Notes under the pieces: model-generated
Told to the model about the DNA's origin: nothing
Seen by the model: the letters and a program-made list of their open reading frames with translations, nothing else
The model's database searches: none
Made by a program: the position numbers and the translations under genes
Part shown: positions 1-64,000 of the stretch, piece by piece
Layout of the letters: each line of letters begins with the position of its first letter
Position numbering within the stretch: position 1 is the first letter of the stretch
Origin: Escherichia coli
GTDB taxonomy: Bacteria > Pseudomonadota > Gammaproteobacteria > Enterobacterales > Enterobacteriaceae
Assembly (NCBI RefSeq): GCF_003019035.1
Contig: NZ_CP027448.1
DNA: 64,000 bases
Direction: 5' to 3' (one strand)

Positions 1-539
1 CGCTGTCTGTTTTCCCATTCAACACGACTGCGGCGCGCAGCAACCACTGCATCCTCAGACACATCAAGGGCGGCAAATAGCGCCGGTGTGAACGTGATAT
101 TGGTCGGAATGTAGCACCCGATAAGCGGATCATATTCCGTCTGGTAGGTAATCAGTCCCAGCTCTGCAAGGAACGTCAAGGCTCGGGTGGCCCGGGTGAT
201 GGAGAGTTTTCCGGCAGCAGACTCCGTCGCCAGTCCGCACTCAATGGCCAGCGTAGTGATGGAGCACTGGACGCGGTTGGCCAGCGGGTCATAGTGAAAA
301 CACAGCCCCTGCAGCAGCGCATCAATAGCCCGGCGACGCAGTACCGGTGGCATGCGCCGACGCAGTCCCTTCGAACGGGCATGTGCCACATGAATGGCGA
401 AATCAAAACGGGAGGTGAAGTCCACCGCCTTTTCCATCAGTTTTTCGCAGAACTTCAGCGTTCCGGCACCTTCACGGGGTGTGAATACCGGATTCGGGTT
501 CTTTACCTGGCGGTAATACGTTTGTTGAAGATCAGTCAC
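1..539 (-). CDS. repA1: RepA1 replication initiator (IncFII/RepFIIA), N-terminal ~179 codons; rest lies beyond window start
   Basis: Minus-strand frame open from window edge up to GTG at 539..537; translation (V)[91 protein letters not shown]... recognised as R100/R1-type RepA1; GTG overlaps tap stop as in R1. Absent from ORF track because it runs off the window. Confidence 0.9.
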
Positions 540-606
540 ACCATCCTGCACTTACAATGCGCAGAAGGAGTGAGCACAGAAAGAAGTCTTGAACTTTTCC
601 GGGCAT
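532..606 (-). CDS. tap: Tap (RepA6) 24-aa leader peptide translationally coupled to repA1
   Basis: Manual translation of minus strand 606->532: [24 protein letters not shown]; stop TGA overlaps repA1 GTG (tGTGACTGA), the R1/R100 arrangement. Too short for the ORF track. Confidence 0.75.
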
Positions 607-618
607 ATAACTATACTC

Positions 619-709
619 CCCGCATAGCTGAATTGTTGGCTATACGGTTTTTAGATGGCCCCGGTAATCTTTCATGTCGCCAAACTTGAAGAAGATTATC
701 GGGGTTTTC
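619..709 (+). ncRNA. copA: CopA-type antisense RNA (copy-number control) against the repA1 leader (CopT)
   Basis: Plus strand is antisense to the copB-repA1 leader; long hairpin CCCCGGTAATCTT...AAGATTATCGGGG (659..704) followed by TTTT (705..708) fits CopA stem-loop II/terminator. The 5' end is only estimated from the ~90-nt size of R1 CopA. Confidence 0.6.
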
Positions 710-821
710 ACTTTTCTGGCTCCTGTAAATCCACATCAGAACCGGTTCCCTGCCACCTTATGGCGTGGCCAGCCACAAAATTCCTTAAACGATCAGCAAT
801 CTATCACTCACGCCTGAGATA

Positions 822-851
822 AGCAATAATGTGAATATTCACATTATTGCT
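822..851. promoter_or_regulatory. 30-bp perfect palindrome spanning the copB stop codon; candidate CopB operator / PrepA control element
   Basis: AGCAATAATGTGAAT|ATTCACATTATTGCT read directly; lies just upstream (in repA direction) of the repA leader, where CopB-repressed PrepA sits in R1. Confidence 0.35.
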
Positions 852-1096
852 CTGCGTTTCAGCTCTGATTCAATCAGTTTTTCAAGCATCTGCGCCTGGG
901 TAATACCTTCCTCATCTGCCAGTTCACTCAGCCTGTCTTTTAAACGGGCCTGGATAACCGCATGAAAAGCCTTATGAGTGTTGCTTCTGCGAGCCAGAGA
1001 AGCCCTTTGCCTCTCTCTGGCCGGAACAGGGTTACCTTTCCGGTATGCACGCTTGTTACCTGATGAGGAAGTCACTGCATTTTCTGTCTGCGACAT
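839..1096 (-). CDS. copB: CopB/RepA2 transcriptional repressor of repA
   Basis: 85-aa [14 protein letters not shown]...[19 protein letters not shown]; same start and C-terminal helix pattern as R100 RepA2/CopB; position immediately upstream of CopA/tap/repA1. Confidence 0.85.
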
Positions 1097-1335
1097 CTCG
1101 CCTCCTCAATACTTAAACAGGGATCATTTCGCAGAGGATACTACAGTTTTTTGAAATCAGCGACTTGAGAATTGTGACAAAGATCTGTGTTGGCGCACAA
1201 ATCAACGGGGATTACTGTCGTTTAATGTGATTTAAACTGTGAAATAGTATGGTTTTCAGTTATGGAAACGCCGGGAGCGGAGAAAACTTGCTTTTTCCCG
1301 TTTCCGGGGTTGGACAACTGAGCAACGCGAAGGCG

Positions 1336-1926
1336 TCAGCTACGATGTTCAGGTGGCTGCTGATCAGCCCCTGTTGTATTCAGCCATTCGCCGGTCATCT
1401 GCAGCAGTTTTCTGGCATCGTGGCTTCTGAGCAACGGTATACCAGCCTGCCTCATAACCTCTTCCAGAAGAATATCCCGGCGTCTGCGTTCCGGTCGTAA
1501 ATGGCTGGCATCATCCAGCTCTACTGCTGCAACAATACTGAACGAACGCCGCTCAACGATAACCACATCAACATGCCACTGGGACACCATCCTGAATAAC
1601 TGCCACCACTGACGTGATCGTGGCCGGATATTCCCGTTCAGCTGGACGATATCAGCGCCCCGTACCTGCGGGCACAGATACCACCGCTTCATATCCACAA
1701 TCCTGAACAACCCTTTCATGAAACTGACCTCTCTTTCTGTCAGCAACGTTTTCTGACGCTGCCAGTATTCACCGCTGACCAGTATTCGCTCAGCTTCACT
1801 GGGGCGTATGCCTGCTGCATGTAACCGTATCAGTGCGGGAGGACAGTTTTTACTCCTCCGGAATATTATCCGGACAGACAAAACAGCTATAATAATAACG
1901 ACTACAATGAAAATAATTAAATTCAT
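1336..1926 (-). CDS. Membrane-anchored restriction-endonuclease-fold protein (recalled as DUF2726-like)
   Basis: ATG at 1926 (MNLIIFIVVVIIIAVLSV = N-terminal TM), core HVDVVIVERRSFSIVAAVELDDASH...RRRDILLEEVMRQAGIPLLR resembles the D-x(n)-E-x-D/H nuclease-fold pattern. ORF-track start at 1995 is less likely. Confidence 0.55.
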   Translation of the reverse strand: MNLIIFIVVVIIIAVLSVRIIFRRSKNCPPALIRLHAAGIRPSEAERILVSGEYWQRQKTLLTEREVSFMKGLFRIVDMKRWYLCPQVRGADIVQLNGNIRPRSRQWWQLFRMVSQWHVDVVIVERRSFSIVAAVELDDASHLRPERRRRDILLEEVMRQAGIPLLRSHDARKLLQMTGEWLNTTGADQQPPEHRS

Positions 1927-2077
1927 TATTATGTCCTTAATTACATATGAGTCCAGATGAACGAATGTAGTTTTCACCCGAAGTAAGACTCGCAATATTT
2001 ATCCCATGAATTACCTGAACGTTATCAGAAATACGACAAACCAGATCCGCAACAGATAATTCTGTTGTGATAAGGGG

Positions 2078-2704
2078 TCACCGCCTCGTTAACCAGACAA
2101 TTTTATCAGCCTGGATTTTAATTACCCCACGACGAACCAACTCACTACGTATACTAACAGCCCGTTCTTTATGCCATTCTCCTCGCATATGCGATTTTAA
2201 ATAATTATTAAACCCCTCCACTGACACCGGTAAATTCCGCACATCACTTCCGGATGCCTGCTGCATTCTGTTAGCCCACCGGATAATAACATCCCCCTCA
2301 GGGACAATCAGGTGAGATACCGGCAAATGACTCTCAGCGTGCTCTGGCGCAATACGTTCGCAACGAAAACCCCGTTTTTGCAGAGTATGAATTATTCCAT
2401 CATAGCCTTTATCGTTTGAAATAATATGCCAGGTGTTGTTTCCGGCACTGCAGCACGTCATCCTGCCGAGCTCCATAACAAGGTGAAAGTCAACATTATT
2501 CTTCGAAATGTTATCTATCTGTCTGATACTCACTCTGATATTATCTGGCCAGGTATCAGCAGGTAAGACCACTGTTTGCTGAAGAGGACCAGCAAATAAA
2601 ATCAAATCGGTATAATCAGCAAGCGATATATTTCTCAGATTGCAACAGTTTTCATAATCAATGAGCGCAATGCGTAATGCTTCATTTCTCATCATGTTTT
2701 CCAT
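2078..2704 (-). CDS. Hypothetical protein with NYN/LabA-like N-terminus
   Basis: ATG at 2704 preceded by GGTGA; RIALIDYENCCNL resembles the (A/V)xFIDxEN motif of NYN/LabA-type domains. ORF-track start at 2740 is a TTG. Confidence 0.45.
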   Translation of the reverse strand: MENMMRNEALRIALIDYENCCNLRNISLADYTDLILFAGPLQQTVVLPADTWPDNIRVSIRQIDNISKNNVDFHLVMELGRMTCCSAGNNTWHIISNDKGYDGIIHTLQKRGFRCERIAPEHAESHLPVSHLIVPEGDVIIRWANRMQQASGSDVRNLPVSVEGFNNYLKSHMRGEWHKERAVSIRSELVRRGVIKIQADKIVWLTRR

Positions 2705-3115
2705 TATATATTCACCATAATAAAACAGAATAAACTGCAAACCCGACGCAGTGTATCTACCGGTCTGGTTAAGTTTTCATTATCGGAATATAAAATATTG
2801 TCTGCCGCCAGTCAGGCAGCCCGGAGTTCCGTGAGTGATATAACAAATCAATAAACCACCACTTAATTCATAAACATCCTTGTGTCACTATAAGCCGGTC
2901 GGTTATCCGGTGCGCCATGAGTAATCCGTTCTGAAGAACGGAAATACAGAGTGCCAGGTTGTCTCTCATAATACAAAAGCAAATTTCATGCATCATTCAG
3001 CCTCCTTACCCTGGAGAAACGGAGGCTGTTTTTTTATATTCCTGAAACACCATCCGCAATGATTCATCGCTGGTGAGTTTTATGAATTTAATCTCAAATA
3101 TGCCAGCCTCTTTAT

Positions 3116-3325
3116 TTATTCCTTCCGTCCATATTTCCGGCATCGTTCTGCGCGTAGCCGGGCAAATCGTCGCCAGTCCGCCCGGGGAGCAATTCCGGCG
3201 GCCTGACACCACGCCTCAGCAGCCTCCATCCAGAATCCACGGATTTCCAGATTAACAGCCCTGTGTCCGGTACGCTGCCAGCGCCAGACCTGGCCGTTTC
3301 GTGAACTGTTTCTGAATCCATTCAT
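3116..3325 (-). CDS. Small ANR-family-like (Aar-like) regulator
   Basis: 69-aa ORF with GGGGGA SD; pattern LEIRGFWMEAAEAWCQAA...ADWRRFARLRAERC matches the two-helix W..AA..W..A / W...RA..C signature I recall for ANR proteins. Overlapping ORFs 3112..3321 and 3006..3212 rejected. Confidence 0.45.
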   Translation of the reverse strand: MNGFRNSSRNGQVWRWQRTGHRAVNLEIRGFWMEAAEAWCQAAGIAPRADWRRFARLRAERCRKYGRKE

Positions 3326-3428
3326 TTTCCTGTCCCCCTTTAGTTGTCAGTATTATTGTGATAAATAATTCAGTGGACTAGTTTTCTTTCGGGTACGGAA
3401 GTTATTTCCTTTTAAGCCTTATTTCCCT

Positions 3429-3456
3429 GCCTCCTCTCTCTGAGGGAGGCTTTTTT
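3429..3456. terminator. GC hairpin abutting the finO stop
   Basis: GCCTCC...GGAGGC stem followed by TTTTTT on the plus strand (A-run on the finO strand); the orientation of the U-tract does not match finO, so function is uncertain. Confidence 0.3.
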
Positions 3457-4016
3457 CATTTCTCATCAAGCACGGCCTGAAGTTCTGCCTTTATCCGGTT
3501 CTGGCGGCGGATTTTATCCAGACGCGTTGCCGCATACGCTTCCTCCTCCTGAGAAATATGCTCCGTCACATACCCTTCCGTGTCATACCGGCAGGCACCG
3601 GCTTTCATGGCACACAGATAGCTTTCTGAACGGGTGATGGCCTTCAGCGCCCTGCGCAGTTTTTTATGCGAGAGTGGGATATTCCGCTGCGCCACGTCTT
3701 CCATTAACACGTCCCGGATACCACAGGCCAGAAGCCGGGGTGTGTCACCGTCAAACAATCCCGGCCACCAGGGCTTCAGGGTGTTCACGGCCTCATCCAG
3801 CGTGGGCAGGTTCAGATAAATGGACAGCGCCTGTCTGGCCTGCGCTTTTTTTGCCGCCAGCTCCGCTTCCCGGGCTGCTTTCTCGGCCAGCTTCTGCTTT
3901 TTCACCTTCCATTTTGGTGGCGTGGTGACATTGATGATGGTTTTCCGGCTGCGGACAGGCGTCTCTCCTTCCGTTTTCCGCTTCAGTGTCAGTACAGGTC
4001 GTTTTTGCTCTGCCAT
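3456..4016 (-). CDS. finO: FinO RNA chaperone (fertility inhibition), intact 186 aa
   Basis: From ATG at 4016: [53 protein letters not shown]...[10 protein letters not shown], near-identical to FinO as recalled; no IS interruption. Confidence 0.95.
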
Positions 4017-4118
4017 GCTTACTCTGACCTTCGTGAAAATATGCCCTGCAGGCCGTTGAAACAACTCATCGTAACAGGAAGTTAATTTCAACGACCTTTA
4101 ACGTATAAATACTGACAA

Positions 4119-4978
4119 TTAAAGATATTGTTTAAACCATTGTGTCTGCACAGCTACTACACGTTCAAAAAACGCGCCCTCATAAATATCATAATGGCAT
4201 GCATCAGCTTCCTCGTATAATTCCTTAGTACCAGAAGCAACAGCATCATATAATGCTCTTCCCTGTTCCGGTGGATTAACGCTATCCTGGCCGGCAATAA
4301 CAACCAAAACTGGGCACTGGACGCTGGCTGCACTCTCTGCCGGTTTATATTGCAACGTTTCCATGACCGTAAGGAAAGGTATTTTTATATCCATTTCGGG
4401 ATGCCGGGCTTTGATTTTCTCGAAGAATACCTTCGATTCATTATCACTTAGTACCCGTGTAACCCCCACAAACATCTCTTTCCCGGTGTTTTTCTTCTTC
4501 TCTGCCATTTTATTCAGCGTGGATAGAAAAGACGCTCTCTCCGATTCATTCATCTCTCCGGTAACCAGAACATCACCGTCAGCAAAAGCCAGCTGGCTGA
4601 CAATACATTTTACGCGTTGGTCCTGCGCAGCTGCACTGAAGACATGCCCCCTCCCAGCGATGTTCCCCATAACCCAATACGCTGATTATCAATACATTCC
4701 TGCTTTTCTGCCCAATTGATAACTGAAATAATATCTTCGGTCTGCATTGCAGGAACCAGACGCCCTCGTTCTCCATCACTCTCACCGAATCCTCGATAAT
4801 CAAAAGTAATCGTTGCGAATCCTGCTTCTGTGAAGGCATTCGCAAAGCAAGGGAGCAGAACATTCCTGATACCGCAAAACCCATGGCATAAGATAATCAA
4901 CGGATGTTTTATATTTCCTTCAGGAACACGAAATGTCAGGGCAATACCTTCAGAGAGTTTGTGATCCGTAATTTTCAT
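4119..4978 (-). pseudogene. Alpha/beta-hydrolase gene split by a frameshift in a G/C homopolymer
   Basis: ORF 4610..4978 carries HGFCG and nucleophile elbow GTSLGGG, then goes out of frame. ORF 4119..4670 continues the same fold in another frame (HVFSAAAQDQRVKCIVSQ...). The shift lies in CCCCCTCCC at 4647..4655. Confidence 0.7.
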
Positions 4979-5036
4979 AAATATCCTGTGTTATGTTGTT
5001 TATTAATAATCAGAATCAGCGTCAGTATCATACCAG

Positions 5037-5783
5037 TCACAACGCCAGAATGCCCAGCACAGCCAGATGACAGGCATAGAACGTCGGGAAAAAATCCCCG
5101 GGCCAGAAACGGGGTAATGATTTCCCTGCACACGACACCAGACCAACGGTCAGCACCGTCATCACAAGACCAGCTACAGCCGCCACATCACTGATAGTAA
5201 GGTTAAGAGCAGGAATAACAGCCAGCAGGCATGTAACCAGAACCAGACTCTCCGCTCTGTATTCCGCCCGGTATACCCGGTAGCTGGCCGCTAACATCAA
5301 CACCCCGACAATACCGTAACTGGTACCGGACAAAGGCAGCCATACTGCCAGAAGCGACATAGTCCCTGCGGAACGCCACAGGCTGCGCGTTTCACACCAT
5401 GTCAGCACCTGTGCCGCAACGGCAAAGGCAAACAGGATATTCCCCTCATACCAGGGAAAGCCGGCCAGATAATATGCGAACTGGGCAATCACTGCCCATC
5501 CCCACAACCGGTTAATGGCCTCCTGCCGGATATGCGTATGACGGGACAGATTCAGCCCCCACACCAGGGCAAAAAGCGGAAAGGCTCCTCGACCGGCCAG
5601 AAACATCCACGTCTTGTCCAGATGCAGAATGCGGTTTGCATGGTCCAGTACCATCAGCACCAGTGCCACCGTTTTGATGATATCCCGCTGTCCGGGTGAC
5701 CAGACCAGCAACGACTGCAACCAGGTATCGGTCCGGGCAGCCAGTGAATCGTTACGTGTCGTGTTCGTGTTATCCGTTGTCAT
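5037..5783 (-). CDS. traX: TraX pilin N-acetylase, 248 aa
   Basis: ATG at 5783: MTTDNTNTTRNDSLAARTDTWLQSLLVWSPGQRDIIKTVALVLMVLDH..., polytopic membrane protein, last gene after traI as in F. Confidence 0.93.
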   Translation of the reverse strand: MTTDNTNTTRNDSLAARTDTWLQSLLVWSPGQRDIIKTVALVLMVLDHANRILHLDKTWMFLAGRGAFPLFALVWGLNLSRHTHIRQEAINRLWGWAVIAQFAYYLAGFPWYEGNILFAFAVAAQVLTWCETRSLWRSAGTMSLLAVWLPLSGTSYGIVGVLMLAASYRVYRAEYRAESLVLVTCLLAVIPALNLTISDVAAVAGLVMTVLTVGLVSCAGKSLPRFWPGDFFPTFYACHLAVLGILAL

Positions 5784-5802
5784 CAGTGTTTGTCTTCCTG
5801 TA

Positions 5803-8800
5803 TCAGTCTCCGCCCAGGGTTTTCTCTTTCTGCAGGTCACGAACCATATCCCGCTCCATCTGCTGCAGACGCTCCTGCAGCAGATTTTCCCGGGCAACCT
5901 CCCGGACCGCTTCCCGCTCCCGTTGTGATTCACGCAGCACACTATCCGGCAGCGCGGCTTCCCGTTCAGTTATGGCAGCCCGGTCACGCTCCTGCCCGGC
6001 AATTTCCCTGACAGCCAGCTCTGTTTTGCCATCCGGCAGGTCAGGTTTGTTCTCTGCCATTTTACGGACAATTTCATCTGCGCGGCGTTCCGTTTCACGG
6101 CGGATGGCCTCTTCAGCCTGCCTCTGTGCCAGCACCTCTGCCGTGACCGGTTCGCCATTTCCGGCTCCCGGCTGGACGCTGTTGTCCGGGATATCCCCCC
6201 ACACGCGGCCACCGGTTATGGCACCGGGATTCCACGGACGGCCTTCACCGGCGATTCTTACCACCACACCACTGTCAGGATTATCACGGGCAATCCGGAC
6301 ACCATCCTGCATATTATCAGCCAGCAGGCTTTCTCCGTTACGGCTGCCCTGCAGGGCCACAAACTGTGCATCTTCACTGCCCTTCACCCGGCCTTCACCA
6401 CTGAATCCCCGCAGCCCGTTTCCGTCATCCGTGGTCAGCGGGTTCAGCCAGATACCGGCAGACTTGCCGTTACGGTCAAAAGCCGGCAGTGCCACATACG
6501 GCTGTGGGTATTTGCGCCCCGGAGCAATAAACCGTGCAGGACTGTCTCCCCCGGCCAGCCCCGCCTGACGAAGAACGGCTCGGCCTGCCGCCACGTCCCG
6601 CAGCTCCCGCGCCGTACTGAACAGCCGCTCTGCATTCATGACCTCCCGGTCCGATTTCGGCTCAAACACATCGTGGGCAGTTCCTTTCTGTTCGGCATTG
6701 TTAATGGCATCCGTCCAGCCCTGACGGTTATCGGTGTACACCTGCACATGCTGCTTCATACGCGACAGGGCCACGTAGGCTGACTCAAAGCCGGCCATCT
6801 GTTTCCGGCTGCCTTCCGTGCCTTCAAGCGCAATGGCAAAGGTTTCACTTGCCCCCTGCGCACCGTGGGCGGTGATGGCATAGGCCAGGTCAATATGTTG
6901 CTCTGCCCGCTCCTGACCGGGGCGAATCACCCGGGTCTGCTGTCCGCCCGACAGCGTGACACTGTCACCGGAAACCGCTGTCACCGTCCAGACGCTGTTG
7001 GCCACATAGCCGCGCTCCCGGTCACTCTTCGTGAAGCGCATCCGGTCACCGGTCCCCACCCGGATGGTGTCCGGGGTGTACAGTGTGACACCTTCAGCCA
7101 CCGCCTCCCGGGGCGAAATCAGCCGCGTGTTACCTTCCGCATCCTGCAGGGTTATCAGCCCGTCACCCTTACTGATACCGGCAATCCGGTGATACACATT
7201 ATCCACCAGGACAAGTGCGTCCCGATGTGTCTCCCAGGTGGAGAGACGACGCAACTCCCCGTCGCGTATATTCGCTGTGTTCAGGACAGGCACCATGACC
7301 TGCTCTTTCCCCAGCTCACCGGCCTTTTCCCGTGCATCATGAATCATGCTGTTCAGTACGCGCCGGTCCTCATTCAGGTGCGTGACAATAAGCGTCTGCT
7401 CCCGTGCTTCCGGCGTCCTGCCGGTATAGTCGCGGACAATGGCTTCATACAGTGTCATGGGGACATCCGGAAAAGCCTCGCCGTTCTGCATCGCCTTCTG
7501 CTGCGCTTCTGCCAGTTTCGCTTCCTGGCTGTGACTGAACTCCGTCACAGAGTGCTCCGGTACCCATGCGCCCTCCTGACGTGGCACCTGAGACGGTTTC
7601 ACACTCTCAAGCCCGGACAATGCCCTTTCCACATCCCGGTTAATCAGGCTGTATACCGCCTCCCGCAGTTCCGGCGTCTGACGCACAATCTCCTTCATGA
7701 TGGCCACATCGGCAGCGCTGCGCGTCTGCTGGAGACGGAAAGGCTGACCGGGCGCGATGGCCTGCAGCTGGTCCGTGTCACCGCTGGCCACTGCACGACC
7801 ACCACCGGCCGCAATCAGGGCATATGCCCGTGCCATGTCGGTATTGCCCACCATTGAGCTCTCATCGAGCAGGAACAGCGTGTTGCTGAAATCCGGCGTT
7901 TCTCCGCTGCGCAGCTGCAGCTGCGTGCCATGCAGAAAGGACGCCAGTGTCTGTGCATCCACGCCGGCGCTGCGCATCTCCCCGACCGCACGGTGCGTGG
8001 GCCCCAGCCCCACGACACGGGGACGCTCACTCTCCGGCAGCATGTTCACGGCTGACATCACCGCCCGGAACTGTGTGGTCTTACCCACACCGGCATAGCC
8101 CTGCACCACCGTGAAACGGTCGGACGTTTCCAGTATCATGCGGGTGGCGGCACGCTGTCCTGATGTCAGACTCTCCATGACTCCGCCAGGGACTCTCTCC
8201 ATCAGCGGCGTGACCGCCTCCTTACCTTCGAGAATATGGCGAAGAATGCTCTTTTCTGCCTCATACGACGCACGGGAAACCAGCAGGCCTGTGCCATAGC
8301 CTTTTGCCACATCCACATACAGTAAATCACCGCGTTTTATCTGCGCATTGATTTCCCCTCCCAGTTCAGTAAAACTGGTTCCTTCTGCAGCAAACGACTT
8401 CGCCTCTGTCAGCAGGTCCACCATGCTGAAGGCCAGGTTTTTACTTTCCAGCACAGGAAGGGCCAGATGAATGGCCTGCTGTGCCGGCGTGTGAAGCCCG
8501 GCTTTCTGCAGACTGATAGCGGTTTCCAGCAATGTCTCACCGGCACGCGCCTTTATCTGCTCAGAAACCACCGTAAAGGAGGGATGGCGGGCAAGGTTTT
8601 CCGCCGTACGGGTTTCATCCAGCGAGGAATACAGCCGGACATCACGACCGCTGCGGGCCAGACCGTTCAGGGTGGCGTTGTCCATTGCCATCTGTGTGAC
8701 GGAGGCAAAAACCTTCGCACTGTCGCTGACGGAATGCCCGGGCGTTTCCACCCAGCCGTTCTCCAGCTTCAGTGCCGTGAACGGTGAATCGCTCACAGGC

Positions 8801-11073
8801 AGGGAGGCCGGTTCAGCCCGCCCCGGCACAACAACCGTCATCGAATCTTCACTGACGGATGCCACCTGCAGGCGGTCACCGCCGGAGACGCGGAGTCCGG
8901 GAATTTTCCCTGTCACCCTCAGACGCTCGCCGTCTGCCACCGGCATTTTTTCCGGCCGGAACAGCGACCAGCTGCTGTCCAGGGAGGAAATACGCACCAC
9001 CTGCGTTTCGCCCTGCGCATCCCGCAGGGTCAGGCTGTGACTCTGCGCCGTCACCCGATCGATAACATAGAGGTCATGACTGCGTGTCTCCGGGTTCCAC
9101 TGCTCCATCACCATCCCCGGACGGTACATATCCCGCAGATAACGGCTCCGGCTGTCCAGCCAGACCGGTGACAGAGCGGTCATGGTCACCTCCGGGTGTC
9201 CGAGCACGCCCTGTGTTTTCAGCTCACTGCGAACGGCCTGTGTCAGTATGGCCTGTTCCCGTACCCCGCTGACCTGTGCCACGCTCTCTTCTCCGGCTTT
9301 CACGCTGGCCGCAAAATCTCCGGCCAGCCGGGCATAGCGGACATTACGGTCCGGTTCACTGATGATGGTGGCCGGTCGCTGTTCTCCCCCCTGCCAGCGA
9401 TATGTGTTCACCCCGGCATCTTTCATGGCCATCAGTGCACTGCCTGTACCGGTTCGCTGCCCGCTGTCGGTTATCAGGACCTGTACGTTATGACGTGCGG
9501 CACCGTCCAGCAGGGTTAACGTCTCTTTCAGGGAGAGTTTTTCGCCCTGGTCAACGATAACAGTACTGCCCAGCGTGAAGGCCATGCCTTCCAGCAGCTG
9601 ACGACGTCCGGTTATCAGCTCACCGGACAGCCGTTCATCCTGCTTCAGGTTCATCTGCGAGCGACGGTCAGCAGCGATAATCTGCACTTCCCGCCCCTGC
9701 TCCCGGGCCATCATGACCAGTTCAGCCACCCGCTCACGCTGCCCGGCTGCACCGCCCTGCCCGGACACAATGGCCAGCGACGGACGGTCCTGTGCCAGAA
9801 CACTGACGGCATCGCTGTAGCCGGCCGTCCGGGGGACACTTTTCTCCGGATGTACGGTCACCCGGTTCTGTTTCATGATATCGCGACTGAGTGCCCGGAC
9901 TGACAGTTCATCGAGCACATGAATCCCGGACGTGAACAGCCCCTTCTCACGGTCAAGGGGGATGAGTTGCTCACGGCTGATGGCCTCATCGATACCGGCG
10001 CGTGCCCGTTCAATCACACCATTTTCCGGCGGCAGTATACCGACCGTTCTGGCCAGCACGTCCGTGTACGTAAACTGCACTTTTCGTTCACTTAATCCGG
10101 CAATCGCCTGTGTCACCGCCTGCTGCACATCCGGCCCCTCCTGTGAAACAGCCCCGGGCGCCTGCGTGCGGGTCTCCGCACGCTGATCCGCCGCGTCACG
10201 ATATGCCCGGATGTCGAACCCGGTTTCCTTCAGCGTCTGCATCCATTCAGCCATTCTGACTTCAGGATCGACGTGCTGTTTGGATTTTCGCGTATCCAGT
10301 GCCGCCACATCCCGGGATTTCAGCGAGGCGTCCTCCCCGACGGCCTCCCGGATAGTCTGCGAGCGTCCAGAAAAGGCCTCCACCGGTATGCCCAGCATTT
10401 CCCACATACCGTGCTGACCCACCACTTCGGTTTCATAGCCCAGCGCCTCAACCTGCTCTTTCAGTTTTTCCCGGTAGAGCCTGCCAAAGGCAATCTGATT
10501 AGCGTACACATTCTCAATGAACCCCGTTTTCCCCACTTTGTCACTGCTCAGTGTCTTCCATTCGCCGTTATGCTGCGTGACATTAGCCACCACCGCATGC
10601 GTGTGTAACTGTGGTTCCTGATCGCGACTGGTGTCGTGGTTAAACAGTGCCATCACCAGATTACCGGTCAGCACCGTTTCTGACTGTCCGTCCGTCATCA
10701 CCCGTGTGGAGGCCAGCGCCTCCACCTGACGGACAGCAAAATCCACGGCCTGGTTATGTGCTTCAATAAGACGTTTGTCCCCCCCGAGCATGGCCATCAT
10801 GGAGACACTTTTGGGAGCGGAAAAGGTCAGGTCGTAGCCGGGACGATGCCTGTTACGGCCATCCTGCATGCGGCTTAAATCCGCCCCGTCTGGCAACCTG
10901 CCCTCCAGAAGGCGGGTAAAGACATCCTTATCGACACTGCCCTGCAGCCCCAGTTGTTCAGCCCCCTGGCCGGCCCAGCGTTCTCCCATGCTGCCCAGCA
11001 CATAGTAATTATCCTTGTCGGTATAATAGTTCCCGGCACTTCCGGCCGATCTGACCTGCGCAATACTCATCAT
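5803..11073 (-). CDS. traI: TraI relaxase/helicase, 1756 aa
   Basis: From the MM at 11073: MMSIAQVRSAGSAGNYYTDKDNYYVLGSMGERWAG..., HTHAVVANV (3-His relaxase motif), Walker A GYAGVGKT; length equals F TraI. Confidence 0.97.
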   Translation of the reverse strand: MMSIAQVRSAGSAGNYYTDKDNYYVLGSMGERWAGQGAEQLGLQGSVDKDVFTRLLEGRLPDGADLSRMQDGRNRHRPGYDLTFSAPKSVSMMAMLGGDKRLIEAHNQAVDFAVRQVEALASTRVMTDGQSETVLTGNLVMALFNHDTSRDQEPQLHTHAVVANVTQHNGEWKTLSSDKVGKTGFIENVYANQIAFGRLYREKLKEQVEALGYETEVVGQHGMWEMLGIPVEAFSGRSQTIREAVGEDASLKSRDVAALDTRKSKQHVDPEVRMAEWMQTLKETGFDIRAYRDAADQRAETRTQAPGAVSQEGPDVQQAVTQAIAGLSERKVQFTYTDVLARTVGILPPENGVIERARAGIDEAISREQLIPLDREKGLFTSGIHVLDELSVRALSRDIMKQNRVTVHPEKSVPRTAGYSDAVSVLAQDRPSLAIVSGQGGAAGQRERVAELVMMAREQGREVQIIAADRRSQMNLKQDERLSGELITGRRQLLEGMAFTLGSTVIVDQGEKLSLKETLTLLDGAARHNVQVLITDSGQRTGTGSALMAMKDAGVNTYRWQGGEQRPATIISEPDRNVRYARLAGDFAASVKAGEESVAQVSGVREQAILTQAVRSELKTQGVLGHPEVTMTALSPVWLDSRSRYLRDMYRPGMVMEQWNPETRSHDLYVIDRVTAQSHSLTLRDAQGETQVVRISSLDSSWSLFRPEKMPVADGERLRVTGKIPGLRVSGGDRLQVASVSEDSMTVVVPGRAEPASLPVSDSPFTALKLENGWVETPGHSVSDSAKVFASVTQMAMDNATLNGLARSGRDVRLYSSLDETRTAENLARHPSFTVVSEQIKARAGETLLETAISLQKAGLHTPAQQAIHLALPVLESKNLAFSMVDLLTEAKSFAAEGTSFTELGGEINAQIKRGDLLYVDVAKGYGTGLLVSRASYEAEKSILRHILEGKEAVTPLMERVPGGVMESLTSGQRAATRMILETSDRFTVVQGYAGVGKTTQFRAVMSAVNMLPESERPRVVGLGPTHRAVGEMRSAGVDAQTLASFLHGTQLQLRSGETPDFSNTLFLLDESSMVGNTDMARAYALIAAGGGRAVASGDTDQLQAIAPGQPFRLQQTRSAADVAIMKEIVRQTPELREAVYSLINRDVERALSGLESVKPSQVPRQEGAWVPEHSVTEFSHSQEAKLAEAQQKAMQNGEAFPDVPMTLYEAIVRDYTGRTPEAREQTLIVTHLNEDRRVLNSMIHDAREKAGELGKEQVMVPVLNTANIRDGELRRLSTWETHRDALVLVDNVYHRIAGISKGDGLITLQDAEGNTRLISPREAVAEGVTLYTPDTIRVGTGDRMRFTKSDRERGYVANSVWTVTAVSGDSVTLSGGQQTRVIRPGQERAEQHIDLAYAITAHGAQGASETFAIALEGTEGSRKQMAGFESAYVALSRMKQHVQVYTDNRQGWTDAINNAEQKGTAHDVFEPKSDREVMNAERLFSTARELRDVAAGRAVLRQAGLAGGDSPARFIAPGRKYPQPYVALPAFDRNGKSAGIWLNPLTTDDGNGLRGFSGEGRVKGSEDAQFVALQGSRNGESLLADNMQDGVRIARDNPDSGVVVRIAGEGRPWNPGAITGGRVWGDIPDNSVQPGAGNGEPVTAEVLAQRQAEEAIRRETERRADEIVRKMAENKPDLPDGKTELAVREIAGQERDRAAITEREAALPDSVLRESQREREAVREVARENLLQERLQQMERDMVRDLQKEKTLGGD

Positions 11074-11087
11074 AAACGTATATCCCT

Positions 11088-11116
11088 TTGACATATCCCG
11101 GCATCAATCCCACAAT
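11088..11116 (+). promoter_or_regulatory. Candidate vapBC promoter with ATATCC/GGATAT operator-like repeats
   Basis: TTGACA (11088..11093), 17 nt, CACAAT (11111..11116); ATATCC occurs three times and GGATAT once between 11081 and 11140, upstream of AGGAGG-ATG of vapB. Confidence 0.3.
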
Positions 11117-11154
11117 GGATATACACAAGACATATCCACATAAGGAGGCAAATA

Positions 11155-11382
11155 ATGGAAACCACCGTATTTCTCAGCAACCGCAGCCAGGCGGTCAGAC
11201 TGCCAAAAGCGGTTGCATTGCCGGAAAACGTAAAACGCGTTGAAGTGATTGCTGTCGGACGAACCCGAATCATTACGCCTGCCGGAGAGACATGGGACGA
11301 ATGGTTCGACGGAAACAGTGTCAGCGCTGATTTTATGGATAACAGGGAACAGCCTGGTATGCAGGAAAGGGAGTCATTCTGA
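11155..11382 (+). CDS. vapB: VapB/VagC antitoxin (AbrB/SpoVT-type)
   Basis: 75 aa: METTVFLSNRSQAVRLPKAVALPENVKRVEVIAVGRTRIITPAGETWDEWF...; stop overlaps vapC start (TGATG). Confidence 0.9.
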   Translation: METTVFLSNRSQAVRLPKAVALPENVKRVEVIAVGRTRIITPAGETWDEWFDGNSVSADFMDNREQPGMQERESF

Positions 11383-11780
11383 TGCTGAAGTTTATGCTCA
11401 ATACCAACATCTGCATTTTTACGATAAAGAACAAACCCGCCAGTGTCAGGGAACGTTTTAACCTGAACCAGGGGAGAATGTGCATCAGTTCGGTCACTCT
11501 GATGGAGCTGATATATGGTGCAGAAAAAAGCCAGATGCCTGAACGTAATCTCGCTGTGATCGAGGGATTTGTTTCCCGCATTGACGTTCTGGATTACGAC
11601 GCTGCTGCTGCCACACACACCGGCCAGATAAGAGCAGAACTTGCCCGTCAGGGACGCCCTGTCGGGCCATTTGATCAAATGATCGCAGGTCATGCCCGCA
11701 GTCGGGGACTGATTATTGTGACTAATAACACCCGGGAATTTGAACGTGTGGGCGGCCTGAGAATTGAAGACTGGAGTTGA
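11382..11780 (+). CDS. vapC: VapC/VagD PIN-domain toxin
   Basis: 132 aa: MLKFMLNTNICIF...LMELIYGAEKS...DQMIAGHARSRGLIIVTNNTREFERV; PIN acidic residues in the usual positions. Confidence 0.9.
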   Translation: MLKFMLNTNICIFTIKNKPASVRERFNLNQGRMCISSVTLMELIYGAEKSQMPERNLAVIEGFVSRIDVLDYDAAAATHTGQIRAELARQGRPVGPFDQMIAGHARSRGLIIVTNNTREFERVGGLRIEDWS

Positions 11781-11788
11781 CCTGTTCA

Positions 11789-13942
11789 TCAGAAATCATC
11801 TCCCGGCTCAACATCCTCCCCGCGCTCCCGGTGCACATTAATGTTCACCTCTTCACGACGCTGCATCTGCTGCTGGATGTCCGGATGATTTTCCTGTTGC
11901 CATGCCTCATAAGCGGCCATATCCACCACTTCACCGGATTCACTGATCCCGGGTGGCAGTTGCTGTTCCATCTCTTCTTCCGGTTTCATTTTCAGCTCCT
12001 GCTCGATCCCCCCTACCGGAACATTCACACCTGAATCTGACTTCTTATCGTTGATGGCAGGAGACACCGGCTGTTGCGGCTGTTCAGCCTGAGTCACGTC
12101 TTCTCCGGAAACAACCTCCGGGACATCCGGTTCGAAGAGGCTGGCCATCTGACGACCTTCTGCTTCCCTTGCGGCAAGTACGGCACTCAGACGGTTCTCC
12201 ATTTCCGGGTTGATGTCACGCGGAATAAACTCCGGAGCGACCTTCGGTCGTGTCTGATATTTCAGAGAGAGTTTTACTGCCGGATACGGTCCGGGCAGGG
12301 TGACATAACAGGTCAGATCCGGCAGAGACTGAATGTCGGAATAACTGACCAGCGTCTGGCGCTCCATATCCTTACCGGTCGATACCCCGTCACGTACCGG
12401 ATCAGCACCGTAGGAATACTGCTCGCTGGCTTTCAGGTGCTCTTTCTCACCAATTTCACCGGCAGCGAACTCTGCAATCTTATGGCTGGGAGAACGGAAA
12501 AAGGCACGGGTGTTCATGACGTCAAACAGCGAGGCAGCCGCTTTCTCACCGTAGATATCTTCCAGCTGGGCATAGGACTGGATACCAAACACATAACAGC
12601 CACCGAACTTACGGGCTTCCGGCAGGATCTCCACCAGGTCCGGCAGTTTGTGTAACGTGGGTAACTCATCACAGAAAAACCACACACGACGGTTACGGTT
12701 TTCTCCCATTGCCAGCAGACCACGAATGGCAATGGACAGCCACATGGAGATCACCGGCTTCAGGGAGGCATGGGTGTCGGCATTCGACGAAATAAACAGC
12801 CAGCCGTTTTTCTGATCTTCCCGGACACCACGCATCCAGTCACGGATGGTAAAAGACTCACCGTTATGCTCAATCCCCTGCAGGTAACGGATGGCTTTCA
12901 CGTAGTTGGTCAGCACAGCACGGATGGAAATCGCCGTTTTCTCAATTTTCTCTTCCACCAGGTTGGCCGCCGGTGAATTACGCAGGAAGGTACGCAGTTT
13001 TTCGATTTTGATGGAAAGCAGTGTGTCCACCAGTTTGCTGTAGCTGCGGTTGGGGTCATTACGCATCAGGTACGCCGCTTCCGCAAAAATGGTACGTCCT
13101 GACCCCTGCCAGAACGGGTCCTCTTTTGTGCCCATCGGGATCAGCGTGTTCGCGGTATTATCAAAATCCGGCTGTGTCAGGCACTCCTTCCACAAATCCC
13201 AGGCGGCACAGCGGGCATCCAGCGGATTCAGGATTTTATCGATGGAGGGATCATAGTAACTTTTAACAAATTCCCCTGAACGGTCATAAATCACCACCAT
13301 ATCTCCACGCTGACGGGCGTAGTTGGCCAGACGACGGATAACTTCCGACTTACCGGCCCCGACCGTGCCGTGCAGACAGAAGTTCTGGATTTCGGAATCC
13401 CGGATAATCGGCAGGTCGCCAATCCGTATATCGGAGTCCTTGCCGTCTTTTTTCAGCATCCGGGCAACGTCTTTCGGATTGTCTGTCAGCTGACGACCAC
13501 CTGTGACTTCATTTTCGCTCTGTTGTTTACCCTGACGCCCCAGAATCCAGGAGACAACAAAGAAGGTAATCAGGCAAATAACCAGTGCCACAACTGTGGC
13601 CAGAACGAATGCGGACCATAGCTGCTCTCCGCACCAGATCATATATTTATCATGCAGTACCTGAGCAGCATTCATCCGGAAGGTTTTGCCGTAATACTGG
13701 ATCTCATATACCGGCTGGGACTTGATTAAATCCCGCATGCCTTCCAGCGTGGTACACCACCAGTAAATACAGCCGTTCACAAACGTCTGCCAGCTTATTT
13801 TTACCCATAAAACCAGACCAACGAGTATCCAGAAAAAAATAAACAGGCAGTAAAGCATGATATTGGCGATCTGGCTGAACATGCGGATACGCATGGACGC
13901 AATCTGACCGCCCTGGGTCATATCCTTTGCGTTAAAACTCAT
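11789..13942 (-). CDS. traD: TraD type IV coupling protein, 717 aa
   Basis: [31 protein letters not shown]..., Walker [10 protein letters not shown]-terminal ...[10 protein letters not shown] as in F/R100 TraD. Confidence 0.97.
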
Positions 13943-14193
13943 GATGATATTCCGAAGAAAAAAGTCAGTCGGACTGATTATTAATGATGAAAAGATTAAT
14001 AACCGTTAAATTCCGGCTTCGCCGGCAACACTTCACGGTCGCACAAAGAATTTGCACAACCGCTCAGTGTTTTCATATTTATTTCGGAAACGCCGGGGAG
14101 AAATAAAATTTATTTTATTTCTTTCCGGGGTTGGACAACGAGCAAAGCGAGGCGTCAGTCAGGAGGCCGGTCAGACCAGCCTCCGGAAGATAA

Positions 14194-14925
14194 TCAGAGA
14201 ATATTTGCGATTGATTTGGCCAGCTGGTCTTCGAGAACAGGCTTCGCCTCTTCAAATTTCAGGTTAACCTTGTTCGCACTGGAGACCACACGGGTCTGAT
14301 ATTTATGCTGGTTACCTGTTTCAGTACTGGTCTGAATTTTCGCACCTGAAGTGCCCTGACGCAGGGCGGCAACATTATCTGTTGTCACCGTTGTCTTAGT
14401 ACGCTCTGCAATCTGCACATCCGTGATCATGGTATAGTTCACATCTTCCACCATCGCATCTGCAGCCATACCCACCAGACCAGCAGCAAGGCCCACACCG
14501 AGTGTGGCACCGGCAGAATTGGAATTATATCCGGTAATACCGGCACCTAACGCTGCACCAACAGCTGCGCCTTCATAACCACGGTTCAGCCATCCCTGAG
14601 ACTCCCGCAGATCCATCTTATCGGCCTTCAGCACATTCGCCTGAATCCAGTAGTAGGCTTTATCCGGAGAAGTCACCACCTGATACCCTTTTGCTTTCAC
14701 AGCATCAGCAATTTTGCCCTGCAGCCCACTCATGTCTTTATCAGACGTGTTTTTGATCTGCAGAAATACCGTGCGTTCGCTGGCGGGTTCAAGCCAGATG
14801 GTCTCACTCATCTGGGTCTTCACCTCAAGGTTACGCTTCTTGATTGCTGTGCTCATCGCACCACACCCTGAAAGGGCCAGAGTGGAACTGACCAGTGCAA
14901 CCATCATCAATTTTTTTGTTTTCAT
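14194..14925 (-). CDS. traT: TraT surface-exclusion / serum-resistance lipoprotein
   Basis: 243 aa, lipobox [21 protein letters not shown], sequence recognised as TraT. Confidence 0.96.
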
Positions 14926-14938
14926 CCAAAATATCCTT

Positions 14939-15448
14939 TTAACTAACAGACTCTTTTTTGAACAGCCCTATTACTGAGGCTATAGCTGAGAGATTATAAC
15001 GATTTATGTCTATAGCATAAATAAAGAAAAAGATTATAAACAAAGCAATTAATAAAAACTCATATAAGAGTGTATGGGCAAATGAAACCATTGAAAAAGC
15101 AATCAAAAATGACAAGATATAAGTTTTGTTCTTATCATACATAAAAGATATAACTTTCGACTCATCTCTGAATTTTTCAGGGATAGCAAGATACAACATC
15201 ATTCCATTAGTAATGGCAACAAAAAGGATAAAACCCATTACGCCACTAAAACATATATCAAATCCGGCATCTCGGATATCAATTTTATCTGCCAGCAAAC
15301 GAAGAAATGTTGGCCATAATAAAACCCATAAAAACACATACCCCCCTGGCTTTATGACCTGTAATAATGGCGGGATATTAACCCCGTCTACAGAGAGTAC
15401 ATCCTTTAGTTTCTGTGTCTCCATTTTTATATCATAGTGAGTGATCAT
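14939..15448 (-). CDS. traS: TraS entry-exclusion inner-membrane protein (allele not recognised)
   Basis: 169-aa very hydrophobic, AT-rich ORF in the conserved slot between traG and traT; called by position only. Confidence 0.65.
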
Positions 15449-18270
15449 AATGGCCCCTTCAGTCGTTCCTTTTTACCATCAATCATTTTTTTCACAGCCT
15501 CTCCTGATGGCTCAGGTATTATCTTTTGACTTTCTCGCTCTTCATTATATTTATTATTCTGAGATAATGCTTCTGTTTTATGGTGATTCTGCAGTTCAGA
15601 ATACTGTCCTCTTACAATATTTTCCTCGCCATGTATGCTGTTCTGAGTATCACCTATATTCCCTTTATATTCTGTGACCATATTATCAACCTGATGTTTT
15701 ACATCATTACGGATATTACTGTCCTGTGTTCTTTGATCAATAATGGCCTGATGCCCCTGATGGTCAGCAATAATATTCTGGCTGCCACCACCCGAAGGTA
15801 CGCTCTCCATTCCTTTACCAATATCGCCACGGGATTCACGCCAGGCATTATCAACACCAGGTTGTACCTGTTCTTGCACAAAAGACCATGCCATCGCCCG
15901 ACGGCGTTCTGCAATCTCCGGTGAACTGGTGTTTGTCAGAATAGCTTCTGCATACTGCGGCGCGTGTTTCATCACATACTGTGCAAACTGTTGCGACAGG
16001 TCTTCACTCATCTGCCCACTCATGCTTTCAGTACGGGATGCCATTTCAGCATATTCATGGCTGCGGGTCATATTCGTCGTGTACTGGTCGTAACTCTGTT
16101 TCGCTGAGTTCAGGGCTGCAGACAACTGGTCCACGCGGGAATCGGCATTATTGTCAGTATGGCTTCCGGATTCACTGACTTTGCGACTGGTAAAGTAATC
16201 GCTGGCCTCTTTAAAGTCCTTACTGGCTCTAGCGTCAATATCATGGCGAGCATCATGGGAAGCCCTGCTGCCACTACTGGCTTCATGTGAGTCCAGATCA
16301 CTACCGTCAATACTGGCTCGCCCACCAACCTTAGCGCCAACATCAACACGCACACCAAAAAGGCTGGGCTTTGCATCTAATCCGGCATGAGCATCACCAT
16401 ACAATCCAGCTGATGCAGTCGTACTTCTCGATGCCAGTTCTCTTGTCGCCTGCTCATTACTGATATTATGCGCCTTCGCATAGCTTTCCACTGCACTGCG
16501 CATACGGCTGGCCATCATGGAGTCCTGAGCACTCATCGTGCTGTCAGCACCACCGGTGACAGAATCACTGCTCCCCCGGTTAGAACCAAACTGACTGAGC
16601 GTGTTCCAGGCACTGGCAATACTGCTGCTGAACCCATGCAGGGCACTTTCTGCTCTGTTCGATGCTTCCCGGGCCATTTCCTGTTGTGCCGCCGCAATCT
16701 GACGCGTTGCATTGATGCCGACCGGTAACCGGGACATCGCTCCGCTTGCATCCATCACCATATTACCATCACGGGTCTGTGTGGCGGTTGCGCCACTGCC
16801 GGTCTGGTACATCATCTGACCAAACGACGTGGTGCTGTTGGTGCTCCAGCTGAAGCCGTTCACGTTCTCCGTCTGCATGTTGCCGTAGGAGTAATTACCG
16901 TCAACCACACTGCCTGCTGCACTGGCGGTCGGGCTGATAGCAGAGGAAGCGAAATGGCTGTACACACTGGAAAATCCTGCCCCGAGCCCCCTGACCATCA
17001 TCCAGGATAATGGCGGGATCATCATGGAAAGATACCCGGCAGTGGAAGCCAGATCGGAGTATTTCAGCTGTATCTGTGAAATTTCCGAGAGCACCACCGG
17101 TGCACCATTCTGCTTCGCATAAAATGTCATGGCGCTGTTCAGAATGGCGTACAACATTGGCCATGACTGCAACCACATCAGGGCAAACACATAGCCTTTC
17201 AGGACGGACAGCGTCAGTTTGTTGAAGACAGCCGCCAGTACCAGGAGCGGGAAAATACCGATGGCGATCCCCGTCAGGATGGTCTGCGTCATGGGCAGTG
17301 TCCGCATCGCCACATGACCGATGGAGACATGTGCCAGACGTTGCTTCTCCATCGATGATGTGGTGGCCAGATTCACCAGGCTGGCCGAATCACCATTACG
17401 TGCGGCATAACTGGTGATCCCCTCCTTCAGCGCATTGATGGTGACATTCTGGCGGATGATCTGGCTGGCTGATTTACTTGAGCCATAGAAGTAACTGTAA
17501 CTGTCGCCAATCAGCGTACTGAACAACAGGTTCGGATCAGGGCGTCCACCAAATAGCTGCTGGGCATAATAATGCCATGTTTTTCCGCCACTCTGTGTGT
17601 CCAGATTCAGCTTGTCTTTCAGCGAAACCGACGCGTCCTTACAGGTCACGAAATTATTATTGCTGTCATAAACGCCCCGCAGCGGACTGGGGCGGGAAAA
17701 AATCAGCGTGTAAGGATCAGCGGAGGCCATCAGTTCCTCCAGCGTGTATTTGTGGTTCAGGTAAATATCCCCCATCACGCAGTTCTGCACATAATCCTGG
17801 AAAAGATTGGCGATTTCCGGATTACGGGACAAAAAGTCGGTGCTTTTTGATACCAGTTCTGCGCCAAACAGCATCCCCGTTTTGCTGTAGGTGACACTGT
17901 CCGGTTGCGTGAAGATCATCTCGTAACTGGCCACCATTGCATGCCCGATACGGGTCGTCAGTGAAAGTGGCATCGCCAGTCCGACCGGCACATTATCCAC
18001 CCGGTGAATTTTGACCAGGTCACTGTTATCAATAATCTGCACCGATGTGCGGACATTAACCAGCAGGCTGATAAGCACAAACACGGCCACCCAGCCCAGC
18101 AAATCCATCACGTTGTGCCGCTGTACCCACATTACGGCCACCGCTAGAACAGACAATGTGAGCGCAATTTTTTCAATGGAATCCCACGTCCGGGTCCCCA
18201 TAAAGGCGGCAATGGCATTCAGGTTATTCCGCAACCACTCACCACCGGCAATCACATAAACTTCATTCAC
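15445..18270 (-). CDS. traG: TraG mating-pair stabilisation / pilus assembly protein
   Basis: 941 aa: MNEVYVIAGGEWLRNNLNAIAAFMGT... matches F TraG N-terminus; start overlaps traH stop. Confidence 0.95.
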   Translation of the reverse strand: MNEVYVIAGGEWLRNNLNAIAAFMGTRTWDSIEKIALTLSVLAVAVMWVQRHNVMDLLGWVAVFVLISLLVNVRTSVQIIDNSDLVKIHRVDNVPVGLAMPLSLTTRIGHAMVASYEMIFTQPDSVTYSKTGMLFGAELVSKSTDFLSRNPEIANLFQDYVQNCVMGDIYLNHKYTLEELMASADPYTLIFSRPSPLRGVYDSNNNFVTCKDASVSLKDKLNLDTQSGGKTWHYYAQQLFGGRPDPNLLFSTLIGDSYSYFYGSSKSASQIIRQNVTINALKEGITSYAARNGDSASLVNLATTSSMEKQRLAHVSIGHVAMRTLPMTQTILTGIAIGIFPLLVLAAVFNKLTLSVLKGYVFALMWLQSWPMLYAILNSAMTFYAKQNGAPVVLSEISQIQLKYSDLASTAGYLSMMIPPLSWMMVRGLGAGFSSVYSHFASSAISPTASAAGSVVDGNYSYGNMQTENVNGFSWSTNSTTSFGQMMYQTGSGATATQTRDGNMVMDASGAMSRLPVGINATRQIAAAQQEMAREASNRAESALHGFSSSIASAWNTLSQFGSNRGSSDSVTGGADSTMSAQDSMMASRMRSAVESYAKAHNISNEQATRELASRSTTASAGLYGDAHAGLDAKPSLFGVRVDVGAKVGGRASIDGSDLDSHEASSGSRASHDARHDIDARASKDFKEASDYFTSRKVSESGSHTDNNADSRVDQLSAALNSAKQSYDQYTTNMTRSHEYAEMASRTESMSGQMSEDLSQQFAQYVMKHAPQYAEAILTNTSSPEIAERRRAMAWSFVQEQVQPGVDNAWRESRGDIGKGMESVPSGGGSQNIIADHQGHQAIIDQRTQDSNIRNDVKHQVDNMVTEYKGNIGDTQNSIHGEENIVRGQYSELQNHHKTEALSQNNKYNEERESQKIIPEPSGEAVKKMIDGKKERLKGPL

Positions 18271-19643
18271 AGTGTGCTCCCTCCGAAGTGATAGTTGTTC
18301 TGGTAACGACTGAGCATGCGGGCGGAAAGCTGCTGACGCATGTAGCTCATCTGACGATCGACAACCAGCAGCGCATCCTGCTGTACCTGCACCTGTGACT
18401 GAAACGCCGCAATCTGCCGGGTGGCATCATTCATGTTGTCGTTAATATGCTCGATAACCGCTTCGTCATAATTTCCCGTGGCCACCATCGCCCGGGCCTG
18501 CTGTATCAGCTCCTGAATGTACTGCAGCAGGATGTCGTAACCGATATAGTCCGTCAGCTGGTAAATCATGCTGTTGGAAACGCCGAGCATCTGCGGGTCA
18601 ACCAGATATTTGAAGACGGGGATGGTGGTACTGGAAATAAAACCTTTTTCCTTGTCATCCAGAGGCGTGTCACTGACCGCTTTGTTCTGAATGCTGGCCA
18701 GAAGTTTAGTAATCTGAGACTTCAGTGCATTATCCCGGCTGATGGTCACCGGTGTGTCAGCCACCACTTTCAGGCATTTATCAGAATCGTTGCAGTGATA
18801 AATTTTTGCTGTGCCGCCTTCCATCATGGCCCGGATAATTGAGCGGTCAGAGGTTCTGGCTGACAGCGGTGTGATTTCGCCGTTGGGACCAAACACCAGT
18901 GAGCCGGTCAGCGTCATCACAAATTCTTTCAGCTCTTTGTTGCCGTCAAACATTCTGTTTTTGGAAAGCGCATTCCACATGATGTTGATGTTTTTGGTCA
19001 CCCGCTCCTTATCCTTGTCGCTGGCTTTATCCCTGACACTGTCAGATTTCCCGCCAACGGTACATCCCTGCCGGGAAGCCGCCCAGTCAGCAAAAATATT
19101 GCTCTCACCGGCAATGTCCTGACAGACTTTCTGCTGGGACACCTGCGTCCGGGGGAAAAGCCCGCCGATAATCCCCTGTGCAGCCTGGCAGGAACTGAGG
19201 TTCATACTGTTAATGTCGCTTGCCATTTTCTGCACGAAGTCTTTTGCGGTTTTTATTTCCGGCACCGTTGTCTGCAGGGCAAGGTCAAAAAAGTAACCGG
19301 CAGCATTGCTCATAATCTGCTTAACAAAACGCTGCAACTGCTCACCATTAATAAAACTGAACGAGCCGAGATAGGCGTCGATGCCGCCACATCCAGCATT
19401 GATATCCGGCAGCGTCATGGAAATTAGCTGAACATTTTTGACCTGAGTACGGGCATACAGGGAGCCACCGTAAGCATAGCCGGCGGCCTGCCCCTGCCAG
19501 ACGCCCGGCTGTGTGGTATTGGAAGCAAATCCCAGCTTATTAAAGAACTGATTCATGTCGCTGTTCACATCCGCTGACGCTGCAGGCGTCACCGTCAGTA
19601 AGGCGGCACAAAGAACCAGAAGAGGTTTAATGCGTGGCATCAT
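18267..19643 (-). CDS. traH: TraH pilus assembly protein, 458 aa
   Basis: Signal peptide MMPRIKPLLVLCAALLTVTPAASA; size and order as in F. Confidence 0.93.
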   Translation of the reverse strand: MMPRIKPLLVLCAALLTVTPAASADVNSDMNQFFNKLGFASNTTQPGVWQGQAAGYAYGGSLYARTQVKNVQLISMTLPDINAGCGGIDAYLGSFSFINGEQLQRFVKQIMSNAAGYFFDLALQTTVPEIKTAKDFVQKMASDINSMNLSSCQAAQGIIGGLFPRTQVSQQKVCQDIAGESNIFADWAASRQGCTVGGKSDSVRDKASDKDKERVTKNINIMWNALSKNRMFDGNKELKEFVMTLTGSLVFGPNGEITPLSARTSDRSIIRAMMEGGTAKIYHCNDSDKCLKVVADTPVTISRDNALKSQITKLLASIQNKAVSDTPLDDKEKGFISSTTIPVFKYLVDPQMLGVSNSMIYQLTDYIGYDILLQYIQELIQQARAMVATGNYDEAVIEHINDNMNDATRQIAAFQSQVQVQQDALLVVDRQMSYMRQQLSARMLSRYQNNYHFGGSTL

Positions 19644-20020
19644 TCTTGCCCTCCCTTAATGTGTTCTCCCGGTGCATACGACATTTCAGCAGGAATATCT
19701 TGATATTTCCGTATATTAATTCGTACATTGGGGACAGAAAAAAATGTAACAAGAAACCCGGCTGCAAGCGCATATAACGTATACGGAATGGCATATATCA
19801 GGATATTCCACATATAACTCGAATTATTTAATTCCGGGTCCGCTTTCCACGAATCAATACAGGCATCAAAAATAATATCCATAACTGTCCATAAAACAAT
19901 TCTGGCAGTCAGGAATACCAGAGACAACCCAGCATACCTGCCAGTAATTCTGGAAATGTATTTATAATCTCGTTCTGTACTTCTGATTTTGAGTTCAGGA
20001 TTACTTTTATTTTCTCTCAT
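19640..20020 (-). CDS. trbF: TrbF, 126 aa membrane protein
   Basis: ATG at 20020 (MRENKSNPELKIRS...) gives the F TrbF length; position between trbJ and traH. Confidence 0.7.
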   Translation of the reverse strand: MRENKSNPELKIRSTERDYKYISRITGRYAGLSLVFLTARIVLWTVMDIIFDACIDSWKADPELNNSSYMWNILIYAIPYTLYALAAGFLVTFFSVPNVRINIRKYQDIPAEMSYAPGEHIKGGQE

Positions 20021-20288
20021 TATAAGCCCCCTCTGATATTTCCGATAATTCATTCAGACCGGTCATGCGGCTGTAATATATTTCAGACACCGAAATCCAT
20101 CCCACAATTGCCCCCACAAAAAACACAACAGAAACAGAAAAGGTAAGACTCAGAGAAACGACAATTTCTACAGGGCTGGCGGGATAAAAAAGCCCCTGAC
20201 GGATAAAGGGGATATTCAGGCTGACGATTATTCCCGTCACGATGCCGGATATTCCGGCAATGAGTAACACCACCTGCTTATTTCGCAC
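20007..20288 (-). CDS. trbJ: TrbJ, 93 aa membrane protein
   Basis: Size and position match F trbJ; two predicted TM segments. Confidence 0.7.
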   Translation of the reverse strand: MRNKQVVLLIAGISGIVTGIIVSLNIPFIRQGLFYPASPVEIVVSLSLTFSVSVVFFVGAIVGWISVSEIYYSRMTGLNELSEISEGAYNERK

Positions 20289-20823
20289 CTTTTTTTCCTC
20301 CGTACATCTGCAAAACGGTATTCACCCGCGCCATAAAACCGGCGGCATCCGTTGCCCCCTGTAAAAGCGGTAATGCCTCAAGCGTGTTGACGTTGACCAG
20401 GAAGGTGGTCGGTGTGGCCACCGGGATATTCGGGAAGAAGGTCTGCATCACCTCCGGTGGCACCGGTAATGCTTCAGGAAAGGCCGTATCCCCCTGACCA
20501 TCCAGGGTGTAGGAAAAAACGGAAAAGCCGTACTGCTGTGCCAGCTGTTTCAGTACCGGGTCAAACTGGTGACAGTAAGGGCAATGCCCCTGCATAAACA
20601 GCACCACCTTCCAGTCGGCCAGGTTAACCTGCCTGCCATTACTGAGGCGGAACCAGCGGGGAGTCGGCTTTGCTGTCCTGGCTGACGTGCCTGCTGCCGG
20701 TTGTGCAGGCTGCGTAGCCATACCCTGCGGATTCCAGAGTCGCTCTATTTCATCCCGGGTGGAGGCCTGCACAGCAGCGGCGCTCAGCAACAGGGTGAAC
20801 AGCAGTGATTTAGTGAGAGACAT
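20278..20823 (-). CDS. trbB: TrbB periplasmic thioredoxin-fold disulfide isomerase
   Basis: 181 aa, signal peptide, CPYC active site (QGHCPYCHQF). Confidence 0.9.
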   Translation of the reverse strand: MSLTKSLLFTLLLSAAAVQASTRDEIERLWNPQGMATQPAQPAAGTSARTAKPTPRWFRLSNGRQVNLADWKVVLFMQGHCPYCHQFDPVLKQLAQQYGFSVFSYTLDGQGDTAFPEALPVPPEVMQTFFPNIPVATPTTFLVNVNTLEALPLLQGATDAAGFMARVNTVLQMYGGKKGAK

Positions 20824-21094
20824 GTCCGCCCTCCTGCTGCCCTTCCATCATGGCCTGTTGCCTGGCTTCCAGTGCCTCACGCTCTTCCCGGCTGACACGG
20901 GCAATCCATGCATCCAGCACCTGGTATGCGCCGAACAGTACGAGAATGGCCGCAATCAGCTCCGCCAGAAAAAAAGCCATCCAGGGTTTGCTGTAAACAA
21001 GACGGGCGACGATATGAAACCAGACACCCAGGGAAAATACCCACATTCCCGTAATATCAAGCCGGGGTAAAGAGAATCTGCGTTTACTTATCAT
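20810..21094 (-). CDS. traQ: TraQ pilin chaperone, 94 aa
   Basis: Size, hydrophobic core and position (between trbA/artA and trbB) as in F. Confidence 0.82.
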   Translation of the reverse strand: MISKRRFSLPRLDITGMWVFSLGVWFHIVARLVYSKPWMAFFLAELIAAILVLFGAYQVLDAWIARVSREEREALEARQQAMMEGQQEGGHVSH

Positions 21095-21174
21095 GTTAAA
21101 CTCCGGTTATTATTTACATGAGAGTATTCATGTCTGTAATATTCGCGTTTGTGTGATATTAATCAGAGGTACAA

Positions 21175-21489
21175 ATGGAAAAGCGATCTTTTAAAGAAAA
21201 ACTGGAAATAATCAGAAACATAATAAGAGAGTCGTTACTGGGAAATGCGGCAATTATTGCGCTGATATATGCAGCATCACATTCATTACCGGTCAATGCC
21301 TTCCCTGACTATCTTGTAATAACTTTATTAAGTATCGCAGCAGGCATCGTTGTATTATGGTTATTTTCAATTATCTATATTTATTTTTGTGAGCTATTCA
21401 GAAGCCACTGGATTGCGGTATGGTTTATCATATGGTCTTCAGTAATCAACCTCATTATTTTGTATGGTTTTTATGACCGTTTTATATGA
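21175..21489 (+). CDS. artA: ArtA, 104-aa membrane protein on the anti-tra strand
   Basis: Only plus-strand ORF in a gap of the tra operon, 104 aa like F artA, between traQ and trbA. Confidence 0.6.
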   Translation: MEKRSFKEKLEIIRNIIRESLLGNAAIIALIYAASHSLPVNAFPDYLVITLLSIAAGIVVLWLFSIIYIYFCELFRSHWIAVWFIIWSSVINLIILYGFYDRFI

Positions 21490-21490
21490 C

Positions 21491-21838
21491 TTAGCCTGTC
21501 ATAAGCCCCCTTATAAAAAACCACATCACTCCGGACCATACCGATGACAACACAATACAGATAAATATTCTTCTGAACCTGTCGAAGTTCGTAACGTCCG
21601 GTAATGCGGCCGCAACTATTGAAACAACCAGTGCTGCGCCCTGACTCATAATTGCACCACACAGAGACCAGAGACTGGCGGTAAGCACATATAAACACGC
21701 GATATTAATAACAAGGAAAACCAGTGAGCTCAAGAGAAACATTTTCCTGTCATTACGCTCAGAAAAGAAATAACCGGCAATAATGACAAATATTAACAGA
21801 ACAACACCTGTAAACATTTTCAAATAATCTTCACTCAT
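21491..21838 (-). CDS. trbA: TrbA, 115-aa membrane protein
   Basis: Size and position as F trbA. Confidence 0.7.
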   Translation of the reverse strand: MSEDYLKMFTGVVLLIFVIIAGYFFSERNDRKMFLLSSLVFLVINIACLYVLTASLWSLCGAIMSQGAALVVSIVAAALPDVTNFDRFRRIFICIVLSSVWSGVMWFFIRGLMTG

Positions 21839-21853
21839 AAATCAAATCCGCGA

Positions 21854-22597
21854 TTAAAAATTGGGTTTAAAATCTTCAGAAACGTTCAGGAACTGTTTTG
21901 CCAGGTCGTCCTGCGAAATAAAGCCGTATGATAACGGGCGAACACTGCCCTGTTTCGGGTCAACCAGCATCATGGCCGGGAAATATTTCACGCCGAGGCG
22001 CTGCGCCTGCCCCTGGTCAGTCCGGGAATCCGGCAACAGCGGATTAATCACGCCATCCACGGAAACGGGAATAACACTCAGACCATACGTATCCCGGAAG
22101 CCATTAATGACCTGCGCCAGTTGCCCGTCGATGGGGTCCTGCCCCCGGTAAAAAAACATGATGCCGTAGTGTTCAGCCAGTTTCGCAATGGCCTGTCGCT
22201 GCTGCGCCTGGTCTGCTGCCAGCTGGTTCCGTACCGTGCCGTTGTAATGGCTGTACTGCAGGTTATAGTCCAGTTCAGGATGTGCCAGCATGGCCTTTCT
22301 GGCGCTCATGGTGAAAAGCCCGGCCTGCTGAGTCCAGTAATTTTGCAGCCGGAAATATTTCACAAAATTATCCACGCCGGGATACAGAATGGCTTCGTAC
22401 AGCGCCCGCTTTGTTGCCGTCTGCAGTGCGGCCAGTTTCTGCATAATATCCGGTTCCTGACGGGGGGCTGCAGGTACAGGTTTATTTTCTTTTTCCTTCG
22501 GATTTATTTTCTCGTTATACCACTGCCAGCCTGCATCTTTTCCTGACGCCGGAAAAATAAAGCAGCAGAGTAACAGTGGCAGTAATGCTTTATTCAT
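21854..22597 (-). CDS. traF: TraF pilus assembly protein (thioredoxin-like fold), 247 aa
   Basis: ATG at 22597: MNKALLPLLLCCFIFPASGKDAGWQWYNEKINPKEKENK... recognised as F TraF. Confidence 0.93.
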   Translation of the reverse strand: MNKALLPLLLCCFIFPASGKDAGWQWYNEKINPKEKENKPVPAAPRQEPDIMQKLAALQTATKRALYEAILYPGVDNFVKYFRLQNYWTQQAGLFTMSARKAMLAHPELDYNLQYSHYNGTVRNQLAADQAQQRQAIAKLAEHYGIMFFYRGQDPIDGQLAQVINGFRDTYGLSVIPVSVDGVINPLLPDSRTDQGQAQRLGVKYFPAMMLVDPKQGSVRPLSYGFISQDDLAKQFLNVSEDFKPNF

Positions 22598-22850
22598 CTT
22601 CATTCCTTTCATCACTTTTTCTTTCATCAGGTTTCTGCAGGTCAGTCAGGGCAGAAAAACAAAAATACAGAATAAACAGGAGCACACCGGAGTAAAGGAT
22701 AACGAAAGCAGCGGCAAGCATCCCGTCTGCCGTGGTTTCTTTTACCGTATCCCACGACCAGATAATTACCGGAGAAATGACAATCGCTGTAATCAAAAGC
22801 CGGATAAGAAAATCAATAAAACGGTTCGACGTGAATATGACTTTCATCAT
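22590..22850 (-). CDS. trbE: TrbE, 86 aa membrane protein
   Basis: Size and position between traN and traF. Confidence 0.7.
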   Translation of the reverse strand: MMKVIFTSNRFIDFLIRLLITAIVISPVIIWSWDTVKETTADGMLAAAFVILYSGVLLFILYFCFSALTDLQKPDERKSDERNEDE

Positions 22851-22873
22851 TTCCCCCGGTTATTTCCCATACC

Positions 22874-24682
22874 TTACTGTCCTGCCTGTTTCAGCTGGTC
22901 AGCAATCTGCTCTTTCACTTTCTGCGTCAGAACGCCACTGTCCGGGATTTTCTGGTTATTCATCAGGTCTTCGTAGAAGTTAGTGAAATCCAGTCTGTTG
23001 AACTGAATTTTCTGCAGCTCATCAACCGTAATCCCCCGACAGTCAGGATGCTTCGCTCTGCCAAAACTGATACGCAACTGACCGTTGCGCCCCTGCTGCT
23101 GGACTATCTGCGCCAGCTTCGAATCAAACTGACAGTAGCTGCGTTTTTTCTCCAGACAGACGCCCAGCACTTTCTTCGAACAGAACTCCCCGACGCTGAC
23201 GGTCAGTTTGTTTGATTTTGCTTTAGCCAGGGCTTTTTCATCACTGCTGCATTTGGCCAGCCCGATATCCTGTCCCCAGCCGCTGTCCTTACAGCAGTTG
23301 CTGTATCCGGCTGCAGCCTTCTTACAAAATTTCGCCTGACCGGTGAAAGCACGGACATCCACCCCGTTCAGCGCCGCAACATCCTTACCTGCAGCGGCCA
23401 GTGCTGCCAGCTGAGAAACAGCTTCAGCAAAATCATTACTCTTCCCGCCCTGAGCCTTATCGCATTCGCCATCGAGACAGAAGACGTCTCCCCCACAGAC
23501 CATCACTTTCCCTGATGTTTTTGACTCGCAGGAGTAGGTGGCATATTCATGCAGACAGGCACCTTCTTCGGAGTAAAAGGCGCACTGGTGTGACACCAGG
23601 GTACAGGCAGGATTGTCGGTGTAGGTCTGACAAGTTCCCTTGTCTGCTGACTGCGTGACATACGTGTCCCGGTATGCCCAGCAGCTCTGGTACATGCTGT
23701 ATGACTGACCATCTTTCACCAGCGTCCTGTTCCCGCCAGCCTCCGTACATTCTGTTTTTGTCAGTTTCCCCAGCTCCTTGCTGAACGGGCAGCTTTCAGA
23801 CCAGACAACATACGGGGTGTACGAGGCTTTTTTTACCCTGACAACCAGACGCAGCTTCATTGCCGTATGACGTTTGAATTTTGTATTCCCGACCCGGACG
23901 GGGTGAGATGACGTAAAAGCCACACCGGCAGTCAGTGTTTTCTGTACTGGTGTAAATGAGGCATCTGCTGAGTATTTGGCATTCCAGCTCAGTGGGGTTC
24001 CCAGTACTGTAATTGTCATAGGTACACTCTTCTGCAAGTAAGTACGACTCCAGCTGTAATGCGCATCGACAATTTCACCGGTAACGGGAGAGGTAATGGA
24101 GACAACATACTGACCATTCACTTCACGTGCAGGTAGCTGACTCATTTCATACTCCAGCGTCCGGGTTTCCCATGTGGTACTCCCCTGCAGCTTCATACGG
24201 GCAGTTCGTGTGCAGTACTGCTCCACCTGTAAATCCCGCTCACAGGTGTAATTCGTGTATTCACTCCTGCTAATCTCCTGCGCACTGCACTGCTGCCCGG
24301 TGTTTCCCACAATGCTGTCAGCCCGGTTCACCACATCCCTGCCGGTCTGGATAAACGGTGCATCCGGTGAAAGAATGTCTTTCGGCTTGTTCATGAATGA
24401 TTCTGTAATGGTTTTTCCGGTTTCACCGGTCGCCCATTCCGTGGTGCCGTCATTTTTCAGGCCGCCATCCCCGCCGGCAGTCACGCCACCGTAATATTTT
24501 GTCTCGTCCGGATTCGCGTTATAGCCGGGGATACTCTCCTGTGGCTTAAAGCCCTGAATACTGCTGCTTCCCTGCCCTTTGATCTGGTGAGCAAAATCAG
24601 AACCGGCCCGGTAATCACTGTTGCTGTCAGCCTGTGCCATGCCGGCAACCAGAGCCAGTATCAGAGGTAAAATACGTTTCAT
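22874..24682 (-). CDS. traN: TraN outer-membrane mating-pair stabilisation protein, 602 aa
   Basis: Signal peptide MKRILPLILALVAGMAQA, Cys-rich C-terminal half, F TraN length. Confidence 0.95.
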   Translation of the reverse strand: MKRILPLILALVAGMAQADSNSDYRAGSDFAHQIKGQGSSSIQGFKPQESIPGYNANPDETKYYGGVTAGGDGGLKNDGTTEWATGETGKTITESFMNKPKDILSPDAPFIQTGRDVVNRADSIVGNTGQQCSAQEISRSEYTNYTCERDLQVEQYCTRTARMKLQGSTTWETRTLEYEMSQLPAREVNGQYVVSITSPVTGEIVDAHYSWSRTYLQKSVPMTITVLGTPLSWNAKYSADASFTPVQKTLTAGVAFTSSHPVRVGNTKFKRHTAMKLRLVVRVKKASYTPYVVWSESCPFSKELGKLTKTECTEAGGNRTLVKDGQSYSMYQSCWAYRDTYVTQSADKGTCQTYTDNPACTLVSHQCAFYSEEGACLHEYATYSCESKTSGKVMVCGGDVFCLDGECDKAQGGKSNDFAEAVSQLAALAAAGKDVAALNGVDVRAFTGQAKFCKKAAAGYSNCCKDSGWGQDIGLAKCSSDEKALAKAKSNKLTVSVGEFCSKKVLGVCLEKKRSYCQFDSKLAQIVQQQGRNGQLRISFGRAKHPDCRGITVDELQKIQFNRLDFTNFYEDLMNNQKIPDSGVLTQKVKEQIADQLKQAGQ

Positions 24683-25320
24683 TTCCCGGCATCTCCTTTC
24701 CCTGCCAGTAAATCATGAGCCACCTGCCGGCAGTCACCCGTGGCGGCCACTTTCTCCAGCGCCTGGCCGACCCGCAGGTTTCCCCGGATGATGTCGTATC
24801 CCTGACTGCAGAACACCACCAGTGCCGGTACAGTGCGAATGCCGTACTGTGAAAACAGCGTCGGGTCGATCTGAACACCATCAGTCGCGCCGTCTTTCAC
24901 CAGGGACAACACAGCTTCAGCGGTGGTCTTCAGGTCATTGTTCACCATGCCCCGCAGTGTGGCCGGAATACCGTAGTGCCGGGTTTCGCCCAGCATTCGT
25001 TTCAGCCCCTCTTCGGGAATGGAAAACGACACAAAATACAGAGCACCCTGCCGGGGTTTCCCGTCCTGCGAAGCCTGCTGTTTACGAACCAGCTCATCCA
25101 GGAAATGGTTATCTGAACGCTGAAGGGGGTTTTCCAGCACCTGTTTCTCCGCCCAGGCTTTCAGCTGATGGTCAGGTTTTTCACGCAGTTGTCTGCTTAA
25201 ATTTTCCTGCTGCTTCAGGAACTGGCGGTTTTCAGGAGTGTTCACGTTTTCTGACGCCATAACCGCCCCGTTCAGCATCATCAGCAGTGCTGCCAGAGAT
25301 TTCATACTCAGCTTCATCAT
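24679..25320 (-). CDS. trbC: TrbC pilus assembly protein
   Basis: 213 aa, signal peptide; overlaps traN start; F order. Confidence 0.88.
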   Translation of the reverse strand: MMKLSMKSLAALLMMLNGAVMASENVNTPENRQFLKQQENLSRQLREKPDHQLKAWAEKQVLENPLQRSDNHFLDELVRKQQASQDGKPRQGALYFVSFSIPEEGLKRMLGETRHYGIPATLRGMVNNDLKTTAEAVLSLVKDGATDGVQIDPTLFSQYGIRTVPALVVFCSQGYDIIRGNLRVGQALEKVAATGDCRQVAHDLLAGKGDAGK

Positions 25321-25325
25321 TCACC

Positions 25326-26318
25326 TCACAGGAAGACACAGTTACGTTTACGCCACATCAGGTAGCCGAAGTTTTTCTTTGTGTTGGGCGGATTTTTCCC
25401 GGTTTCCCAGCGGGTCACGCTGCGCCCGAACGGGTGGCACTGCCCGCTGTCCGGATACATATTCACCATCTGGTAACGCCAGCGTTCTTTGGGCAGGATT
25501 GGGGACGGATATTCATTACAGACGGCGTTATTTTTCCCGATGGTTTCCATAATCATGCCCTGACGGTGCAGCTTGAACGCCATGCGTTCACTGACCAGCA
25601 GGGAGGACTGCAACGGACTGGACTCATTACTCACCCAGCCATTGAACGGGTACATACTTCCCTGCGAACCGGCACACCAGAACAGAACATCGAGAGGCAT
25701 ATTAAAGGCGCTGGCAATCGCATCTGCTGCGCAGGCTCCCTGTGCTATCGGATTGGCAAAGATGACAGCTTCCGGATTGAGAATGGTGGTCAGGCTGCTG
25801 TCCGTCCAGGTGGGGTCAATTTCAGAAAGATAAGCGATATCCAGGTCACCACCTTCCAGACAGCCCAGCGATGTGATGATGTTCAGCCAGTACGTCAGCG
25901 GGTATTTGTACCAGTGAACGTGATAGAACGCCCCATTTACCTGCTTCTCATCCTTTTTCGCCGTTCCCTGTGCCGTTTTACCAAAAGCCGGCAGGCTGAA
26001 GCCCAGGTTCACCATGCATCCCGGTGACCGGGTGACGTCCGTCAACGCCATCGGCTCCCAGTAACCAATGGCCAGCCCGATACGCCTGAACAGCGGCGGC
26101 GGTGCCGGACAAATCTGAATGGGCATCGACGGGTTCGCCGTGTCGGGGACCTTACCCTGACTGACTTTGATACTGCCCAGCGAGAGCGGGAAAATACAGC
26201 TCCAGCAGATATCTGTGATCGGGTTTACAAAACGCCCCTCACAGGCAGAATCCGCAGACGCCGCAGGGACATGACCGGCGAAAAGGAATAACATCAGCAG
26301 CCACAGCCTTCGCTTCAT
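25326..26318 (-). CDS. traU: TraU, 330 aa
   Basis: MKRRLWLLMLFLFAGHVPAASADSACEGRFVNPITDICWSCIFPLSLG... recognised as TraU. Confidence 0.95.
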   Translation of the reverse strand: MKRRLWLLMLFLFAGHVPAASADSACEGRFVNPITDICWSCIFPLSLGSIKVSQGKVPDTANPSMPIQICPAPPPLFRRIGLAIGYWEPMALTDVTRSPGCMVNLGFSLPAFGKTAQGTAKKDEKQVNGAFYHVHWYKYPLTYWLNIITSLGCLEGGDLDIAYLSEIDPTWTDSSLTTILNPEAVIFANPIAQGACAADAIASAFNMPLDVLFWCAGSQGSMYPFNGWVSNESSPLQSSLLVSERMAFKLHRQGMIMETIGKNNAVCNEYPSPILPKERWRYQMVNMYPDSGQCHPFGRSVTRWETGKNPPNTKKNFGYLMWRKRNCVFL

Positions 26319-26947
26319 TTTCTGCCCTCCTCTGCCGGAATAAATTCCACCTTCAGGAAGCGATCGCCGGGAACGGCGTTCACCCGTGCCGGGACCTGAT
26401 CAATGCCGAGGCGCTGGCAGAGCACACCGTTCTGGTCAAAGTAAACACGGCTGTCCAGAGACTTCTGCATCTCCGGGATACTGCCCTGCACGAGGATAAT
26501 TTTGCTCTCCAGTGTGGGCGGCGTCTGGCGTTTCATCCAGGCCACCTGCGCCGGATCATCGCCATTGATGAAATACAGCGTCTGGTTAAAAGGAACATAC
26601 TGCAGCGGATTCATCACTTCACCCTGACGGGCAAACACCCGCCCTTCGTTATCCCGGATATCCGCAGCCAGTCTGACGGACGGGTCAAACAACCGGCTGC
26701 CGTATTTCTCCGTGCGTCCGATACCGGGCACGGCAGGGGGCCGCAGACTGTTGCGGATCACCCGCTCCTTAAAGGCATCCATTTTCCGGCCCATCTCACC
26801 GGACTGCTCCAGTGCCGTCAGGCGCTGCATGATCACCGTCAGCATGTCCGGCTCCTTTACCGGCCACAGATCGCCCCAGGTACCAAGATCGGCGGCGGCC
26901 ACACTCTGCCCCCATATCAGCAGGGCAATCAACCCCCGGCATCTCAT
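26315..26947 (-). CDS. traW: TraW, 210 aa
   Basis: ATG at 26947 (MRCRGLIALLIWGQSVAA...) overlaps trbI stop (ATGA); the upstream extension in the ORF track is unlikely. Confidence 0.92.
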   Translation of the reverse strand: MRCRGLIALLIWGQSVAAADLGTWGDLWPVKEPDMLTVIMQRLTALEQSGEMGRKMDAFKERVIRNSLRPPAVPGIGRTEKYGSRLFDPSVRLAADIRDNEGRVFARQGEVMNPLQYVPFNQTLYFINGDDPAQVAWMKRQTPPTLESKIILVQGSIPEMQKSLDSRVYFDQNGVLCQRLGIDQVPARVNAVPGDRFLKVEFIPAEEGRK

Positions 26948-27330
26948 GGTTCCGCCCTCATTCGCCGGGCAATATCCTGCTGGATTTCCCGGGTGATATC
27001 CGGTGCCCCCTGTACCACAGCAGGCGACACCAGAATGACCGCGTGGTGTTTCTGCTGCCACGCCTGCAGGCTGGCTTCCAGTGCCGTGTTAAAACGCGCT
27101 GAAAGAGCTTTTGACTGCGCTTCTGACAGTTGTTTCTGACTGGCGCTGTCAAAAAACGCATCCACGGTCTGTTTCATGTTGAAGGCGACAGTCACCGGTG
27201 CGTTCAGTCTGACAATGCCGTAACTGACGGCTGCGTTCAGTAACACCATTGCCAGGCATCCCGGCACCGTCCACCACCAGTGGCTGCGTCGTTCTGCCGT
27301 GACGTCGGCGGGTTTCTGCGTTGAACTCAT
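26944..27330 (-). CDS. trbI: TrbI, 128 aa
   Basis: Size and position between traC and traW; one TM. Confidence 0.82.
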   Translation of the reverse strand: MSSTQKPADVTAERRSHWWWTVPGCLAMVLLNAAVSYGIVRLNAPVTVAFNMKQTVDAFFDSASQKQLSEAQSKALSARFNTALEASLQAWQQKHHAVILVSPAVVQGAPDITREIQQDIARRMRAEP

Positions 27331-29954
27331 GCCACACTCCTGTATTTCTCATGTTCTTCCAGCCAGGCTTCCAGCGAAGCCATTTCCGGCCCTGACTTCT
27401 TCCACGCCAGCTGCCACACTGCCTCATGAATACTCAGCCCCTCTTTACGCTTCTGCTGCACAAACTCAAAATCCGGGCCGTCAGAGCTGTACATGGCGCG
27501 GCTTAACGGGTCCACAAACAGACGGTGCCAGGAGGAATGGTTTTCCACCTGCAGCAGGAAGGAACTGAACCACTGGTCTTTGGCCGCACCAAACTTACCA
27601 ATCATGTCACGCTGCAGTGGCAGGAACTGGTCCGGATACAGTTGGTTGTATTTCGCGAACTCCTTCGCACTCTGTTTGAGGATAATTTTGTAGGAGGAGT
27701 TACCCCATGCCGCGCGGGCAGCACTGGAGGCCTTATCAGAGTCAAAGTCGACGATGTTCTGTGTGATGGTGATATAGGCACCGGTATGACGGCGGGCCGT
27801 ACGGTAGCCTTTCTCAATAAATTCACCGACCTTGTGATTTTTGAAGTCCAGCAGACGCCAGCCTTCATCAATAACGTTCAGTTTCTTGAGGTTACGCGGC
27901 GTGCGGTACATCCTGTTCTCGATGTAGATAATCAGGGAGAACATCACCGCAACCAGCAGTGACGGACGGTCTTCCAGTCCGCCCAGCTCCAGCACCACCA
28001 TTTTTGCGTCATCCCTCAGGGACGGCTCATCAGAGTTAAAATACTGGCCGTAAGTGCCGTTGGCAGTGTACTGGTCAAGCAGCACAATCATTTCGTCCAG
28101 ACGGCTGCGTATAGTTGGTGACTCGGCATACTGCTCGCTGTCACTGGCGTTTTTCAGGAAATCCACCACGTCATCAATACGTGCTCTGTTCTCTTTGGCC
28201 AGCCAGGAGGCTCTGACCGCCTGCAACAGCAGACCTTCATGCACTTCATCCAGGTTACCGTTGGGGCTGGCCATCACTGACAACTGGTCACGGACACGCT
28301 CCGCTGACTGGTCAATATCGGTGATGTTCGCAAACGGGTTAAAACGCAGGGTTTCACCGTCCAGATACACCCCGCCCATGTTCTCACACAGGGACTTGTA
28401 TCCATCCCCCATGTCGAACACCACGGCAAAGCCTCCGGAGTCCAGCACGCTGCGGATAAGTGGCTGTATCAGCCCGGTTTTACCGGCCCCGGAGGTGCCA
28501 CAGACCGCCATGTTGTAGTTGGTGTTATTCATCCCCCGGAAGAAAATATCGATAAACGCCAGCTGGTTACGGTAGGTGGGTGCCAGCAGACCTGCCGGTG
28601 TCAGGGGGTTATCCGCCACTAACGGCATCAGGTTGGCAACATTAAAGCTCTCTGCGCGCTGAACCACTCCGGCCTCTTTCAGCTGTTTAAACAGCCCTTT
28701 CCCGGCCATAAAGGGCAGGCAGGTCAGGAAATTGCGCATGTGGTTAAAGCGCGGTGAAATCAGCTCAAAACCGTTTTTACGAAAGCTGTTCAGGATGTCC
28801 TGCTCCACTTCCAGCGCCGTTTCATTATTGTCCTTGCAGAATGCTGTGATGTTGAGGAAGTAGGACACCACGGAGGACTGACCGGAGCCCAGCCGCTGAC
28901 GCAGTTCCCCCCACTCCTTCGCCTCTTTCTCCACGGACGGAAACCATTTGGCATAGGAGGTCTTCGACTTTTTCTCCAGGTCCATGTACTTCAGGTTGGC
29001 TTCGCTGTGGGTTTTCACCTGGTCTTCCACCACCAGAGTCAGCGTCAGGATGAACGGACAGGAGATGGACAGTTCCGGGTTCAGCAGGTTGCTGTAGTTG
29101 TCGGCCATGTTCCACAGGAAAGCGATTTCCGGGTTACGGGCCAGATGGAAATTCAGGATGCGGGCCGTGCTGTTCCTGCCGTTCTCACGCAGGCCCAGCG
29201 TCAGGTAATCAGCCCGGACTTTCAGATCAAAACTGTCCTCCACACACTGATAATTCAGATCAGAATACGGGTCCAGCTGACGTCTTTTCGGGTACAGGGA
29301 GTCCGGGTTATGGTTAATCATCTCCCCGACAATATCGATAAAGACCTGTGCATCCACCGTCTGTGTGGTGATACTGGCCCCCTGTAACGACGCCCGGATG
29401 ATTTTCACCAGGTTTTCCATTTCCAGAATGTCGGCCCGGCTTTTTTTCTTCGAAGGAGAACAGTACGAGATAAACACCCGGTAATGGCGCAGGGTCAGGG
29501 GCAGATTCATCCCCTCCGGCAGCGGAAACTGTGTCGCTGCCGCTTTCATATAATAGGCCCGGGTAATGGCGTTAAACCGTTCAGCCTGTTCACCTGACCA
29601 GGAGAACTCACGCAGCCCGTATTCAATCCTGTCACCAACCAGCTGACTGGACATCAGATGGATACACAACGGAATACCGCGCGGCAGTTTGGTGCGCAGC
29701 ATGTGATCGAGGGCCTCCACAATGGACTCATTCGCCCCATTGATGGGAATGGCTTCCAGCATAAAGCCCATCGTGGTGTCATTCATGAACAGACCGGATT
29801 CCTGGTTGTAATCACGGTACGGCAGCAGACGGCTGAACTGCGGGAAGCTCATTTCGCCCAGAACTTCATTGGCCTTTGCGGATTCGTCAGGCAGTTTCAG
29901 TGCTGTGACGAGGGAGTTAACCGCCTGAGTGACGGCCTCAAGTGGGTTATTCAC
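27327..29954 (-). CDS. traC: TraC VirB4-family ATPase, 875 aa
   Basis: MNNPLEAVTQAVNSLVTALKLPDES..., Walker A GTSGAGKT; F TraC length. Confidence 0.97.
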   Translation of the reverse strand: MNNPLEAVTQAVNSLVTALKLPDESAKANEVLGEMSFPQFSRLLPYRDYNQESGLFMNDTTMGFMLEAIPINGANESIVEALDHMLRTKLPRGIPLCIHLMSSQLVGDRIEYGLREFSWSGEQAERFNAITRAYYMKAAATQFPLPEGMNLPLTLRHYRVFISYCSPSKKKSRADILEMENLVKIIRASLQGASITTQTVDAQVFIDIVGEMINHNPDSLYPKRRQLDPYSDLNYQCVEDSFDLKVRADYLTLGLRENGRNSTARILNFHLARNPEIAFLWNMADNYSNLLNPELSISCPFILTLTLVVEDQVKTHSEANLKYMDLEKKSKTSYAKWFPSVEKEAKEWGELRQRLGSGQSSVVSYFLNITAFCKDNNETALEVEQDILNSFRKNGFELISPRFNHMRNFLTCLPFMAGKGLFKQLKEAGVVQRAESFNVANLMPLVADNPLTPAGLLAPTYRNQLAFIDIFFRGMNNTNYNMAVCGTSGAGKTGLIQPLIRSVLDSGGFAVVFDMGDGYKSLCENMGGVYLDGETLRFNPFANITDIDQSAERVRDQLSVMASPNGNLDEVHEGLLLQAVRASWLAKENRARIDDVVDFLKNASDSEQYAESPTIRSRLDEMIVLLDQYTANGTYGQYFNSDEPSLRDDAKMVVLELGGLEDRPSLLVAVMFSLIIYIENRMYRTPRNLKKLNVIDEGWRLLDFKNHKVGEFIEKGYRTARRHTGAYITITQNIVDFDSDKASSAARAAWGNSSYKIILKQSAKEFAKYNQLYPDQFLPLQRDMIGKFGAAKDQWFSSFLLQVENHSSWHRLFVDPLSRAMYSSDGPDFEFVQQKRKEGLSIHEAVWQLAWKKSGPEMASLEAWLEEHEKYRSVA

Positions 29955-30113
29955 ATGAATTCCTTAGTTGAAAAATAAAGCGAGAAATGCGGTAGCCATG
30001 AAGGGAATACCTGTAATTAACGCACCATTTCCCGGCGCATATACAAAGATTTCTGTTTTCTGAATATCCACTCATGTTCATCCGGAATTAAATCACTATG
30101 TTCTGCGACTGAC

Positions 30114-30335
30114 TTATGCATAATGTTTTCTCTGTCTTTCCTGATACGCCTGACATTCAACGCACAACGTCACACCGGGAAATATTTTCCGCCGGGCTTC
30201 CGGAATAGGATTTCCGCATGCTTCACAGAGATAAACAGGAATACCATGAGCATTTATTTTCTGGCGTATCCGGTTTATTCCTGTCATGCTCAGTTGTTCT
30301 GTCACTGAATATGCTTCATCGGCTTCATCACTCAC
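30114..30335 (-). CDS. traR: TraR (DksA/TraR C4 zinc-finger family), 73 aa
   Basis: CEACGNPIP...CVECQ zinc finger; position between traV and traC. Confidence 0.9.
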   Translation of the reverse strand: MSDEADEAYSVTEQLSMTGINRIRQKINAHGIPVYLCEACGNPIPEARRKIFPGVTLCVECQAYQERQRKHYA

Positions 30336-30469
30336 GGAATATTCCTCCCGACATGTTCTGACACGCTACCGCCCATCCCTTTTCACGCACAGGGCACTCG
30401 TTTTACAGGCAGATTTTGAATACAGAAAGCCCGCCGGCATTGCCGGCTGATATACAACTTCAGGGCCAG

Positions 30470-30985
30470 TTAATTAATACGTGGTTTTCCCCATGCAGAC
30501 GGTTTAATAACAAAAAACACACTGGATGGCTGATGATAAACATCCTGATTATCAATATAAGGCGCTATCCATAATGCAGCCGTCTGCTCACCTGTTCTTA
30601 GCGGACGGGGAGGTGTTACCGGCGCAACTGAACTGACCGGAACAACCGTTTTCACTTCCCGGGCAGCGGTAAACAGCGGGCGTGGTGCCAGCAGTTTCTG
30701 CTCCGGATGAGCAGTCACTACAGGCCCGCTGCCGGATGGACTGGCCGTGCTGGCGGCCCGCACCGTGGTTGTCCGGAAGTTCCCTTCAGCCAGGCGCGGC
30801 AGTGATGCCGCAGCCGGCTTTGCATCTGCAGGCTGTTCCAGCTTTTTGGCCTTCTCGTTGGCCTGCTCCATCGTCATACAGGTATCGGATGTGGTGGCGT
30901 TACACTCAAATTCCGTACTGGTTCCGGCACAGCCGGAAAGTAATAAGGTCCCCAGCAGAGGAATAAATAAAGAAATCTGTTTCAT
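30470..30985 (-). CDS. traV: TraV outer-membrane lipoprotein, 171 aa
   Basis: Lipobox LLLSGC, Pro/Ala-rich; F size. Confidence 0.9.
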   Translation of the reverse strand: MKQISLFIPLLGTLLLSGCAGTSTEFECNATTSDTCMTMEQANEKAKKLEQPADAKPAAASLPRLAEGNFRTTTVRAASTASPSGSGPVVTAHPEQKLLAPRPLFTAAREVKTVVPVSSVAPVTPPRPLRTGEQTAALWIAPYIDNQDVYHQPSSVFFVIKPSAWGKPRIN

Positions 30986-31233
30986 TGTCCCTCACCTTTC
31001 TCATCGCAGTTCACAAAATCCTTCTTCAAATCCCTGACCGTACAGGTTTTTACAATGTCAGGATTTTCAAAAACCGTACTCCGTGATGATTTATAAACAT
31101 ATGCCACAATGCGTTTTCCCCCCGCATCAGGTTCTGGTGCACTGACTTCACATAACGGAGGTGTTATTCCGGACTCATACAGCACCGGATAATTTATTTT
31201 TTTGACGCTGCCATCAGAAACCAGCTTATTCAT
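30982..31233 (-). CDS. trbG: TrbG, 83 aa
   Basis: Size and position as F trbG. Confidence 0.65.
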   Translation of the reverse strand: MNKLVSDGSVKKINYPVLYESGITPPLCEVSAPEPDAGGKRIVAYVYKSSRSTVFENPDIVKTCTVRDLKKDFVNCDEKGEGQ

Positions 31234-31244
31234 CGAAGGGTTCC

Positions 31245-31442
31245 TTATATTTCTGAATTCTTCATCACACCGACAGCAGTCATATTAAAATTGTCCGGCA
31301 ATGACTCAGAACCGAATTTCTCCGGTGCAGGAAGTACGATTCTTGTGGCGCAGTTACTGAGAACAGCATGCATAAAATCATCTGACACGGTTTTACCCGG
31401 CACAGAGAGGGCTGTAATAACATTAATATTACGCATGTTCAT
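31245..31442 (-). CDS. trbD: TrbD, 65 aa
   Basis: ATG at 31442 (MNMRNINVITALSVPGK...) gives the F TrbD length; overlaps traP 3' end. Confidence 0.65.
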   Translation of the reverse strand: MNMRNINVITALSVPGKTVSDDFMHAVLSNCATRIVLPAPEKFGSESLPDNFNMTAVGVMKNSEI

Positions 31443-32019
31443 TTTTATCTCCGTTGTTTCTGTTTGTTCTGTCATCAGGAAGATAAACAGGGCATTTCCT
31501 GATTTTTCCCGGCAGGGAAGCGTCTTCCGTATAAACTTCCTTCAGATGTTCATCTGCGGTTACCCCCCGGATACATTTCATTTTTCCGGGTCGCACCGGA
31601 TATTTCCCGGTGATCGCTGCCAGCGAGACATACATCAGTGCCAGTGTTGCCCATAATGCGGTGACCAGTTGCATCAGTGACCGGTCAGTCTCCCTGACAT
31701 AATCTGCAGCATCAGCCGCACGGTAATGGCAGATATCCTGTATTTCTGATCTGCCTGAAGAATCAGAGGAAGAAAACCAGCATTCACTGACCGGGAACTG
31801 TCCGGCAGGTGCTGTTTGTCTTACGAAGTTAATCTCCTTAACCAGTAATTTCCCCGGCGTGGTGTTGTCCTTCCATAAAACAAACAGAGCCATCAGGGCC
31901 ATTGTGGCCAGTGGCAGAATGACTGTGTACTTCAGACACCAGAACAGTCCTCGCAGAACCCGGGCGACAACATACCGAGCGGCATGGCACGCCTGACGGG
32001 ACGACATATTATTTGCCAT
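31429..32019 (-). CDS. traP: TraP, 196 aa membrane protein
   Basis: Size and position after traB. Confidence 0.8.
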   Translation of the reverse strand: MANNMSSRQACHAARYVVARVLRGLFWCLKYTVILPLATMALMALFVLWKDNTTPGKLLVKEINFVRQTAPAGQFPVSECWFSSSDSSGRSEIQDICHYRAADAADYVRETDRSLMQLVTALWATLALMYVSLAAITGKYPVRPGKMKCIRGVTADEHLKEVYTEDASLPGKIRKCPVYLPDDRTNRNNGDKNEHA

Positions 32020-33436
32020 CGTTGCCCCCTCCCTGGCTGCCGGACATAAACTGCTGCGGATTCAGGTTGCCCAGCTGCTTCAGCATCTGGTCAGTATTAA
32101 AGCCGTTAAGATGACTTTCAGCCGATGGCGGAACAGGAACCGGACTTTCCGGATTGTCTTCTTCCGCTCTGCTCTGCGTGCGTTCCAGCGCCATCTCTTC
32201 CACGGTTTTCAGCTGGAAGCCGTCCTGGAACACCACGGTCACTTCGTTGCCCGCACCAATCGGTATCACCGGGTGATACTGTTCGGCACGTTTGATGTAG
32301 TAGTCACTGAGCGTCTGTGCGGCTTTCGATGCGCCGCCACCGATACCCATTTTCAGGACATCACCAGCCCCGTAAGCGGCTGTGGCACCCAGCCCGACAG
32401 CCGGCTGGGAGGCGCGCTCCATTCCCTGACCGATACCGTCAACAAATCCCGCGCCCCATGCCCAGCCGAGGATTTTGCCGTTACGCATCACCACTTCGCC
32501 CTTGATACCGTTTTTACCCCGGAAGCTGACATGCCCCTTAATCGGCATATCAATAGTTTTGCCGTCCTTCAGGCAACTGATATTGCGGGTGCGTACAATG
32601 GCACGCTCACTGGACACATCCCCCCAGGCTTCCAGACCCACAAAACATCCCGTTGCGTCATACGTCTTGCTGTTCGGCATTTCCACCAGGCCGGTGATAC
32701 GCAGCTGCATCGGCACCGTGGATTCATTACCGGTGACAGAGGCATTGGCATCCGCCCCTTCAATCAGCATGGCTTTCGCAAAACTTCCTGACGGAATGTA
32801 CGGCAGTGATGGTCCCTGTTTTCCCTCATTACGGGTAAACACCTTACGCTGTATCCGGTTAGGCACCGGCACAGACTGGTACGTCACCTGTGGTGGTGGC
32901 GTGACACCATTCCCGGGATAAAACGCCGTCGGCGGTGGAACAGCAACGCTGCCCTGCGGCGGGAAGGATACGGGGCTGTTTCCTGGCTGTGGTTCGCCTT
33001 CCGGGCCGGGCGGTGAGGCTGGCATCTGCGGTACTGGCTCACCGGTCGCCGTGACAGGATTAGCACCTAGGGCTTTCACCTGCTCTGCCAGGGCGGCATT
33101 GTCCTGTCCCAGCTTTTCAATACGACGCTGGTCATCACCGCGCTGTTTGTTCAGGACATCCAGCTCGCGACGGATTTCCTCATACTGCTTCTGCATCTGC
33201 GCTGCCGTCACCTGCATCTCTGTGGTGGCATGCTGACGCACCTTGTCATCAAAGGTCGTATCCACCACACCGGTCATATCCGGCACGGGTTCCTGTTCAG
33301 CCACGGCCTCACCGTTACCGGACATGTCCACATCAGACAGATACAGTGCACCACCAATCGCGGAGGCTGTACCGACAACCACAATCCCCAGCCACAGGTA
33401 CTGCTTGCGTTTCACAATGGTATTGATACTGGCCAT
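32009..33436 (-). CDS. traB: TraB (VirB10-like), 475 aa
   Basis: N-terminal TM, Pro-rich linker, conserved C-terminal domain; F length. Confidence 0.95.
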   Translation of the reverse strand: MASINTIVKRKQYLWLGIVVVGTASAIGGALYLSDVDMSGNGEAVAEQEPVPDMTGVVDTTFDDKVRQHATTEMQVTAAQMQKQYEEIRRELDVLNKQRGDDQRRIEKLGQDNAALAEQVKALGANPVTATGEPVPQMPASPPGPEGEPQPGNSPVSFPPQGSVAVPPPTAFYPGNGVTPPPQVTYQSVPVPNRIQRKVFTRNEGKQGPSLPYIPSGSFAKAMLIEGADANASVTGNESTVPMQLRITGLVEMPNSKTYDATGCFVGLEAWGDVSSERAIVRTRNISCLKDGKTIDMPIKGHVSFRGKNGIKGEVVMRNGKILGWAWGAGFVDGIGQGMERASQPAVGLGATAAYGAGDVLKMGIGGGASKAAQTLSDYYIKRAEQYHPVIPIGAGNEVTVVFQDGFQLKTVEEMALERTQSRAEEDNPESPVPVPPSAESHLNGFNTDQMLKQLGNLNPQQFMSGSQGGGNDGK

Positions 33437-34164
33437 CAGTTGCCCTCCCCGTCACGGATGACATACACATCCATGCGCGCACCTGCCAGTAACTGGCTGG
33501 CAGGCTGGCTGAACATCACGGCACGGGTTCCCGGCTGCCAGAAGTCACTTTCCCGGATATTCAGGGCAGACAGCGTTTTATTTTCCACGGCAAAGCGGAC
33601 CATCTTCAGGTGATTCCCCGTCCATACGGCATCTGCCACTGAAGACAGCCCCGCTGGGGCCTGCAGGGTTTCCTTTGTCACCGGGACCTGATACCAGCCT
33701 GCGGGTAATTTTCCGCCACGGACGGCCTGGCTGATGGTCACAAGCAGGGATTCGTAAGGCGTGGACGTTTCCCACGCACCGGCTTCTTCTCCGGTTCCGC
33801 GCAGGTCACTGACCAGCTGAATGGTACGCCCCGCGCCTTCACGGGGAACGGCCTGAATGGAAAGATTCAGACCACGTTCTGTTTCCAGAATGAACGTAAA
33901 GGGCTTTTTGTTGACGGTGGCAACCACCACACCGCCGGAGGCGGTCTGCTCATTATTGGTCAGGGCACCATCCAGACTGTTCACGGCGATAATCCGGTCA
34001 CCGGGAACGGTAAACAGATTCGGACTGGTATTGCTGATGGCAATACTGGCCTGACCACCGTTCACCATTGGCACCACGGTGGGGGCCAGCGTACCGTTTG
34101 CGGCCATCACGCTGCAGGAAAAAAACAGGCTGCCGAATATTATTGCCGTATTATTTTTTCTCAT
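33436..34164 (-). CDS. traK: TraK (VirB9/secretin-like), 242 aa
   Basis: Signal peptide; F length and order. Confidence 0.92.
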
Positions 34165-34717
34165 CGTCTGTTTCCCCGAAATTATCCAGCCAGGTCACCC
34201 CGTTTTCCCGCTTCAGAATAAGGATGTAATGTTTGATATCAGTGAAAGGTTTTGAATCACCAATCCAGGTTTTAAGCACACCACGAATTTCCACACGGCC
34301 ATACTGAGGCCAGACACGAACACTGGTCTGGAAAAAGGCTGAGTTCACGTTATCGTTTTTAATACGCTTAGCTTCTTCAGCCAGAATAACTTTCATCTGG
34401 TTCTGTGCGCCCGGGCGGATATATTGCAGAAGCGCCTGATGTGAGGCATCGACGGTTTCTGATGAAACATTCAGACGGAGGGCAATAAATGACAGCGCCA
34501 TCTGCTGTAAATAAGAGGCGTCGGCACTGTTCTGTGACACGGCAAAGGGGGCATTAAATGCCATTGGCGTCACGGCAGTGCGTTGCTCATTCTGAAGACG
34601 GTAGTTATTCACCCCCTGAATGACGTTAACAGAGAGGCTGAGAACAATAAGCACTGACATAAATATAAAGGCGATGGCCATTACACGACTGGTACTTAAA
34701 CGGGCACCGTGTTCCAT
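34151..34717 (-). CDS. traE: TraE (VirB8-like), 188 aa
   Basis: Single N-terminal TM; F length and order. Confidence 0.92.
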
Positions 34718-34738
34718 ATAACAATCCTGGTATCAGTT

Positions 34739-35050
34739 CTATTTAATCCACTGCCGGAAACACGAATCGGGAACATTATGAAAAATACCGCGCAGCAGGG
34801 CTGTTGGCATATACCAGTAAATCAGGTCTCGTAACCAGGAACTGCCCCGCCCTTTTTTCAGTTTTTTAATCCCGAAATAAACCAGAACCGCTGCACCAAT
34901 ACCGAACAGATATTTCGATGTTGTGATACCCCAGCCAATACAGATTGCTGCGGGGATCAGTTCATCCAGTGGCAGGCCAAACCAGCGGCTCTGGTTGGTC
35001 AGTGTTTCCGGGAAACGATATTTCTTAAGTTTATTCTCGTCTCCCGACAT
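34739..35050 (-). CDS. traL: TraL (VirB3-like)
   Basis: 103 aa: [33 protein letters not shown]... Confidence 0.9.
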
Positions 35051-35064
35051 CGTTTTATTTCCTG

Positions 35065-35430
35065 TCAGAGGCCAACGACGGCCATACCCACAGCAATAAA
35101 TACAGAGATGATGGCAAAACCGGCCAGGAACTTGACGTTTTTGGTCATCATGTACATGACAGCACCGACCAGAACTTCAGCCAGAACAACCCATTTAACA
35201 ACACTGGAGTCCTTACCGAAGGTCGCCTTAACCGTGGTGTTACCGCTTGCCATCAGGTCCTGACCACTGCTACCGGCGGCCATCGCCAGCTGCGGGAAGA
35301 ACATCATCAGAACAGCAGCCGGGATCACAGCGCGAGCCAGGCGAAGTATATTCAGACGAGTGAATTTGGAAAAAAACGATTTCTTTTTGACGGGCGAAGA
35401 AGCACCCTGAACACTTAAAACGGCGTCCAT
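35065..35430 (-). CDS. traA: TraA propilin, 121 aa (F-type mature pilin)
   Basis: Leader ...FFPQLAMA then [70 protein letters not shown]. Confidence 0.96.
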
Positions 35431-35463
35431 ATGATTCCTCTGTTTAATATTGATAGATAAAAA

Positions 35464-35691
35464 CTAAAGTTCTTTAAATGTTGACTCGCTCTCTTCGGTC
35501 ACCTCCCTGAATATTTCTTCGTTATAGAAATCAGGAAACCGTTTCAGATGATCTCTGAGACGGATCTGGACTTCTATCGTTTTACTTCTTCCACTACGAT
35601 CTTTGGCCTTAATAAGTCGGTTATTTGTATCCTCATCGAGATACACCGAGACCGTTCTGCTTATACCGCCTCTCGCGTTACGCCTCCTCAC
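35464..35691 (-). CDS. traY: TraY (ribbon-helix-helix oriT/PY accessory protein), R100-type 75 aa
   Basis: GTG at 35691 preceded by GAGG: (V)RRRNARGGISRTVSVYLDEDTNNRLIKAKDRSGRSKTIEVQIRLRDHL...; the longer ORF-track start at 35784 would abut the traJ stop (35785) with no spacer or SD. Confidence 0.8.
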   Translation of the reverse strand: MRRRNARGGISRTVSVYLDEDTNNRLIKAKDRSGRSKTIEVQIRLRDHLKRFPDFYNEEIFREVTEESESTFKEL

Positions 35692-35784
35692 TAAATTCAC
35701 CTCTGTTTCCCGACTAATAAAATTATGATTGCACAGAAATCGGCGAAAAAAAACACGCCAAAATTGGCGTGTCTTATTTAACAT

Positions 35785-36471
35785 TTATTTAACACCATAA
35801 AATTCACGAATTATACTTAATAGCGAATCTATTTCTCCTTTATATATACATGACACTCTGAATAAATCAAAGTGTTCAAAAAACTCTTTTATTTTCCGTT
35901 TAACTGGTTTAATTCGATCCTCAGATGCTCTGTCTGTAATACCCAATTCTCTGGCAATTGTTGCGTGACCAACACCCAGCATATAAAAAGAGAAAACAAC
36001 CAATGTTCCTGGAGAAAGATCATTCCATATCGTTAATTGACCAGAAGTATTTGTATTACTTACACTCTGATTTAACGCAAAAAATGGATAATCAGGAAAC
36101 GGATTAATTTGCCATAAAACAACAGATTCGTCATTATAAAAAGAAACATTCTCCATCCTTATCTGATAGATTTCGCCATGAAAATTAAAACGACGACAAA
36201 ATGCAGAGCCATGTCCAAGAGCCTGGCATTCCAGTTCAAGTGATGAAAGAAAAATTTCAACCTGCAGACGTATATAACTCTCTCCGGATAAAGGTTTATC
36301 TTCTCTGGAAAAGAGTTCAATAAAAGCCCCATTGGCATAAAGGATTTTCCGGTTTTTGTTACGGACACAAACCGGAACGGGAGAATTTCTGTAGATATTC
36401 TGAACGTTAAGGATGTATTTATTTACAGATTGACTGTTTAGTGGCCTTTCTCTACGATCCAGCGCACACAT
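35785..36471 (-). CDS. traJ: TraJ transfer activator, R100-like allele
   Basis: ATG at 36471 with GGAGG SD: [40 protein letters not shown]...; C-terminal HTH ([18 protein letters not shown]). Confidence 0.85.
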
Positions 36472-36540
36472 AGGAACCTCCAGTAAGGATTCTATGGACA
36501 GTCGATGCAGGGAGTTACAGCTCCCTGCATCGGCGATTTT
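36464..36540 (+). ncRNA. finP: FinP antisense RNA against the traJ 5' UTR/start
   Basis: Plus strand opposite the traJ RBS has two hairpins: ATAGGAACC..GGATTCTAT over the anti-SD, and GTCGATGCAGGGAG-TTACAG-CTCCCTGCATCGGC followed by GATTTT (ends 36540). The 5' end is approximate. Confidence 0.7.
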
Positions 36541-36660
36541 CAGTTTCAATTTTTAACGTGGTATTAACCACATAATTAATATACTAATTATCTGACGTAT
36601 TGTCATCTTTTTGAATCATAAAAATTCTTATATTTGAACCAACTCAAACTTCATTTTCAT

Positions 36661-37044
36661 TTATTCATCATCATTTTTTGGGAAAAACCGGTCCATCTCA
36701 ACAGACACTTTCTCTCTGATATCGTCAACCATACTGGCATATTCAAACTTCGGGTTTCCGGAGACATGAGGACTGAGAGACTCAATACCTAAAATTTTCG
36801 CTACTGATGATTGTGTTTTTACAACGCATTCAAGAAGTAATTTATTAAACTCAGTCTGATTAAATGCAGACTCTTTACGCTCCATCTGAGCGTCATATAC
36901 ACGGAGCCCTAATTCAAGAAGCATTGAAGCAGTTCCTGAAAGGCTTATATCTTTATCTCTTGCTCCCTCCTGACGACGCTTTTCAACAATCATGTTAATT
37001 TTTTCATGAACCTCATTACTGATATACAGATTTACTCTGGCCAT
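36661..37044 (-). CDS. traM: TraM relaxosome accessory protein, 127 aa
   Basis: MARVNLYISNEVHEKINMIVEKRRQEGARDKDISLSGTASMLLELGLRVY... recognised as TraM. Confidence 0.95.
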   Translation of the reverse strand: MARVNLYISNEVHEKINMIVEKRRQEGARDKDISLSGTASMLLELGLRVYDAQMERKESAFNQTEFNKLLLECVVKTQSSVAKILGIESLSPHVSGNPKFEYASMVDDIREKVSVEMDRFFPKNDDE

Positions 37045-37458
37045 AAGACAGTACCTTTTAGATTCTGAAATAAGAGTTTTATTTCATCTACTCATAGTAT
37101 GGTCTGAAAAAATAAGAGCACCCCTAGCAGCGCCCCTAGGGGCATACTATAAAAAAACGCACGGCGCTGCTAGGGGCGGCCCTAATATATCCAAATGTTT
37201 TTCATGAAAATTGTCAAAACTGACCCTAACAAGGGTCGTCATAGGGTCGTTATAGGGTCGTCAACGACCCTATTTAATAATGTAAAATAAATTAAAATAC
37301 ATTATTTAGAACATAAACTAATGATTTAAAAAACAAATCAGCAAAAACTTGTTTTTGCGTGGGGTGTGGTGCTTTTGGTGGTGAGAATCACCAACCTGTT
37401 GAGCCTTTTTGTGGAGTTGGTTAAATTATTTACGGATAAAGTCACCAGAGGTGGAAAA
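37045..37458 (+). other. oriT: oriT; nic between 37367 and 37368 on the plus strand
   Basis: TTTGCGTGGGGTGT|GGTGCTTTTGGTGGTGAGAATCACCAACC is the F/R100 TraI recognition/nic sequence with the adjacent inverted repeat. A BglII site (37502..37507) lies ~140 bp away, as in F oriT maps. The plus strand is therefore the T-strand, entering the recipient 5'->3' towards higher coordinates. Confidence 0.9.
37121..37273. promoter_or_regulatory. TraM-binding (sbm-type) inverted repeats / traM promoter region
   Basis: CCCCTAGCAGCGC (37121..37133) and its exact complement GCGCTGCTAGGGG (37164..37176). GACCCT-AACA-AGGGTC and ATAGGGTCGT-CA-ACGACCCTAT plus repeated AGGGTCGT units lie in 37222..37273. Confidence 0.6.
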
Positions 37459-37968
37459 ATGAAAAAATGGATGTTAGCCATCTGCTTGATGTTTATAAAT
37501 GAGATCTGCCATGCCACTGATTGCTTTGATCTTGCAGGCTGGGATTACAAAATAGATCCTGATTTACTGAGAGCAATATCATGGAAAGAATCCCGTTACC
37601 GGGTTAATGCCATCGGTATTAATCCGGTAACGGGATATGGCAGCGGACTGATGCAGGTAGATTCCCAGCATTTTAACGAACTGGCCCGCTACGGAATTAA
37701 GCCAGAACATCTGACAACAGATCCCTGCATGAACATTTATACCGGTGCTTATTATCTGGCAATAGCATTTAAAAAATGGGGCGTCACCTGGGAGGCCGTT
37801 GGTGCATACAATGCAGGATTCAGGAAATCCGAACGCCAGAACCAGAGACGTCTTGCCTACGCATCAGAGGTTTACCGGATTTATACCGGGATAAAAAGCA
37901 GTAAAGGTATCCGGCTTCCGGCCACGAAGAAATCACTTCCGGAAATTAACAGCGTGCAGAACAATTAA
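37459..37968 (+). CDS. Lytic transglycosylase (gene X / orf169 / P19-like), 169 aa
   Basis: ATG at 37459: [19 protein letters not shown] signal, then ...[15 protein letters not shown]...GLMQVDSQH...AYNAG (SLT catalytic Glu-Ser and family motifs). Confidence 0.92.
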
Positions 37969-38226
37969 TCTTACAGATATTGTCAGATACCGGTTATGCC
38001 GCAAAAGCGGCATGGAAGGCCACACACAAAAATATCATATGAGTGACAATACTGACTGGCCGAAGCCCCGCGAAGAGGTAACCCATCTTATATATACCCG
38101 GTAACTGCGCAGCCTCCTGCCAGACCATTTTTCGCGGGCACAATATTTACAGACAACCGGAAATCCGGTCGATGAAATTGAGGTATATCAGACGACACAG
38201 CAATGCCGAAAAATGATAATATAAGT

Positions 38227-38254
38227 AAAGCCCCGAAAAATTTTTCGGGGCTTT
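38227..38254. terminator. Perfect 14+14 palindromic hairpin, likely bidirectional terminator
   Basis: AAAGCCCCGAAAAA|TTTTTCGGGGCTTT, 10 nt beyond the stop (38265) of the orf273-like frame. Confidence 0.55.
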
Positions 38255-38264
38255 ACTTATATTA

Positions 38265-39086
38265 TCATGACTTCCACTTTCTGAACTGTTCGGCAATCAC
38301 CCATAACGCCTTGTTGATTCTTATATCACCATCAATACCTGTAATGGCTCTTGTCCTGGTATTTTTCCCGGAGGCACTTCACCCCGATAATCCACCTTTT
38401 ATCATATTCTCCTGAACCCGCTGCCAGGTTGTCCAGAGATCGTTCTGTTTGTCTTCCCGACGACGGGGAGTAATTATCTGTTCAGGTGTCACTGGCGTTT
38501 TATTTTCATCTTCATACCTGACCATCAGTGCAGCTCTGCCAAATAAATGTTGCTCGTCACTGTTAAGATGAATTTCTTTCATCGCCTCCATATTATCAGT
38601 GACCTTATCAAAGACACCGAGCACTTCATACGCTCCCTCGATAACCTGCCCGACAATATCACCTTTATGTGGAACGCGGATTTCGCCAAAATTATTTCCG
38701 CACACCAGGCCATTTGTGCAGACAAAACGAAAAATTCCGGGGATCATCTGATAACTGGATGAACCATCATGTGAATTAAGCAGGATAATTTCAGGAGCTT
38801 CCTGTCCGTTAATATGCCCTTCCCTGCGAAGACGTAACATATGTTTACTGTATTCGCGACGTCCCAAATCACGAACCCGACTCTGACAGGCAAAGAATGG
38901 CTGGAAACCTTCATCACGTAACTTATTGATGATATTGATTGTTGGAATATACGTATAACGTTCACTCCGGGACTCATGTTTATCACCGGAAAATACCGAA
39001 GGCACGAACTGCATTAATTCATCATCCGTTAAAGGACGTTCACGGCGGATGGAATTATACCGACCAAAACGGGAAGCTAATCGCAT
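38265..39086 (-). pseudogene. orf273-like leading-region gene (recalled as DUF932 family) with an in-frame TGA after codon 235
   Basis: ATG 39086 (AGGAG SD), MRLASRFGRYNSIRRERPLTDDELMQFVPSVF...NMIKGGLSG, TGA at 38381..38379. The same frame then continues SASGKNTRTRAITGIDGDIRINKALWVIAEQFRKWKS* to 38265; total 273 codons. Confidence 0.75.
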
Positions 39087-39204
39087 AACAGCTACTCCTT
39101 TATGAAAGAATAAATTTAATAAAAAATTTTTCCGCTTAATATCATCCCCCCTGATCTCCATTAACAAGATTGCAACAATCAGGAGGGATATTCATCACAT
39201 CCGG

Positions 39205-39492
39205 TCAGCAGATCGCCCGGATATCGAGGCCGGCACGCTTAATCTGACGCAGGAACTGTTTGAAGTGATCGGCTTCCGCAATGTTGATATGGCGGAACTG
39301 CTTATCCACACCCTGACTGAGCGCGTAGCTATAACTGAAGGCCATCTTTTCCGGGTGGCTTTTGCGATATTTTTTCAGCTCAGTCAGGCTGCTGAATTCC
39401 AGGACGTCCCACTCTTCCCTGGTGTTTTTTTTCTTCCCGGCAACAAGAAGCGTGTACGACGCGGTGTTAACGTGGATATTTCGGGTACTCAT
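39205..39492 (-). CDS. orf95-like leading-region protein, 95 aa, function unknown
   Basis: First ORF downstream of Frpo-like repeat 1, SD GAGAGGAGAAAG; size and position match orf95 of the F leading region. Confidence 0.65.
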   Translation of the reverse strand: MSTRNIHVNTASYTLLVAGKKKNTREEWDVLEFSSLTELKKYRKSHPEKMAFSYSYALSQGVDKQFRHINIAEADHFKQFLRQIKRAGLDIRAIC

Positions 39493-39513
39493 CCTGCTTT
39501 CTCCTCTCTCTGG

Positions 39514-40142
39514 TTTTCAGCCCCCATCATCTTTTGAGTTTCGGGAGCCGCGGTTTTGACGTTTTGCGGGGACCTGCCTTTTGTTCCCTCCGGTATTCAC
39601 CATCACCTTTTTGAGAACCTTCGCCGCAAGGGGCATCACTGCCACGGACGGAAACGACTGTCCGGGGGCAGACCGCAAAAGTTTTTGCCTGCTTTTGAGC
39701 AAAAAGTTTTGCGGGATGTACATTTCACCCCTGGACTGGCGGAGACGGTTGTGGCTGTATCAGCCCCCGGCGACAGGGGCTTAAACAGGTGAATGGCACC
39801 GGACAGAACAACGGGCAGGGACCCGCCGCAACGACGTGAAGCGCGGTTTGCGAAACGGCGTTGCCCCTTACATCCCGGCGGCCTTTTGCCGGGATGCCGG
39901 GAGCGCAGGCCACGGCGCGACAGAGGCGGCGCGACCGGAACGGTCGCTGCAAGCCCGGGGTTTTCACGCATCGGACCGTAGCGACAGCCCGAAACCGCGC
40001 CAGCGGGTTCGGCGGAGACTGGCAGGTGCGCCAGCAGCTGCCTGTCGGAGTCGGGCCTGACGACCGGATGCCGCCAAGCAGCCGGGAGCCGAAGGTGCGC
40101 CCGGCAGATAGGACAACACTGCAGTAGTCAGAATCAGAGCAG
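39514..40142. repeat. Frpo/ssi-like GC-rich repeat, copy 1 (candidate single-strand DNA promoter)
   Basis: 629 bp, near-identical to 44937..45565 and, over its distal two thirds, to 48264..48879. Multiple hairpins, e.g. CATCCCGGC-N8-GCCGGGATG at 39871..39896; abuts the RBS of the orf95-like gene. Confidence 0.8.
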
Positions 40143-40413
40143 AAAGAAAAAGAGAATAATCACAGGGAAGGTGATGTGATTTCTGACAGGCCATAACCAG
40201 AGAAGGCGGGGGAAAAGAACGGGCGCCGCAGGCGCGCGTTCATCCCCGTTCCTGAAGGGAAACGACCTTCCTGAAGTCAGGTTGTTCATGCCCGTACAAC
40301 ATCAGCAAGGAGAAAGGGGCTACCGGCGAACCAGCAGCCCCTTTATAAAGGCGCTTCAGTAGTCAGACCAGCATCAGTCCTGAAAAGGCGGGCCTGCGCC
40401 CGCCTCCAGGTTG

Positions 40414-40572
40414 CTACTTACCGGATTCGTAAGCCATGAAAGCCGCCACCTCCCTGTGTCCGTCTCTGTAACGAATCTCGCACAGCGATTTTCGTGTCAG
40501 ATAAGTGAATATCAACAGTGTGAGACACACGATCAACACACACCAGACAAGGGAACTTCGTGGTAGTTTCAT
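40414..40572 (-). CDS. hok: Hok/FlmA host-killing toxin, 52 aa
   Basis: Manual translation: [52 protein letters not shown]; below the ORF-track length cutoff. Confidence 0.95.
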
Positions 40573-40630
40573 GGCCTTCTTCTCCTTGCGCAAAGCGCGG
40601 TAAGAGGCTATCCTGATGTGGACTAGACAT
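40418..40630 (-). CDS. mok: Mok (modulation of killing) overlapping reading frame, 70 aa
   Basis: 70-aa [29 protein letters not shown]... overlapping hok in another frame, as in R1 parB. Confidence 0.8.
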
Positions 40631-40686
40631 AGGGATGCCTCGTGGTGGTTAATGAAAATTAACTTACTACGGGGCTATCTTCTTTC
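40621..40686 (+). ncRNA. sok: Sok antisense RNA
   Basis: Plus strand: TTGCGC (40586..91), 17 nt, TATCCT (40609..14). The transcript would then start ~40621, covering the mok start (40630) and containing the GGTTAAT-GAAA-ATTAAC hairpin. Ends are approximate. Confidence 0.6.
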
Positions 40687-40851
40687 TGCCACACAACACG
40701 GCAACAAACCACCTTCACGTCATGAGGCAGAAAGCCTCAAGCGCCGGGCACATCATAGCCCATATACCTGCACGCTGACCACACTCACTTTCCCTGAAAA
40801 TAATCCGCTCATTCAGACCGTTCACGGGAAATCCGTGTGATTGTTGCCGCA

Positions 40852-41571
40852 TCACGCTGCCTCCCGGAGTTTGTTCGGCACCATCCACCGCTCCATCTCA
40901 CGGACAGCGTGACCGGCCTCTCTTGCTGCAAGACTGGCTTCCGCAATAACCTGCCAGAACGGCATATCCTGCCACTGCCAGCGTTCCATTCCGGCCAGTG
41001 ACGGAAAACGCTCGCCCCACTGCCAGAACAGGGTTTCCAGGTCATGCTCTGCCACCCGGTCACTCCAGCGTGCATGCCAGCTTCCGACTGTTTCCGGCGA
41101 ATGGAATGCCAGTTCGATTTCAGCCTGAGCGACCAGCGCCTGGTACGCACGGGCTTTCTGCTCTGCCTCCCTCGCCTGCTGGCGGCTGTACTTCTGCATG
41201 ACCAGCGCGGATTTATGGCGACTGCGTTCCCTGACACGAAACCGCACCGACGGGAACAAGCGCTCTGCTGCATCACCGGGAAGGGGAAGGAGGCAGACCT
41301 CGCCCTGTGTTTCAATCAGCACATCGATGGCATACAGCCACTGAAGACGGTTGCCGTGCAGTTCTTCTGCGGTCAGGGACGGCATGAAAAATCGCAGGTC
41401 AGACAGCGATATCCTGCGGCTTCCGTTCAGACAGCGGAAAAACGCCCCCGCATACGGATATTCAGCCAGCGTGTTACCCTGATGGCGGCGTTTTTCGGTC
41501 TCCGCCACCGCCCGCCATACGGCCTGTTGCTCTGTGCTGAGGGGAACCAGTGCCTGTGAACGTGCGCTCAT
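40852..41571 (-). CDS. psiA: PsiA, 239 aa
   Basis: [62 protein letters not shown]... recognised as PsiA; overlaps psiB stop. Confidence 0.95.
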
Positions 41572-42002
41572 GCCTGACCTCCTTCCGCCATCAGGATATG
41601 GATGATGTCACTGACGCTGTACCCCTGCGCGTCCAGTGACGCCGCCAGTGCCAGTGAATGGCTGACGGCTTCCGGTGCAAACCGCCGCTGTACCTGAACC
41701 ACCGCAAACGGCTCACCACCGGCATTCACCAGAACCAGCACCCAGACCTGAGAGACATCGCCCGGTGAACATAACGCCAGGTGAAAACGTTCGTGGGCAG
41801 GCGTGAAACGGACCTGGACGGGGAAAAATCCGCCAAACTCGCTGCCGTACTCGCCGTTCATCGTCCAGTTGTCCGGCGCATCCAGCTCCCGCATCACGGC
41901 GTGTGTCAGCTCACGGCGTTCATCACTTCCGGCAGCCCGGATATCTTCATATTCCTGTGTGTTCATGGTCTGTAATACATTCAGGGTCAGTTCAGTTTTC
42001 AT
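41568..42002 (-). CDS. psiB: PsiB plasmid SOS inhibitor (RecA antagonist), 144 aa
   Basis: ATG at 42002: [53 protein letters not shown]... Confidence 0.95.
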
Positions 42003-42056
42003 CACGGTATCTCCCTTGCTGCCGCCCCGTCTCCGGCGGGGCGGTGTGGTTGTTCA

Positions 42057-44015
42057 TCAGGCGGCATCAGCCAGGTTATCGGTGCGTTCAGTGGCATCCG
42101 TCTGTGGGCGTGGTGCACACATCCAGCCAGGCACCCAGCGGTTGTCTTTCATATGGTGCTCTGCATGTTCAGCCGCATCGCCTTTCTTCATCTTCTCCGC
42201 GTCCCGTGCAGCACCGGACAGTCCTGCCTCATTCAGGGCTGCGATAATCTGCGGCTTTTTCAGGTGTCCGAAGAAGTTTGCTTTTGTCGGCTGCCACCAG
42301 TCGCGCATGTGAAAGCCGATGGCGCTTTCCAGCGAATCCAGCGGACTGCGTGACGTGTGACCATACTCACGGGTCTGAACACCGTGGATGCTGCATGCAG
42401 TGCAGAAACTGAGCAGGGACAACAGAACCTCCTGGCTGAGTGACAGGAACGTCGTCATATCCCGTGCCCATCCCTCCGGTAACAGGGCTGCAAGACGGGC
42501 TTTTTCTGCCATCATCGCCATGAATGCGGCACCGTCCTTCCCCGATGGCGCATCGCTGGTCAGCGCATAATGCTCACATTCCAGACGAATTTTTGCGGGA
42601 TTGCTGTACGCCCCGCTACCAAACACATTCAGGCAGAGCGTCCATGCCAGCAGTGCCAGGGATTTGTCCGGCTGTTGCATAAGCGCCGCCTGGACTGCCA
42701 GCGTGCGCTCTGAGGACATTTTCGTCAGCAGTGGCAGACTGATTTCCTCCACGGAGGCTTTCTCCTGCACCTGTTCCGTGTGGTCAGCGTCGTCAGCCAC
42801 ATCATCCTCACTGCGTAACTGCACACCACGCTGGACACATACGTTTCCATAACGCCAGGACACCACCACGCCACTTCCGGCACGCATCTCCGGCGTCCAC
42901 GCCCTGACCTTCGCCATGCAGTCAATCAGCTTCATTTCTGCTTCCAGCAGGTCGGATTCCTCACACTGGTTTTCCAGCGCATCGTAACGTGCCATCAGTT
43001 CGTTCAGGCGTTCTTCTTCTGCCTCCGTCAGCACCGCTTCCGGCTCCGGCAGACTGCGGTATGTTCCGGCATCCTCACGGCACTCACCAACGGCCTCCAT
43101 GCGTCCGGCACACCATCCCCAGCCCTCGGCTTCCCGAAGGTGTTCAGCAACAGCCTGGAGTTTTTCCAGCAGGGCAGCATCGAGCGCAACACAGTCCACA
43201 TAGCCACCCTCGTCGTCGCTGAACAAATCGGTGCGCAGTTCATCTGGCGAGAAGGCATCAGCCCCCACAAAGCGGAATTTAGTGTTCCCCACCACCGCCA
43301 CTTCACTTTCGGTCACCAGACGACGAATGGTCTGTACTCCCGGTTTTCCGCCCCATCCCGACTGACAGGCAGCTTCAAACACCTGCACCTGACGCGCGGT
43401 GTCGTTCTCCAGCGCCAGCGCCTGACAGTGCTCTGTGGTGATGCGGTCTTCTGCCAGCGCATCGAGGATGACAGGCGCAAGGTCTGCCAGTTTCAGCATT
43501 CGCTGAACGTGGCGGGGTGAATAGCCCAGCAAATCACCGATTTGTGCAGGCGTTTTGCCTTCCTGCGCCATTGCACGGAATCCGGCAATCTGTTCGGCAG
43601 GGTGCATATCCCGACGATGACCGTTTTCAGTCATTGATGCGGCAGTCGCCAGTTCCTGCGGAATAACCTTCACGCGGACAGGCCAGTCAGCAGGAAGGAT
43701 GTTGCGCTCTGCCAGCATGTTGAGTGCTGCCAGTCGGCGACCGCCTGCGGCGACACCGTAACGGTCACCTGGCAGGGCATGAACAACCAGATTCTGCAGC
43801 AGGCCGACGCCCTTAATGGACTCTGCCAGTTCGCTGACGGACTCCGCAGAATACGGCACCGTGCGCACATTCAGCGGTGACTTAATCAGCGAGGCCAGCG
43901 GCACGCTCACTTCAGCCGTCTCCGCCAGCAGGGCCGACAGGACTGTTTCCTGCGTTTTTGCAGGTTTACGGCTGGATTTACGCTCCGTTTTTACCTTAGA
44001 CTCTGTAACTGACAT
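42057..44015 (-). CDS. ParB-like nuclease-domain protein, 652 aa (F leading-region orf652 type)
   Basis: ATG 44015 with AAAGGAG SD; N-terminal ParB/Srx-like box (LLQNLVVHALPGDRYGVAAGGRRLAAL), HTH (TPAQIGDLLGYSPRHVQRML). Confidence 0.85.
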   Translation of the reverse strand: MSVTESKVKTERKSSRKPAKTQETVLSALLAETAEVSVPLASLIKSPLNVRTVPYSAESVSELAESIKGVGLLQNLVVHALPGDRYGVAAGGRRLAALNMLAERNILPADWPVRVKVIPQELATAASMTENGHRRDMHPAEQIAGFRAMAQEGKTPAQIGDLLGYSPRHVQRMLKLADLAPVILDALAEDRITTEHCQALALENDTARQVQVFEAACQSGWGGKPGVQTIRRLVTESEVAVVGNTKFRFVGADAFSPDELRTDLFSDDEGGYVDCVALDAALLEKLQAVAEHLREAEGWGWCAGRMEAVGECREDAGTYRSLPEPEAVLTEAEEERLNELMARYDALENQCEESDLLEAEMKLIDCMAKVRAWTPEMRAGSGVVVSWRYGNVCVQRGVQLRSEDDVADDADHTEQVQEKASVEEISLPLLTKMSSERTLAVQAALMQQPDKSLALLAWTLCLNVFGSGAYSNPAKIRLECEHYALTSDAPSGKDGAAFMAMMAEKARLAALLPEGWARDMTTFLSLSQEVLLSLLSFCTACSIHGVQTREYGHTSRSPLDSLESAIGFHMRDWWQPTKANFFGHLKKPQIIAALNEAGLSGAARDAEKMKKGDAAEHAEHHMKDNRWVPGWMCAPRPQTDATERTDNLADAA

Positions 44016-44079
44016 ATATTTCTCCTTTGACCGGGGTGGTTGTATGTCTGCCGGACGTGATCCCCGTCCGGCACCTCTC

Positions 44080-45565
<1,486 letters not shown>

Positions 45566-45777
45566 CAGGAAAAAGAAGAACAGTAGCAGTAGCAGTAGCA
45601 GGAACAACAACATCAGTAACAGACAAATGACAGGCATGAAGAAACAGAAGCCCCCATCAGAACGTCCGCGTAATGAAAGGGGCGGCGCGTGAGCGCGGCC
45701 CCTTTCAGCGCCACCGGCGCGCGGTCTTTTCCCGGCGCGGGCAGACGGGCATTTATCCTCCCGCCTGCCCGGCGTCT

Positions 45778-46341
45778 TCAGGCACGCAGACGAATAATCA
45801 TCGTCGGGACATCGGTATAAGCAAACGTGCCGCGCGGCAGCTCCTCGCGGACGTCAGAAAACGGTAACAGCTTCTCCTGCTGGCGTGGTCCGTTGAGACA
45901 GACGGCGACCAGCACGCCACCCGGACGCAACAGGGAAAAGGCCCGCAGGATATGCCGGATATCCTGCCCGTGGCTGAACGGCGGATTCATGATAACCCGG
46001 CTGTAATACTGCGCCGGCTGCCATTCCATGAAGTCGCCACACTGAACCCTGACACCGTTAAAATTTTCCCGCAGATACCGGACCAGCCCGCTGTTGATTT
46101 CCACCGCATCACACATGGCCCCCGGCGCGGTATCCCGAATCGCCCGCAGTATGGCCCCGGTGCCGGCAGAGGGTTCCAGAATGTGATCACGGTTGCTGAT
46201 CTCCGCCAGCATCACCAGGCGATCACAGACCGGGGCAGGAGTCACAAAAAGCTGAGATTCAGCCCGGATTTCAGCAACCGGCGCGGCGTTATCCAGCCTT
46301 GCGCGCATCAGCCGGATACGTTCTCTTAACTGACTGTGCAT
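45778..46341 (-). CDS. Orphan class-I SAM-dependent (probable N6-adenine DNA) methyltransferase, 187 aa
   Basis: Motif I ILEPSAGTGAIL followed by motif IV VIMNPPFS; no adjacent restriction gene. Confidence 0.78.
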   Translation of the reverse strand: MHSQLRERIRLMRARLDNAAPVAEIRAESQLFVTPAPVCDRLVMLAEISNRDHILEPSAGTGAILRAIRDTAPGAMCDAVEINSGLVRYLRENFNGVRVQCGDFMEWQPAQYYSRVIMNPPFSHGQDIRHILRAFSLLRPGGVLVAVCLNGPRQQEKLLPFSDVREELPRGTFAYTDVPTMIIRLRA

Positions 46342-46388
46342 GTCATTATCTCCGTCATCCCCCGGGGATTTTCCCGGGGGGATATACC

Positions 46389-47750
46389 TTATTTCTGTGG
46401 AATTTCCGTGATTTTCATGTCGGTGATATACACATTCACCAGGCGGAAATTATTGTCCATTGTGCGGCGGTAGCGGTATGCCCCGTGGTCTTCTGCTTCT
46501 GCCACACTGCGCACGGCCTTACAGTCCCGGGGCAGGGCGGCCCACTGTGCCTTTGTCATTTCCCGGAAACCTTCCCCCGGATAGTTGACTACCGGCGGAC
46601 GCTTCGCGGCCTGACTGGCGACGGCAGCCTCTTCTGCCGATGGTGCTTTGTAGTCCGTGATGCGATCGGGCGTCACTTTCATCGTGCCGCTGTACCCGAG
46701 AAAACTGTAATTTGGCGTTGTGACTGAACTCACCACCCCGTTGCTTTTGTTCACACGGATGATGGTCAGCCACTCGCCCCGGCTGAAAACCTGTCCGCCC
46801 GGCTCAAAATCCTGTGTCCGGGTAACCACGCCGCCGCTTTCGTCCAGCATGGCACGCTCATAGATCAGGCGGTTCTGATAGTGGTTAACCCAGCGTTGCT
46901 GACGCTGGATCTGCCGTTCATGACAGCGGATCGCAATTTCGCGGGCCTGCTCCGTGGTGATGATGTCATCATCCAGGGCCGACCATAACGATCGACTTCC
47001 TTCATACTGGCTTTTTTCTGCCGGGCGCGGATACGTATCCAGCGGGAAACAGGCGCTAATATGGTCATGACTGCTGATGAGTTTTGCCATATTCAGATCC
47101 AGCGATTCAGCCCGCCACATCGTCAGATATTTCTGCGACTGTGCGATGGTCTTTTCAGCCTTGCGCAAATCAGCTTCGATTTTTTTGATACGACGCCAGC
47201 GAACGTCCGGACGTTCTTTATACTTCGCGTGAAGCAGTGCCGACCGCGCGCGTTCTTCCCAGTATTCCGCACGTTCAAAGAGCATCACGGCACGTTTCAT
47301 GCCGTTTTCAATACGCTGCGCATCACGACGGGCGCGGCGTTCGCTGTGATGCCCCACAAGAATGGGCTGACCGGGCGGGATCATCGCGGCCAGTCTTTCC
47401 ACTTCATCAAGTGCCTGTGCGGATTCACTGGCCCGCTTTCCGCTGTATCCGGTAAACCGCTCCGCCCGTGCTTCCTGACGTTCAGCGAGCGTGCTGTCTT
47501 CATCCTCAATCTCTCCGGCAAGTGAGAGGAGCACGTCTTCCCGGCCCGGTGTCCAGGCTGGCGCGACAAACAGCGCCTGTTTGGGTGCCCAGCGAAAACC
47601 GGCATCATGCACTTTTTTATACGTCTCCGGGTCGAGGCGTGACGCGGCATACAGGCGCAGTTTGTTGTCATCCGGTGAGTAGGTCGCGCGGTACATCTGC
47701 ACAGGGCTGGCGGCTTCCGGGGCGGTCATGGTGATGGCTGCTAATGTCAT
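46389..47750 (-). CDS. Conserved leading-region protein, 453 aa, unknown function (recalled as DUF3560-like)
   Basis: Long uninterrupted ORF with a coiled-coil-like middle; in a block with the methyltransferase downstream of repeat 3. Confidence 0.6.
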   Translation of the reverse strand: MTLAAITMTAPEAASPVQMYRATYSPDDNKLRLYAASRLDPETYKKVHDAGFRWAPKQALFVAPAWTPGREDVLLSLAGEIEDEDSTLAERQEARAERFTGYSGKRASESAQALDEVERLAAMIPPGQPILVGHHSERRARRDAQRIENGMKRAVMLFERAEYWEERARSALLHAKYKERPDVRWRRIKKIEADLRKAEKTIAQSQKYLTMWRAESLDLNMAKLISSHDHISACFPLDTYPRPAEKSQYEGSRSLWSALDDDIITTEQAREIAIRCHERQIQRQQRWVNHYQNRLIYERAMLDESGGVVTRTQDFEPGGQVFSRGEWLTIIRVNKSNGVVSSVTTPNYSFLGYSGTMKVTPDRITDYKAPSAEEAAVASQAAKRPPVVNYPGEGFREMTKAQWAALPRDCKAVRSVAEAEDHGAYRYRRTMDNNFRLVNVYITDMKITEIPQK

Positions 47751-47801
47751 AAAATGTTCTCCTTCCGTCTGTTGCCGCCCCTCGCGGGGCGGCTCACCTC
47801 A

Positions 47802-48032
47802 TCAGTTAAAAGCGCGTTTCAGTTCGAGTGTGCGGAGCACCTGCCCGAAGGCCGTGTTTTTCATGGCGGGGATGTGTACACCACGCCCCCGGTGAAAACT
47901 CCGGGCTATGTGTCGCCCGAAGGCTTTCAGCACGGGGTCAATTTCCGGCGCGGGGATGTCTTCGCGTCTGAAACGGGGATGACGGCGGGGCTTTACAGCC
48001 GCTGCGGAAGGTGAAACAATACTTACCGTCAT
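47802..48032 (-). CDS. Hypothetical basic protein, 76 aa
   Basis: First ORF downstream of repeat 3; no recognisable motifs. Confidence 0.4.
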   Translation of the reverse strand: MTVSIVSPSAAAVKPRRHPRFRREDIPAPEIDPVLKAFGRHIARSFHRGRGVHIPAMKNTAFGQVLRTLELKRAFN

Positions 48033-48263
48033 AAATGAAACTCCTTATGACTGTTGAATGGAACCGCAGAAACTGCTCGAACAGTTTTTGCGGTGTGGAT
48101 TAAGCAGGTCCTCCCCGGCCTGCTTTTTTCATATCTGCGTCTGACGTTCTCCGGTGTTTTCCTCCTTCTGTTCCTGCGTTCTCATTACCTGCCAGCCGGA
48201 TGACTGACAGAACAAATAAATGCGTATTGCCGGAGCCTGAAATAAATCCTGATTTTTAAAGAA

Positions 48264-48879
48264 CATCACCCGTTGAGTTTCGGGAGCCGCGGTTTTGACG
48301 TTTCGCGGGAACCTGCTGCTGTATTCCCTGTGGTATGAACTTCACCCGTTTGAGAACCTTCGCCGCAAGGGGCATCACTGCCACGGCCTGACGCACCTGT
48401 CCTGGGCAGAACGCAAAATTTTTTACCGGGTTTGGGGTAAAAAATTTTGTGGGCTGTTCATTTACCCTGGACAGTCAGTGCGGCAGGTTGTGGCTGTATC
48501 AGCCCCCGGCGACAGGGACTCATACGGGTGTGTGGCACCCGGCAGGCAATGAGCAGGGACCCGCCGCAACGACGGAGAGCGCGTGCGCGAAACGGCGTTG
48601 CCCCTTACATCCCGGCGGCCTTTTGCCGGGATGCCAGGAGCGCAGGCCACGGCGCGACAGAGGCGGCGCGACCGGAACGGTCGCTGCAAGCCAGGGGGTT
48701 TCACGCATCGGACCGTAGCGGCAGCCCGAAACCGCGCCAGCGGGTTCGGCGGAGACTGGCAGGTGCGCCAGCAGCTGCCTGTCGGAGTCGGGCCTGACGA
48801 CCGGATGCCGCCAGGCAGCCGGGAGCCGAAGGTGCGCCCGGCAGACAGAACAACACTGCAGTAGTCAGAATCAGAGCAG
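48264..48879. repeat. Frpo/ssi-like GC-rich repeat, copy 3 (proximal third diverged)
   Basis: 48264..~48560 only loosely similar to copies 1/2, with shared blocks GTTGAGTTTCGGGAGCCGCGGTTTTGACGTTT and TTTGAGAACCTTCGCCGCAAGGGGCATCACTGCCACGG. From ~48560 to 48879 it is almost identical. Confidence 0.75.
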
Positions 48880-49072
48880 CAGATAAAGGAACAACAACAA
48901 CATCAGGAACAGTTCCACAACATAAGAAAGAAACACTCCTGAGTCAGACACATCACAGACGGGAAGGGTAACGGGCGACGCGCCAGCGTGGCCCGCTTCC
49001 CTTCCGGCAGGCGTCAGCCTGCCAGGGGTTTTCGCGCGGGCTGACAGGCGGCCTCCACCGCCTGCCCCTGTA

Positions 49073-49264
49073 TCACCTGTTTCTGCTGCCCTGTAAGATG
49101 TAGTGACCGCCCAGGAAAACCGCCTGCTGATTCGCCACAAAATCGCAGATTTCATCAACAATCTGCGCGGTGGTGAGCGGTTTCTGCCCCATTTCACGAC
49201 GCCGCGCATTAATCACGGCCCTGTAATTACGCAGAATTTCGCGGGTTTCTGTGCTGATATTCAT
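49073..49264 (-). CDS. Hypothetical protein, 63 aa
   Basis: ATG overlaps the stop of the upstream ORF (49261..49264), suggesting coupling. Confidence 0.45.
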   Translation of the reverse strand: MNISTETREILRNYRAVINARRREMGQKPLTTAQIVDEICDFVANQQAVFLGGHYILQGSRNR

Positions 49265-49683
49265 GACATCGTCTCCCCGTCCAGCGCCTGTAACACAACG
49301 TCCATTGCTTCGCGTTCCTCCCTGACGAATGCGTCACCGTCGCCCCCGTTCTCACTCCCGACGGCATACAGGCGCTTCATTTCACTGCCTGCCAGCGCCA
49401 TCACTTTTTCCAGCATCACCGCCGGGACTGTCACATGACGGCTGGCGCGCTTTTCTTCCATCAGTTCACGAACAACGTCGTGAACAACGCTGACATCCGC
49501 ACCATGCTCAAAGGCATCGTCCAGCCGCTGCATGACGGTTTCCAGCTCATCGTCTGCCAGACTCCAGTCCTGAGCTATGTGGCGCACATCCCCACGGGTC
49601 AGCACCACGGCAAAAACGCATTCACTGTCCGGCACGTCTGTATCCAGCACTTCGCGGATAATTTCTTTAACAGTACAGTACAT
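49261..49683 (-). CDS. Leading-region protein, 140 aa (recalled as DUF1380-like), paralogue of 51390..51824
   Basis: Shares with the other copy the pattern MY.T..E...E...[n]...L.D.E...V..RL.D...[n]..R.VTVPA..L. Confidence 0.55.
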   Translation of the reverse strand: MYCTVKEIIREVLDTDVPDSECVFAVVLTRGDVRHIAQDWSLADDELETVMQRLDDAFEHGADVSVVHDVVRELMEEKRASRHVTVPAVMLEKVMALAGSEMKRLYAVGSENGGDGDAFVREEREAMDVVLQALDGETMS

Positions 49684-49729
49684 GTTCTCGTCTCCTTTAC
49701 AGGGGCGGCATTGCCGCCCCGTCCGTTAA

Positions 49730-50155
49730 TCAGTCCAGTGCCGCGTAAATCGCGTTACATTCGGGGTGAAATTCGATGTGGCTCCACAACTGCGCATCGC
49801 GCATCCTGTACAGGTGAGTCAGTCCTGCATCACCGCTGTCGTGGTACAGCCACAACTGACGGTTAATCACAAGGGAAGTCACAATGATGCCTGCGGCATC
49901 GGCGCTGACCGTACGGTCAAACCAGTTTTCACCGTTCACCATGTGGAAACGGTCGCCATCCGGCATCATGTAACCGCCACCGTCCGGCAGGCGGATGAAG
50001 TGCCAGAATCCGCCTTCATATTCCGGCATCATTTTTTTCGCCAGCGCGTACACAGATGCCTCGGCATACAGAAAATCATTGCCAAACAGATACAGCAGAA
50101 AGGAGAGACGGTCGCATTCTTCAACATTCAGAGTGACAGGTTTCGCATACTGCAT
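49730..50155 (-). CDS. klcA: KlcA/ArdB-type antirestriction protein, 141 aa
   Basis: ATG 50155 (GGAGG SD): [93 protein letters not shown]... recognised as KlcA. Confidence 0.85.
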
Positions 50156-50537
50156 GGGATTTCCTCCGTTGTTCACATATTCCGCGACACCGGGCGGTGC
50201 CGTGCCTCCATAAAAGCCGGGCGATAAGGCGGGGATGCACAGGGCGCAAGGGAAGCCGCAGCCTGACGCACACGGCTGACGGGAGTTGGAGGGGGAGACC
50301 GCGAAATCTGAGCGGGTGAACGACCGGAAAATCACGGCAGACGGGAAGGAGGGACCGGGTGACCGCAGCGTTCATTTTACCCTTGCATCCCCGCCAGCCC
50401 GGCTAAGATGGAGGCACGGCACAGCCCGCACACGACACGGTGGCCACATAACTGAAAACCCACAAGGCCATGCCTGCATGGCCGGGTAAAGCGGAGCCGG
50501 CGGCGACTTCCTTTGTGCTCTGTCCGGGGACCGGCAG

Positions 50538-50562
50538 AAAAAAAAGCGGGGATTTTCCCCGC
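50538..50562 (-). terminator. Rho-independent terminator after ORF 50568..51344
   Basis: Minus strand: GCGGGG-AAAAT-CCCCGC followed by T8 (plus-strand A-run 50538..50545), starting 5 nt after the stop. Confidence 0.7.
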
Positions 50563-50567
50563 CATCA

Positions 50568-51344
50568 TCAGCCCCTGATTTTTGCCAGGGCATCCGCCAT
50601 GCTGCGGATTTCGGCCCGGGCTTCCCGGACAACTTCCCGCAGAACACCACGGTCAAACCTCTGGCGGGGCGGTTCATCCGGTATACGCAGCACATCGCAG
50701 GCCAGCCCACTGGACAGGATATGTTCAATACAATCGCTGACCAGATACATTTCCACCGCCGAAAAACGTGCGCCCCGGTTCAGGATGGCATCGAGCACCA
50801 CGGGCAGGTTTTCGTCGTCCTCATCGAGCCAGCAGGGGTGATCGCTTTCCTTCACGACCAGGCGAAAGCGGCGCGTCTGGCGGGTCAGTAACGTCTGACC
50901 AGTGGTGGTCAGCGCCGCCCGGATACGCCGCGTATCTTCTGCCACCCGGCAACTGACACTGCGTACCGCATCGCGCACCGCCGCAAGTACAGCCCTGATT
51001 TCGTCTTCGGTCAGCCATTCACCGGCATACGGAAAAGACACCTGCGTTCCGTCTGCCGGAAGTACCGGCAGCGACTGCCACTGACTGCCGGACAGTACAA
51101 GTTCCTCCCCGGTTCCGGTCAGTTTGTGAATGGCGGAGGCCAGGAGCGGCGGCAGTACGCCGCCGTGACGGTTTATAAGTAACGTCGCCAGCTGGGGCGC
51201 ATCCAGCCGCACGTAAATGCTGATCCAACCCGGATAGTTCGGGTTTCGCTGGTCAACATCAGTCTCTTCCGGCCAGCCCTGCGCCAGCAGCAGGTCGCGG
51301 GCGTGACGACAAATCAGTGCATTCAGCGTTGTGTTTTCGTTCAT
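50568..51344 (-). CDS. Conserved leading-region protein, 258 aa, unknown function
   Basis: Clean ORF with its own terminator; no motif recognised. Confidence 0.55.
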
Positions 51345-51389
51345 GATTAATCGTTCTCCCTGTATCGCCGCCCGGAGGCGGCGATAACA

Positions 51390-51824
51390 TCAGTCGTTTT
51401 CGTGTGTGTTGTTTTTCAGCAGGCTGCGGGTCTGATTAACCACCGCCTGACGGCGGGTGACGCATTCCGGGACGGCGAGGCCGTTATCACGGGCGGCCCA
51501 TTCACGCTTCCACAGTGCCTGTTCAGCGGTCTGAATCAGGGACGCCAGCAGTTCAGCAGGGACGGTCACCTGGCGGTTTTCACTCACGTTGCTGATAATC
51601 TCCATCGCCGCACAGGAAGAAATACCGGACTCAGTCCGCTGGTCTTCCGGGATGTCCTCCAGCCGCGCCAGGACGGTCCTGATTTCATGATCGGACAGGG
51701 AAATATCCATTCCGTCAGCGAGGGCCTGAGTTTCTTCCGGGGACCAGATAACCAGCATCAGCGGCGTGTCTCCCGGATACTGCGCTGCCAGCTCCCGGCA
51801 CAGCGTTTCGCATGTTCCGTACAT
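51390..51824 (-). CDS. Leading-region protein, 144 aa (DUF1380-like paralogue)
   Basis: See 49261..49683; MYGTCETLCRELAAQYPGDTPLMLVIW...RQVTVPAELLASLIQTAEQAL. Confidence 0.55.
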   Translation of the reverse strand: MYGTCETLCRELAAQYPGDTPLMLVIWSPEETQALADGMDISLSDHEIRTVLARLEDIPEDQRTESGISSCAAMEIISNVSENRQVTVPAELLASLIQTAEQALWKREWAARDNGLAVPECVTRRQAVVNQTRSLLKNNTHEND

Positions 51825-51837
51825 TCTCGTCTCCTTC

Positions 51838-52059
51838 TCAATCTTTGAAGCAGGAATCCAGTTCCAGAATTTCGGTATACGCCTCCATAAACAGGCGATT
51901 GGCGCGATACAGCGTCTGGCGTGTCAGGCGTTCAACAAGCACATCGGAATCAAAGCGACAGCGATGCTCCATATCGTTCAGCCTGGCCCGAAGGTCACAC
52001 ATGGTGTTGGCCACCTCCGCCACGTCGGCGCGAAGTTTTTCGTGTCCGGCATAGTTCAT
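51838..52059 (-). CDS. Hypothetical helical protein, 73 aa
   Basis: Start codon directly abuts the stop of the methylase gene (52060), so probably co-translated. Confidence 0.5.
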   Translation of the reverse strand: MNYAGHEKLRADVAEVANTMCDLRARLNDMEHRCRFDSDVLVERLTRQTLYRANRLFMEAYTEILELDSCFKD

Positions 52060-52743
52060 TTACGCAGCCTCCGGTTCAAACCAGTTATCATTCGCGGCCC
52101 CCTGCTGCATGGCCCGTTGCACGGCGGCCATTCGTTGCTGTCCGGCACGGTGATACTGTTCAAGCAGCTCGATACCGATATACCGGCGTCCGGACTGAAG
52201 GGCGACCACGCAGGTTGAGCCGCTGCCTGCAAACGGGTCCAGCACAATCGCGTTCGGATGTGTGAAGCTCTCAATCAGTGGTTGCAGGCTGGTAACGGGC
52301 TTTTCCGTCGGGTGATGGCGGTTGCCTGAATATTTCCAGCCCAGCACGTCCGGCAGCAGGTTTTGTGGCAGACGTGGACGGCCTTTTGCCAGGATGTAGG
52401 CGCATTCGTGGCGATAGCCCACATATGCGGCCTTCGATGTGTAGTTTTTGGTGAAGACCAGGTGCTCGACCACACTGAATCCCGCATTTTTCCAGGCGGC
52501 CATAAAGCGATCGACGCGGTTCCAGCCATAGAGGCTCACCATCAGCGCGTCTTTTTTCAGCACACGGTACATTTCATTACAGGCCGGTTGCAGCCATTCA
52601 TCGGTTTTATCACCCGCGATGGTACGTCCCTGACGGTCACGAAAACCGACGAGGTACGGCGGGTCAGTCAGCATGAAATCAATGGCGTTATCAGGGATAC
52701 GGGCCATAACATCGATGCAGTTACCGAGGACAAAACGGGACAT
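52060..52743 (-). CDS. Orphan DNA N6-adenine/N4-cytosine methyltransferase (beta-class), 227 aa
   Basis: Motif IV LTDPPYL near the N-terminus, motif I VLDPFAGSGSTC near the C-terminus, HPTEKP in between; no cognate endonuclease. Confidence 0.88.
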   Translation of the reverse strand: MSRFVLGNCIDVMARIPDNAIDFMLTDPPYLVGFRDRQGRTIAGDKTDEWLQPACNEMYRVLKKDALMVSLYGWNRVDRFMAAWKNAGFSVVEHLVFTKNYTSKAAYVGYRHECAYILAKGRPRLPQNLLPDVLGWKYSGNRHHPTEKPVTSLQPLIESFTHPNAIVLDPFAGSGSTCVVALQSGRRYIGIELLEQYHRAGQQRMAAVQRAMQQGAANDNWFEPEAA

Positions 52744-53085
52744 AACAACGCTCCTTCTTTCACAGAGGGCACCGGGAGGGCCCCCTGTGGTGCCCGTTCC
52801 CCGCTGCCTGTGGGCTGTTCACCGCGTCCGGTAACTGGTCAGGCCGACCGTGGAATACCGCAGCCGTCGTCTTTTTGACGGCAAGGTTATGCCGCGAAAG
52901 CGGCTTGAAGGGCGTTCATCAGAAAAGGGCGACGGGCTGGCGTACACTGTCACCGACGCCAGCCGGGAGCGGTAAAAGCGACCGTTCCGTGCCCGCCGGA
53001 CGCGGGACACTGACCACAGGCAGCGTTCCTGCCGCGCCGCGTCAGCCGGCGCAGTAAAAAGAGGAGCACGGCGACATCCTTTGTC

Positions 53086-53114
53086 GGAAAAGAAACGGGC
53101 GGTTGCCCGCCCGT
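53086..53114 (-). terminator. Terminator hairpin after ORF 53127..54053
   Basis: Minus strand ACGGGCGG-GCAA-CCGCCCGT followed by TTCTTTTCC. Confidence 0.55.
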
Positions 53115-53126
53115 CTCCGTCATACT

Positions 53127-54053
53127 TCATCCGCCATAATGCGCCACATTGTCGACTATCCACGCAGGTCCGGTGACCTCCGGCAGCTCATCGTCATCTG
53201 TCGGGGAAGACCATTCCTGTTCCCCCCACAGAACATCAACAAGCTCTCCACGCTCATATCGCTGCCAGCCACAGAAATTGCAGCCCTGTTCGGCATACCA
53301 GTGCTCCAGCGTGCAGCCGAAACGGCGGCTTAATTCTGCAACAACGTCGCTTTCCGGCTGACACCACGGCGTGTCAAAATCCACCTGAATGAAGTTTTCT
53401 CCCTGACGGCCGATATTCAGGTCATACCCACAAGGCCACTTCACGCCATACCGTTCCGTATACCAGTGATATGCAGAAGGAACACCGTTCAGAACACCAC
53501 CGTTAAAGCCGTTCACTTCAACATCCAGGCGGGTCGGCAGAACCGTCAGCAGGTCAAACGGCATGGTTTTTTCCGGCACTACGTTGTCACACAGACGGTT
53601 CCACCACACCGATACATCCTCGTTACTCCAGAAGCCACACCAGTCACCTCTTTTTGCGGTGAAAAGTGCGGTGATGGTATCCCTGACATCGTCCGGTAAT
53701 CCTTCCCAGCGACGCTGTCCAGTACCGCTCTGCAGCCAGAGTTCATGCAGCATCAGGCAGTTTTGCTCATCCAGCAGTACACCGTCCTGCAGATATGTCA
53801 GCCAGCGGGTGAACGCGATATTCTCCGGCGATACAACGCCACGCCCGGCAGCCGTCAGTCCGGGGCATGGTTCAAACCGCACATCTTCAGTGGTCTGCAG
53901 AAGTCCGGCACTTCCGGCCAGAAACAGCTGAATACCTTCATTTGTGGCGCGGCGATAAAGCGGTGTGACTGCGCCGCTGGCCAGTCGTTTAATCTCAGCG
54001 ATCTGTGCCGGTTCACCAGAAAAATACATACGATTCGAGCACCAGTTTGGCAT
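53127..54053 (-). CDS. Conserved leading-region protein, 308 aa (recalled as DUF1281-like)
   Basis: ATG 54053 with GAGGAG SD: MPNWCSNRMYFSGEPAQIAEIKRLASGAV...; the upstream extension in the track is unlikely. Confidence 0.6.
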   Translation of the reverse strand: MPNWCSNRMYFSGEPAQIAEIKRLASGAVTPLYRRATNEGIQLFLAGSAGLLQTTEDVRFEPCPGLTAAGRGVVSPENIAFTRWLTYLQDGVLLDEQNCLMLHELWLQSGTGQRRWEGLPDDVRDTITALFTAKRGDWCGFWSNEDVSVWWNRLCDNVVPEKTMPFDLLTVLPTRLDVEVNGFNGGVLNGVPSAYHWYTERYGVKWPCGYDLNIGRQGENFIQVDFDTPWCQPESDVVAELSRRFGCTLEHWYAEQGCNFCGWQRYERGELVDVLWGEQEWSSPTDDDELPEVTGPAWIVDNVAHYGG

Positions 54054-54407
54054 GGGAATTCTCCTCTCACATGCGGCCTCCATCAGGCCGTGCCGCACCT
54101 GTAACCGGGCGACCGCATACGAATGCAGGTGCGGCCCCGAAGCCGCAGCGCGTGGAGGAGGAACGACGAAACGTGACCGGGTGAGGAGGCCGGCGACAGC
54201 GACACACTTGCATCGGATGCAGCCCAGTTAACGTGCCGGCACGGCCTGGGTAACCAGGTATTTTGTCCACAGAACCGTGCACAAAATGCTGTGGATAAGC
54301 TGGACACAGCAGCCCACAGCAGGCATACAGCCACACCCTCAGAGAATTGAACGTTTTTTAGCCGCAACAATGACATTTGACTGTATGTGGATTCAGTTAT
54401 TAGAATG

Positions 54408-54423
54408 CTGTATATGCATACAG
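54408..54423 (+). promoter_or_regulatory. LexA (SOS) box of the impCAB operon
   Basis: CTGTATATGCATACAG = perfect CTGT-N8-ACAG, 24 nt upstream of impC; a weaker box CTGTATGTGGATTCAG lies at 54381..54396. Confidence 0.8.
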
Positions 54424-54446
54424 CAAAAGAAAAGAGAGATGAGAAC

Positions 54447-54695
54447 ATGATCCGCATTGAAATTCTTTTCGACCGCCAGAGCACAAAAAACCTCAAATCA
54501 GGCACACTTCAGGCGCTACAGAATGAAATCGAACAACGACTGAAACCACACTACCCGGAAATCTGGCTGCGTATAGACCAGGGCAGCGCCCCGTCTGTAT
54601 CTGTCACAGGAGCCCGCAACGACAAGGATAAAGAACGTATCCTGTCTCTGCTGGAAGAAATCTGGCAGGACGACAGCTGGCTGCCTGCAGCATGA
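54447..54695 (+). CDS. impC: ImpC, DinI-family protein, 82 aa
   Basis: ATG 54447: MIRIEILFDRQSTKNLKSGTLQALQNEIEQRLKPHYPEIWLRIDQGSA... (DinI-like pattern); overlaps impA start (ATGA). Confidence 0.8.
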   Translation: MIRIEILFDRQSTKNLKSGTLQALQNEIEQRLKPHYPEIWLRIDQGSAPSVSVTGARNDKDKERILSLLEEIWQDDSWLPAA

Positions 54696-55129
54696 GTACC
54701 GTTTATCACCGTCCGGCTGACCCTTCAGGCGATGACAGTTACGTGCGACCGTTGTTTGCCGATCGTTGCCAGGCCGGTTTTCCTTCGCCTGCCACTGATT
54801 ATGCTGAGCAGGAACTGGATCTGAACAGCTATTGCATCAGCAGACCTGCAGCCACCTTCTTTCTGCGCGCCAGCGGTGAATCGATGAACCAGGCTGACGT
54901 GCAGAATGGTGATCTGCTGGTAGTGGACAGGGCCGAAAAACCACAACACGGGGACATCGTTATCGCTGAGATCGACGGTGAGTTCACCGTCAAACGACTG
55001 CTGTTGCGCCCACGCCCGGCACTGGAGCCGGTTTCAGACAGCCCGGAGTTCCGCACACTGTATCCGGAAAACATCTGTATTTTTGGTGTTGTCACTCACG
55101 TGATACACAGGACGCGGGAGTTACGCTGA
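54692..55129 (+). CDS. impA: ImpA, UmuD-family S24 self-cleaving protein, 145 aa
   Basis: ...GFPSPATDY..., catalytic Ser in RASGESM and Lys in FTVKRL. Confidence 0.9.
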   Translation: MSTVYHRPADPSGDDSYVRPLFADRCQAGFPSPATDYAEQELDLNSYCISRPAATFFLRASGESMNQADVQNGDLLVVDRAEKPQHGDIVIAEIDGEFTVKRLLLRPRPALEPVSDSPEFRTLYPENICIFGVVTHVIHRTRELR

Positions 55130-55256
55130 TGTTTACACTGGCTGATATCAACAGTTTCTACGCCTCATGTGAAAAAGTTTTCCGCCCGGACCTTCGCAAC
55201 GAACCGGTCATCGTACTCAGCAATAACGATGGCTGTGTGATCGCACGCAGCCCAGA
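55129..55256 (+). pseudogene. impB: impB (UmuC-family Y-polymerase) 5' fragment, codons 1-42
   Basis: MFTLADINSFYASCEKVFRPDLRNEPVIVLSNNDGCVIARSP, then the frame is lost at 55257. Confidence 0.9.
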
Positions 55257-55301
55257 TTATGTGGAATTGCAAGTAACGTTGTAGTGCTGATGAGGAAAAT
55301 T

Positions 55302-57530
55302 TTATCTGACTACAATATTGATATCGTTTTCCGCAACAATCAGCATCACGGCAGGTAAACCCTCCACACGCATTTTCTGGTGTAATTTTTTGATTAAATT
55401 ATCATCTTCATTACTGGCTTTTGCGGAAAAGCCTTGTGGATGGGAGTGCCATTCGCCAACATAATCGACAACACGAGCGGTCAACTGGTGAACCCGTTCT
55501 AATGCTTCTTGTTGTCCCGCTTCTCCCCGGACAAAGGAGGCTGGAGAGGATTTACTGTCGATAGGTTCAGGGAGCACGTCAACCAGAATAATCGTTTTGT
55601 TCTTAAAATCTGTTATGCCAACAATTGCACCTCCTGTTTCATTAGGCAGTGCCTGTAAGCGGGTGTGCTGCAATTTTTGCGCTAAGCCCTGGTCATATTT
55701 AACAACCCATTCGCCAGAAATTATAGATACCACGGAATAGAGTTCAATTTCATGTGCATCCATCGCGCCTGATATTTCATCAGATACCCAGATACACAAT
55801 CGAGCATTTCCTTTGAGTGCAGTCTGGCGAAGTTGGCGTGAGAGGATACCGGCATGAACATGAATACATTCACTGGACATACGTACAGAAATATCCCGAC
55901 ATCCACCACCGACCCAACGATCGCCATAATTGTGCTGTAGGTGAGTACTTCCCCACTCACTGCTCAAAATTGCCCGATAGTATTGCCCCTCAATTGCATC
56001 AATTCGGCATTGTCTGTCTACATCCTCCATTAACATCACGCTAGACTGACCCGATGGAGTCAGAAACAGGCTAACTATTCTGGGTATATCATCTTTTAAC
56101 ACTAGAGTCCTCGGCACCTCAAAGGTGGTACTGACATCCACAACTAAGTCTGCCTCATTCATTGCCTTAGCAATATCATCATCGTCATCAAGAATACTTT
56201 TATGGATCGCCTGAGGGAGGGGCTCATGCGGATAAATAGATTTGGCAATATGCTGAATAATATGGGGTTTTGAGACTCCAATATGACAATCAAACCCAAT
56301 ATGGCGAGACAAATTATGTGGAAGAAGCCGATCTGGATCAATAAAAGTCCATGTCCCCCACCCCATTCGAATCCAAATATCAGCCAATGTACTACCAAGA
56401 GCGCCAACTCCAGCTAAAATACCTCGAAAAGCTGCACTCTCTGAATCAACAGCAGATATGTCTCTCGCATGTGTGGCCTTCATAGCCGAACGTATTTCAA
56501 CTGGTAAAAGCGGTAATTGTCGCCACTTGGTACTAATTGATCCGCCAAGAAGCCGTACGCGATGCTGTACTCCTCGCTCATTTTTTGGCGCCAGCATATC
56601 TAGTGCAGTGGCAAGTTCACCGAGTGAACTTTGCACAACATAGCCCATCACATCCGTACGTTCTGTTTCTCCGTTTCTTAGACGGGGGATCCAAAGCAGG
56701 ATAAGTAAGCCTTCTCCTTTACCAGACGTTGGGCGGATACCATCACTTGGTATTGCTTCATAAACAGCGTCAGTTAGTGGTTTTAGGAGCTCACTTCCCC
56801 ATTCATTAAGTTGTTCTTCTAATTTTCCCAGATTATCCGGGTATGTAGCCACCGTAGAAACATCGACAGGAGGAACAGCAATAGTTAATAAGCGAAATGG
56901 CTTAACGCTTGAGGTATCTTGTTCTGGTACAGCCCTTAAAATAATCGGTCGCCCCTCACTGACCATCTGGAGACTGAGCTTATTGTCAGTCGCGTGATGA
57001 TAATCGGGGTAATTGGCTGGCAAAATGAGCTGATAGGGACTCAAATAAAAAAGTTGCTCAAGTGGCTGATCTTCTCGATGTAGATGCAGTTCGGCCGATT
57101 CTCTAAGCCACCAAAAAATGCGCTCAAGGAATCTCTCGGGGGTCCAACTGCGCTCAACTGCGCTCCAGGAGGCCTCATATAGGCAAAGAATTCGTGGTGA
57201 GCCAGGTTCTCCAGCATGCTGGTGAGAAAGAACAGGGAAATCTTTCCGCAATGCATGAACCAAGATAGGTATGCTTGATTTGGGATTGACCTCAATAGCC
57301 AATCGTTCTTTACGACGAATACGGGCTTGATTACCAGAAGCCACAGTCCCATCAGCAGCATCAATGATTAGATATTCCGAGCGGTTATCATTTATTTCAG
57401 AAAATCGTAATTCTCTGACTGTGACGTAAGGATGATTCTCGCATGCTTTAAGCAGCGAAATCGTTTGTGGATAAAGGCTATCGCGCCCCGATGAATCGAG
57501 GCGCTCACCCAATTCGAAATATTCGATCAT
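55302..57530 (-). CDS. E2-like / E1 (ThiF) adenylation / JAB deubiquitinase-like triple-fusion protein, 742 aa (Cap2+Cap3-like)
   Basis: E2-like LSHQHAGEPGSPRILC(116)LYE. E1 GILAGVGALGS (G374-x-G-x-x-G379), FIDPDRLLPHNLSRH, ADLVVDVSTTFE, GGGC(544)RD. JAB NE(631)TGGAIVG and EWH(695)SH(697)PQGFSAKAS(706)NED(709). Confidence 0.8.
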   Translation of the reverse strand: MIEYFELGERLDSSGRDSLYPQTISLLKACENHPYVTVRELRFSEINDNRSEYLIIDAADGTVASGNQARIRRKERLAIEVNPKSSIPILVHALRKDFPVLSHQHAGEPGSPRILCLYEASWSAVERSWTPERFLERIFWWLRESAELHLHREDQPLEQLFYLSPYQLILPANYPDYHHATDNKLSLQMVSEGRPIILRAVPEQDTSSVKPFRLLTIAVPPVDVSTVATYPDNLGKLEEQLNEWGSELLKPLTDAVYEAIPSDGIRPTSGKGEGLLILLWIPRLRNGETERTDVMGYVVQSSLGELATALDMLAPKNERGVQHRVRLLGGSISTKWRQLPLLPVEIRSAMKATHARDISAVDSESAAFRGILAGVGALGSTLADIWIRMGWGTWTFIDPDRLLPHNLSRHIGFDCHIGVSKPHIIQHIAKSIYPHEPLPQAIHKSILDDDDDIAKAMNEADLVVDVSTTFEVPRTLVLKDDIPRIVSLFLTPSGQSSVMLMEDVDRQCRIDAIEGQYYRAILSSEWGSTHLQHNYGDRWVGGGCRDISVRMSSECIHVHAGILSRQLRQTALKGNARLCIWVSDEISGAMDAHEIELYSVVSIISGEWVVKYDQGLAQKLQHTRLQALPNETGGAIVGITDFKNKTIILVDVLPEPIDSKSSPASFVRGEAGQQEALERVHQLTARVVDYVGEWHSHPQGFSAKASNEDDNLIKKLHQKMRVEGLPAVMLIVAENDINIVVR

Positions 57531-58708
57531 TGGTTTGATACACCTGCCCTAGGAGCGGCGGCCGTAGCAGCACTTACCGCAGCTGAAACAGCACCAACAA
57601 TAGCGGGTATTAACTTCCCGTCTCCAGCCACTTCAAATTCAAGGAACGCTGTATCTTTAAGATCCCCCGTACAGCTAAACCAACCATCAACACTGTCCAG
57701 AATATCCTCATACTCACGCTTAGCCCGGATGCACGGTGGATCATAATCATCATCAAGTATCTGATTGCTACTCGATACAATTGTTGCCCCGGAACGAGCC
57801 TGACCTAAAGCATTACGGGCCGCATCACAAACTTCAGCATTCTCCCCCCATTGTGACCAGCTATCATAGGAAAGTGAATGCCATGAACAATGATGCGGTG
57901 TGAGGAGAAGATCATATTCTAGTGCCTCAGCATTGCTTTTGTAACGATCCCATAATCGCTCCCAGATGAGAACTTCTGCGTCTCCACCTAATAGAAAGTG
58001 CATAGGATTACGGGAATATGCAGAGGGCAGTATTTTCATGTTCATGATGATACTGGATTCGTTTTTAGAAAGAGCTTCTTCCAAATATTCATCATCTTCA
58101 TGTGGTGCGGGCGCCAGAAGCTGTGCGGAGAACACTTCTGAAATTTGCCCGTCAATTCTGGTGAATGTATCTCCAGCTTTGATAAGAATGGCACTCAGAT
58201 CATCTGTTTTGCCATTAATATCTTCACCCATGATAAGGATTCGATTACCGCTAGATGCATAACCATGTTCCCGCCAGTATTTTACTCGGCGCCGTGCTTC
58301 TGTATTAAATGCCTGAGCATCTTCGCAAAGTGTGTGACTTTTGGAACGACGCCGAAAAATCAATGGTGATGACCACAATTCTCGAATAATGATACGCTTT
58401 TCTGAACGTTTCACATCGTCATCTGGATAATCTTCAGGACGGCCCAGCCAGAAATGTTTACGCAGGCCACCGCAATGATCCTGATCGGGATGACTGAGCA
58501 TAAAAACATCAATAAAGGGACGATCTTTTTCATCATACTTCAATCTGCTACGTAATGCCGAGGCAACATCAGGTGTGTCATCATTGGGGTTATCAGCAGC
58601 AGAGCGAATATGTACATCAATCAGAATGGATGTGCCCCGGGTGTCGGCCAAACGTACCAGTGTCATATCACCGTTGCCGACTTGGAAAAAAGTAATTTTG
58701 GCTGCCAT
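57527..58708 (-). CDS. Metallo-beta-lactamase-fold hydrolase, ComEC/Rec2-like subtype, 393 aa, with Ala/Gly-rich C-terminal tail
   Basis: FFQVGNGDMTLV, LSHPDQDHCGG, LLGGDAE and LTPHHCS follow the ComEC-type MBL motif order. The AGGAG SD favours ATG at 58708 over 58714. The stop overlaps the next gene's start (ATGA at 57527..57530). Confidence 0.78.
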   Translation of the reverse strand: MAAKITFFQVGNGDMTLVRLADTRGTSILIDVHIRSAADNPNDDTPDVASALRSRLKYDEKDRPFIDVFMLSHPDQDHCGGLRKHFWLGRPEDYPDDDVKRSEKRIIIRELWSSPLIFRRRSKSHTLCEDAQAFNTEARRRVKYWREHGYASSGNRILIMGEDINGKTDDLSAILIKAGDTFTRIDGQISEVFSAQLLAPAPHEDDEYLEEALSKNESSIIMNMKILPSAYSRNPMHFLLGGDAEVLIWERLWDRYKSNAEALEYDLLLTPHHCSWHSLSYDSWSQWGENAEVCDAARNALGQARSGATIVSSSNQILDDDYDPPCIRAKREYEDILDSVDGWFSCTGDLKDTAFLEFEVAGDGKLIPAIVGAVSAAVSAATAAAPRAGVSNQ

Positions 58709-58767
58709 CGACATCTCCTTTAGGGATACGAAAGATTGAGGTTAAGAGCATCTATTGCTAAGATACA

Positions 58768-58795
58768 TCTAGTAATTATACTAGTCTAGTAATTA
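58768..58795. promoter_or_regulatory. Candidate operator in the divergent promoter region
   Basis: Direct repeats TCTAGTAATTA at 58768..58778 and 58785..58795, enclosing the palindrome TACTAG-T-CTAGTA (58779..58791). Confidence 0.4.
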
Positions 58796-58842
58796 GACGT
58801 ATATTTTGGACTTAAATTGTAAGTACAGGAAATTATTGATAA

Positions 58843-59697
58843 ATGAGTGATAAAATGGTGAGAACTGGTCATTGGAGCCAAGAAAGACGGCTTGAATTCA
58901 TCGATTTTCGCCTACTGTGGGAAGGTCGGCTTAACCGTGCAGATCTCACGACATTTTTCAGAATTTCAGTTCCGCAAGCCTCATTAGATTTGGCAAAATA
59001 TCAAGAAGTTGCGCCAAACAACATGGTGTATGATCGAACTCAGAAGGCTTACATTACGACTCCTGATTTCAAACCTGTTTTTACAAGCTTTGACAGTAAT
59101 CATTACCTGAATGAACTACTTGGGCGAGAAAATGAAATAGTGGATCCTGATGATAGTTTCATTGGGTGGGTACCCCCGGTAGCCAGCCTTCCTCTCCCTG
59201 CCAGGAAAGTACAACCTGAAATATTGATTGATTTAATTCGAGCCATGCAAAGAAAACAGGCTTTGGTTGTTGATTATCGCTCAATGACTAATGAACCAGC
59301 AATTCGTACGCTATACCCAACAGCATTTGCACATGATGGGCATCGGTGGCATGTTCGTGCTTATTGTTTTAAGTCTACAATGTTTAAAGATTTTGTTCTT
59401 GGTAGGTTTTTTAAAATCGTTGAATTTGTTTCCCCACCGACATCAATTCCACAAGATGTGGACTGGAATACATTTATTGACGTGGTAATAGGTCCAAACC
59501 CTAACTACGATATGAATAAACGGCTATCTATTGAACATGATTATCAAATGGTAAAAGGAGAAGCAAAAATCCACATACGTAAAGCGCAATTATATTATCT
59601 TAATCGTCGATTAAATTTGGATGTAAATAGCGATGGTTCAATAGATGACAAACAGCAGATCATCATGCTCAGAATAGACGAGTCTAAAACCTATTAA
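58843..59697 (+). CDS. wHTH-WYL-domain transcriptional regulator (CapW/BrxR-like), 284 aa
   Basis: N-terminal RRLEFIDFRLLWEGRLNRADLTTFFRISVPQASLDLAKYQ (wHTH); WYL-type core ALVVDYRSMTNEPAIRTLYPTAFAHDGHRWHVRAYCFKSTMFKDFVLGRF. Confidence 0.78.
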   Translation: MSDKMVRTGHWSQERRLEFIDFRLLWEGRLNRADLTTFFRISVPQASLDLAKYQEVAPNNMVYDRTQKAYITTPDFKPVFTSFDSNHYLNELLGRENEIVDPDDSFIGWVPPVASLPLPARKVQPEILIDLIRAMQRKQALVVDYRSMTNEPAIRTLYPTAFAHDGHRWHVRAYCFKSTMFKDFVLGRFFKIVEFVSPPTSIPQDVDWNTFIDVVIGPNPNYDMNKRLSIEHDYQMVKGEAKIHIRKAQLYYLNRRLNLDVNSDGSIDDKQQIIMLRIDESKTY

Positions 59698-59709
59698 GGG
59701 AATATTTAT

Positions 59710-60228
59710 ATGAATGCGAATGATGTTAACAAACGGAATAAAGAATGGATGATTGTAATCATTATTATCTATCTTTTTATTTTGTTATGTATAGCAACAT
59801 ACGCTATTGGGGCTATGTCTCTAGGTTGGTTACCAACACCTTACGCACCATTAAGGGTGCCACTGATGTGCGGAGCAATTGCCTATATAGGTGGTTGTTT
59901 ATATTGTTTTCGTGCAATTTACCTCAATAAATGTATTAGAAAACAATGGGATCCAGATTGGCATGTATGGTATTTCATTCGCCCACTGACCAGTACAATC
60001 GCAGGTGCTATCAGTTATTTATTCCTTAAGGCGGGGTTGTTAGTTTTGGAGTCTAGTTCCAATGTAGGAGCTAGTGAAATGGGTTTCTTTGCGCTGGCAT
60101 TTATTGCTGGTTTTAACGTCGATAAATTTGTCGCAAAAATCGAGGAAGTTGCAAAGGCTGTCTGGGGTATTGAAAAAACTCGAAGCTCGACTAATAATGA
60201 TGCGAAAAATTCGGAAAAAAAAGAATAG
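59710..60228 (+). CDS. Four-TM membrane protein with charged C-terminal helix, 172 aa
   Basis: Hydrophobic segments ~13-35, 50-70, 85-108 and 122-137; starts 13 nt after the WYL gene stop; no motif recognised. Confidence 0.6.
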   Translation: MNANDVNKRNKEWMIVIIIIYLFILLCIATYAIGAMSLGWLPTPYAPLRVPLMCGAIAYIGGCLYCFRAIYLNKCIRKQWDPDWHVWYFIRPLTSTIAGAISYLFLKAGLLVLESSSNVGASEMGFFALAFIAGFNVDKFVAKIEEVAKAVWGIEKTRSSTNNDAKNSEKKE

Positions 60229-60274
60229 TCTGGATGTATTTAAATTAAAATGAAATTAGTGCTGAGCTATTTTA

Positions 60275-62486
60275 TTACTTTCTCTTATTTCCTGGGGTCG
60301 CGCCCCCAGTGAGCTTATTCAAAAGTTTGTCCACTGCCTGTATATCGTTTTCTACAGCGGCTTGTTCGTCATCAGTCAAAGGGATTTCCTGCATCAGCTT
60401 GAGTAGATTCTGGCGACCTTCCAAGTATTGTGCTTCAGATGAAGATTTTGGCATATAAAATGAGCATTTTGCACATGCCATCCGATGGGGGCATTGCTCA
60501 AAAAAGTCATAAGTACAGAAACCGTGTCCAAGATCATAATAACGCCATGGCTTCCCGGATGCTACCAGCCCTTCAGCTATCGCGTCTTGATCAATGAGAA
60601 CTGAAACCATGCGGCGATTACATTCAAAGTAACCAGCTTTATCCAGTGATCCTGCCAACCTCGTCGGTGTAATTTCGACATAATGTCGGGTAGATTCAGG
60701 TGAAGAATGCCCCAACCATTTCTGTAGCTCAAAAATATCAAGTGGTTCCCTGGCGTTGTAAAGCTGACTGGCTATAGTGGCTCTTGCCCGATGGCTGGTG
60801 ATTTTACCTCTGGCATCCTGCTCAGGTATACCAGCCTTTCTGCATAGCAAAGGGATTAGCGAATTATTAATATAACTACTGTGTACCCGTTTCCCCCTGT
60901 GCATGAACAAAAAACGGACGCTTTCACCTGTTTTAGAATCTTCCTGGAGGGGGTGGGGGTTACGAACAAGTTCCCATTGTTCGATATATTCCCCGATAAT
61001 AGGGTCAACTGGCTTTGTGAATGCCGCGTAAGTCTTGCTAACGGGTACATCTATCAGACAGATACGGGATACATTATTTTCTTCTGGCTGTTGCCAGCGG
61101 ATACACCCACACTGCATACGTAGAATTTCATCACGTCTGAGGCCTCCAAATAACCAGAGAACGCTGAGTGCTCTGACCATCTCCAGTGGATAAAAATAAG
61201 GATATGCAACACAGTTTGGTAAATCCGACTCCTGCAGGTTCTGTCCGGCGTGAAGTAATTTACACCACATATCATCGGCCACAATACGAGGCTCTGGTCC
61301 AACCAGGGAAGTCAAGCTACGCGGTGCCCTGAAAACTCTTTCTGGGCTGAATCGTACAGGTATCCATCCCCATTCCTGCAAGTCATGAAAGAAAGTTCTA
61401 ATATGACCCAACATCCTGGCTCTCGCTGCAGGCATCATCATTTTGCCACGACGGTCACGATACATGCCCCCAGGGGTTGCCCATTCACCAACTTTCATTC
61501 TACAAGCGGCGGTCACCCAGACGATCGCGGTGTCCCGTGTCCAATCAGATGGTGACAGACAGGTTGGATAGCACTCAGCTAACCAGCTGACCACACTTTA
61601 GCAAAACGTACCAACCGGACAAAATAGATGAAGGGCGAAGTACTGAGGTAGCACGCCACCGTTTGCACCATACCAGCCATTTAGTTGGTACATCAGCTGT
61701 TGCATTATATTCGCGGGGAGGACGGCGACGTTGTGTTATTCGGTAATCAACCCCTTCCTCAATAGTCCCTGATGCAGCCAGTATACGCGATAGAGTAGCT
61801 GAGGCTTCCCGGAGGGAATCCGGGCACGTTGCAGCAATCTGTTGCAACGTGGTCACGGTGATATGGTCTAGTTGAGCATCCCTTTGCAGAAGCATTGCCA
61901 TACACATGGCATTTCTGATGCCGTTGTTCCGACTATCACGAGGCACATATCCCAGAACCTGCATCATATTGTCAAGCTGGCTGACGGCAAAATCGGTGCT
62001 CTGTCGGCCAAAAACCTTAAGACAGAGCCGATATTGATAGAATATGCCACAGTGTTCCAGCCGCTCAAACCCACATAGCAACCATGCTAACGCTATAACA
62101 TATTGCCGACAGTTGCCGCTGGCTCCAAACCGTCGACGAAATTCCCCTTCGCTGTTGCAAATAACTTCTAACCACTCTTCTTGTGTCCAGGCCCAGTATG
62201 TTTTCCGGATGCGCTGCATCTCTAGGACTATATCGTGAATAGATGAATTGTAGGGGGCCTTGGCCGCATGCATTTTTGTTAGCGTGTCGCGTAGTGGTAA
62301 AAGAAGGCGGGAAAGCCGTTTTTGTATATCAGGTGACCAGTTTTTACCTCCTTGCTGGAAGTGGTCGACCAATGTATCCAGTGCCGCAAGCTCGCTTTCA
62401 GAGATCTCCGATCGGGTATCCCAAAGTAGGGCAGGAAGACTGAGTGATGTTGTCGGACAAGGCGCTGTATGTTCAGATTGCATCAT
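60275..62486 (-). pseudogene. Large tyrosine recombinase (Tn554 TnpB-like) split by a 1-nt frameshift into 303-aa N-terminal and 439-aa catalytic ORFs
   Basis: ORF 61575..62486 has no catalytic residues and ends ...GWYVLLKCGQLVS*. ORF 60275..61594 (track start is a GTG) continues ...WLAECYP... and carries GGLRRDEI, SHRARATIASQL, GHSSPESTRHYVE (R-H-R-Y) and a CPHRMACAKC motif. The frames overlap at 61575..61594. ATG 62486 overlaps the upstream stop (ATGATG). Confidence 0.65.
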
Positions 62487-63535
62487 GGAGAAGGATCCTG
62501 CTGTTGTAGTACAGTAAGGCGGCAAGTATGCAAGGATGCGACCGTGTAATTGAAACGACTACTCAGATCACGTGCGCTGAGATGAATATAGAGCAGAGTT
62601 GACTGGATACGACGGTGGCCAGCGAATGCAGCAATTTCGTGGATGTCCCACCCCACGCGTGCCAGTTCTGTCAGACAAAGATGTCGGAATGTGTGGGTGC
62701 TGATGAGTGGAAGATCAGCCTTAATAGCTAAACCGCGAACTACTTTTGACCAAGTCCAGTTGCTAATAGGTTCTGCCCGATTACGCGGAGAGCGTGAGAG
62801 AAACAACGGACCGCGAGATGAGCTTAGCATACGACGTTCAGTGAGCCATGCTGTGTAGAGTTCCCCCGTCACAGGAGAATAGGGCACAACCCGACCAAAG
62901 CGGTTTTTGGTATGCTCAGCGCGCACAGTGAGCAAGCGTTGAGAAGGGTCAATATCTCCGGTAGCTACTGTGCAAAGTTCTTCTCTGCGTAATCCGCAGT
63001 CGTAGGCCAGTGCCAGCATAAAACGAGTACGGATATCAGCTTGTCCGGCTACCTCAAGAAAGCGCAACCACTCCGCATCATCCGGGATCCACGGTAGCCG
63101 CCGCTGCAACGGCACTATACCAGCTTTTCCTTTCCCTCCGTTTTTCCAGACACCTCGTCTGACAGGATTTCTCTCCCGTATCCCCTCCTCACAAAGCCAA
63201 TAGTTGTACAGTCGTACCACCGTCAGCCGGTGGCGGATAGTGGCAGCTGCCAGCTGGCGACCGGTATGCAGGCTGCGGACATAGAGTGCGACCGTATCAC
63301 GTCCAGCGACAGCAGCCGTCAGGGCAACAGAGTGACAGAAAGCGAGCCAGTCATTGACGCCACGGGCATAGGCATCAATGGTGTTTGGAGCACACAGCAG
63401 GTCCTCCTGCAGGCACACCCACCGGCAAGCTGAAGGATCGGCCGACAGAAAAGGCAGCGCATCCAGCAGTTTCTTGTGCACAGCATCCCCCTTTTCGATA
63501 ACAGAATGTGTTGTATGAAATATAGTCAATTCCAA
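62483..63535 (-). CDS. Tyrosine recombinase (TnpA/XerD-like), up to 350 aa
   Basis: Catalytic set GLRREEL, HTFRHLCLT, GHRRIQSTLLYIH. The track start (63535) is a TTG only 8 nt from the element end; GTG at 63481 with a GGGGGA SD is a plausible alternative. Confidence 0.85.
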   Translation of the reverse strand: MELTIFHTTHSVIEKGDAVHKKLLDALPFLSADPSACRWVCLQEDLLCAPNTIDAYARGVNDWLAFCHSVALTAAVAGRDTVALYVRSLHTGRQLAAATIRHRLTVVRLYNYWLCEEGIRERNPVRRGVWKNGGKGKAGIVPLQRRLPWIPDDAEWLRFLEVAGQADIRTRFMLALAYDCGLRREELCTVATGDIDPSQRLLTVRAEHTKNRFGRVVPYSPVTGELYTAWLTERRMLSSSRGPLFLSRSPRNRAEPISNWTWSKVVRGLAIKADLPLISTHTFRHLCLTELARVGWDIHEIAAFAGHRRIQSTLLYIHLSARDLSSRFNYTVASLHTCRLTVLQQQDPSP

Positions 63536-63543
63536 ATAACATA

Positions 63544-64000
63544 GAAGCGAAGCGGCTGGGCATAAAAATGGGAGTACCGTGGTTTCAGCTGAAGTCGGTG
63601 AAATTTCCGGAGCCGGTCATCGCCTTCTCCAGTAATTACGCGCTATACGCATCGATGTCGAACAGGGTTATGTCTCATCTCGAGGAGCTGGCGCCGGGCG
63701 TGGAGCAGTACAGTATTGATGAGATGTTTCTCGACGTGCGGGGTATTGACAGCTGCATCGATTTCGAGGATTTCGGCCGGCAGCTGCGTGAACACGTCAG
63801 GAACGGGACTGGCCTGACTATCGGTGTCGGAATGGGGCTAACCAAAACGCTGGCAAAGTCAGCACAGTGGGCTTCCAAAGAGTGGCCACAGTTTGGTGGC
63901 GTGCTGGCGTTAACGCCAGGCAATATCCGCCGTACGGAAAAACTGCTGTCACTGCAGCCGGTGGAGGAAATCTGGGGGGTAGGCAGCAGGATATCAAAGA
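63544..64000 (+). pseudogene. impB: impB 3' portion (from codon 43), continues beyond window end
   Basis: Open frame EAKRLGIKMGVPWFQLKSVKFPEPVIAFSSNYALYASMSNRVMSHLEELAPGVEQYSIDEMFLDVRG...GVGMGLTKTLAKSAQWASK...IWGVGSRISK, colinear with UmuC residues ~43-195. Confidence 0.9.

What the first reader, a model, noticed from the sequence alone, without database searches (positions are those of the whole stretch)
55302..60228. Candidate uncharacterised conflict system: WYL regulator + 4-TM protein divergent from a ComEC-type MBL hydrolase coupled to an E2-E1-JAB (Cap2+Cap3-like) fusion, with no Ubl and no CD-NTase
The cargo of the impB insertion is two tightly packed divergent units.

- **Minus strand (58708->55302):** a metallo-beta-lactamase-fold hydrolase whose stop overlaps (ATGA, 57527-57530) the start of a 742-aa protein. 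That protein combines E2-like, ThiF/E1 adenylation and JAB/JAMM modules.
- **Plus strand (58843->60228):** an HTH-WYL regulator, followed 13 nt later by a 4-TM protein.

An E2-E1 fusion, a JAB peptidase and a divergent WYL repressor are the accessory chassis of type II CBASS (Cap2, Cap3, CapW). Here there is no nucleotidyltransferase, no obvious cyclic-nucleotide sensor and no ubiquitin-like ORF. The layout also differs from Bil-type operons, which have separate Ubl, E2, E1 and JAB genes.

Computational catalogues of bacterial E1/E2/JAB neighbourhoods exist (Aravind-group surveys). I know of no functional description of this MBL-centred, Ubl-less arrangement.

The context fits a defence or plasmid-conflict role:
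- It is cargo of a site-specific mobile element.
- It is visibly AT-richer than the flanks (not computed).
- It sits next to the plasmid leading region.
Basis: partly seen in the sequence, partly recalled or inferred. Interest (0 to 1): 0.95.

Follow-up and report, generated by a model that had tools for sequence, protein, structure and literature searches.

The report
Known 6A-MBL anti-phage system on plasmid
The four genes are real and intact, but they are a member of the already named and experimentally validated "6A-MBL" anti-phage defence system rather than an uncharacterised one; its detailed mechanism and its small membrane partner remain open.

Summary
An E2-E1-JAB fusion (742 aa) is translationally coupled to a ComEC-like MBL hydrolase. 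Divergent from these are a WYL regulator and a 4-TM protein. All sit as AT-rich cargo of a recombinase element inserted in impB.

The novelty claim does not hold. NCBIfam equivalog models name both core proteins: "anti-phage 6A-MBL system cap2_3 protein" (661 bits, cutoff 320) and "6A-MBL system MBL-fold protein" (426 bits, cutoff 220). This is operon type 6a of Iyer, Burroughs and Aravind (2006). Later papers cite it as an experimentally confirmed Pseudomonas aeruginosa defence (van den Berg 2024).

The missing Ubl is explained. The MBL protein ends in a disordered tail with a conserved PRAG motif plus a variable 0-7 residue extension. The tail class co-varies with the E2-E1-JAB class, so the MBL itself is the likely conjugated substrate, as the CD-NTase is in type II CBASS.

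Possibly new:
- A 4-TM protein from one of three unrelated families occupies an operonic slot in 62 of 80 loci from different species.
- Relatives of the window's 4-TM protein also pair with other ComEC-like MBL proteins where no E1/E2/JAB gene is present.

Verdict: new member of a known kind, modest interest.

The parts
55129..55256 (+). 5' fragment of impB (umuC-type Y-family polymerase gene), cut by the insertion. The ORF then reads into the element as far as 55284.
   Evidence: ORF list. RefSeq annotation of a 99.9%-identical plasmid gives 'protein ImpB, missing C-terminus'. Junction sequence.
55254..55256 (.). Left copy of the 3-bp AGA repeat that flanks the inserted element. The right copy is at 63543-63545.
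   Evidence: Direct reading of both junctions. Joining the flanks restores an impB reading frame that aligns in one piece with intact umuDC-type genes.
55257..55269 (.). Left terminal imperfect inverted repeat, TTATgTGGAATTG. Its partner is at 63527-63539 (TTATtTGGAATTG on the other strand).
   Evidence: Read directly from the end sequences. These are probable recombinase-binding sites; that role is inferred.
55302..57530 (-). 6A-MBL 'cap2_3' protein, a fusion of E2 (C116), an E1 adenylation domain (G374xGxxG379, R409, C544) and a JAB/JAMM peptidase (E631, H695, H697, S706, D709).
   Evidence: NCBIfam NF058523 scores 661 bits against a cutoff of 320. Pfam Prok-E2_A, ThiF and Prok-JAB. PADLOC E1-E2 and JAB models. 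Invariant residues in 15 homologues down to 41% identity.
57527..58714 (-). 6A-MBL enzyme, a ComEC-like metallo-beta-lactamase-fold hydrolase. It carries H75-x-D77-x-D79-H80, D245 and H274/H275. Residues 373-395 form a disordered C-terminal tail that ends PRAG391 followed by VSNQ. The true start is probably 58708.
   Evidence: NCBIfam NF058524 scores 425.6 bits against a cutoff of 220. Alignments. AF2 model with pLDDT 88.9 and a tail below 50. Best Foldseek match is the ComEC MBL domain 9ic4, E 1.8e-13. C-terminal motif statistics.
58715..58842 (.). Divergent promoter and operator region. An 11-bp direct repeat, TCTAGTAATTA, lies at 58768-58778 and 58785-58795. A promoter-like site lies at 58755-58782.
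   Evidence: The repeat occurs only twice in the 64-kb window, against 0 expected. The core GCTAAGATAC...GTCTA...CGtATAttTTTT is conserved in the E. coli variant, an enterobacterial MAG and P. aeruginosa, while the flanks diverge. Promoter scan. Operator function is inferred.
58843..59697 (+). BrxR/CapW-type HTH-WYL transcriptional regulator.
   Evidence: Pfam WYL. PADLOC WYL. The P. aeruginosa orthologue carries WHD_BrxR, WYL and BrxR_CTD. Newer RefSeq annotation reads 'BrxR family'. A homologue lies divergent from the MBL gene in 41 of 80 loci.
59710..60228 (+). Four-helix membrane protein ('TM4' family) with an amphipathic C-terminal helix. It matches no named family.
   Evidence: No hit in Pfam, PADLOC, NCBIfam or PHROGs. 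563 homologues with many invariant residues. AF2 model with four long helices. No PDB fold match. The same four-gene layout occurs in P. aeruginosa. It holds an operonic slot in 6A-MBL loci.
60275..62525 (-). Large tyrosine recombinase, present here as two overlapping ORFs (61575-62525 and 60275-61594). In an 85%-identical variant element it is a single 736-aa protein.
   Evidence: Pfam Phage_integrase on the downstream ORF. BLASTP gives 49% and 68% identity to residues 3-300 and 301-736 of the single protein.
62483..63535 (-). XerC/D-like tyrosine recombinase next to the right end of the element. The RefSeq start is equivalent to about 63481.
   Evidence: Pfam Phage_integrase and Phage_int_SAM_1. 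RefSeq annotation.

Best explanation
The region is a complete, intact copy of the 6A-MBL anti-phage defence system. It is carried as cargo of an 8.3-kb tyrosine-recombinase element that inserts site-specifically into impB/umuC.

Proposed working, step by step:
1. Inferred: the BrxR/CapW-type WYL protein represses the divergent promoter through the conserved TCTAGTAATTA repeats until infection or damage relieves it.
2. Supported by sequence: the MBL enzyme is made with a flexible 23-residue tail that carries PRAG391 and a four-residue propeptide.
3. Inferred by analogy with Cap3 and BilC: the JAB domain trims the propeptide and later reverses conjugation.
4. Inferred from conserved motifs and from type II CBASS Cap2 biochemistry: the E1 domain adenylates Gly391 and passes it through C544 to the E2 cysteine C116. 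The E2 then ligates the MBL enzyme to a target lysine, which primes or localises it. No separate Ubl is needed, because the MBL is its own Ubl.
5. Inferred from fold: the MBL domain is a ComEC/RNase J-like phosphodiesterase and is most likely a nuclease effector.
6. Inferred from gene neighbourhoods: the 4-TM protein is a dedicated membrane partner of the MBL enzyme.
For: Identity as 6A-MBL:
- NCBIfam equivalogs score about twice their cut-offs for both core proteins.
- The core matches operon type 6a of Iyer et al. 2006.
- Other papers call 6A-MBL experimentally confirmed and list it among the jumbo-phage defences.

Co-occurrence:
- The MBL gene is followed directly by an E1-containing protein in 75 of 80 loci from different species across many phyla. 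The remaining loci are contig ends or degenerate copies.

Catalytic residues of E2, E1, JAB and MBL are invariant.

The tail as conjugation handle:
- The tail carries a conserved PRAG, PxPHG, xHG or (Y/F)A terminus.
- Among sequences with a recognised terminal motif (148 of 195), 32 end exactly at the motif and 116 carry 1-7 extra residues, mostly 2-4.
- The tail is disordered in the AF2 model.
- The tail class tracks the E2-E1-JAB class: 36-65% identity to the window protein for RAG tails, about 24% for HG tails. The MBL catalytic domain stays at 48-72% identity throughout.

Fold: the nearest matches are the ComEC MBL domain, the Pce phosphodiesterase and RNase J/Z. An MBL in Avs2-trypsin-MBL has nuclease activity according to its abstract.

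Regulator: divergent WYL in 41 of 80 loci, with a conserved operator-like repeat.

The same four-gene block occurs in P. aeruginosa.
Against: - I could not read the primary experimental paper (van den Berg 2024 is not held). I therefore do not know which genes were in the tested construct, which phages were used, or whether conjugation was shown.
- No biochemical evidence was available to me for cleavage after Gly391, for conjugation of the MBL, or for its substrate.
- The co-variation between tail class and E2-E1-JAB class could partly reflect shared ancestry.
- 'Nuclease' rests on fold similarity at 14% identity.
- The window's own 4-TM family is present in only 5 of the 80 species-level loci.
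Confidence: 0.85

Rival explanations
1. CBASS-like signalling version. The MBL enzyme makes or degrades a small-molecule signal rather than cutting nucleic acid. The 4-TM protein is the killing effector, a membrane pore that causes abortive infection.
For: The Corbett-lab preprint groups the MBL with 'signaling enzymes'. Small multi-TM effectors are typical of CBASS and Pycsar (established knowledge). A 4-TM gene sits in an operonic position in 62 of 80 loci.
Against: MBL-fold enzymes are hydrolases, and the nearest folds are nucleases and phosphodiesterases. The window's 4-TM protein has only short loops and no recognisable ligand-binding domain. 18 of 80 loci show none of the three 4-TM families.
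Confidence: 0.15
2. The WYL gene and the 4-TM gene form an independent neighbouring module, and only the two minus-strand genes are the system.
For: NCBIfam defines only two 6A-MBL components, and Iyer et al. describe 'usually two genes'. Relatives of the 4-TM protein occur away from any E2-E1-JAB gene.
Against: WYL is divergent from the MBL in 41 of 80 loci. The 4-TM gene moves between two operonic positions inside the locus, after WYL or 0-95 bp after E2-E1-JAB. Three unrelated 4-TM families fill the same slot almost mutually exclusively. Outside 6A-MBL loci the 4-TM relatives again sit beside ComEC-like MBL proteins. The four-gene block is conserved from E. coli plasmids to P. aeruginosa.
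Confidence: 0.2
3. Not phage defence here. The system acts as a plasmid-conflict or DNA-entry function, for example attacking incoming conjugative or transforming DNA, exploiting a ComEC-like nuclease at the membrane.
For: The ComEC MBL domain is the closest fold. The locus is on conjugative plasmids: 170 PLSDB records carry at least 80% of it. It lies near anti-restriction and methylase genes.
Against: Equivalog-level membership of a system reported as anti-phage. The same element also sits in chromosomal umuC genes. In P. aeruginosa it lies among other defence-like genes. The two roles are not mutually exclusive.
Confidence: 0.1

Closest known systems
6A-MBL anti-phage system (operon type 6a of Iyer, Burroughs and Aravind 2006; validated in Pseudomonas aeruginosa by van den Berg et al. 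2024, Cell Host Microbe 32:1427)
   Same: It has the same two core genes in the same order: an MBL-fold protein followed by an E2-E1-JAB triple-module protein. Both score above the NCBIfam equivalog cut-offs. P. aeruginosa homologues are 57-65% identical for the E2-E1-JAB protein and 66-76% for the MBL. One P. aeruginosa locus has the identical four-gene layout.
   Different: The host and vehicle differ: E. coli, Klebsiella and E. albertii conjugative plasmids, via an impB/umuC-targeting recombinase element. I could not establish whether the WYL and 4-TM genes are part of the published definition.
Type II CBASS (CD-NTase + Cap2 E1-E2 + Cap3 JAB, with CapW regulator)
   Same: The conjugation chassis is homologous (PADLOC E1-E2 and JAB models; Cap2 7tsq; a weak Cap3 NCBIfam hit). 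The substrate is the system's own enzyme through a disordered C-terminal Gly/Ala tail. A divergent WYL repressor is present.
   Different: There is no CD-NTase and no cyclic-nucleotide-sensing effector. Cap2 and Cap3 are fused into one protein. The conjugated enzyme is an MBL-fold hydrolase. In this clade the tail carries a short propeptide after the Gly.
Bil (type I/II) and Bub bacterial ubiquitination-like operons
   Same: They use E1, E2 and JAB-type enzymology and have a role in phage defence. Their pre-proteins have C-terminal extensions removed by a peptidase.
   Different: Bil and Bub encode a separate Ubl and separate E1, E2 and peptidase genes. Here there is no Ubl gene and the three enzymes are fused.
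ComEC C-terminal MBL nuclease domain and other defence-associated MBL proteins (Avs1a, Avs2-trypsin-MBL, PADLOC PDC-M48B, LmuA-MBL, DRT RTasMBL)
   Same: They share the fold and the N-terminal FxxVGxGD...HPDxDH motif. Nuclease activity is reported for the Avs2-associated MBL.
   Different: Sequence identity is only about 14%. The 6A-MBL enzyme has extra insertions (TM-score 0.49 over the query) and the unique Gly-terminated tail. The paralogues lack that tail.
rulB-targeting integron-like elements (ILEs) of Pseudomonas (Rhodes et al. 2014, PMC4542609)
   Same: Both insert site-specifically near the 5' end of a umuC/rulB homologue and are flanked by a 3-bp repeat. Both have a recombinase-gene end and a variable cargo end.
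   Different: This element has two recombinase genes, one of them split in this lineage, rather than three plus tetR. The repeat is AGA, not GAT. Homology of the recombinases to those of the ILEs was not tested.

Membership tests
6A-MBL anti-phage system | [quoted passage not shown] | tested here: met
   Pfam finds Prok-E2_A at 67-174, ThiF at 369-472 and Prok-JAB at 617-734. NCBIfam NF058523 '6A-MBL_cap2_3' equivalog scores 661.1 bits against a cutoff of 320.
6A-MBL anti-phage system | Adjacent specialised MBL-fold protein in the same operon | tested here: met
   NF058524 '6A-MBL_enzyme' equivalog scores 425.6 bits against a cutoff of 220. A 4-nt ATGA overlap joins it to the downstream gene. 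The same adjacency holds in 75 of 80 loci from other species.
6A-MBL anti-phage system | Intact catalytic residues: E2 Cys, E1 Cys and adenylation motifs, JAMM motif, MBL HxDxDH | tested here: met
   C116, C544, GxGxxG 374-379, E631, H695, H697, S706 and D709 are invariant. H75, D77, D79, H80, D245, H274 and H275 are invariant.
6A-MBL anti-phage system | Protection against phage infection | not testable with these tools
   Reported for the P. aeruginosa system in papers that cite van den Berg 2024. The primary paper is not held.
6A-MBL anti-phage system | Conjugation of the MBL enzyme through its C-terminus by the E2-E1 module | tested here: inconclusive
   The sequence is consistent with it: a conserved Gly/Ala terminus, a disordered tail, and tail class co-varying with E2-E1-JAB class. 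No biochemistry was available.
Type II CBASS | CD-NTase (cGAS/DncV-like nucleotidyltransferase) gene | tested here: not met
   None of the seven ORFs of the element matches a nucleotidyltransferase in Pfam. None of the four cargo proteins does so in PADLOC or NCBIfam.
Type II CBASS | Cap2 (E1-E2) and Cap3 (JAB) homologues | tested here: met
   PADLOC CBASS E1-E2 and JAB models score down to 1e-23. Cap2 structures are hit in the PDB. The two are fused here into one protein.
Type II CBASS | Cyclic-nucleotide-activated effector | tested here: not met
   No SAVED, STING, Cap4, Cap5 or similar domain was found. The 4-TM protein has no matches at all.
Bil (bacterial ISG15-like) systems | Separate ubiquitin-like gene (BilA) and separate E2, JAB and E1 genes | tested here: not met
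   Only four cargo ORFs fill 55302-60228. E2, E1 and JAB are one polypeptide. No Ubl ORF is present.
BrxR/CapW family of WYL defence regulators | wHTH-WYL-CTD protein encoded divergently from the defence operon, with an operator in the shared promoter | tested here: met
   WYL domain. The orthologue carries WHD_BrxR, WYL and BrxR_CTD. RefSeq names it BrxR family. A unique 11-bp repeat lies in the 128-bp intergenic region and is conserved across genera. DNA binding itself was not tested.
rulB/umuC-targeting integron-like elements (ILE) | Site-specific insertion in a umuC/rulB homologue with a 3-bp flanking repeat | tested here: met
   AGA lies at both junctions and the empty site can be reconstructed. 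The same element sits in plasmid impB and in chromosomal umuC.
rulB/umuC-targeting integron-like elements (ILE) | Conserved side with three recombinase genes plus tetR | tested here: not met
   There are two recombinase genes, one split into two ORFs in this lineage, and no tetR. Sequence homology to the ILE recombinases was not tested.

The most novel reading that the evidence does not exclude
6A-MBL may really be a membrane-associated system of three or four components whose core effector pair is 'small 4-TM protein + ComEC-like MBL nuclease', a split analogue of ComEC.

- Three unrelated 4-TM families with the same 2+2 topology fill the same operonic slot in 62 of 80 loci.
- Relatives of the window's 4-TM protein pair with other ComEC-like MBL proteins (PADLOC candidate PDC-M48B type) where no E1/E2/JAB is present.

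On this reading the E2-E1-JAB protein is a regulatory add-on, as Cap2/Cap3 are in CBASS. It would prime or tether the nuclease, possibly to attack DNA at the membrane. Neither NCBIfam, Pfam nor PADLOC 2.0 has a model for any of these 4-TM proteins. I could not check whether the primary 6A-MBL paper describes them.
Probability: 0.3. Interest if true: 0.6.

Novelty: new member of a known kind. Interest (0 to 1): 0.3.

Why it matters
As a discovery of a new system it does not stand. The architecture was catalogued in 2006, validated as a phage defence in 2024, and is now named by NCBI's annotation models.

It still matters in three modest ways.
- A ubiquitin-like conjugation defence is spread among Enterobacteriaceae on conjugative plasmids. 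An impB/umuC-seeking element carries it, in 170 PLSDB plasmids and some chromosomes.
- The comparative data give concrete, testable mechanistic handles: Gly391 with its four-residue propeptide, and the tail class co-varying with the E2-E1-JAB class.
- An unannotated membrane partner appears to belong to the system. The mechanism of this system has no solved structure in the PDB copy searched.

Tried and rejected
- Type II CBASS with a cryptic cyclase: rejected. No nucleotidyltransferase signal appears in any ORF of the element.
- Bil or Bub: rejected. There is no Ubl gene and the enzymes are fused.
- Primary paper (van den Berg 2024): not held, whether looked up by PubMed id or by DOI. Ledvina 2023 is also not held. 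Literature searches for 'E2-E1-JAB' and 'type 6A' returned only noise.
- Fold search of the 4-TM model against the PDB: only non-significant GPCR-like helical-bundle hits, with E above 0.3.
- Profile-profile comparison of the three 4-TM families: no similarity, with probabilities below 1%. They are analogous, not demonstrably homologous.
- Pfam, PADLOC, NCBIfam and PHROGs on the 4-TM proteins: nothing.
- One look-up of a distant 4-TM homologue found no contig.
- Terminator and promoter scans of the region were at chance level overall. Only the promoter-like site that overlaps the conserved repeat was kept, as a lead.

Full report
**Observation.**
- A 742-aa protein lies at 55302-57530 (-).
- Its start overlaps by ATGA the stop of a 395-aa protein at 57527-58714 (-).
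- A 284-aa protein lies at 58843-59697 (+), followed after 12 nt by a 172-aa protein at 59710-60228 (+).
- Pfam finds Prok-E2_A, ThiF and Prok-JAB in the large protein and WYL in the regulator. It finds nothing in the other two.
- PADLOC 2.0 matches the CBASS E1-E2 and JAB models. For the MBL it gives only weak LmuA, RTasMBL and PDC-M48B hits.
- GC falls from 0.54-0.63 in the 48-55 kb flank to 0.35-0.48 across the four genes.

**What it is.** NCBIfam release 20 settles the identity.
- The large protein matches equivalog NF058523, 'anti-phage 6A-MBL system cap2_3 protein', at 661 bits against a cutoff of 320.
- The hydrolase matches equivalog NF058524, 'anti-phage 6A-MBL system MBL-fold protein', at 425.6 bits against a cutoff of 220.

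The literature agrees.
[quoted passage not shown] It cites van den Berg et al. 2024.
- A 2026 review describes 6A-MBL among P. aeruginosa proteins with experimentally confirmed antiphage activity.
- A 2025 preprint from the same group lists 6A-MBL among known jumbo-phage defences.

I could not obtain the primary paper.

**Conservation and co-occurrence.**
- The MBL family has more than 2,500 members in the protein collection. The E2-E1-JAB search returned about 300. P. aeruginosa homologues are 66-76% and 57-65% identical respectively.
- In 80 loci from different species (Proteobacteria, Acidobacteria, Cyanobacteria, Spirochaetia, Actinomycetota and others), the MBL gene is directly followed by an E1-containing protein in 75. 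The remaining five are contig ends or degenerate copies.
- C116, C544, the GxGxxG loop, E631, H695, H697, S706 and D709 are invariant down to 41% identity.
- H75, D77, D79, H80, D245, H274 and H275 are invariant in 61 MBL sequences.

**Why there is no Ubl.** The MBL protein ends in a tail, residues 373-395, that AlphaFold leaves disordered. The rest of the model is confident, with mean pLDDT 88.9.
- In the gammaproteobacterial clade the tail carries a nearly invariant APRAG followed by 0-7 variable residues. In the window these are G391 followed by VSNQ.
- Other clades end in PxPHG, xHG or (Y/F)A.
- Many proteins stop exactly at the small residue.
- The MBL catalytic domain stays 48-72% identical to the window protein across all classes. 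The partner E2-E1-JAB identity depends on the tail class: 36-65% for RAG, about 24% for the HG classes, and only the E1 core alignable for the YA class.

This pattern is expected if the tail is the substrate of the E1, E2 and JAB domains, as the CD-NTase tail is for Cap2/Cap3. It is indirect evidence, and shared ancestry may contribute to it.

**Likely chemistry of the effector.**
- By sequence the MBL weakly matches the ComEC beta-lactamase-like domain.
- By fold its best PDB matches are the ComEC MBL domain 9ic4 (E 1.8e-13), the Pce phosphodiesterase, RNase J and RNase Z.
- No structure of a 6A-MBL component appeared in the PDB copy searched.
- Related MBL proteins recur in other defence systems such as Avs1a, LmuA, DRT and PDC-M48B. 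The MBL of Avs2-trypsin-MBL is reported to have nuclease activity.

A nuclease or phosphodiesterase effector is therefore the best guess, and it is inferred.

**Accessory genes.**
- A WYL homologue lies divergent from the MBL gene in 41 of 80 loci. Some WYL-less loci instead carry a Peptidase_M78 (IrrE-like) protein, and a few carry an XRE-type HTH.
- The 128-bp intergenic region holds an 11-bp direct repeat, TCTAGTAATTA, that occurs nowhere else in the window. It sits in a core conserved from E. coli to P. aeruginosa. This is a plausible operator.
- The 4-TM protein belongs to a family of 563 proteins with many invariant residues. It matches no named family or solved fold.
- Its family is present in only 5 of the 80 loci. 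However, two other families with no detectable similarity and the same 2+2 TM topology are present in 36 and 21 loci, almost mutually exclusively.
- The 4-TM gene is always operonic, either after WYL or 0-95 bp after E2-E1-JAB.
- P. aeruginosa contigs carry the identical four-gene layout next to a Y-family polymerase gene.
- Distant relatives of the window's 4-TM protein lie outside any 6A-MBL locus. There they again sit beside ComEC-like MBL proteins of the PADLOC PDC-M48B type. Such paralogues also flank about 23 of the 80 6A-MBL loci.

This recurrent '4-TM + ComEC-like MBL' pairing is the most interesting thing I found. I cannot tell whether it has been described.

**The vehicle.**
- The element runs from 55257 to about 63542 and is flanked by AGA at 55254-55256 and 63543-63545. 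It has imperfect terminal inverted repeats.
- Joining the flanks restores a reading frame that aligns in one piece with intact umuDC-type genes.
- The 5.1-kb cargo occurs at 80% coverage or more in 170 PLSDB plasmids of E. coli, E. albertii and Klebsiella. It occurs in 28 of 5,426 complete E. coli genomes, including copies in chromosomal umuC.
- It resembles the rulB-targeting integron-like elements of Pseudomonas. It differs in having two recombinase genes, one of them split in this lineage.

**Verdict.** This is a new member of a known, named and validated system, and interest is modest at 0.3. The residual open points are the conjugation target, the substrate of the MBL, and the role of the 4-TM partner.

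Noticed in passing
window 60275-62525 (-): The two overlapping ORFs 61575-62525 (no Pfam hit) and 60275-61594 (Phage_integrase) correspond to the N- and C-terminal parts of one 736-aa tyrosine recombinase in an 85%-identical variant element (L085:11071-13281). In this lineage the gene is therefore split, by a frameshift or as a genuine two-gene arrangement. The element has two recombinases rather than three.
   Followed up: partly
window 55254-55269 and 63527-63545: The element is bounded by a 3-bp AGA repeat. It has imperfect terminal inverted repeats, TTATgTGGAATTG and TTATtTGGAATTG. The right repeat is set back 3 bp from the junction.
   Followed up: partly
window 58768-58795; L081, L085 and L001 intergenic regions: An 11-bp direct repeat, TCTAGTAATTA, with a 17-bp period is unique in the window. 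It lies within a promoter core conserved between E. coli and P. aeruginosa 6A-MBL loci. It is a candidate BrxR/WYL operator.
   Followed up: partly
L002-L079 (for example L002:11540-12289 and L011:7352-7978): Two further families of 4-TM proteins are encoded in the operonic slot of 6A-MBL loci, in 36 and 21 of 80 species. One is about 250-265 aa with a soluble loop of about 100 aa. The other is about 210 aa. Neither has a Pfam, NCBIfam or PADLOC match.
   Followed up: partly
L086:6001-7623, L087:6001-7623, L088:738-2142, L089:6001-7811: Relatives of the window's 4-TM protein (about 58-60% identity) occur without any E2-E1-JAB gene. They lie next to other ComEC-like MBL proteins that match the PADLOC candidate PDC-M48B (520 bits). 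Several are beside integrases or other defence genes such as HamA or Cap4-like nucleases.
   Followed up: partly
L003, L016, L031-L034, L039, L043-L049, L054 and others: A second ComEC-like MBL paralogue (PDC-M48B type, or a type of about 290 aa) lies immediately downstream of E2-E1-JAB in about 23 of 80 loci. These paralogues end in acidic tails, not in Gly.
   Followed up: no
L011:5493-6308, L018, L020 and L030: Some 6A-MBL loci that lack WYL carry a Peptidase_M78 (IrrE-like) protein, and a few also carry an XRE-type HTH. This is reminiscent of the CapH/CapP regulators of CBASS.
   Followed up: no
L035 and L036 (Acidobacteriota): In the clade whose MBL ends in (Y/F)A, the JAB module is a separate ORF after an E2-E1 protein. 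This is a Cap2 + Cap3-like split arrangement, so the fusion is not universal in MBL-linked operons.
   Followed up: no
L091-L100 (IMG/VR contigs): Ten predicted viral or prophage contigs encode relatives of the MBL enzyme at 28-87% identity. Their neighbourhoods were not examined.
   Followed up: no
window 52060-52743 (-): The DNA methylase ORF upstream of the impCAB-like genes is intact here (227 aa). The corresponding gene in the near-identical plasmid pEc-CD45-2 is annotated as a pseudogene with an internal stop.
   Followed up: no

Follow-up and report, generated by a model that had tools for sequence, protein, structure and literature searches.

The gene at positions 55302..57530 (minus strand) of the window, the 64,000-nucleotide stretch of an Escherichia coli plasmid contig (NZ_CP027448.1) analysed here, is very probably the cap2_3 gene of a two-gene 6A-MBL anti-phage operon that would run a conjugation cycle of the kind set out below. 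Its open reading frame is intact, with an ATG start and a stop codon at 55302..55304, and according to ORF analysis, NCBIfam, Pfam, AF2 and Foldseek it encodes a 742-aa fusion of an E2-like domain, a linker, an E1 adenylation domain and a JAB metallopeptidase domain. Through residues 66–731 the protein matches positions 3–665 of the 665 in the NCBIfam equivalog NF058523 ("anti-phage 6A-MBL system cap2_3 protein") at 661.1 bits (E=2e-198; cutoff 320 bits), and the gene upstream, which overlaps cap2_3, has a product that scores 425.6 bits with NF058524 ("6A-MBL system MBL-fold protein"), above the cutoff of 220 bits. RefSeq calls the former a 'ThiF family adenylyltransferase' and the latter a 'hypothetical protein' or a 'ComEC/Rec2 family competence protein', names beneath which the sequence points to a complete, apparently intact phage-defence system of the 6A-MBL type.

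The fused architecture itself was already known and is no discovery. Operon type 6a of Iyer, Burroughs and Aravind (2006) is defined by just such an E2-E1-JAB fusion next to an MBL gene, and since the fusion has been on record from that year and marks the named 6A-MBL system, cap2_3 is one more typical copy in an established family. That family is found in at least 421 species-level genomes, has curated NCBIfam equivalogs and is treated as an anti-phage system, and the view in the preliminary description that joining writer and eraser in one chain is unusual has to be given up. Later papers refer to 6A-MBL as a phage defence that has been validated in Pseudomonas aeruginosa, jumbo phages included, and the MBL pathway has been classed together with type II CBASS and Pycsar. 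The P. aeruginosa copies of the system are 59–65% identical to the E. coli plasmid copy. The primary experimental paper on 6A-MBL is reportedly that of van den Berg et al. 2024, and no mechanistic paper on the MBL pathway was found in the literature searched.

All three Pfam domains of cap2_3 lie above their gathering cutoffs. The E2-like domain (residues ~1–175, 57006..57530; minus strand, as for all cap2_3 and MBL coordinates below) includes a Prok-E2_A match at residues 67–174 (57009..57332, 3.9e-22), the E1 adenylation domain (~346–606, 55713..56495) a ThiF match at residues 369–472 (4.7e-11), and the JAB/JAMM metallopeptidase domain (~607–742, 55305..55712) a Prok-JAB match at residues 617–734 (1e-9). 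Pfam, NCBIfam and Foldseek agree on the presence of E2, E1 and JAB in one chain, as had been described, but a fourth module had been missed, a central folded linker domain at residues ~176–345 (56496..57005) that separates E2 from E1, has counterparts in Cap2 and Atg7, is ordered and beta-rich in the AF2 model and is covered by the Foldseek alignment to Cap2. With that model (pLDDT 82.7), the top Foldseek match of the full-length protein is Cap2 (7to3_A, E=6.7e-23 over 649 columns), in keeping with the Cap2-like order of E2 before E1 and the size of about Cap2 plus Cap3 noted at the outset. The Cap2 E1 domain is matched at a TM score of 0.83 and Cap3 (9ild_A) at 0.73 with 22% identity, and ThiF, MoeB and Atg7 structures are also retrieved, so that the profile and fold search set as a check recovers the E1, E2 and JAB folds alike.

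Residue conservation was assessed in 75 homologues from many phyla at 27–65% identity (median 35%). Invariant in all 75 are H103 (57222..57224) and the catalytic C116 (57183..57185) of the E2; G374, G376 and G379 of the E1 GxGxxG motif (56394..56411), D398 and D400 of D398-P-D400 (56331..56339), H405, N406, K421 and C544; and the JAMM residues E631 (55638..55640), H695, S696 and H697 (55440..55448), S706 (55413..55415) and D709 (55404..55406). R409, D465 (56136..56138), R545 and D546 are kept in 74. These counts uphold the GxGxxG, DxD, N406/R409 and JAMM motifs first read from the translation, and the codon coordinates then given for C116 and for G374–G379 are correct; the JAMM stretch from H695 to D709, however, spans 55404..55448, the earlier boundary of 55401 having added one extra codon, and in the E1 'DxxD' motif D465 is conserved but D461 is variable. 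The E2 loop likewise stands as regards H103 and C116 but not H105, a histidine that occurs only in the clade of the E. coli copy. Position 105 is N in 64 of the 75 homologues, and the family motif is therefore H-x-N...C, even nearer to the HPN motif of E2 enzymes. By analogy, C116 would be the counterpart of Cap2 C109.

The candidate for the crossover-loop cysteine of the E1 is C544 (55899..55901), on grounds of invariance and topology: it lies ~170 residues past GxGxxG in a loop (residues 537–549) modelled by AF2 at pLDDT <50, as expected of a mobile loop. In profile searches the E1 domain matches Cap2 378–488 and MoeB, the full-length profile aligns with Cap2 over residues 368–479 only, and a profile of residues 480–600, the C-terminal half of the E1, found no real relative in the PDB. 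C544 is therefore a putative equivalent of Cap2 C548.

The upstream MBL-fold effector gene (57527..58708, NF058524) encodes 393 aa when read from its second ATG; the mechanical ORF begins at 58714, and homologues and RefSeq start at MAAKITFF, the second ATG. Within an ATGA its stop codon runs into the start of cap2_3, and the two genes are translationally coupled. The protein carries the metal motif H75-P-D77-x-D79-H80, D245 and H274-H275 (in the numbering of the 395-aa form), and its AF2 model (pLDDT 85.3, pTM 0.87) finds its best fold match in 9ic4, the beta-lactamase-like domain of ComEC (E=1.3e-13), followed by Pce phosphodiesterase, RNase J and beta-CASP. As modelled, it may be a ComEC-like metal-dependent phosphodiesterase or nuclease, its fold neighbours, a phosphorylcholine esterase among them, being only 14–16% identical. 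Linkage to cap2_3 is strict: in 76 of 80 species-level loci the gene just before cap2_3, read in the same direction, codes for an MBL protein, and three of the other four are truncated or without upstream sequence.

At its C-terminus the MBL protein has a disordered Ala-rich tail (residues 373–395, 57530..57598, pLDDT <50) that contains P388-R-A-G391 (57542..57553) and then the extension VSNQ (57530..57541), which we propose as the conjugation end and a propeptide, respectively. PRAG is present in 106 of 115 close homologues, followed by 0–7 residues, and across phyla every one of the 72 MBL genes upstream of cap2_3 encodes [RK][AVM]G near the C-terminus. The protein ends exactly on that Gly in 51 of the 72 and has 1–5 extra residues in the rest, with 2–4 in the clade of the E. 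coli copy. An in-frame fusion of MBL and cap2_3 in two Nostoc loci was rejected as an artefact of ORF extension, a TAG stop standing directly after PRAG. The neighbouring MBL protein, put forward before as a substrate, is a likely one in view of its disordered tail, the universal end motif and the 76/80 linkage, and the RAG-type end, the clade-specific propeptide and the strict linkage lend added support to the idea that the MBL effector is itself the ubiquitin-like substrate.

In the cycle that we propose, the ComEC-like MBL enzyme would offer its flexible Ala-rich tail, Pro-Arg-Ala-Gly391 with VSNQ, the JAB domain would trim VSNQ to expose the Gly carboxylate, and the E1 domain would adenylate Gly391 with ATP. 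The MBL protein would then be held as a thioester on the crossover-loop Cys544 and next on the E2 Cys116, and would finally form an isopeptide on some target or on MBL itself, a conjugation that the same JAB domain could reverse; the intramolecular control suggested at the outset is a conceivable feature of such a cycle. [quoted passage not shown] The sequence data show domain identity, family membership, residue conservation, the tail motif and gene linkage, while we infer every chemical step, the way in which regulation runs, the conjugation target and what the MBL enzyme acts on.

It is conceivable, though on balance not what we expect, that the MBL protein is conjugated as proposed but that the JAB domain is mainly an obligatory maturation protease for the propeptide, acting as a positive rather than a negative regulator, and the picture of writer plus eraser would then be incomplete. 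In the clade of the E. coli copy adenylation must wait until the two to four residues that follow the conserved Gly are gone, and cleavage of pre-proteins is indeed known of JAB peptidases in related systems. Yet the 51 of 72 MBL proteins that end on Gly are accompanied by a JAB domain that is intact in all its catalytic residues, and maturation therefore cannot be its sole role.

Divergently from the MBL-cap2_3 operon runs a gene for a BrxR/CapW-type WYL transcription regulator (58843..59697, plus strand; Pfam WYL 3.9e-8, PADLOC WYL), 67% identical to a P. aeruginosa neighbour with WHD_BrxR+WYL+BrxR_CTD, which would probably govern operon expression. A WYL regulator is found in 11 of the 80 species-level loci, and the divergent arrangement is seen in L006 and L008 as well. 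In the intergenic region (58709..58842, on neither strand in particular) two direct copies of TCTAGTAATTA (58768..58778 and 58785..58795) flank an ACTAGT palindrome, and from its sequence and a palindrome (I1) the region is a candidate for the BrxR operator and the promoters. It has one promoter-like match at 58755..58782 (plus strand), and overall such matches are no more frequent in it than in shuffled sequence. Beyond the regulator lies a gene for a 172-aa predicted four-helix membrane protein (59710..60228, plus strand), 76% identical to a P. aeruginosa neighbour and with 563 homologues and no Pfam match, which accompanies 6A-MBL as an accessory gene in its Pseudomonas/Enterobacterales clade. 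This gene stands directly downstream of cap2_3 in two loci (L023 and L024), and in two loci of Betaproteobacteria (L014 and L016) its partner is a ComEC-like MBL protein that is unrelated and stands alone; L006 and L008 have other, non-homologous genes downstream of brxR. As a speculation that we hold rather doubtful, the Pseudomonas/Enterobacterales system may comprise more than two genes, with the 172-aa protein as a partner of MBL (anchor, co-effector or target) and the JAB domain acting first in cis as the VSNQ maturation protease; the literature searched contained neither this partnership nor cis maturation of VSNQ by JAB.

The 6A-MBL locus sits on an 8.3-kb recombinase element (55257..63545) inserted in the umuC gene, which it disrupts, of an F-type conjugative E. 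coli plasmid. Seven genes fill the coding space of the element, and for the 316-aa product of the middle gene of its recombinase block Pfam gave nothing, even with the threshold relaxed to E=10. A search for the empty site in a near-identical plasmid with an uninterrupted umuC gave only genes of 77–79% identity across the junction, and one of these served to define the site. As to terminal inverted repeats, only a 13-nt imperfect match (12 of 13, by eye) links the two ends of the element; longer repeats exist, and this one is possibly due to chance. The plasmid copy could be a decaying passenger without function, and on sister plasmids the same gene is in fact cut by IS1 or IS3, the cut form including a 580-aa cluster (P0026) of 894 member sequences and the IS3 insertion of VR50. 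We regard decay of the present copy as improbable, for MBL and cap2_3 are both full length with every conserved residue, and both are 99–100% identical to copies in ~20 complete E. coli records.

It is more improbable still that the gene is a Cap2-Cap3 fusion of type II CBASS (or of Pycsar or Thoeris) that conjugates a nucleotide cyclase. Cap2 and Cap3 are the nearest solved structures, and CBASS E1-E2 and JAB models are the top PADLOC matches (JAB at 6.7e-23), two of the E1-E2 models themselves reaching into a JAB part; PADLOC 2023 has no 6A-MBL model, and cap2_3 matches CBASS E1-E2/JAB models only. Against a CBASS origin, the fully accounted coding space of the 8.3-kb element holds no CD-NTase, cyclase, TIR or CBASS effector, neither the element nor the flanking DNA has a gene for a CD-NTase or a cyclic-nucleotide-activated effector, the score with the NCBIfam Cap3 model is 29.6 bits versus a cutoff of 200, and the conserved upstream partner (76/80 loci) is an MBL protein. 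The RefSeq product name, taken as a ThiF/MoeB-type adenylyltransferase for sulfur-carrier or cofactor biosynthesis, can practically be dismissed despite the Pfam ThiF match and weak matches to ThiF, MoeB and TcdA models, since the latter reach 20–35 bits, far under equivalog cutoffs of 152–437, a ThiS/MoaD-like gene is lacking, E2 and JAB domains whose catalytic residues are invariant form part of the same protein, and the gene is carried by a mobile element of a plasmid.

Compared with known systems, the locus shares with 6A-MBL an MBL-fold gene followed at once by one for the three-module E2-E1-JAB protein, and with that of P. aeruginosa also the BrxR and membrane-protein neighbours. It differs from 6A-MBL in nothing essential; the E. 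coli copy is set apart by its umuC recombinase element on an F-type plasmid and is one of the clade in which a few residues follow the conserved Gly of the MBL protein. Type II CBASS, as represented by Enterobacter cloacae Cap2-CdnD (PDB 7TO3), has the same domain order and homologous folds, including the Atg7-N-like linker domain that Cap2 carries, and the operon's own enzyme, which is the substrate there through a flexible tail ending in a small residue at which a JAB peptidase cuts, would by analogy be the substrate in 6A-MBL too. In contrast to type II CBASS, to which identity is just 12–14%, JAB is fused in cap2_3 rather than separate as Cap3, the substrate would be an MBL hydrolase and not a CD-NTase, a second-messenger effector gene is absent from 6A-MBL, and the H-x-N before the E2 Cys is kept in the cap2_3 family, whereas it is reportedly absent from Cap2. 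The E1s of types 6a and 6b are, according to published work, the nearest bacterial relatives of Atg7, with which (together with Atg3/Atg10) cap2_3 has in common a homodimer-type E1, a crossover-loop Cys (a candidate one in cap2_3) and an N-terminal E2-recruiting domain, but not its fused E2, its appended JAB or its want of a beta-grasp Ubl substrate. The Bil and Bub systems, of which BubCD is weakly matched by cap2_3, bring E1, E2 and JAB chemistry to phage-defence or related islands too; they have separate E1 and E2 proteins and a separate ubiquitin-like protein, unlike the present element, among whose seven genes there is no Ubl-like gene, and Bub has Ser in place of Cys. The ComEC beta-lactamase-like nuclease domain, finally, shares the HPDxDH metal motif with the MBL partner and is its best fold match, whereas the MBL partner is 14% identical to it and is a soluble, stand-alone protein with extra helical insertions and a proposed conjugation tail.

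The cap2_3 gene (55302..57530, minus strand) is an intact open reading frame of 742 amino acids, and the preliminary description, which had read E2, E1 and JAB motifs in its single chain, was right about this anatomy. Three Pfam domains score above their gathering cutoffs and far beyond chance, Prok-E2_A at residues 67–174 (3.9e-22), ThiF at residues 369–472 (4.7e-11) and Prok-JAB at residues 617–734 (1e-9), and the codon coordinates reported for the motifs are correct to within one codon. The view that a fusion of writer and eraser is unusual does not hold. The protein is a full-length equivalog match to the NCBIfam model NF058523, "anti-phage 6A-MBL system cap2_3 protein" (2e-198; 661 bits, equivalog cutoff 320 bits), and the product of the gene directly upstream matches NF058524, "anti-phage 6A-MBL system MBL-fold protein" (1.4e-127; 425.6 bits, equivalog cutoff 220 bits). 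The name derives from row 6a in Table 1 of Iyer, Burroughs and Aravind 2006 (PMC1779556); according to a 2026 review, van den Berg et al. 2024 showed that 6A-MBL has anti-phage activity in Pseudomonas aeruginosa, and a 2025 preprint counts it as one of the known jumbo-phage defences. The E2-E1-JAB fusion is a long-known hallmark of a defence family already named, curated and, in the citing papers, experimentally validated.

The residues proposed as catalytic were invariant in a first alignment of 24 homologues (40–91% identity). At least 421 species-level genomes encode a relative, and the 80 loci retained span Proteobacteria, Cyanobacteria, Bacteroidota, Planctomycetota, Acidobacteriota, Chloroflexota and Nitrospirota, among others. 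In 75 full-length proteins from this broader sampling (27–65% identical to the protein of the window, with a median of 35%), conservation is complete for H103 and C116 of the E2 domain, for G374/G376/G379, D398/D400, H405, N406, K421 and C544, and for E631, H695-S696-H697, S706 and D709 of the JAB domain, while R409, D465, R545 and D546 are each found in 74. Two details of the earlier motif assignment have to be corrected: position 105 is a histidine in this clade only and an asparagine in 64 of the 75 homologues, so that the family motif is H-x-N...C, and in the supposed DxxD motif D465 is kept but no other position is conserved.

The end of the MBL-fold gene (57527..58708/58714, minus strand) and the start of cap2_3 share the sequence ATGA. 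Its mechanical reading frame begins at an ATG at 58714 (395 amino acids, the numbering used here), and in homologues and RefSeq the start lies two codons later, at MAAKITFF (58708, 393 amino acids). The metal motif consists of H75-P-D-x-D-H80, D245 and H274-H275. A structural model (pLDDT 85.3, pTM 0.87) is confident except at residues 373–395, and its best fold match is the beta-lactamase-like domain of ComEC (9ic4, E=1.3e-13), followed by the phosphodiesterase Pce and then by RNase J and beta-CASP nucleases; the modelled fold therefore makes a phosphodiesterase or nuclease the most likely identity. The disordered tail reads A-P-R-A-G391 and ends with VSNQ, and PRAG followed by 0–7 variable residues is present in 106 of 115 close homologues. 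An MBL gene lies immediately 5' of cap2_3 in 76 of the 80 loci, three of the other four being truncated or without upstream sequence. Every one of the 72 full-length MBL genes of these loci encodes [RK][AVM]G among the final 14 residues, including those at 23–30% identity; 51 of the proteins end exactly on the glycine and the remainder carry 1–5 extra residues. Judged by its sequence, this tail has the signature of a predicted end for ubiquitin-like conjugation, optionally followed by a propeptide, and the suggestion that the MBL protein is the conjugation substrate is well supported by both the RAG-type end and the linkage.

Divergent from these two genes is a WYL regulator gene, brxR (58843..59697, plus strand), whose product is 67% identical to a P. 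aeruginosa neighbour with WHD_BrxR, WYL and BrxR_CTD domains; the divergent arrangement recurs in three further contexts and in 11 of the 80 species loci. The 134-bp intergenic region (58709..58842) contains TCTAGTAATTA twice as direct copies (58768..58778 and 58785..58795) flanking an ACTAGT palindrome, which together make up a candidate operator at which the BrxR-type regulator would bind. Downstream of brxR lies a gene for a predicted four-helix membrane protein of 172 amino acids (59710..60228, plus strand), for which we found no Pfam match and no family assignment. It has 563 homologues and is 76% identical to its P. aeruginosa counterpart; a copy also lies in comparison locus L002 (3235..3810). 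In Pseudomonas and Enterobacterales its gene is found with 6A-MBL, placed either downstream of brxR or immediately behind cap2_3, the second arrangement being seen in two Pseudomonas species (L023 and L024, about 9263..9757). In Cupriavidus and Allopusillimonas a copy about 60% identical stands directly 5' of the gene for a ComEC-like MBL protein of a different kind (L014 6001..7478 and L016 6001..7623), and neither cap2_3 nor brxR is near the pair. The betaproteobacterial copies each come just before an unrelated, stand-alone ComEC-like MBL protein that has no E2-E1-JAB gene. The membrane protein may act as a partner of the MBL enzyme that has gone unlisted, a link that is no more than suggestive. 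A Pseudomonas-like metagenome locus (L006, 1043..2788) has brxR beside 6A-MBL, followed by a 261-aa membrane protein unrelated to the 172-aa one and a 298-aa ComEC-like protein, the second MBL protein of the locus; it is another membrane-protein and MBL pair adjoining 6A-MBL.

The window belongs to an E. coli conjugative plasmid of the F type and includes a hok/sok-type addiction module, as indicated by Rfam matches to CopA-like RNA (624..713), antisense-traG (17466..17551), the FinP/traJ 5' UTR (36465..36573), sok (40570..40746) and AS-pc01 (48027..48128). The operon is 99.9–100% identical to that of pSE11-2 and similar plasmids; among 5426 complete E. coli genomes, 30 carry it. Together with brxR, the membrane-protein gene and a recombinase block (439-aa tyrosine recombinase, 316-aa unknown protein, 350-aa tyrosine recombinase), it forms an 8.29-kb insert (about 55257..63545) that looks like a recombinase-trio type element with defence cargo. 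The plasmid gene umuC/impB is interrupted by it behind codon 42, and AGA stands at each junction; with umuC divided, the polymerase V operon of the plasmid presumably does not function. At the ends of the insert are TTATGTGGAATTG and CAATTCCAAATAA, a pair of short inverted repeats that match imperfectly and could be chance. The umuD-like S24 peptidase gene just outside (54692..55129) is intact and is preceded in pSE11-2 by a DinI-like gene; a DUF1281 gene of the plasmid leading region (53127..54098) also lies there. Sister plasmids carry the same insert reduced by IS1 or IS3, and 6A-MBL seems often inactivated on these plasmids. A widespread 580-aa variant (protein cluster P0026, 894 sequences; L011 5001..6743) is cap2_3 cut at about residue 163 by IS1, which also deleted the MBL and brxR genes at an identical umuC site; in the VR50 plasmid IS3 is inserted within cap2_3 (variants recorded in L011 and NZ_CP011136.1).

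The Foldseek and AlphaFold checks proposed in the preliminary description recovered the Cap2 and Cap3 folds. The AlphaFold2 model of the cap2_3 protein (pLDDT 82.7) has four folded parts, including a previously unlisted linker domain (about 176–345), and low-confidence loops only at 152–161, 402–412 and 537–549, the last containing C544. Its top match in the PDB is full-length Cap2 (7to3_A, E=6.7e-23, 649 columns), with the Cap2 E1 domain matched at TM 0.83 and Cap3 (9ild_A) at TM 0.73 and 22% identity; UBA5, ThiF, Atg7 and BubCD are also matched. The sequence profile aligns to Cap2 over residues 368–479 only and residues 480–600 found no relative by profile, so the equivalence that we infer of C544 to C548 and of C116 to C109, as numbered in the Cap2 literature, rests on invariance and topology. 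Because the MBL tail bears the signature of a conjugation end and Cap2 and Cap3 offer a precedent, the best reading is a cycle, each chemical step of which is putative, in which JAB would trim the extension after Gly391, E1 would adenylate that glycine, and the MBL protein would pass to a thioester on C544, then to C116 and finally to a target, in a ligation that JAB could reverse.

What the first reader, a model, noticed from the sequence alone, without database searches (positions are those of the whole stretch)
57530..57619. MBL hydrolase ends in an Ala/Gly/Ser-rich tail (...KLIPAIVGAVSAAVSAATAAAPRAG-VSNQ): possible E1 substrate in place of a Ubl, or a tail anchor
No ubiquitin-like ORF exists in the element. 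The intergenic gaps are only 45, 134, 12 and 46 bp, and every >=60-aa alternative ORF is nested inside a larger gene.

The only protein translationally coupled to the E2-E1-JAB enzyme is the MBL hydrolase. Its last ~30 residues form a low-complexity small-residue tail ending AG-VSNQ.

In type II CBASS the CD-NTase's own C-terminus (Gly/Ala) is adenylated and conjugated by Cap2, and this is reversed by Cap3. By analogy, the JAB domain could trim VSNQ and the E1/E2 modules could conjugate the hydrolase through the exposed Gly. This would prime or localise a ComEC-like nuclease.

Alternative reading: the 20-residue hydrophobic stretch is a C-terminal membrane anchor.
Basis: inference. Interest (0 to 1): 0.8.

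Follow-up and report, generated by a model that had tools for sequence, protein, structure and literature searches.

The report
6A-MBL nuclease's conjugation tail
The odd Ala-rich tail is the disordered C-terminal "handle" of the nuclease-like protein of a known plasmid-borne anti-phage system (6A-MBL), and comparison with hundreds of relatives indicates that its conserved ...PRAG glycine is what the neighbouring E2-E1-JAB enzyme activates and attaches to a target, much as ubiquitin is attached.

Summary
The 395-aa MBL-fold ORF (57527..58714, minus strand) ends ...AAAPRAG-VSNQ*, and its stop codon overlaps (ATGA) the start of a 742-aa E2-E1-JAB protein.

Both proteins match NCBI's curated equivalog models for the anti-phage "6A-MBL" system (Iyer 2006 operon type 6a; van den Berg 2024). 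The locus is 100% identical to many E. coli/Klebsiella plasmids, so the system is already known.

- The last ~22 residues are predicted disordered.
- PRAG is kept in 108 of 115 close homologues, with synonymous codon changes.
- PRAG is followed by 0-7 variable residues.
- Of 76 diverse relatives, 58 end exactly in Gly or Ala and 14 more carry such a motif plus a short extension.
- 92 of 92 assessable neighbours, plus three more distant family members, encode an E2-E1 enzyme. Within those 92 loci the tail motif class tracks the enzyme class.
- Two relatives without the motif have no E1/E2 neighbour.
- All E2, E1 and JAB catalytic residues are invariant.

The membrane-anchor alternative is not supported. 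The field already assumes MBL conjugation by analogy with Cap2/Cap3, but I found no biochemistry. The conjugation chemistry, its target and its effect remain inferred.

The parts
57527..58714 (-). 6A-MBL system MBL-fold (ComEC-like) hydrolase. It is 395 aa from the first ATG; the likely true start is Met3 at 58708.
   Evidence: - NCBIfam NF058524 '6A-MBL_enzyme' scores 425.6 bits against a cut-off of 220.
- The AlphaFold2 model has pLDDT 89.5.
- The Foldseek top hit is the ComEC MBL domain 9ic4, E 4e-14.
- Metal-binding residues H75, D77, D79, H80, D245, H274 and H275 are invariant or nearly so in 48 and 34 homologues.
57530..57595 (-). Disordered C-terminal tether (residues 374-395), rich in Ala, Ser, Gly and Val
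   Evidence: - pLDDT is below 50 for residues 374-395.
- The 20 residues before PRAG in 108 homologues are 43% Ala, 14% Val, 10% Ser and 7% Gly.
- Tether length is conserved: median 33 residues.
57542..57553 (-). PRAG motif (residues 388-391). Gly391 is the predicted reactive C-terminal residue for E1 adenylation.
   Evidence: - The motif is present in 108 of 115 close homologues.
- Its codons vary synonymously across loci: CCT/CCC/CCG, CGC/CGG/CGA/AGG, GCC/GCG/GCA/GCT, GGT/GGC.
- 21 of those 108 homologues end exactly at this Gly.
57530..57541 (-). VSNQ, a predicted C-terminal propeptide that must be removed to expose Gly391
   Evidence: - Extension length (0, 2, 3, 4, 6 or 7 residues) and sequence vary among homologues.
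- It usually ends at the ATGA overlap with the partner gene.
- Removal is inferred, not shown.
55302..57530 (-). cap2_3: an E2-E1-JAB triple-domain enzyme of 742 aa
   Evidence: - NCBIfam NF058523 '6A-MBL_cap2_3' scores 661 bits against a cut-off of 320.
- Pfam finds Prok-E2_A, ThiF and Prok-JAB.
- PADLOC finds E1-E2 and JAB models.
- The E1 region matches Cap2 structure 7tsq.
57009..57332 (-). E2 (Prok-E2_A) domain, residues 67-174. The predicted catalytic Cys116 is at 57183..57185.
   Evidence: Pfam hit. C116 is invariant in 16 diverse partner proteins.
55899..56426 (-). E1 adenylation domain (ThiF match at residues 369-472), extending to the predicted catalytic Cys544 (55899..55901)
   Evidence: G374, G376, G379, R388, D398, H405, R409, K421 and C544 are invariant; N406 is nearly invariant.
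55329..55682 (-). JAB/JAMM metallopeptidase domain, residues 617-734
   Evidence: Pfam Prok-JAB. E631, H695, H697, S706 and D709 are invariant. There is a weak match to the Cap3 model NF050170.
58843..59697 (+). Divergently transcribed WYL-domain regulator (CapW/BrxR-like), the likely repressor of the operon
   Evidence: - Pfam WYL and PADLOC WYL hits.
- A homologue lies on the opposite strand 105-175 nt (a few at 231-502 nt) upstream of the MBL gene in 63 loci. 96 loci have at least 1.2 kb of upstream sequence.
- One RefSeq record annotates it as BrxR family.
58760..58805 (.). Imperfect palindrome in the MBL/WYL intergenic region, a candidate operator
   Evidence: One search finds 26-nt arms at 77% complementarity. 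Function was not tested.

Best explanation
**What it is.** The region is a 6A-MBL anti-phage operon on an enterobacterial conjugative plasmid. It has three parts:
- a ComEC-like metallo-beta-lactamase-fold hydrolase, probably a nuclease;
- a translationally coupled E2-E1-JAB enzyme ('cap2_3');
- a divergent WYL repressor.

**Role of the tail.** There is no ubiquitin-like protein. The hydrolase itself plays that role through a ~30-residue disordered tether that ends in PRAG-VSNQ.

**Proposed cycle.**
1. A peptidase, most likely the JAB domain, removes VSNQ and exposes Gly391.
2. The E1 domain adenylates the Gly391 carboxylate and forms a thioester on Cys544.
3. The hydrolase passes to the E2 Cys116.
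4. It is ligated to an amine on an unknown target.
5. The JAB domain can reverse the link.

By analogy with Cap2/Cap3 and CD-NTases in type II CBASS, conjugation would prime or position the hydrolase for defence.

**Shown here.**
- The identity of the system.
- Disorder of the tail.
- Family-wide conservation of a terminal Gly or Ala.
- Variability of the extension.
- The obligatory E2-E1 neighbour.
- Intact catalytic residues.

**Inferred.** Every chemical step, the trimming enzyme, the target, and the effect on activity.
For: **System identity**
- Both proteins match NCBIfam equivalog models well above cut-off.
- Iyer et al. 2006 described this two-gene operon as type 6a.
- It is cited as the anti-phage system '6A-MBL'.

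**The tail**
- Residues 374-395 have pLDDT below 50, on an otherwise confident model.
- PRAG occurs in 108 of 115 close homologues, followed by an extension of 0 (21), 2 (13), 3 (37), 4 (34) or 6-7 (3) residues.
- Of 76 representatives, 58 end in G (43) or A (15) and 14 more have the motif plus 1-6 residues.
- One of the 4 apparent exceptions is TYG plus 9 residues, and it has an E2-E1 neighbour.
- Synonymous codon variation in PRAG excludes a nucleotide-level constraint.

**Coupling to the enzyme**
- Tails ending RAG or HG pair with a fused Prok-E2_A-ThiF-JAB enzyme in 81 of 81 loci.
- Tails ending FA or YA pair with a Cap2-like Prok-E2_B-ThiF enzyme in 11 of 11 loci. A separate JAB gene follows in the three of these loci I examined.
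- FA-type tails (...PNKPAGFA) resemble the Cap2 substrate tail of E. cloacae CdnD (...PQKTGRFA, quoted).

**Natural controls**
- The same MBL core fused to an AGS_C sensor domain (P0125) has no tail motif and no E1/E2 neighbour.
- P0193 has no motif and no E1/E2 neighbour.

**Enzyme competence**
- C116, the GxGxxG/R388/D398/R409 adenylation residues, C544 and the JAMM residues are invariant in 16 diverse partners.

**Precedent**
- Cap2 adenylates and conjugates the disordered, conserved C-terminus of cGAS. Cap3 cleaves exactly after its last residue.
- JAB peptidases can also process pre-proteins.
Against: - There is no biochemical evidence, either here or in any paper I could read. The original 6A-MBL paper (van den Berg 2024) is not in the library.
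- Trimming is not universal. 21 of 108 PRAG-clade proteins, and most HG-clade proteins, already end at Gly. The JAB domain's main role may therefore be deconjugation, and the extension may be a tolerated by-product of the ATGA gene overlap.
- The loci are phylogenetically related, so the link between motif class and enzyme class may rest on only two or three independent events.
- One distant member ending ...SYA pairs with a fused enzyme, so the class rule is not absolute.
- The strong Ala/Val enrichment of the tether in the PRAG clade (Kyte-Doolittle mean 1.87) is not required by this model and is unexplained.
Confidence: 0.75

Rival explanations
1. **Proteolytic licensing only.** The JAB domain clips the hydrolase to switch on a latent nuclease, as trypsin-like proteases do for related ComEC-like MBL zymogens. 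No conjugation takes place.
For: - Defence-associated ComEC-like MBL nucleases (HamM, VcMBL) are zymogens activated by site-specific proteolysis.
- The window protein gives partial PADLOC hits to MBL models from such modules: LmuA-associated and RTasMBL.
- The Gly is followed by a removable extension in most PRAG-clade members.
Against: - Those zymogens are cut at two internal insertions by trypsin-like proteases, not at the extreme C-terminus.
- Many family members have no extension to remove.
- This model gives no reason for the invariant E2 Cys, E1 adenylation site and E1 Cys, or for the requirement that the residue be Gly or Ala.
Confidence: 0.08
2. **Tail anchor.** The ~20-residue hydrophobic stretch is a C-terminal membrane anchor that places the hydrolase at the membrane.
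For: - The best 19-residue window (LIPAIVGAVSAAVSAATAA) has a Kyte-Doolittle mean of 1.87, above the classic 1.6 screen.
- A conserved 4-TM protein is encoded nearby.
Against: - On the Hessa biological scale, summed without position weighting, the same window is +3.4 kcal/mol. None of 115 homologues falls below +1.
- Only 41 of 115 homologues reach a Kyte-Doolittle mean of 1.6.
- Tails in the HG, YG and YA clades are polar or charged, for example ...KVNRDGSDGYA and ...KEKSKLSVAALASTKESYPHG.
- What is conserved is the terminal motif, not the hydrophobicity.
- AlphaFold2 predicts no helix: the tail is coil with pLDDT around 30-40.
Confidence: 0.04
3. **Non-conjugative chemistry.** The E1 domain adenylates the tail for some other reaction, such as a ThiS/MoaD-like thiocarboxylate or an MccB-like C-terminal modification, rather than attaching it to a target.
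For: - ThiF-family enzymes carry out such reactions on C-terminal Gly or Asn (general knowledge of ThiF/MoeB/MccB).
- The E1 region also gives weak hits to ThiF and MoeB models.
Against: - An E2 domain with an invariant Cys and a JAB isopeptidase are fused in the same polypeptide. This is the signature of transfer and deconjugation.
- No sulfur-transfer or metabolic genes accompany the operon.
- The closest characterised relative, Cap2, conjugates its substrate.
Confidence: 0.05
4. **A separate modifier exists.** The real substrate is a ubiquitin-like protein encoded elsewhere, and the hydrolase tail is only a docking element or a target.
For: Other bacterial operon types (Bil, Bub) do use dedicated Ubls.
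Against: - No conserved Ubl-sized ORF lies next to the operon in 104 loci.
- The operon is mobile (plasmids, islands) and was described as self-contained with two genes.
- A conserved terminal Gly/Ala on a disordered tether of fixed length is the property of a substrate, not of a target.
Confidence: 0.03
5. **Nucleotide-level constraint.** PRAG is conserved because it overlaps the ribosome-binding site or coupling signal of the downstream gene, not because of any protein function.
For: In the window, the PRAG codons (CCT AGG GCA GGT) are purine-rich and lie 13-24 nt upstream of the partner's ATG.
Against: - All four codons vary synonymously across loci, including AGG versus CGN for Arg.
- The motif's distance to the downstream start varies with extension length.
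- The HG, YG and YA clades keep a terminal Gly/Ala with entirely different codons.
Confidence: 0.01

Closest known systems
6A-MBL anti-phage system (operon type 6a of Iyer, Burroughs & Aravind 2006; named and tested by van den Berg et al. 2024, Cell Host Microbe 32:1427)
   Same: - It has the same two genes in the same order: an MBL-fold protein followed by an E2-E1-JAB triple-domain protein.
- Both proteins pass NCBIfam equivalog cut-offs.
   Different: - Nothing differs at the system level; this is a member.
- The curated MBL model stops at residue 364 and does not cover the tail.
- In the literature I could read, I found no description of the PRAG or propeptide features. The founding paper was not readable here.
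Type II CBASS Cap2 (E2-E1) / Cap3 (JAB) acting on the CD-NTase C-terminus (Ledvina 2023; Jenson 2023)
   Same: - An enzyme, not a beta-grasp Ubl, carries a disordered C-terminal tail ending in Gly or Ala next to an E2-E1 enzyme and a JAB peptidase.
- The E1 region is homologous to Cap2.
- A sub-clade of MBL operons uses the true Cap2 architecture (Prok-E2_B-ThiF plus a separate JAB), with ...GFA/...GYA tails like CdnD's ...GRFA.
   Different: - The substrate is a ComEC-like hydrolase, not a nucleotide cyclase.
- There is no second-messenger effector gene.
- In the window the E2 is family A, and E2, E1 and JAB are one polypeptide.
- Most PRAG-clade tails carry a 2-4-residue extension that has to be removed first, which was not described for CD-NTases in the text I read.
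Ubiquitin/Ubl precursors and Bil-system Ubls processed by JAB or DUB enzymes
   Same: - A C-terminal Gly is masked by a short variable propeptide.
- An Arg lies two residues before the reactive Gly (R-A-G versus ubiquitin's R-G-G; the ubiquitin comparison is from general knowledge).
- JAB peptidases can expose reactive C-termini.
   Different: There is no beta-grasp domain. The 'modifier' is a 40-kDa enzyme.
Trypsin-MBL (HamM/VcMBL) nuclease-protease defence modules
   Same: - The effector is a ComEC-like MBL fold in a defence context, with an adjacent gene that controls it post-translationally.
- There are partial PADLOC hits to those MBL models.
   Different: Control there is by a trypsin-like endoprotease cutting internal occluding loops. 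Here the partner is an E1-E2-JAB enzyme and the conserved element is the extreme C-terminus.

Membership tests
6A-MBL anti-phage system | MBL-fold protein of the 6A-MBL family | tested here: met
   NF058524 equivalog: 425.6 bits against a cut-off of 220, covering residues 9-364.
6A-MBL anti-phage system | Single polypeptide with E2, E1 and JAB domains (cap2_3) | tested here: met
   NF058523 equivalog: 661 bits against a cut-off of 320. Pfam finds Prok-E2_A, ThiF and Prok-JAB in that order.
6A-MBL anti-phage system | The two genes are adjacent and co-oriented, with the MBL gene upstream | tested here: met
   There is a 4-nt ATGA overlap. The same arrangement holds in 92 of 92 assessable related loci.
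6A-MBL anti-phage system | Protects against phage | not testable with these tools
   Reported for a P. aeruginosa system, as cited. Not tested for this plasmid copy.
Type II CBASS | CD-NTase (SMODS) cyclase as the conjugated enzyme | tested here: not met
   The operon has no CD-NTase; the upstream gene is an MBL-fold protein.
Type II CBASS | Cap2-type E2-E1 enzyme and Cap3-type JAB peptidase | tested here: met
   PADLOC E1-E2 and JAB models hit. The E1 region matches Cap2 structure 7tsq. There is a weak Cap3 model hit. Here the domains are fused and the E2 is family A.
Type II CBASS | Substrate enzyme has a disordered tail with a conserved terminal Gly or Ala | tested here: met
   definition taken.
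Type II CBASS | Cyclic-nucleotide-activated effector gene | tested here: not met
   None found in the operon or its flanks.
Ubiquitin-like (beta-grasp) modifiers | Beta-grasp fold | tested here: not met
   The model is an MBL alpha-beta/beta-alpha sandwich; the top structural hits are ComEC, Pce and RNase J. No Ubl-sized conserved ORF lies nearby.
Ubiquitin-like (beta-grasp) modifiers | Flexible C-terminus ending in Gly, often masked by a propeptide | tested here: met
   PRAG plus 0-7 residues. The tail is predicted disordered.
Ubiquitin-like (beta-grasp) modifiers | C-terminus is adenylated, thioesterified and ligated to targets | not testable with these tools
   This needs biochemistry.
Tail-anchored membrane proteins | C-terminal segment hydrophobic enough to insert into a membrane, and conserved as such | tested here: not met
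   The Hessa-scale sum is +3.4 kcal/mol, and 0 of 115 homologues fall below +1. Tails in distant clades are polar. No helix is predicted.
Protease-licensed MBL nuclease zymogens (HamM-like) | Adjacent trypsin-like protease that cuts internal occluding insertions | tested here: not met
   The partner has no trypsin domain; it is E2-E1-JAB. Whether the window protein has occluding insertions was not examined.

The most novel reading that the evidence does not exclude
**Reading.** The terminal motif plus tether is a portable 'address tag'. It moves together with its matching E2-E1(-JAB) module between unrelated defence enzymes: CD-NTases, Pycsar cyclases and ComEC-like nucleases.

**Two specific consequences in the PRAG clade.**
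- The 2-4-residue propeptide would make the JAB domain an obligatory activator as well as an antagonist.
- The tag would tether the nuclease covalently to a specific site. Candidates are the unusually well-conserved 4-TM protein encoded beside the WYL gene, or an incoming phage component. This would place a ComEC-like nuclease at the point of DNA entry.

**What my evidence allows.**
- It is compatible with the tag being portable: FA-type MBL tails look like CdnD tails.
- It neither supports nor excludes any particular target.
Probability: 0.07. Interest if true: 0.75.

Novelty: already known. Interest (0 to 1): 0.35.

Why it matters
6A-MBL is one of the bacterial ubiquitination-like defence pathways. 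It is carried here on widespread E. coli and Klebsiella conjugative plasmids.

**A directly testable prediction.** The reactive residue is predicted to be Gly391 of PRAG, masked by VSNQ. This makes the presumed 'enzyme as its own ubiquitin' mechanism testable for a nuclease-type effector.

**A substrate code.** The family-wide motif classes (RAG, HG and YG, versus FA and YA) may show how E1 enzymes of the Cap2 lineage choose their substrates.

**Modular control.** The natural variants suggest that one nuclease core can be placed under quite different controls:
- in this family, a conjugation tail or a fused AGS_C cyclic-nucleotide sensor domain;
- in related ComEC-like MBL nucleases, cleavage by a trypsin-like protease.

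**For the scan.** This is a correct inference about a system that is already catalogued, not a new system.

Tried and rejected
**Could not be run or read**
- **E1-tail complex model.** I tried to model the tail in the E1 pocket with a Ledvina-style chimera: E1 domain, GS linker, then the last 16 residues, as a 7-sequence paired alignment.
- **van den Berg 2024.** Not held in the library. I cannot say whether that paper already describes the tail.
- **Ledvina 2023 (PMC10292035).** Not held, so I used its preprint.
- **Literature searches.** Searches combining MBL or lactamase with E1/E2/JAB/Cap2 terms found no biochemical study of the 6A-MBL tail.

**Gave nothing useful**
- **Pfam on the MBL protein.** No hit.

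**Considered and rejected**
- **A natural MBL-E2-E1-JAB fusion (P0128, 1166 aa).** Its MBL part degenerates after about residue 280 and reads through, so it is a frameshift artefact.
- **PRAG as a ribosome-binding-site constraint.** Rejected because the codons vary synonymously.
- **A strict rule 'Gly pairs with the fused enzyme, Ala with the Cap2-type enzyme'.** This holds in 92 of 92 loci at 43% identity or more. It fails for a distant ...SYA member that pairs with a fused enzyme.
- **Conserved small ORFs as hidden Ubls.** Only frame shadows of the WYL and membrane-protein genes turned up.

**Uninformative look-ups**
- P0255 and P0151 sit on contigs too short to show a neighbour.
- In P0201 only 88 residues of the neighbour are present.

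Full report
**1. The observation**

Window 57527..58714 (minus strand) translates to a 395-aa protein ending ...GKLIPAIVGAVSAAVSAATAAAPRAGVSNQ*. The flagged interval 57530..57619 encodes residues 366-395.

The stop codon (57527..57529) overlaps the ATG (57528..57530) of the next ORF as ATGA. That ORF is 55302..57530 and encodes 742 aa. Pfam finds Prok-E2_A (residues 67-174), ThiF (369-472) and Prok-JAB (617-734) in it, in that order. PADLOC finds many CBASS-type 'E1-E2' and 'JAB' models.

The upstream protein has no Pfam hit. Three lines support the MBL fold:
- it gives partial PADLOC hits to MBL models;
- its AlphaFold2 model is confident (mean pLDDT 89.5, pTM 0.89);
- the best solved matches are the ComEC beta-lactamase-like nuclease domain 9ic4 (E 4e-14, TM 0.71 on the target), then Pce and RNase J.

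Its metal-binding residues (H75, D77, D79, H80, D245, H274, H275) are invariant or nearly so in two alignments of 48 and 34 homologues.

One small correction: homologues align from Met3, so the true start is probably 58708.

**2. What the locus is**

Both proteins match curated NCBIfam equivalog models of a named defence system:

| Protein | Model | Score (bits) | Cut-off |
|---|---|---|---|
| MBL-fold protein | NF058524 'anti-phage 6A-MBL system MBL-fold protein' | 425.6 | 220 |
| E2-E1-JAB protein | NF058523 'anti-phage 6A-MBL system cap2_3 protein' | 661 | 320 |

[quoted passage not shown] It is cited as the anti-phage system 6A-MBL of van den Berg et al. 2024. It is also listed among jumbo-phage defences of P. 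aeruginosa.

The 4.4-kb region is 100% identical to many E. coli plasmids, for example NC_011413.1. It matches 229 plasmid records, mostly Klebsiella and mostly conjugative.

A WYL-domain regulator (58843..59697) is transcribed divergently. A homologue occupies the same position in 63 related loci, usually 105-175 nt upstream on the opposite strand; 96 loci have enough upstream sequence to judge. This fits the CapW/BrxR type of defence regulator. An imperfect palindrome lies in the intergenic region.

**3. Is the tail meaningful?**

*Disorder.* The AlphaFold2 model is confident up to residue 373, then drops below pLDDT 50 for residues 374-395. The tail is a disordered appendage, not part of the fold.

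*Close homologues.*
- Of 115 full-length close homologues, 108 carry (P)RAG near the end. Five carry P-x-H-G, one ends ...GGFA, and one reads through after PRAG.
- After the Gly there are 0 residues in 21 proteins, 2 in 13, 3 in 37, 4 in 34, and 6-7 in 3.
- The extension has no conserved sequence.

*The wider family.* I looked at 76 full-length representatives of 50%-identity clusters, 28-58% identical to the query.
- 58 end exactly in Gly (43) or Ala (15), mostly as HG, YG or YA.
- 14 more have such a motif followed by 1-6 residues.
- Only 4 lacked it. One of these is TYG plus 9 residues and has an E2-E1 neighbour.

Nothing else in the last ~30 residues can be aligned across these clades. Yet the distance from the last conserved strand to the reactive residue is stable: median 33 residues, 10th-90th percentile 29-37, n = 102.

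*Codon check.* PRAG codons differ synonymously at every position among loci, including AGG versus CGN for Arg. Selection therefore acts on the protein, not on an overlapping ribosome-binding site.

**4. Coupling to the enzyme**

In 104 related loci from genomes and metagenomes, the downstream gene could be assessed in 92. It is always an E2-E1 enzyme, overlapping or within a few bases of the MBL stop.

| Tail ending | Neighbour | Loci |
|---|---|---|
| RAG or HG | fused Prok-E2_A-ThiF-JAB protein, mostly 740-790 aa | 81 of 81 |
| FA or YA | Cap2-like Prok-E2_B-ThiF protein, 575-598 aa | 11 of 11 |

In the three FA/YA loci I examined, a separate JAB gene follows the Cap2-like gene.

The FA tails (...PNKPAGFA) look like the Cap2 substrate tail of E. 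cloacae CdnD (...PQKTGRFA, quoted).

More distant members ending ...SYG...TYG plus 9 residues, and ...SYA also sit next to fused E2-E1 enzymes. The presence of the motif predicts the enzyme, but the Gly/Ala class rule is not absolute.

Two natural controls point the same way:
- The same MBL core (54% identity) fused to an AGS_C sensor domain has no tail motif and no E1/E2 neighbour (P0125).
- A relative without the motif (P0193) also has no E1/E2 neighbour.

No conserved Ubl-sized ORF accompanies the operon.

Across 16 diverse fused partners at 16-65% identity, these residues are invariant:
- the E2 Cys (C116);
- the adenylation-site residues G374, G376, G379, R388, D398, H405, R409 and K421;
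- the E1 Cys (C544);
- the JAMM residues E631, H695, H697, S706 and D709.

**5. Mechanism**

The hydrolase is its own 'ubiquitin'.

1. The JAB domain (or another peptidase) removes VSNQ.
2. The E1 domain adenylates Gly391 and takes it as a thioester on C544.
3. It passes to C116 of the E2 domain and is ligated to an unknown amine.
4. The JAB domain can reverse the link.

The precedent is direct. Cap2 adenylates and conjugates the disordered, conserved C-terminus of cGAS, and Cap3 cleaves exactly after its last residue. JAB peptidases in other bacterial pathways also process pre-proteins.

All the chemistry, the target and the consequence (priming versus localisation) are inferred. The extension usually ends at the ATGA overlap. 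It may simply be a by-product of translational coupling that is tolerated because a trimming peptidase is built in.

**6. Rivals**

- **Tail anchor.** The segment reaches a Kyte-Doolittle mean of 1.87. But it scores +3.4 kcal/mol on the Hessa scale, and no homologue falls below +1. Tails in other clades are polar, and no helix is predicted. Not supported.
- **JAB-only proteolytic licensing.** Related ComEC-like MBLs are zymogens cut by trypsin-like proteases. That does not explain the invariant E1/E2 chemistry or the members that have no extension.
- **Non-conjugative adenylation chemistry** and **a Ubl encoded elsewhere** are both unlikely, for the reasons given in the rivals list.
- **A nucleotide-level constraint** is refuted.

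**7. Novelty**

The system is catalogued, and this copy is identical to many sequenced plasmids.

The mechanistic idea is already stated as an assumption. [quoted passage not shown]

I found no paper in the library that shows this biochemically or describes the following features:
- the PRAG-plus-propeptide anatomy;
- the motif classes;
- the AGS_C-fused variants.

The founding paper could not be read.

**Verdict.** The inference is correct and well supported, but it concerns a known system. Interest is moderate to low. Its main value is a precise, testable prediction about the reactive residue.

Noticed in passing
window 59710..60228 (+): A 172-aa ORF with about four predicted TM segments lies 12 nt downstream of the WYL gene.
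- It has no Pfam, NCBIfam or PADLOC hit.
- Homologues occur in 27 related 6A-MBL loci at 59-100% identity.
- It is often better conserved than the adjacent genes. In L001 it is 92% identical, against 68% for WYL, 72% for MBL and 65% for cap2_3.
- In a few loci it sits in a different position or orientation.
- It could be an unrecognised accessory component of the PRAG-clade systems.
   Followed up: partly
window 58760..58805 and 58843..59697 (+): An imperfect 26-nt-arm palindrome lies in the 128-nt MBL/WYL intergenic region, and may be the operator of the WYL (CapW/BrxR-like) regulator. A divergent WYL gene is found in 63 related loci spanning the RAG, HG and FA tail classes.
   Followed up: partly
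P0125 / L111:1229-2743; P0151 / L117:572-2170: MBL cores 41-54% identical to the window protein are fused at the C-terminus to an AGS_C domain (PF18134) in place of the Gly/Ala tail. L111 has no E1/E2 neighbour; the L117 contig is too short to tell. The same effector core appears to be placed under a different control input.
   Followed up: partly
L013, L058, L059, L061, L071, L104, L105 (MBL C-termini): MBL proteins paired with Cap2-type (Prok-E2_B-ThiF) enzymes end ...P(N/S)K(P/S)AGFA. This closely resembles the E. cloacae CdnD tail ...PQKTGRFA used in the Cap2 structures. It suggests the tail and its ligase are exchanged as a unit, or converge on the same pocket.
   Followed up: partly
L115:1-3464 and 7385-8140; L116:3645-4400: In a distant 6A-MBL-like operon:
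- the upstream regulator is a Peptidase_M78 protein with a small partner (CapH/CapP-like) rather than WYL;
- a CBASS operon (SMODS plus E2-CBASS) lies next door;
- a conserved 251-aa third gene overlaps the end of the E2-E1-JAB gene.
   Followed up: no
window 58708 vs 58714: The MBL ORF has two in-frame ATGs (MSMAAK...). Homologues start at the position of Met3 (consensus MxAKITFF). The annotated start is probably 58708, and residue numbers would then be 2 lower.
   Followed up: yes
window 60275..63535 (-), 54692..55129 (+), 53127..54098 (-): The defence operon is flanked on one side by three consecutive ORFs (439, 316 and 350 aa). The first and third have Phage_integrase hits; the middle one has no Pfam hit. 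On the other side lie an S24 (UmuD/LexA-like) peptidase and a DUF1281 protein. This suggests a recombinase-bounded cargo module within the plasmid.
   Followed up: no
L031:5685 onward; H16 NZ_CP011136.1: Some copies look inactivated. In L031, whose MBL is 92% identical to the window's, the partner ORF is only 592 aa. In E. coli VR50 plasmid the locus is interrupted by an IS3 transposase.
   Followed up: no

Follow-up and report, generated by a model that had tools for sequence, protein, structure and literature searches.

In type II CBASS, Cap2 adenylates the C-terminus of the partner enzyme and ligates it to lysines, and Cap3 cleaves; the terminal Gly or Ala of CBASS enzymes is conserved only where full Cap2 and Cap3 are present (Jenson 2023). 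An operon type designated "6a", usually consisting of two genes, was described by Iyer, Burroughs and Aravind in 2006, and the 6A-MBL system (van den Berg et al. 2024) has been cited as a (jumbo-)phage defense since 2024. According to the Corbett lab, metallo-beta-lactamase (MBL) pathways conjugate their enzyme with an E2-E1 fusion, and the preprint of Ledvina et al. makes no mention of MBL operons. The window analyzed here, a stretch of 64,000 nucleotides of Escherichia coli plasmid DNA, contains a locus of this kind with the following features.

57527-58708, minus strand: MBL-fold enzyme assigned to the 6A-MBL system, 393 aa.
57530-57598, minus strand: disordered C-terminal tail of the MBL, residues 371-393, with ...A-P-R-A-G389 and then V-S-N-Q, a predicted conjugation handle.
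55302-57530, minus strand: E2-E1-JAB triple-module protein (Cap2-Cap3 fusion), 742 aa, assigned with NF058523 and Pfam.
58709-58842, no strand: intergenic stretch separating capW from the MBL operon, a divergent promoter/operator region read from the sequence.
58843-59697, plus strand: CapW-family wHTH-WYL-WCX transcriptional repressor, divergent from the MBL operon.
59710-60228, plus strand: accessory gene for a small protein of 172 aa that is predicted to cross the membrane several times.
60275-63535, minus strand: three consecutive overlapping recombinase genes, the backbone of the element, from ORFs and the RefSeq annotation of an identical plasmid locus.
55129-55256, plus strand: 5' stump of the plasmid umuC (impB), the left insertion junction, annotated in RefSeq as a truncated Y-family polymerase.

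The ORF of the MBL gene spans 57527-58714 on the minus strand and encodes 395 residues, with 58708 as its second in-frame ATG. The latter is the better start, as AGGAG lies 6 nt upstream, homologues start with MAAK, and the RefSeq CDS (WP_000729190.1) agrees. Both the ORF and the motif series named in a first-pass annotation of the DNA were borne out; in the 393-residue numbering the motifs are V10-G-N-G-D14, S72-H-P-D-Q-D-H-C-G-G81, G241-G-D-A-E245, and P271-H-H-C-S275. Residues H73, D77, H78, D243, H272, H273, and S275 are invariant in 71 family members of 27-56% identity, in which conservation reaches 90% or more at N12, G13, and G81 and position 75 is Asp in 63 and His in 8. The motifs are not due to chance, as they are conserved over these 71 members and the protein matches a curated equivalog model, NF058524 from NCBIfam (425.6 bits, E 1.4e-127, cutoff 220, profile positions 1-344 of 346). 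The MBL gene is accordingly annotated, by its sequence, as the hydrolase component of the two-gene anti-phage system 6A-MBL. This system was previously known, and the proposal of a DNA-targeting effector coupled to a conjugation enzyme is not new, because the system has already been named and curated as 6A-MBL. Its family is sporadic, located on mobile elements, and widely spread (546 species genomes).

The MBL gene is translationally coupled to the gene for the E2-E1-JAB protein; the stop codon of the former and the start codon of the latter fall within the same 4 nt (ATGA). The partner protein scored 661.1 bits against NF058523 (NCBIfam equivalog, cutoff 320), contains the Pfam domains Prok-E2_A, ThiF, and Prok-JAB, and matched the PADLOC E1-E2 and JAB models at 1e-23. 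All three of its catalytic centers are intact, with H103/C116, G374xGxxG379, C544, E631, H695xH697, S706, and D709 invariant in 69 of 69 homologues. Among related loci with enough downstream flank, 74 of 76 carry E2-E1(-JAB) directly downstream of the MBL gene, and the two exceptions involve a truncated MBL or a high-GC contig. Searching with the E2-E1-JAB sequence by tblastn gave no match in 11 of 80 related loci; four of these 11 end at a contig edge, five have a divergent E1-type gene directly downstream of the MBL gene, and the other two are the exceptions just named. A split E2-E1 with a separate JAB gene follows the MBL gene in four loci, and a ThiF-only ORF does so in one frameshifted locus. 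An 1166-aa "MBL-E2-E1-JAB fusion" (P0128) was rejected as the product of a frameshifted assembly. None of the four genes of the locus matched a cyclase (CD-NTase, cGAS/DncV-like) in Pfam, PADLOC, or NCBIfam.

The divergently encoded repressor matched CapW from S. maltophilia (7tb6, E 1.2e-62) and BrxR (7t8k, E 2.5e-38) in a phmmer search and contains a Pfam WYL domain and the RWHVR ssDNA-binding motif, and 44 of the 80 related loci have a homologue at the corresponding place. Two short palindromes, TAGTA-ATTA-TACTA and GTCTA-GTAAT-TAGAC, lie in the intergenic region at 58768-58800, inside repeated TCTAGTAATTA; as CapW and BrxR bind palindromic sites, this region is probably the CapW operator. 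The 172-aa membrane protein belongs to no family in Pfam, PADLOC, or NCBIfam, and its gene is found with the closest relatives only, where it lies past capW or follows the E2-E1-JAB gene. A tyrosine-recombinase element of 8.3 kb, which interrupts the plasmid umuC, carries the defense module. Two of the three recombinases are annotated as tyrosine recombinases and one is without a name, element-free plasmids match the flanking sequence at 98% with the match ending at 55256, and a search for terminal inverted repeats of the element found none. The system is present on about 170 sequenced enterobacterial plasmids, and its carriage may alter the phage susceptibility of the host.

The MBL is a soluble protein of the ComEC-type metallo-beta-lactamase fold in which all the binuclear ligands of the ComEC-like set are intact (H73, D75, D77, H78, N216, D243, and H272/H273). 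A Pfam search gave no match even up to E 1, Lactamase_B included, and phmmer and hmmsearch against PDB sequences returned only non-significant ComEC matches and a spurious ACT-domain match, so the fold was assigned from structure comparison and hhalign. In the hhalign alignment, the motifs line up with motifs I-V of E. coli ComEC/YcaI, whose MBL domain comprises residues 501-672; identity to the ComEC domain is 19%. Both ligand substitutions that separate ComEC from Pce are present, namely an Asp where motif II would have His and an Asn in motif III, a pattern described by Silale et al. as ComEC-specific and Mn2+-binding. The first-pass placement in a "ComEC/Rec2-like branch" is therefore right as to fold, motif register, and ligand substitutions but not as to family membership: the TIGR00361 match, confined to the N-terminal 80 residues, reached 10.5 bits where the cutoff is 190.05, and the 393-aa protein opens with motif I, lacks membrane and OB domains, and has no Pfam Competence or DUF4131 match. 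For this MBL, "ComEC/Rec2 family competence protein" is a misleading RefSeq name. At the sequence level the protein resembles the defense-MBL models LmuA (4.8e-14), RTasMBL, and Avs1a in PADLOC and NCBIfam. The further statement that this domain family is implicated in DNA degradation agrees with experiment, as both the ComEC C-terminal domain (CTD) and the defense MBL HamM are DNases; HamM does not cut RNA.

In the modelled 395-aa ORF, pLDDT is below 50 at residues 373-395 (the 393-aa numbering plus 2). Across the family this tail consists of a near-invariant ...PRAG followed by 0-5 residues that are predicted to be removable, and some homologues end exactly in PRAG. The column of G389 is Gly in 68, Ala in 2, and Ser in 1 of 71 members, and VSNQ is predicted to be a four-residue pro-peptide for the JAB domain to remove. 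In every one of 73 loci (40/40, 29/29, and 4/4), the motif of the tail corresponds to the type of conjugation enzyme, a co-variation confounded by the common descent of operon clades. Together, the conserved C-terminal Gly tail and the co-variation with partner type suggest that the MBL is most likely the conjugated substrate, and by analogy it would be the conjugated cargo, as is cGAS in type II CBASS. The first-pass annotation had described a free-standing MBL coupled to a conjugation enzyme; the E2-E1-JAB partner and the defense setting stand, but the MBL is most likely itself what is conjugated.

Our preferred reading, to which we assign a probability of roughly 60%, is that the MBL is the 6A-MBL hydrolase, is conjugated by its partner via G389, and acts as a DNA-degrading phosphodiesterase. 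Most likely, this nuclease is attached to other proteins by its ubiquitin-ligase-like partner through the conserved C-terminal glycine. In the proposed mechanism, the divergent CapW-type repressor would keep the operon off, and ssDNA or DNA damage in infection would induce it. The JAB domain would trim the VSNQ extension and could also undo conjugation, and the E1 domain would adenylate G389, after which the MBL would pass via thioesters with E1 (C544) and then E2 (C116) and be ligated to a lysine of some target, comparable to cGAS in type II CBASS. The conjugated, primed, or localized MBL, a phosphodiesterase of the Mn2+ type in this scheme, would then degrade the DNA of the phage or, in abortive infection, that of the host. 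It would be the direct effector, because the operon has no further conserved effector gene.

Possible, though unlikely, is that the MBL is a conjugation-regulated phosphodiesterase whose substrate is not DNA but RNA, a (cyclic) nucleotide, or an envelope or lipid head-group phosphodiester as for Pce. The profile search and structural comparison suggested in the first-pass annotation found the ComEC-type motifs and fold and no significant Lactamase_B match, with Pce/CbpE as a near-tie in both structure searches and RNase J, RNase Z, and CPSF73 next in one of them (a BFVD search returned three viral MBLs without names and nothing usable). The ComEC CTD also shows general phosphodiesterase activity, and a well-folded insertion that separates motif II from motif III (~70-100 aa, at about residues 90-200), with E137, R140, and R141 invariant and absent from ComEC, could shape a different pocket and redirect substrate specificity. 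Jumbo phages keep their DNA out of reach of nucleases in the cytoplasm; with 6A-MBL among the jumbo-phage defenses, this speaks against a mechanism in which phage DNA is simply cleaved. Set against these points, the ligands are ComEC-like rather than Pce-like, the sequence-detectable relatives with known biochemistry are DNases only (the ComEC CTD and HamM-type defense MBLs), and Pfam detected no choline-binding or other targeting domains. Pce itself has HxHxDH in motif II, a motif III His (Zn2+), and choline-binding repeats, whereas the present MBL has the ComEC ligand pattern and no repeats, and assignment as a Pce/CbpE phosphorylcholine esterase was rejected.

A rather doubtful extension of the preferred DNase reading makes conjugation an addressing device as well: the trimmed DNase would be tethered via G389 to a specific phage or DNA-associated protein and so reach otherwise inaccessible DNA, such as jumbo-phage genomes, with E137/R140/R141 of the insertion keeping the untethered enzyme inactive. 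It is improbable that the MBL instead occupies a sensor or signal-generating slot like that of a CD-NTase, with its product activating a separate effector such as the membrane protein encoded at 59710-60228. The chassis is the same as that of CD-NTases (a C-terminal G/A tail with Cap2/Cap3), the MBL variants P0125 and P0153 carry, in exchange for the tail, an AGS_C sensor domain that is elsewhere found on cyclases, Ye et al. use the term "signaling enzymes", and the membrane gene accompanies the operon in 11 of 80 loci at two different positions. A hydrolase, however, is not an obvious signal synthase, and the absence of the membrane gene from 69 of 80 loci, with the operon usually having two genes (Iyer et al.), indicates that there is no conserved downstream effector. 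The PGAP name in recent records and a weak blaAHM match (E 0.0076) notwithstanding, a competence (DNA-uptake) protein or an antibiotic-hydrolyzing beta-lactamase is very improbable, being refuted by the TIGR00361 result and by the bla family models and closest folds, which place the protein outside B1-B3, as the first-pass annotation had read from the motifs.

The locus is the same as 6A-MBL (NF058524 plus NF058523), with both cutoffs passed and the MBL gene followed directly by the E2-E1-JAB gene. Nothing essential differs: this is a textbook copy of a defense system with published genetics, extended by a CapW repressor and a small membrane protein and located, within an E. coli plasmid, on a recombinase-trio element. 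The comparative results provide experimental handles, including the ComEC-type Mn2+ ligands, the Gly tail with its extension, the tail/E1-E2 co-variation, and the AGS_C exchange. Relative to the MBL domain of ComEC/Rec2, the present MBL is free-standing and cytoplasmic, lacks a channel and OB-fold, and has an extra folded insertion and a conjugation tail. The trypsin-MBL modules of Hachiman, AVAST type 1, Lamassu, and DRT (HamM/Avs1a-type) are likewise defense-associated ComEC-like MBLs with detectable sequence similarity, and HamM is a DNase that is inactive until a post-translational event, in which a fused trypsin-like protease cuts two occluding loops. Membership in this group was rejected: the MBL scored 16.9 bits against NF041809 (cutoff 420), far below the Avs1a cutoff, the neighbors (E2-E1-JAB and CapW) include no protease, and control would instead be exerted by E1, E2, and JAB on the C-terminus. 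With type II CBASS the locus shares homologous E2-E1 and JAB enzymes, CapW control, and a partner enzyme with a flexible C-terminus ending in a conserved Gly or Ala (here Gly in 68 and Ala in 2 of 71). In 6A-MBL, by contrast, a single polypeptide contains E2, E1, and JAB, and the conjugated enzyme would be a hydrolase rather than a nucleotide cyclase, with no second messenger and no separate effector. The comparative results suggest that the control logic of cGAS-like cyclases is one that bacteria also apply to a hydrolase.

The MBL-fold protein matched no Pfam family and scored 425.6 bits (cutoff 220) against NCBIfam NF058524 ('anti-phage 6A-MBL system MBL-fold protein'). Its downstream neighbor, with Prok-E2_A, ThiF and Prok-JAB domains in Pfam, scored 661 bits (cutoff 320) against NF058523 ('6A-MBL system cap2_3 protein'). 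The locus represents a named system with curated models, and the identical protein sequence is already in RefSeq. Later papers credit the anti-phage activity of 6A-MBL to van den Berg et al. (2024) and name it among jumbo-phage defences. The MBL family is of moderately large size: 915 clusters at 50% identity match with an E-value of 1e-3 or better. Relatives were found in 546 species-representative genomes from many phyla.

Features of the locus and its surroundings (window coordinates)
50568-54098 (-), typical conjugative-plasmid leading region, upstream of the locus
52060-52743, DNA methylase within the leading region
54387-54695, DinI-like/ImpC, after the leading-region genes
54692-55129, umuD, after DinI-like/ImpC
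55302-57530, E2-E1-JAB gene (742 aa), directly downstream of the MBL gene with an ATGA overlap
57527-58714 (-), ORF of the MBL gene
58768-58800, intergenic palindromes TAGTA-ATTA-TACTA and GTCTA-GTAAT-TAGAC, inside the repeated TCTAGTAATTA
58843-59697, CapW-family repressor (CapW match and RWHVR motif), divergent, upstream of the MBL gene
59710-60228 (+), small predicted multi-pass membrane protein (172 aa)
60275-63535, three consecutive recombinase genes

The second in-frame ATG of the MBL ORF, at 58708, is the better start, since AGGAG lies 6 nt upstream, all homologues begin with MAAK, and the RefSeq CDS WP_000729190.1, found in identical plasmids, has exactly this start. The resulting protein is soluble and 393 aa long. 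The four motifs picked out in the first-pass annotation (VGNGD, SHPDQDHCGG, GGDAE and PHHCS) are present and form the conserved core of the family. Across 71 aligned members (27-56% identity), H73, D77, H78, D243, H272, H273 and S275 never vary, and N12, G13, G81 and N216 rarely do (N216 is kept in 70). Position 75 is Asp in 63 members and His in the other 8, giving the motif II pattern H73-x-D75-x-D77-H78.

The catalytic domain is ComEC-like. Foldseek returned 9ic4 first (E 1.2e-12) and next the phosphorylcholine esterase Pce (5.3e-11), a non-nuclease that is a near-tie in both structure searches, which ranked the two alike. In a comparison of the family profile with E. coli ComEC/YcaI, the five motifs all line up with those of its MBL domain (residues 501-672); the E-value is 2.9e-4 and the hhalign probability only 40%, the target being a single sequence without secondary structure. 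Silale et al. reported that ComEC differs from Pce in having Asp for one His in motif II and Asn for the motif III His, and that Mn2+ binding and DNase activity go with this ligand set; the 6A-MBL MBL family has exactly the same pattern. Weak but significant matches to models of defence-associated MBLs (PADLOC LmuA, 4.8e-14; RTasMBL, 2.3e-7; NCBIfam Avs1a, 0.002) agree with it. Tuck et al. described these trypsin-MBL modules as ComEC-like nucleases and showed one member, HamM, to be a DNase proenzyme. The earlier placement in the ComEC branch rather than among antibiotic-hydrolysing MBLs holds.

By inference, the substrate is most likely DNA, and the proposed role as a nuclease effector is plausible from the fold, the ligand pattern and the activities of the ComEC CTD and HamM, if unproven. 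The main rival, hydrolysis of a non-DNA phosphodiester, is a distinctly less probable reading, favoured by the near-tie with Pce. Between motifs II and III, members further contain an inserted, well-folded stretch of roughly 70-100 residues that ComEC lacks, among them the invariant E137, R140 and R141. We consider it improbable that the protein is a signalling enzyme acting through a separate effector, as no further gene is conserved; this reading ranks below the main rival. Membership in the ComEC/Rec2 family proper was rejected: TIGR00361 gave 10.5 bits (cutoff 190), and the channel and OB-fold domains of ComEC/Rec2 were both sought in the protein and not found, which excludes a competence protein. 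The recent PGAP name 'ComEC/Rec2 family competence protein' (e.g., NZ_JBSQHB010000003, 10328-11509 in the related locus L001; 'metallohydrolase' or 'hypothetical protein' in older records) is misleading, because the protein carries an MBL domain alone, belongs to a defence system and scores far below that cutoff. A beta-lactamase is excluded as well.

The first-pass annotation read the domain correctly and overlooked a conserved C-terminal Gly tail. The last ~23 residues are predicted to be disordered and are poorly conserved apart from the extreme end. All close homologues finish in (A/P)PRAG plus 0-5 variable residues, with Gly the exact end in several, and the wider family finishes in HG, YG, YA or PRAG, in some members followed by a few more residues. 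Of the 71 aligned members, 68 have Gly in the column of the conserved Gly, 2 have Ala and 1 has Ser. Among 73 related loci with complete genes, tail type and conjugation-enzyme type partition perfectly: [RK]AG plus 0-5 residues with the triple module like that of the window (40/40 loci), HG plus 0 or 2 residues with a triple module of divergent E2 region (29/29), and [YF]A at the exact end with a split Prok-E2_B/UBC-ThiF protein and a separate JAB gene (4/4), a co-variation partly confounded by the shared descent of operon clades. The 69 distinct triple-module partners all keep the E2 His and Cys (H103, C116), the E1 nucleotide loop G374xGxxG379 with the crossover-loop Cys C544, and the JAMM site (E631, H695xH697, S706, D709). 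Despite the confounding by descent, it is hard to explain otherwise that one small residue persists at the tip of a tail that drifts freely elsewhere.

The same signature marks the cGAS of type II CBASS, whose terminal Gly/Ala, according to Jenson et al., is conserved only with full Cap2 and Cap3, is required for thioester formation and lysine conjugation, and is the residue precisely after which Cap3 cuts. Ye et al., citing van den Berg, state that the E2-E1 fusion of 'MBL pathways' conjugates their enzyme to unknown targets. On the basis of the tail/partner partition, the intact partner sites, the cGAS signature and this statement, we read the MBL protein as a probable conjugated cargo, and the VSNQ extension would be a pro-peptide cut off by the fused JAB domain. 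One family member, P0137 (631 aa), has ~240 residues beyond its TIRPHG tail motif, with no Pfam match there; this could be an assembly artefact or a genuine fusion between cargo and the product of the following gene, and such a fusion would need JAB cleavage as in BubAB.

The divergent repressor matched S. maltophilia CapW with an E-value of 1.2e-62 and contains the RWHVR ssDNA-binding motif. Of 80 related loci, 44 have a CapW homologue at the equivalent place. Once CapW binds ssDNA generated by DNA damage, it leaves its palindromic operator; the two short palindromes in the 134-bp MBL-capW intergenic region are candidates for such operators, overlying the divergent promoters. Judging by CapW and type II CBASS, to which parts of the locus are homologous, and by the comparative data, we propose as the most likely mechanism that CapW would keep the operon repressed until ssDNA or DNA damage appears, JAB would trim the MBL tail, and E1 would adenylate G389, passing the protein via E1 and E2 thioesters to a lysine of a target protein. 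The primed or localised MBL, a Mn2+-type phosphodiesterase, would then degrade DNA, a step proposed from the fold, the ligand pattern and the ComEC CTD and HamM activities.

The membrane protein, which belongs to no known family, accompanies the operon in 11 of the 80 loci, beyond capW in some and downstream of the E2-E1-JAB gene in others. These two alternative positions suggest a functional link, and it could be an accessory effector or target.

Together with the three recombinase genes, the four genes make up an insert of about 8.3 kb (55257-63535), which lies in umuC (impB) on a conjugative plasmid of enterobacteria. E. coli plasmids share the locus at 99.9% identity, and about 170 PLSDB plasmids have most of it. 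In plasmids without the insert the match stops at 55256, and the left flank is 98% identical to their umuD-umuC. The right umuC piece (flank 63625-63989) is only 67% identical to the empty-site allele; the flanks are therefore not two halves of one gene, and the element may have brought a piece of a foreign umuC with it. A search for terminal inverted repeats of the element found none. The leading region also holds DUF1281 and antirestriction-type genes. These neighbors and umuD place the defence element in an early-transferred, SOS-related part of the plasmid.

For experiments on the chemistry, where the interest now lies, the comparative data single out specific residues; they bear on what is cut, what the protein is conjugated to and what the putative pro-peptide does.

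In P0125 and P0153, two members of the family, the Gly tail is replaced by AGS_C, a sensor domain that CBASS and Pycsar cyclases carry at their C-terminus. The single metagenomic contig available for them (L084, 1229-4427) shows an AGS_C-type MBL gene followed by a 261-aa unknown protein and another ComEC-like MBL, of PADLOC type PDC-M48B (239 bits). A resolvase lies upstream, and the arrangement may represent a defence architecture not yet characterised. With its Gly-tail and AGS_C forms, one hydrolase thus occupies two regulatory chassis that normally hold nucleotide cyclases, which fits an enzyme kept off until infection is sensed.
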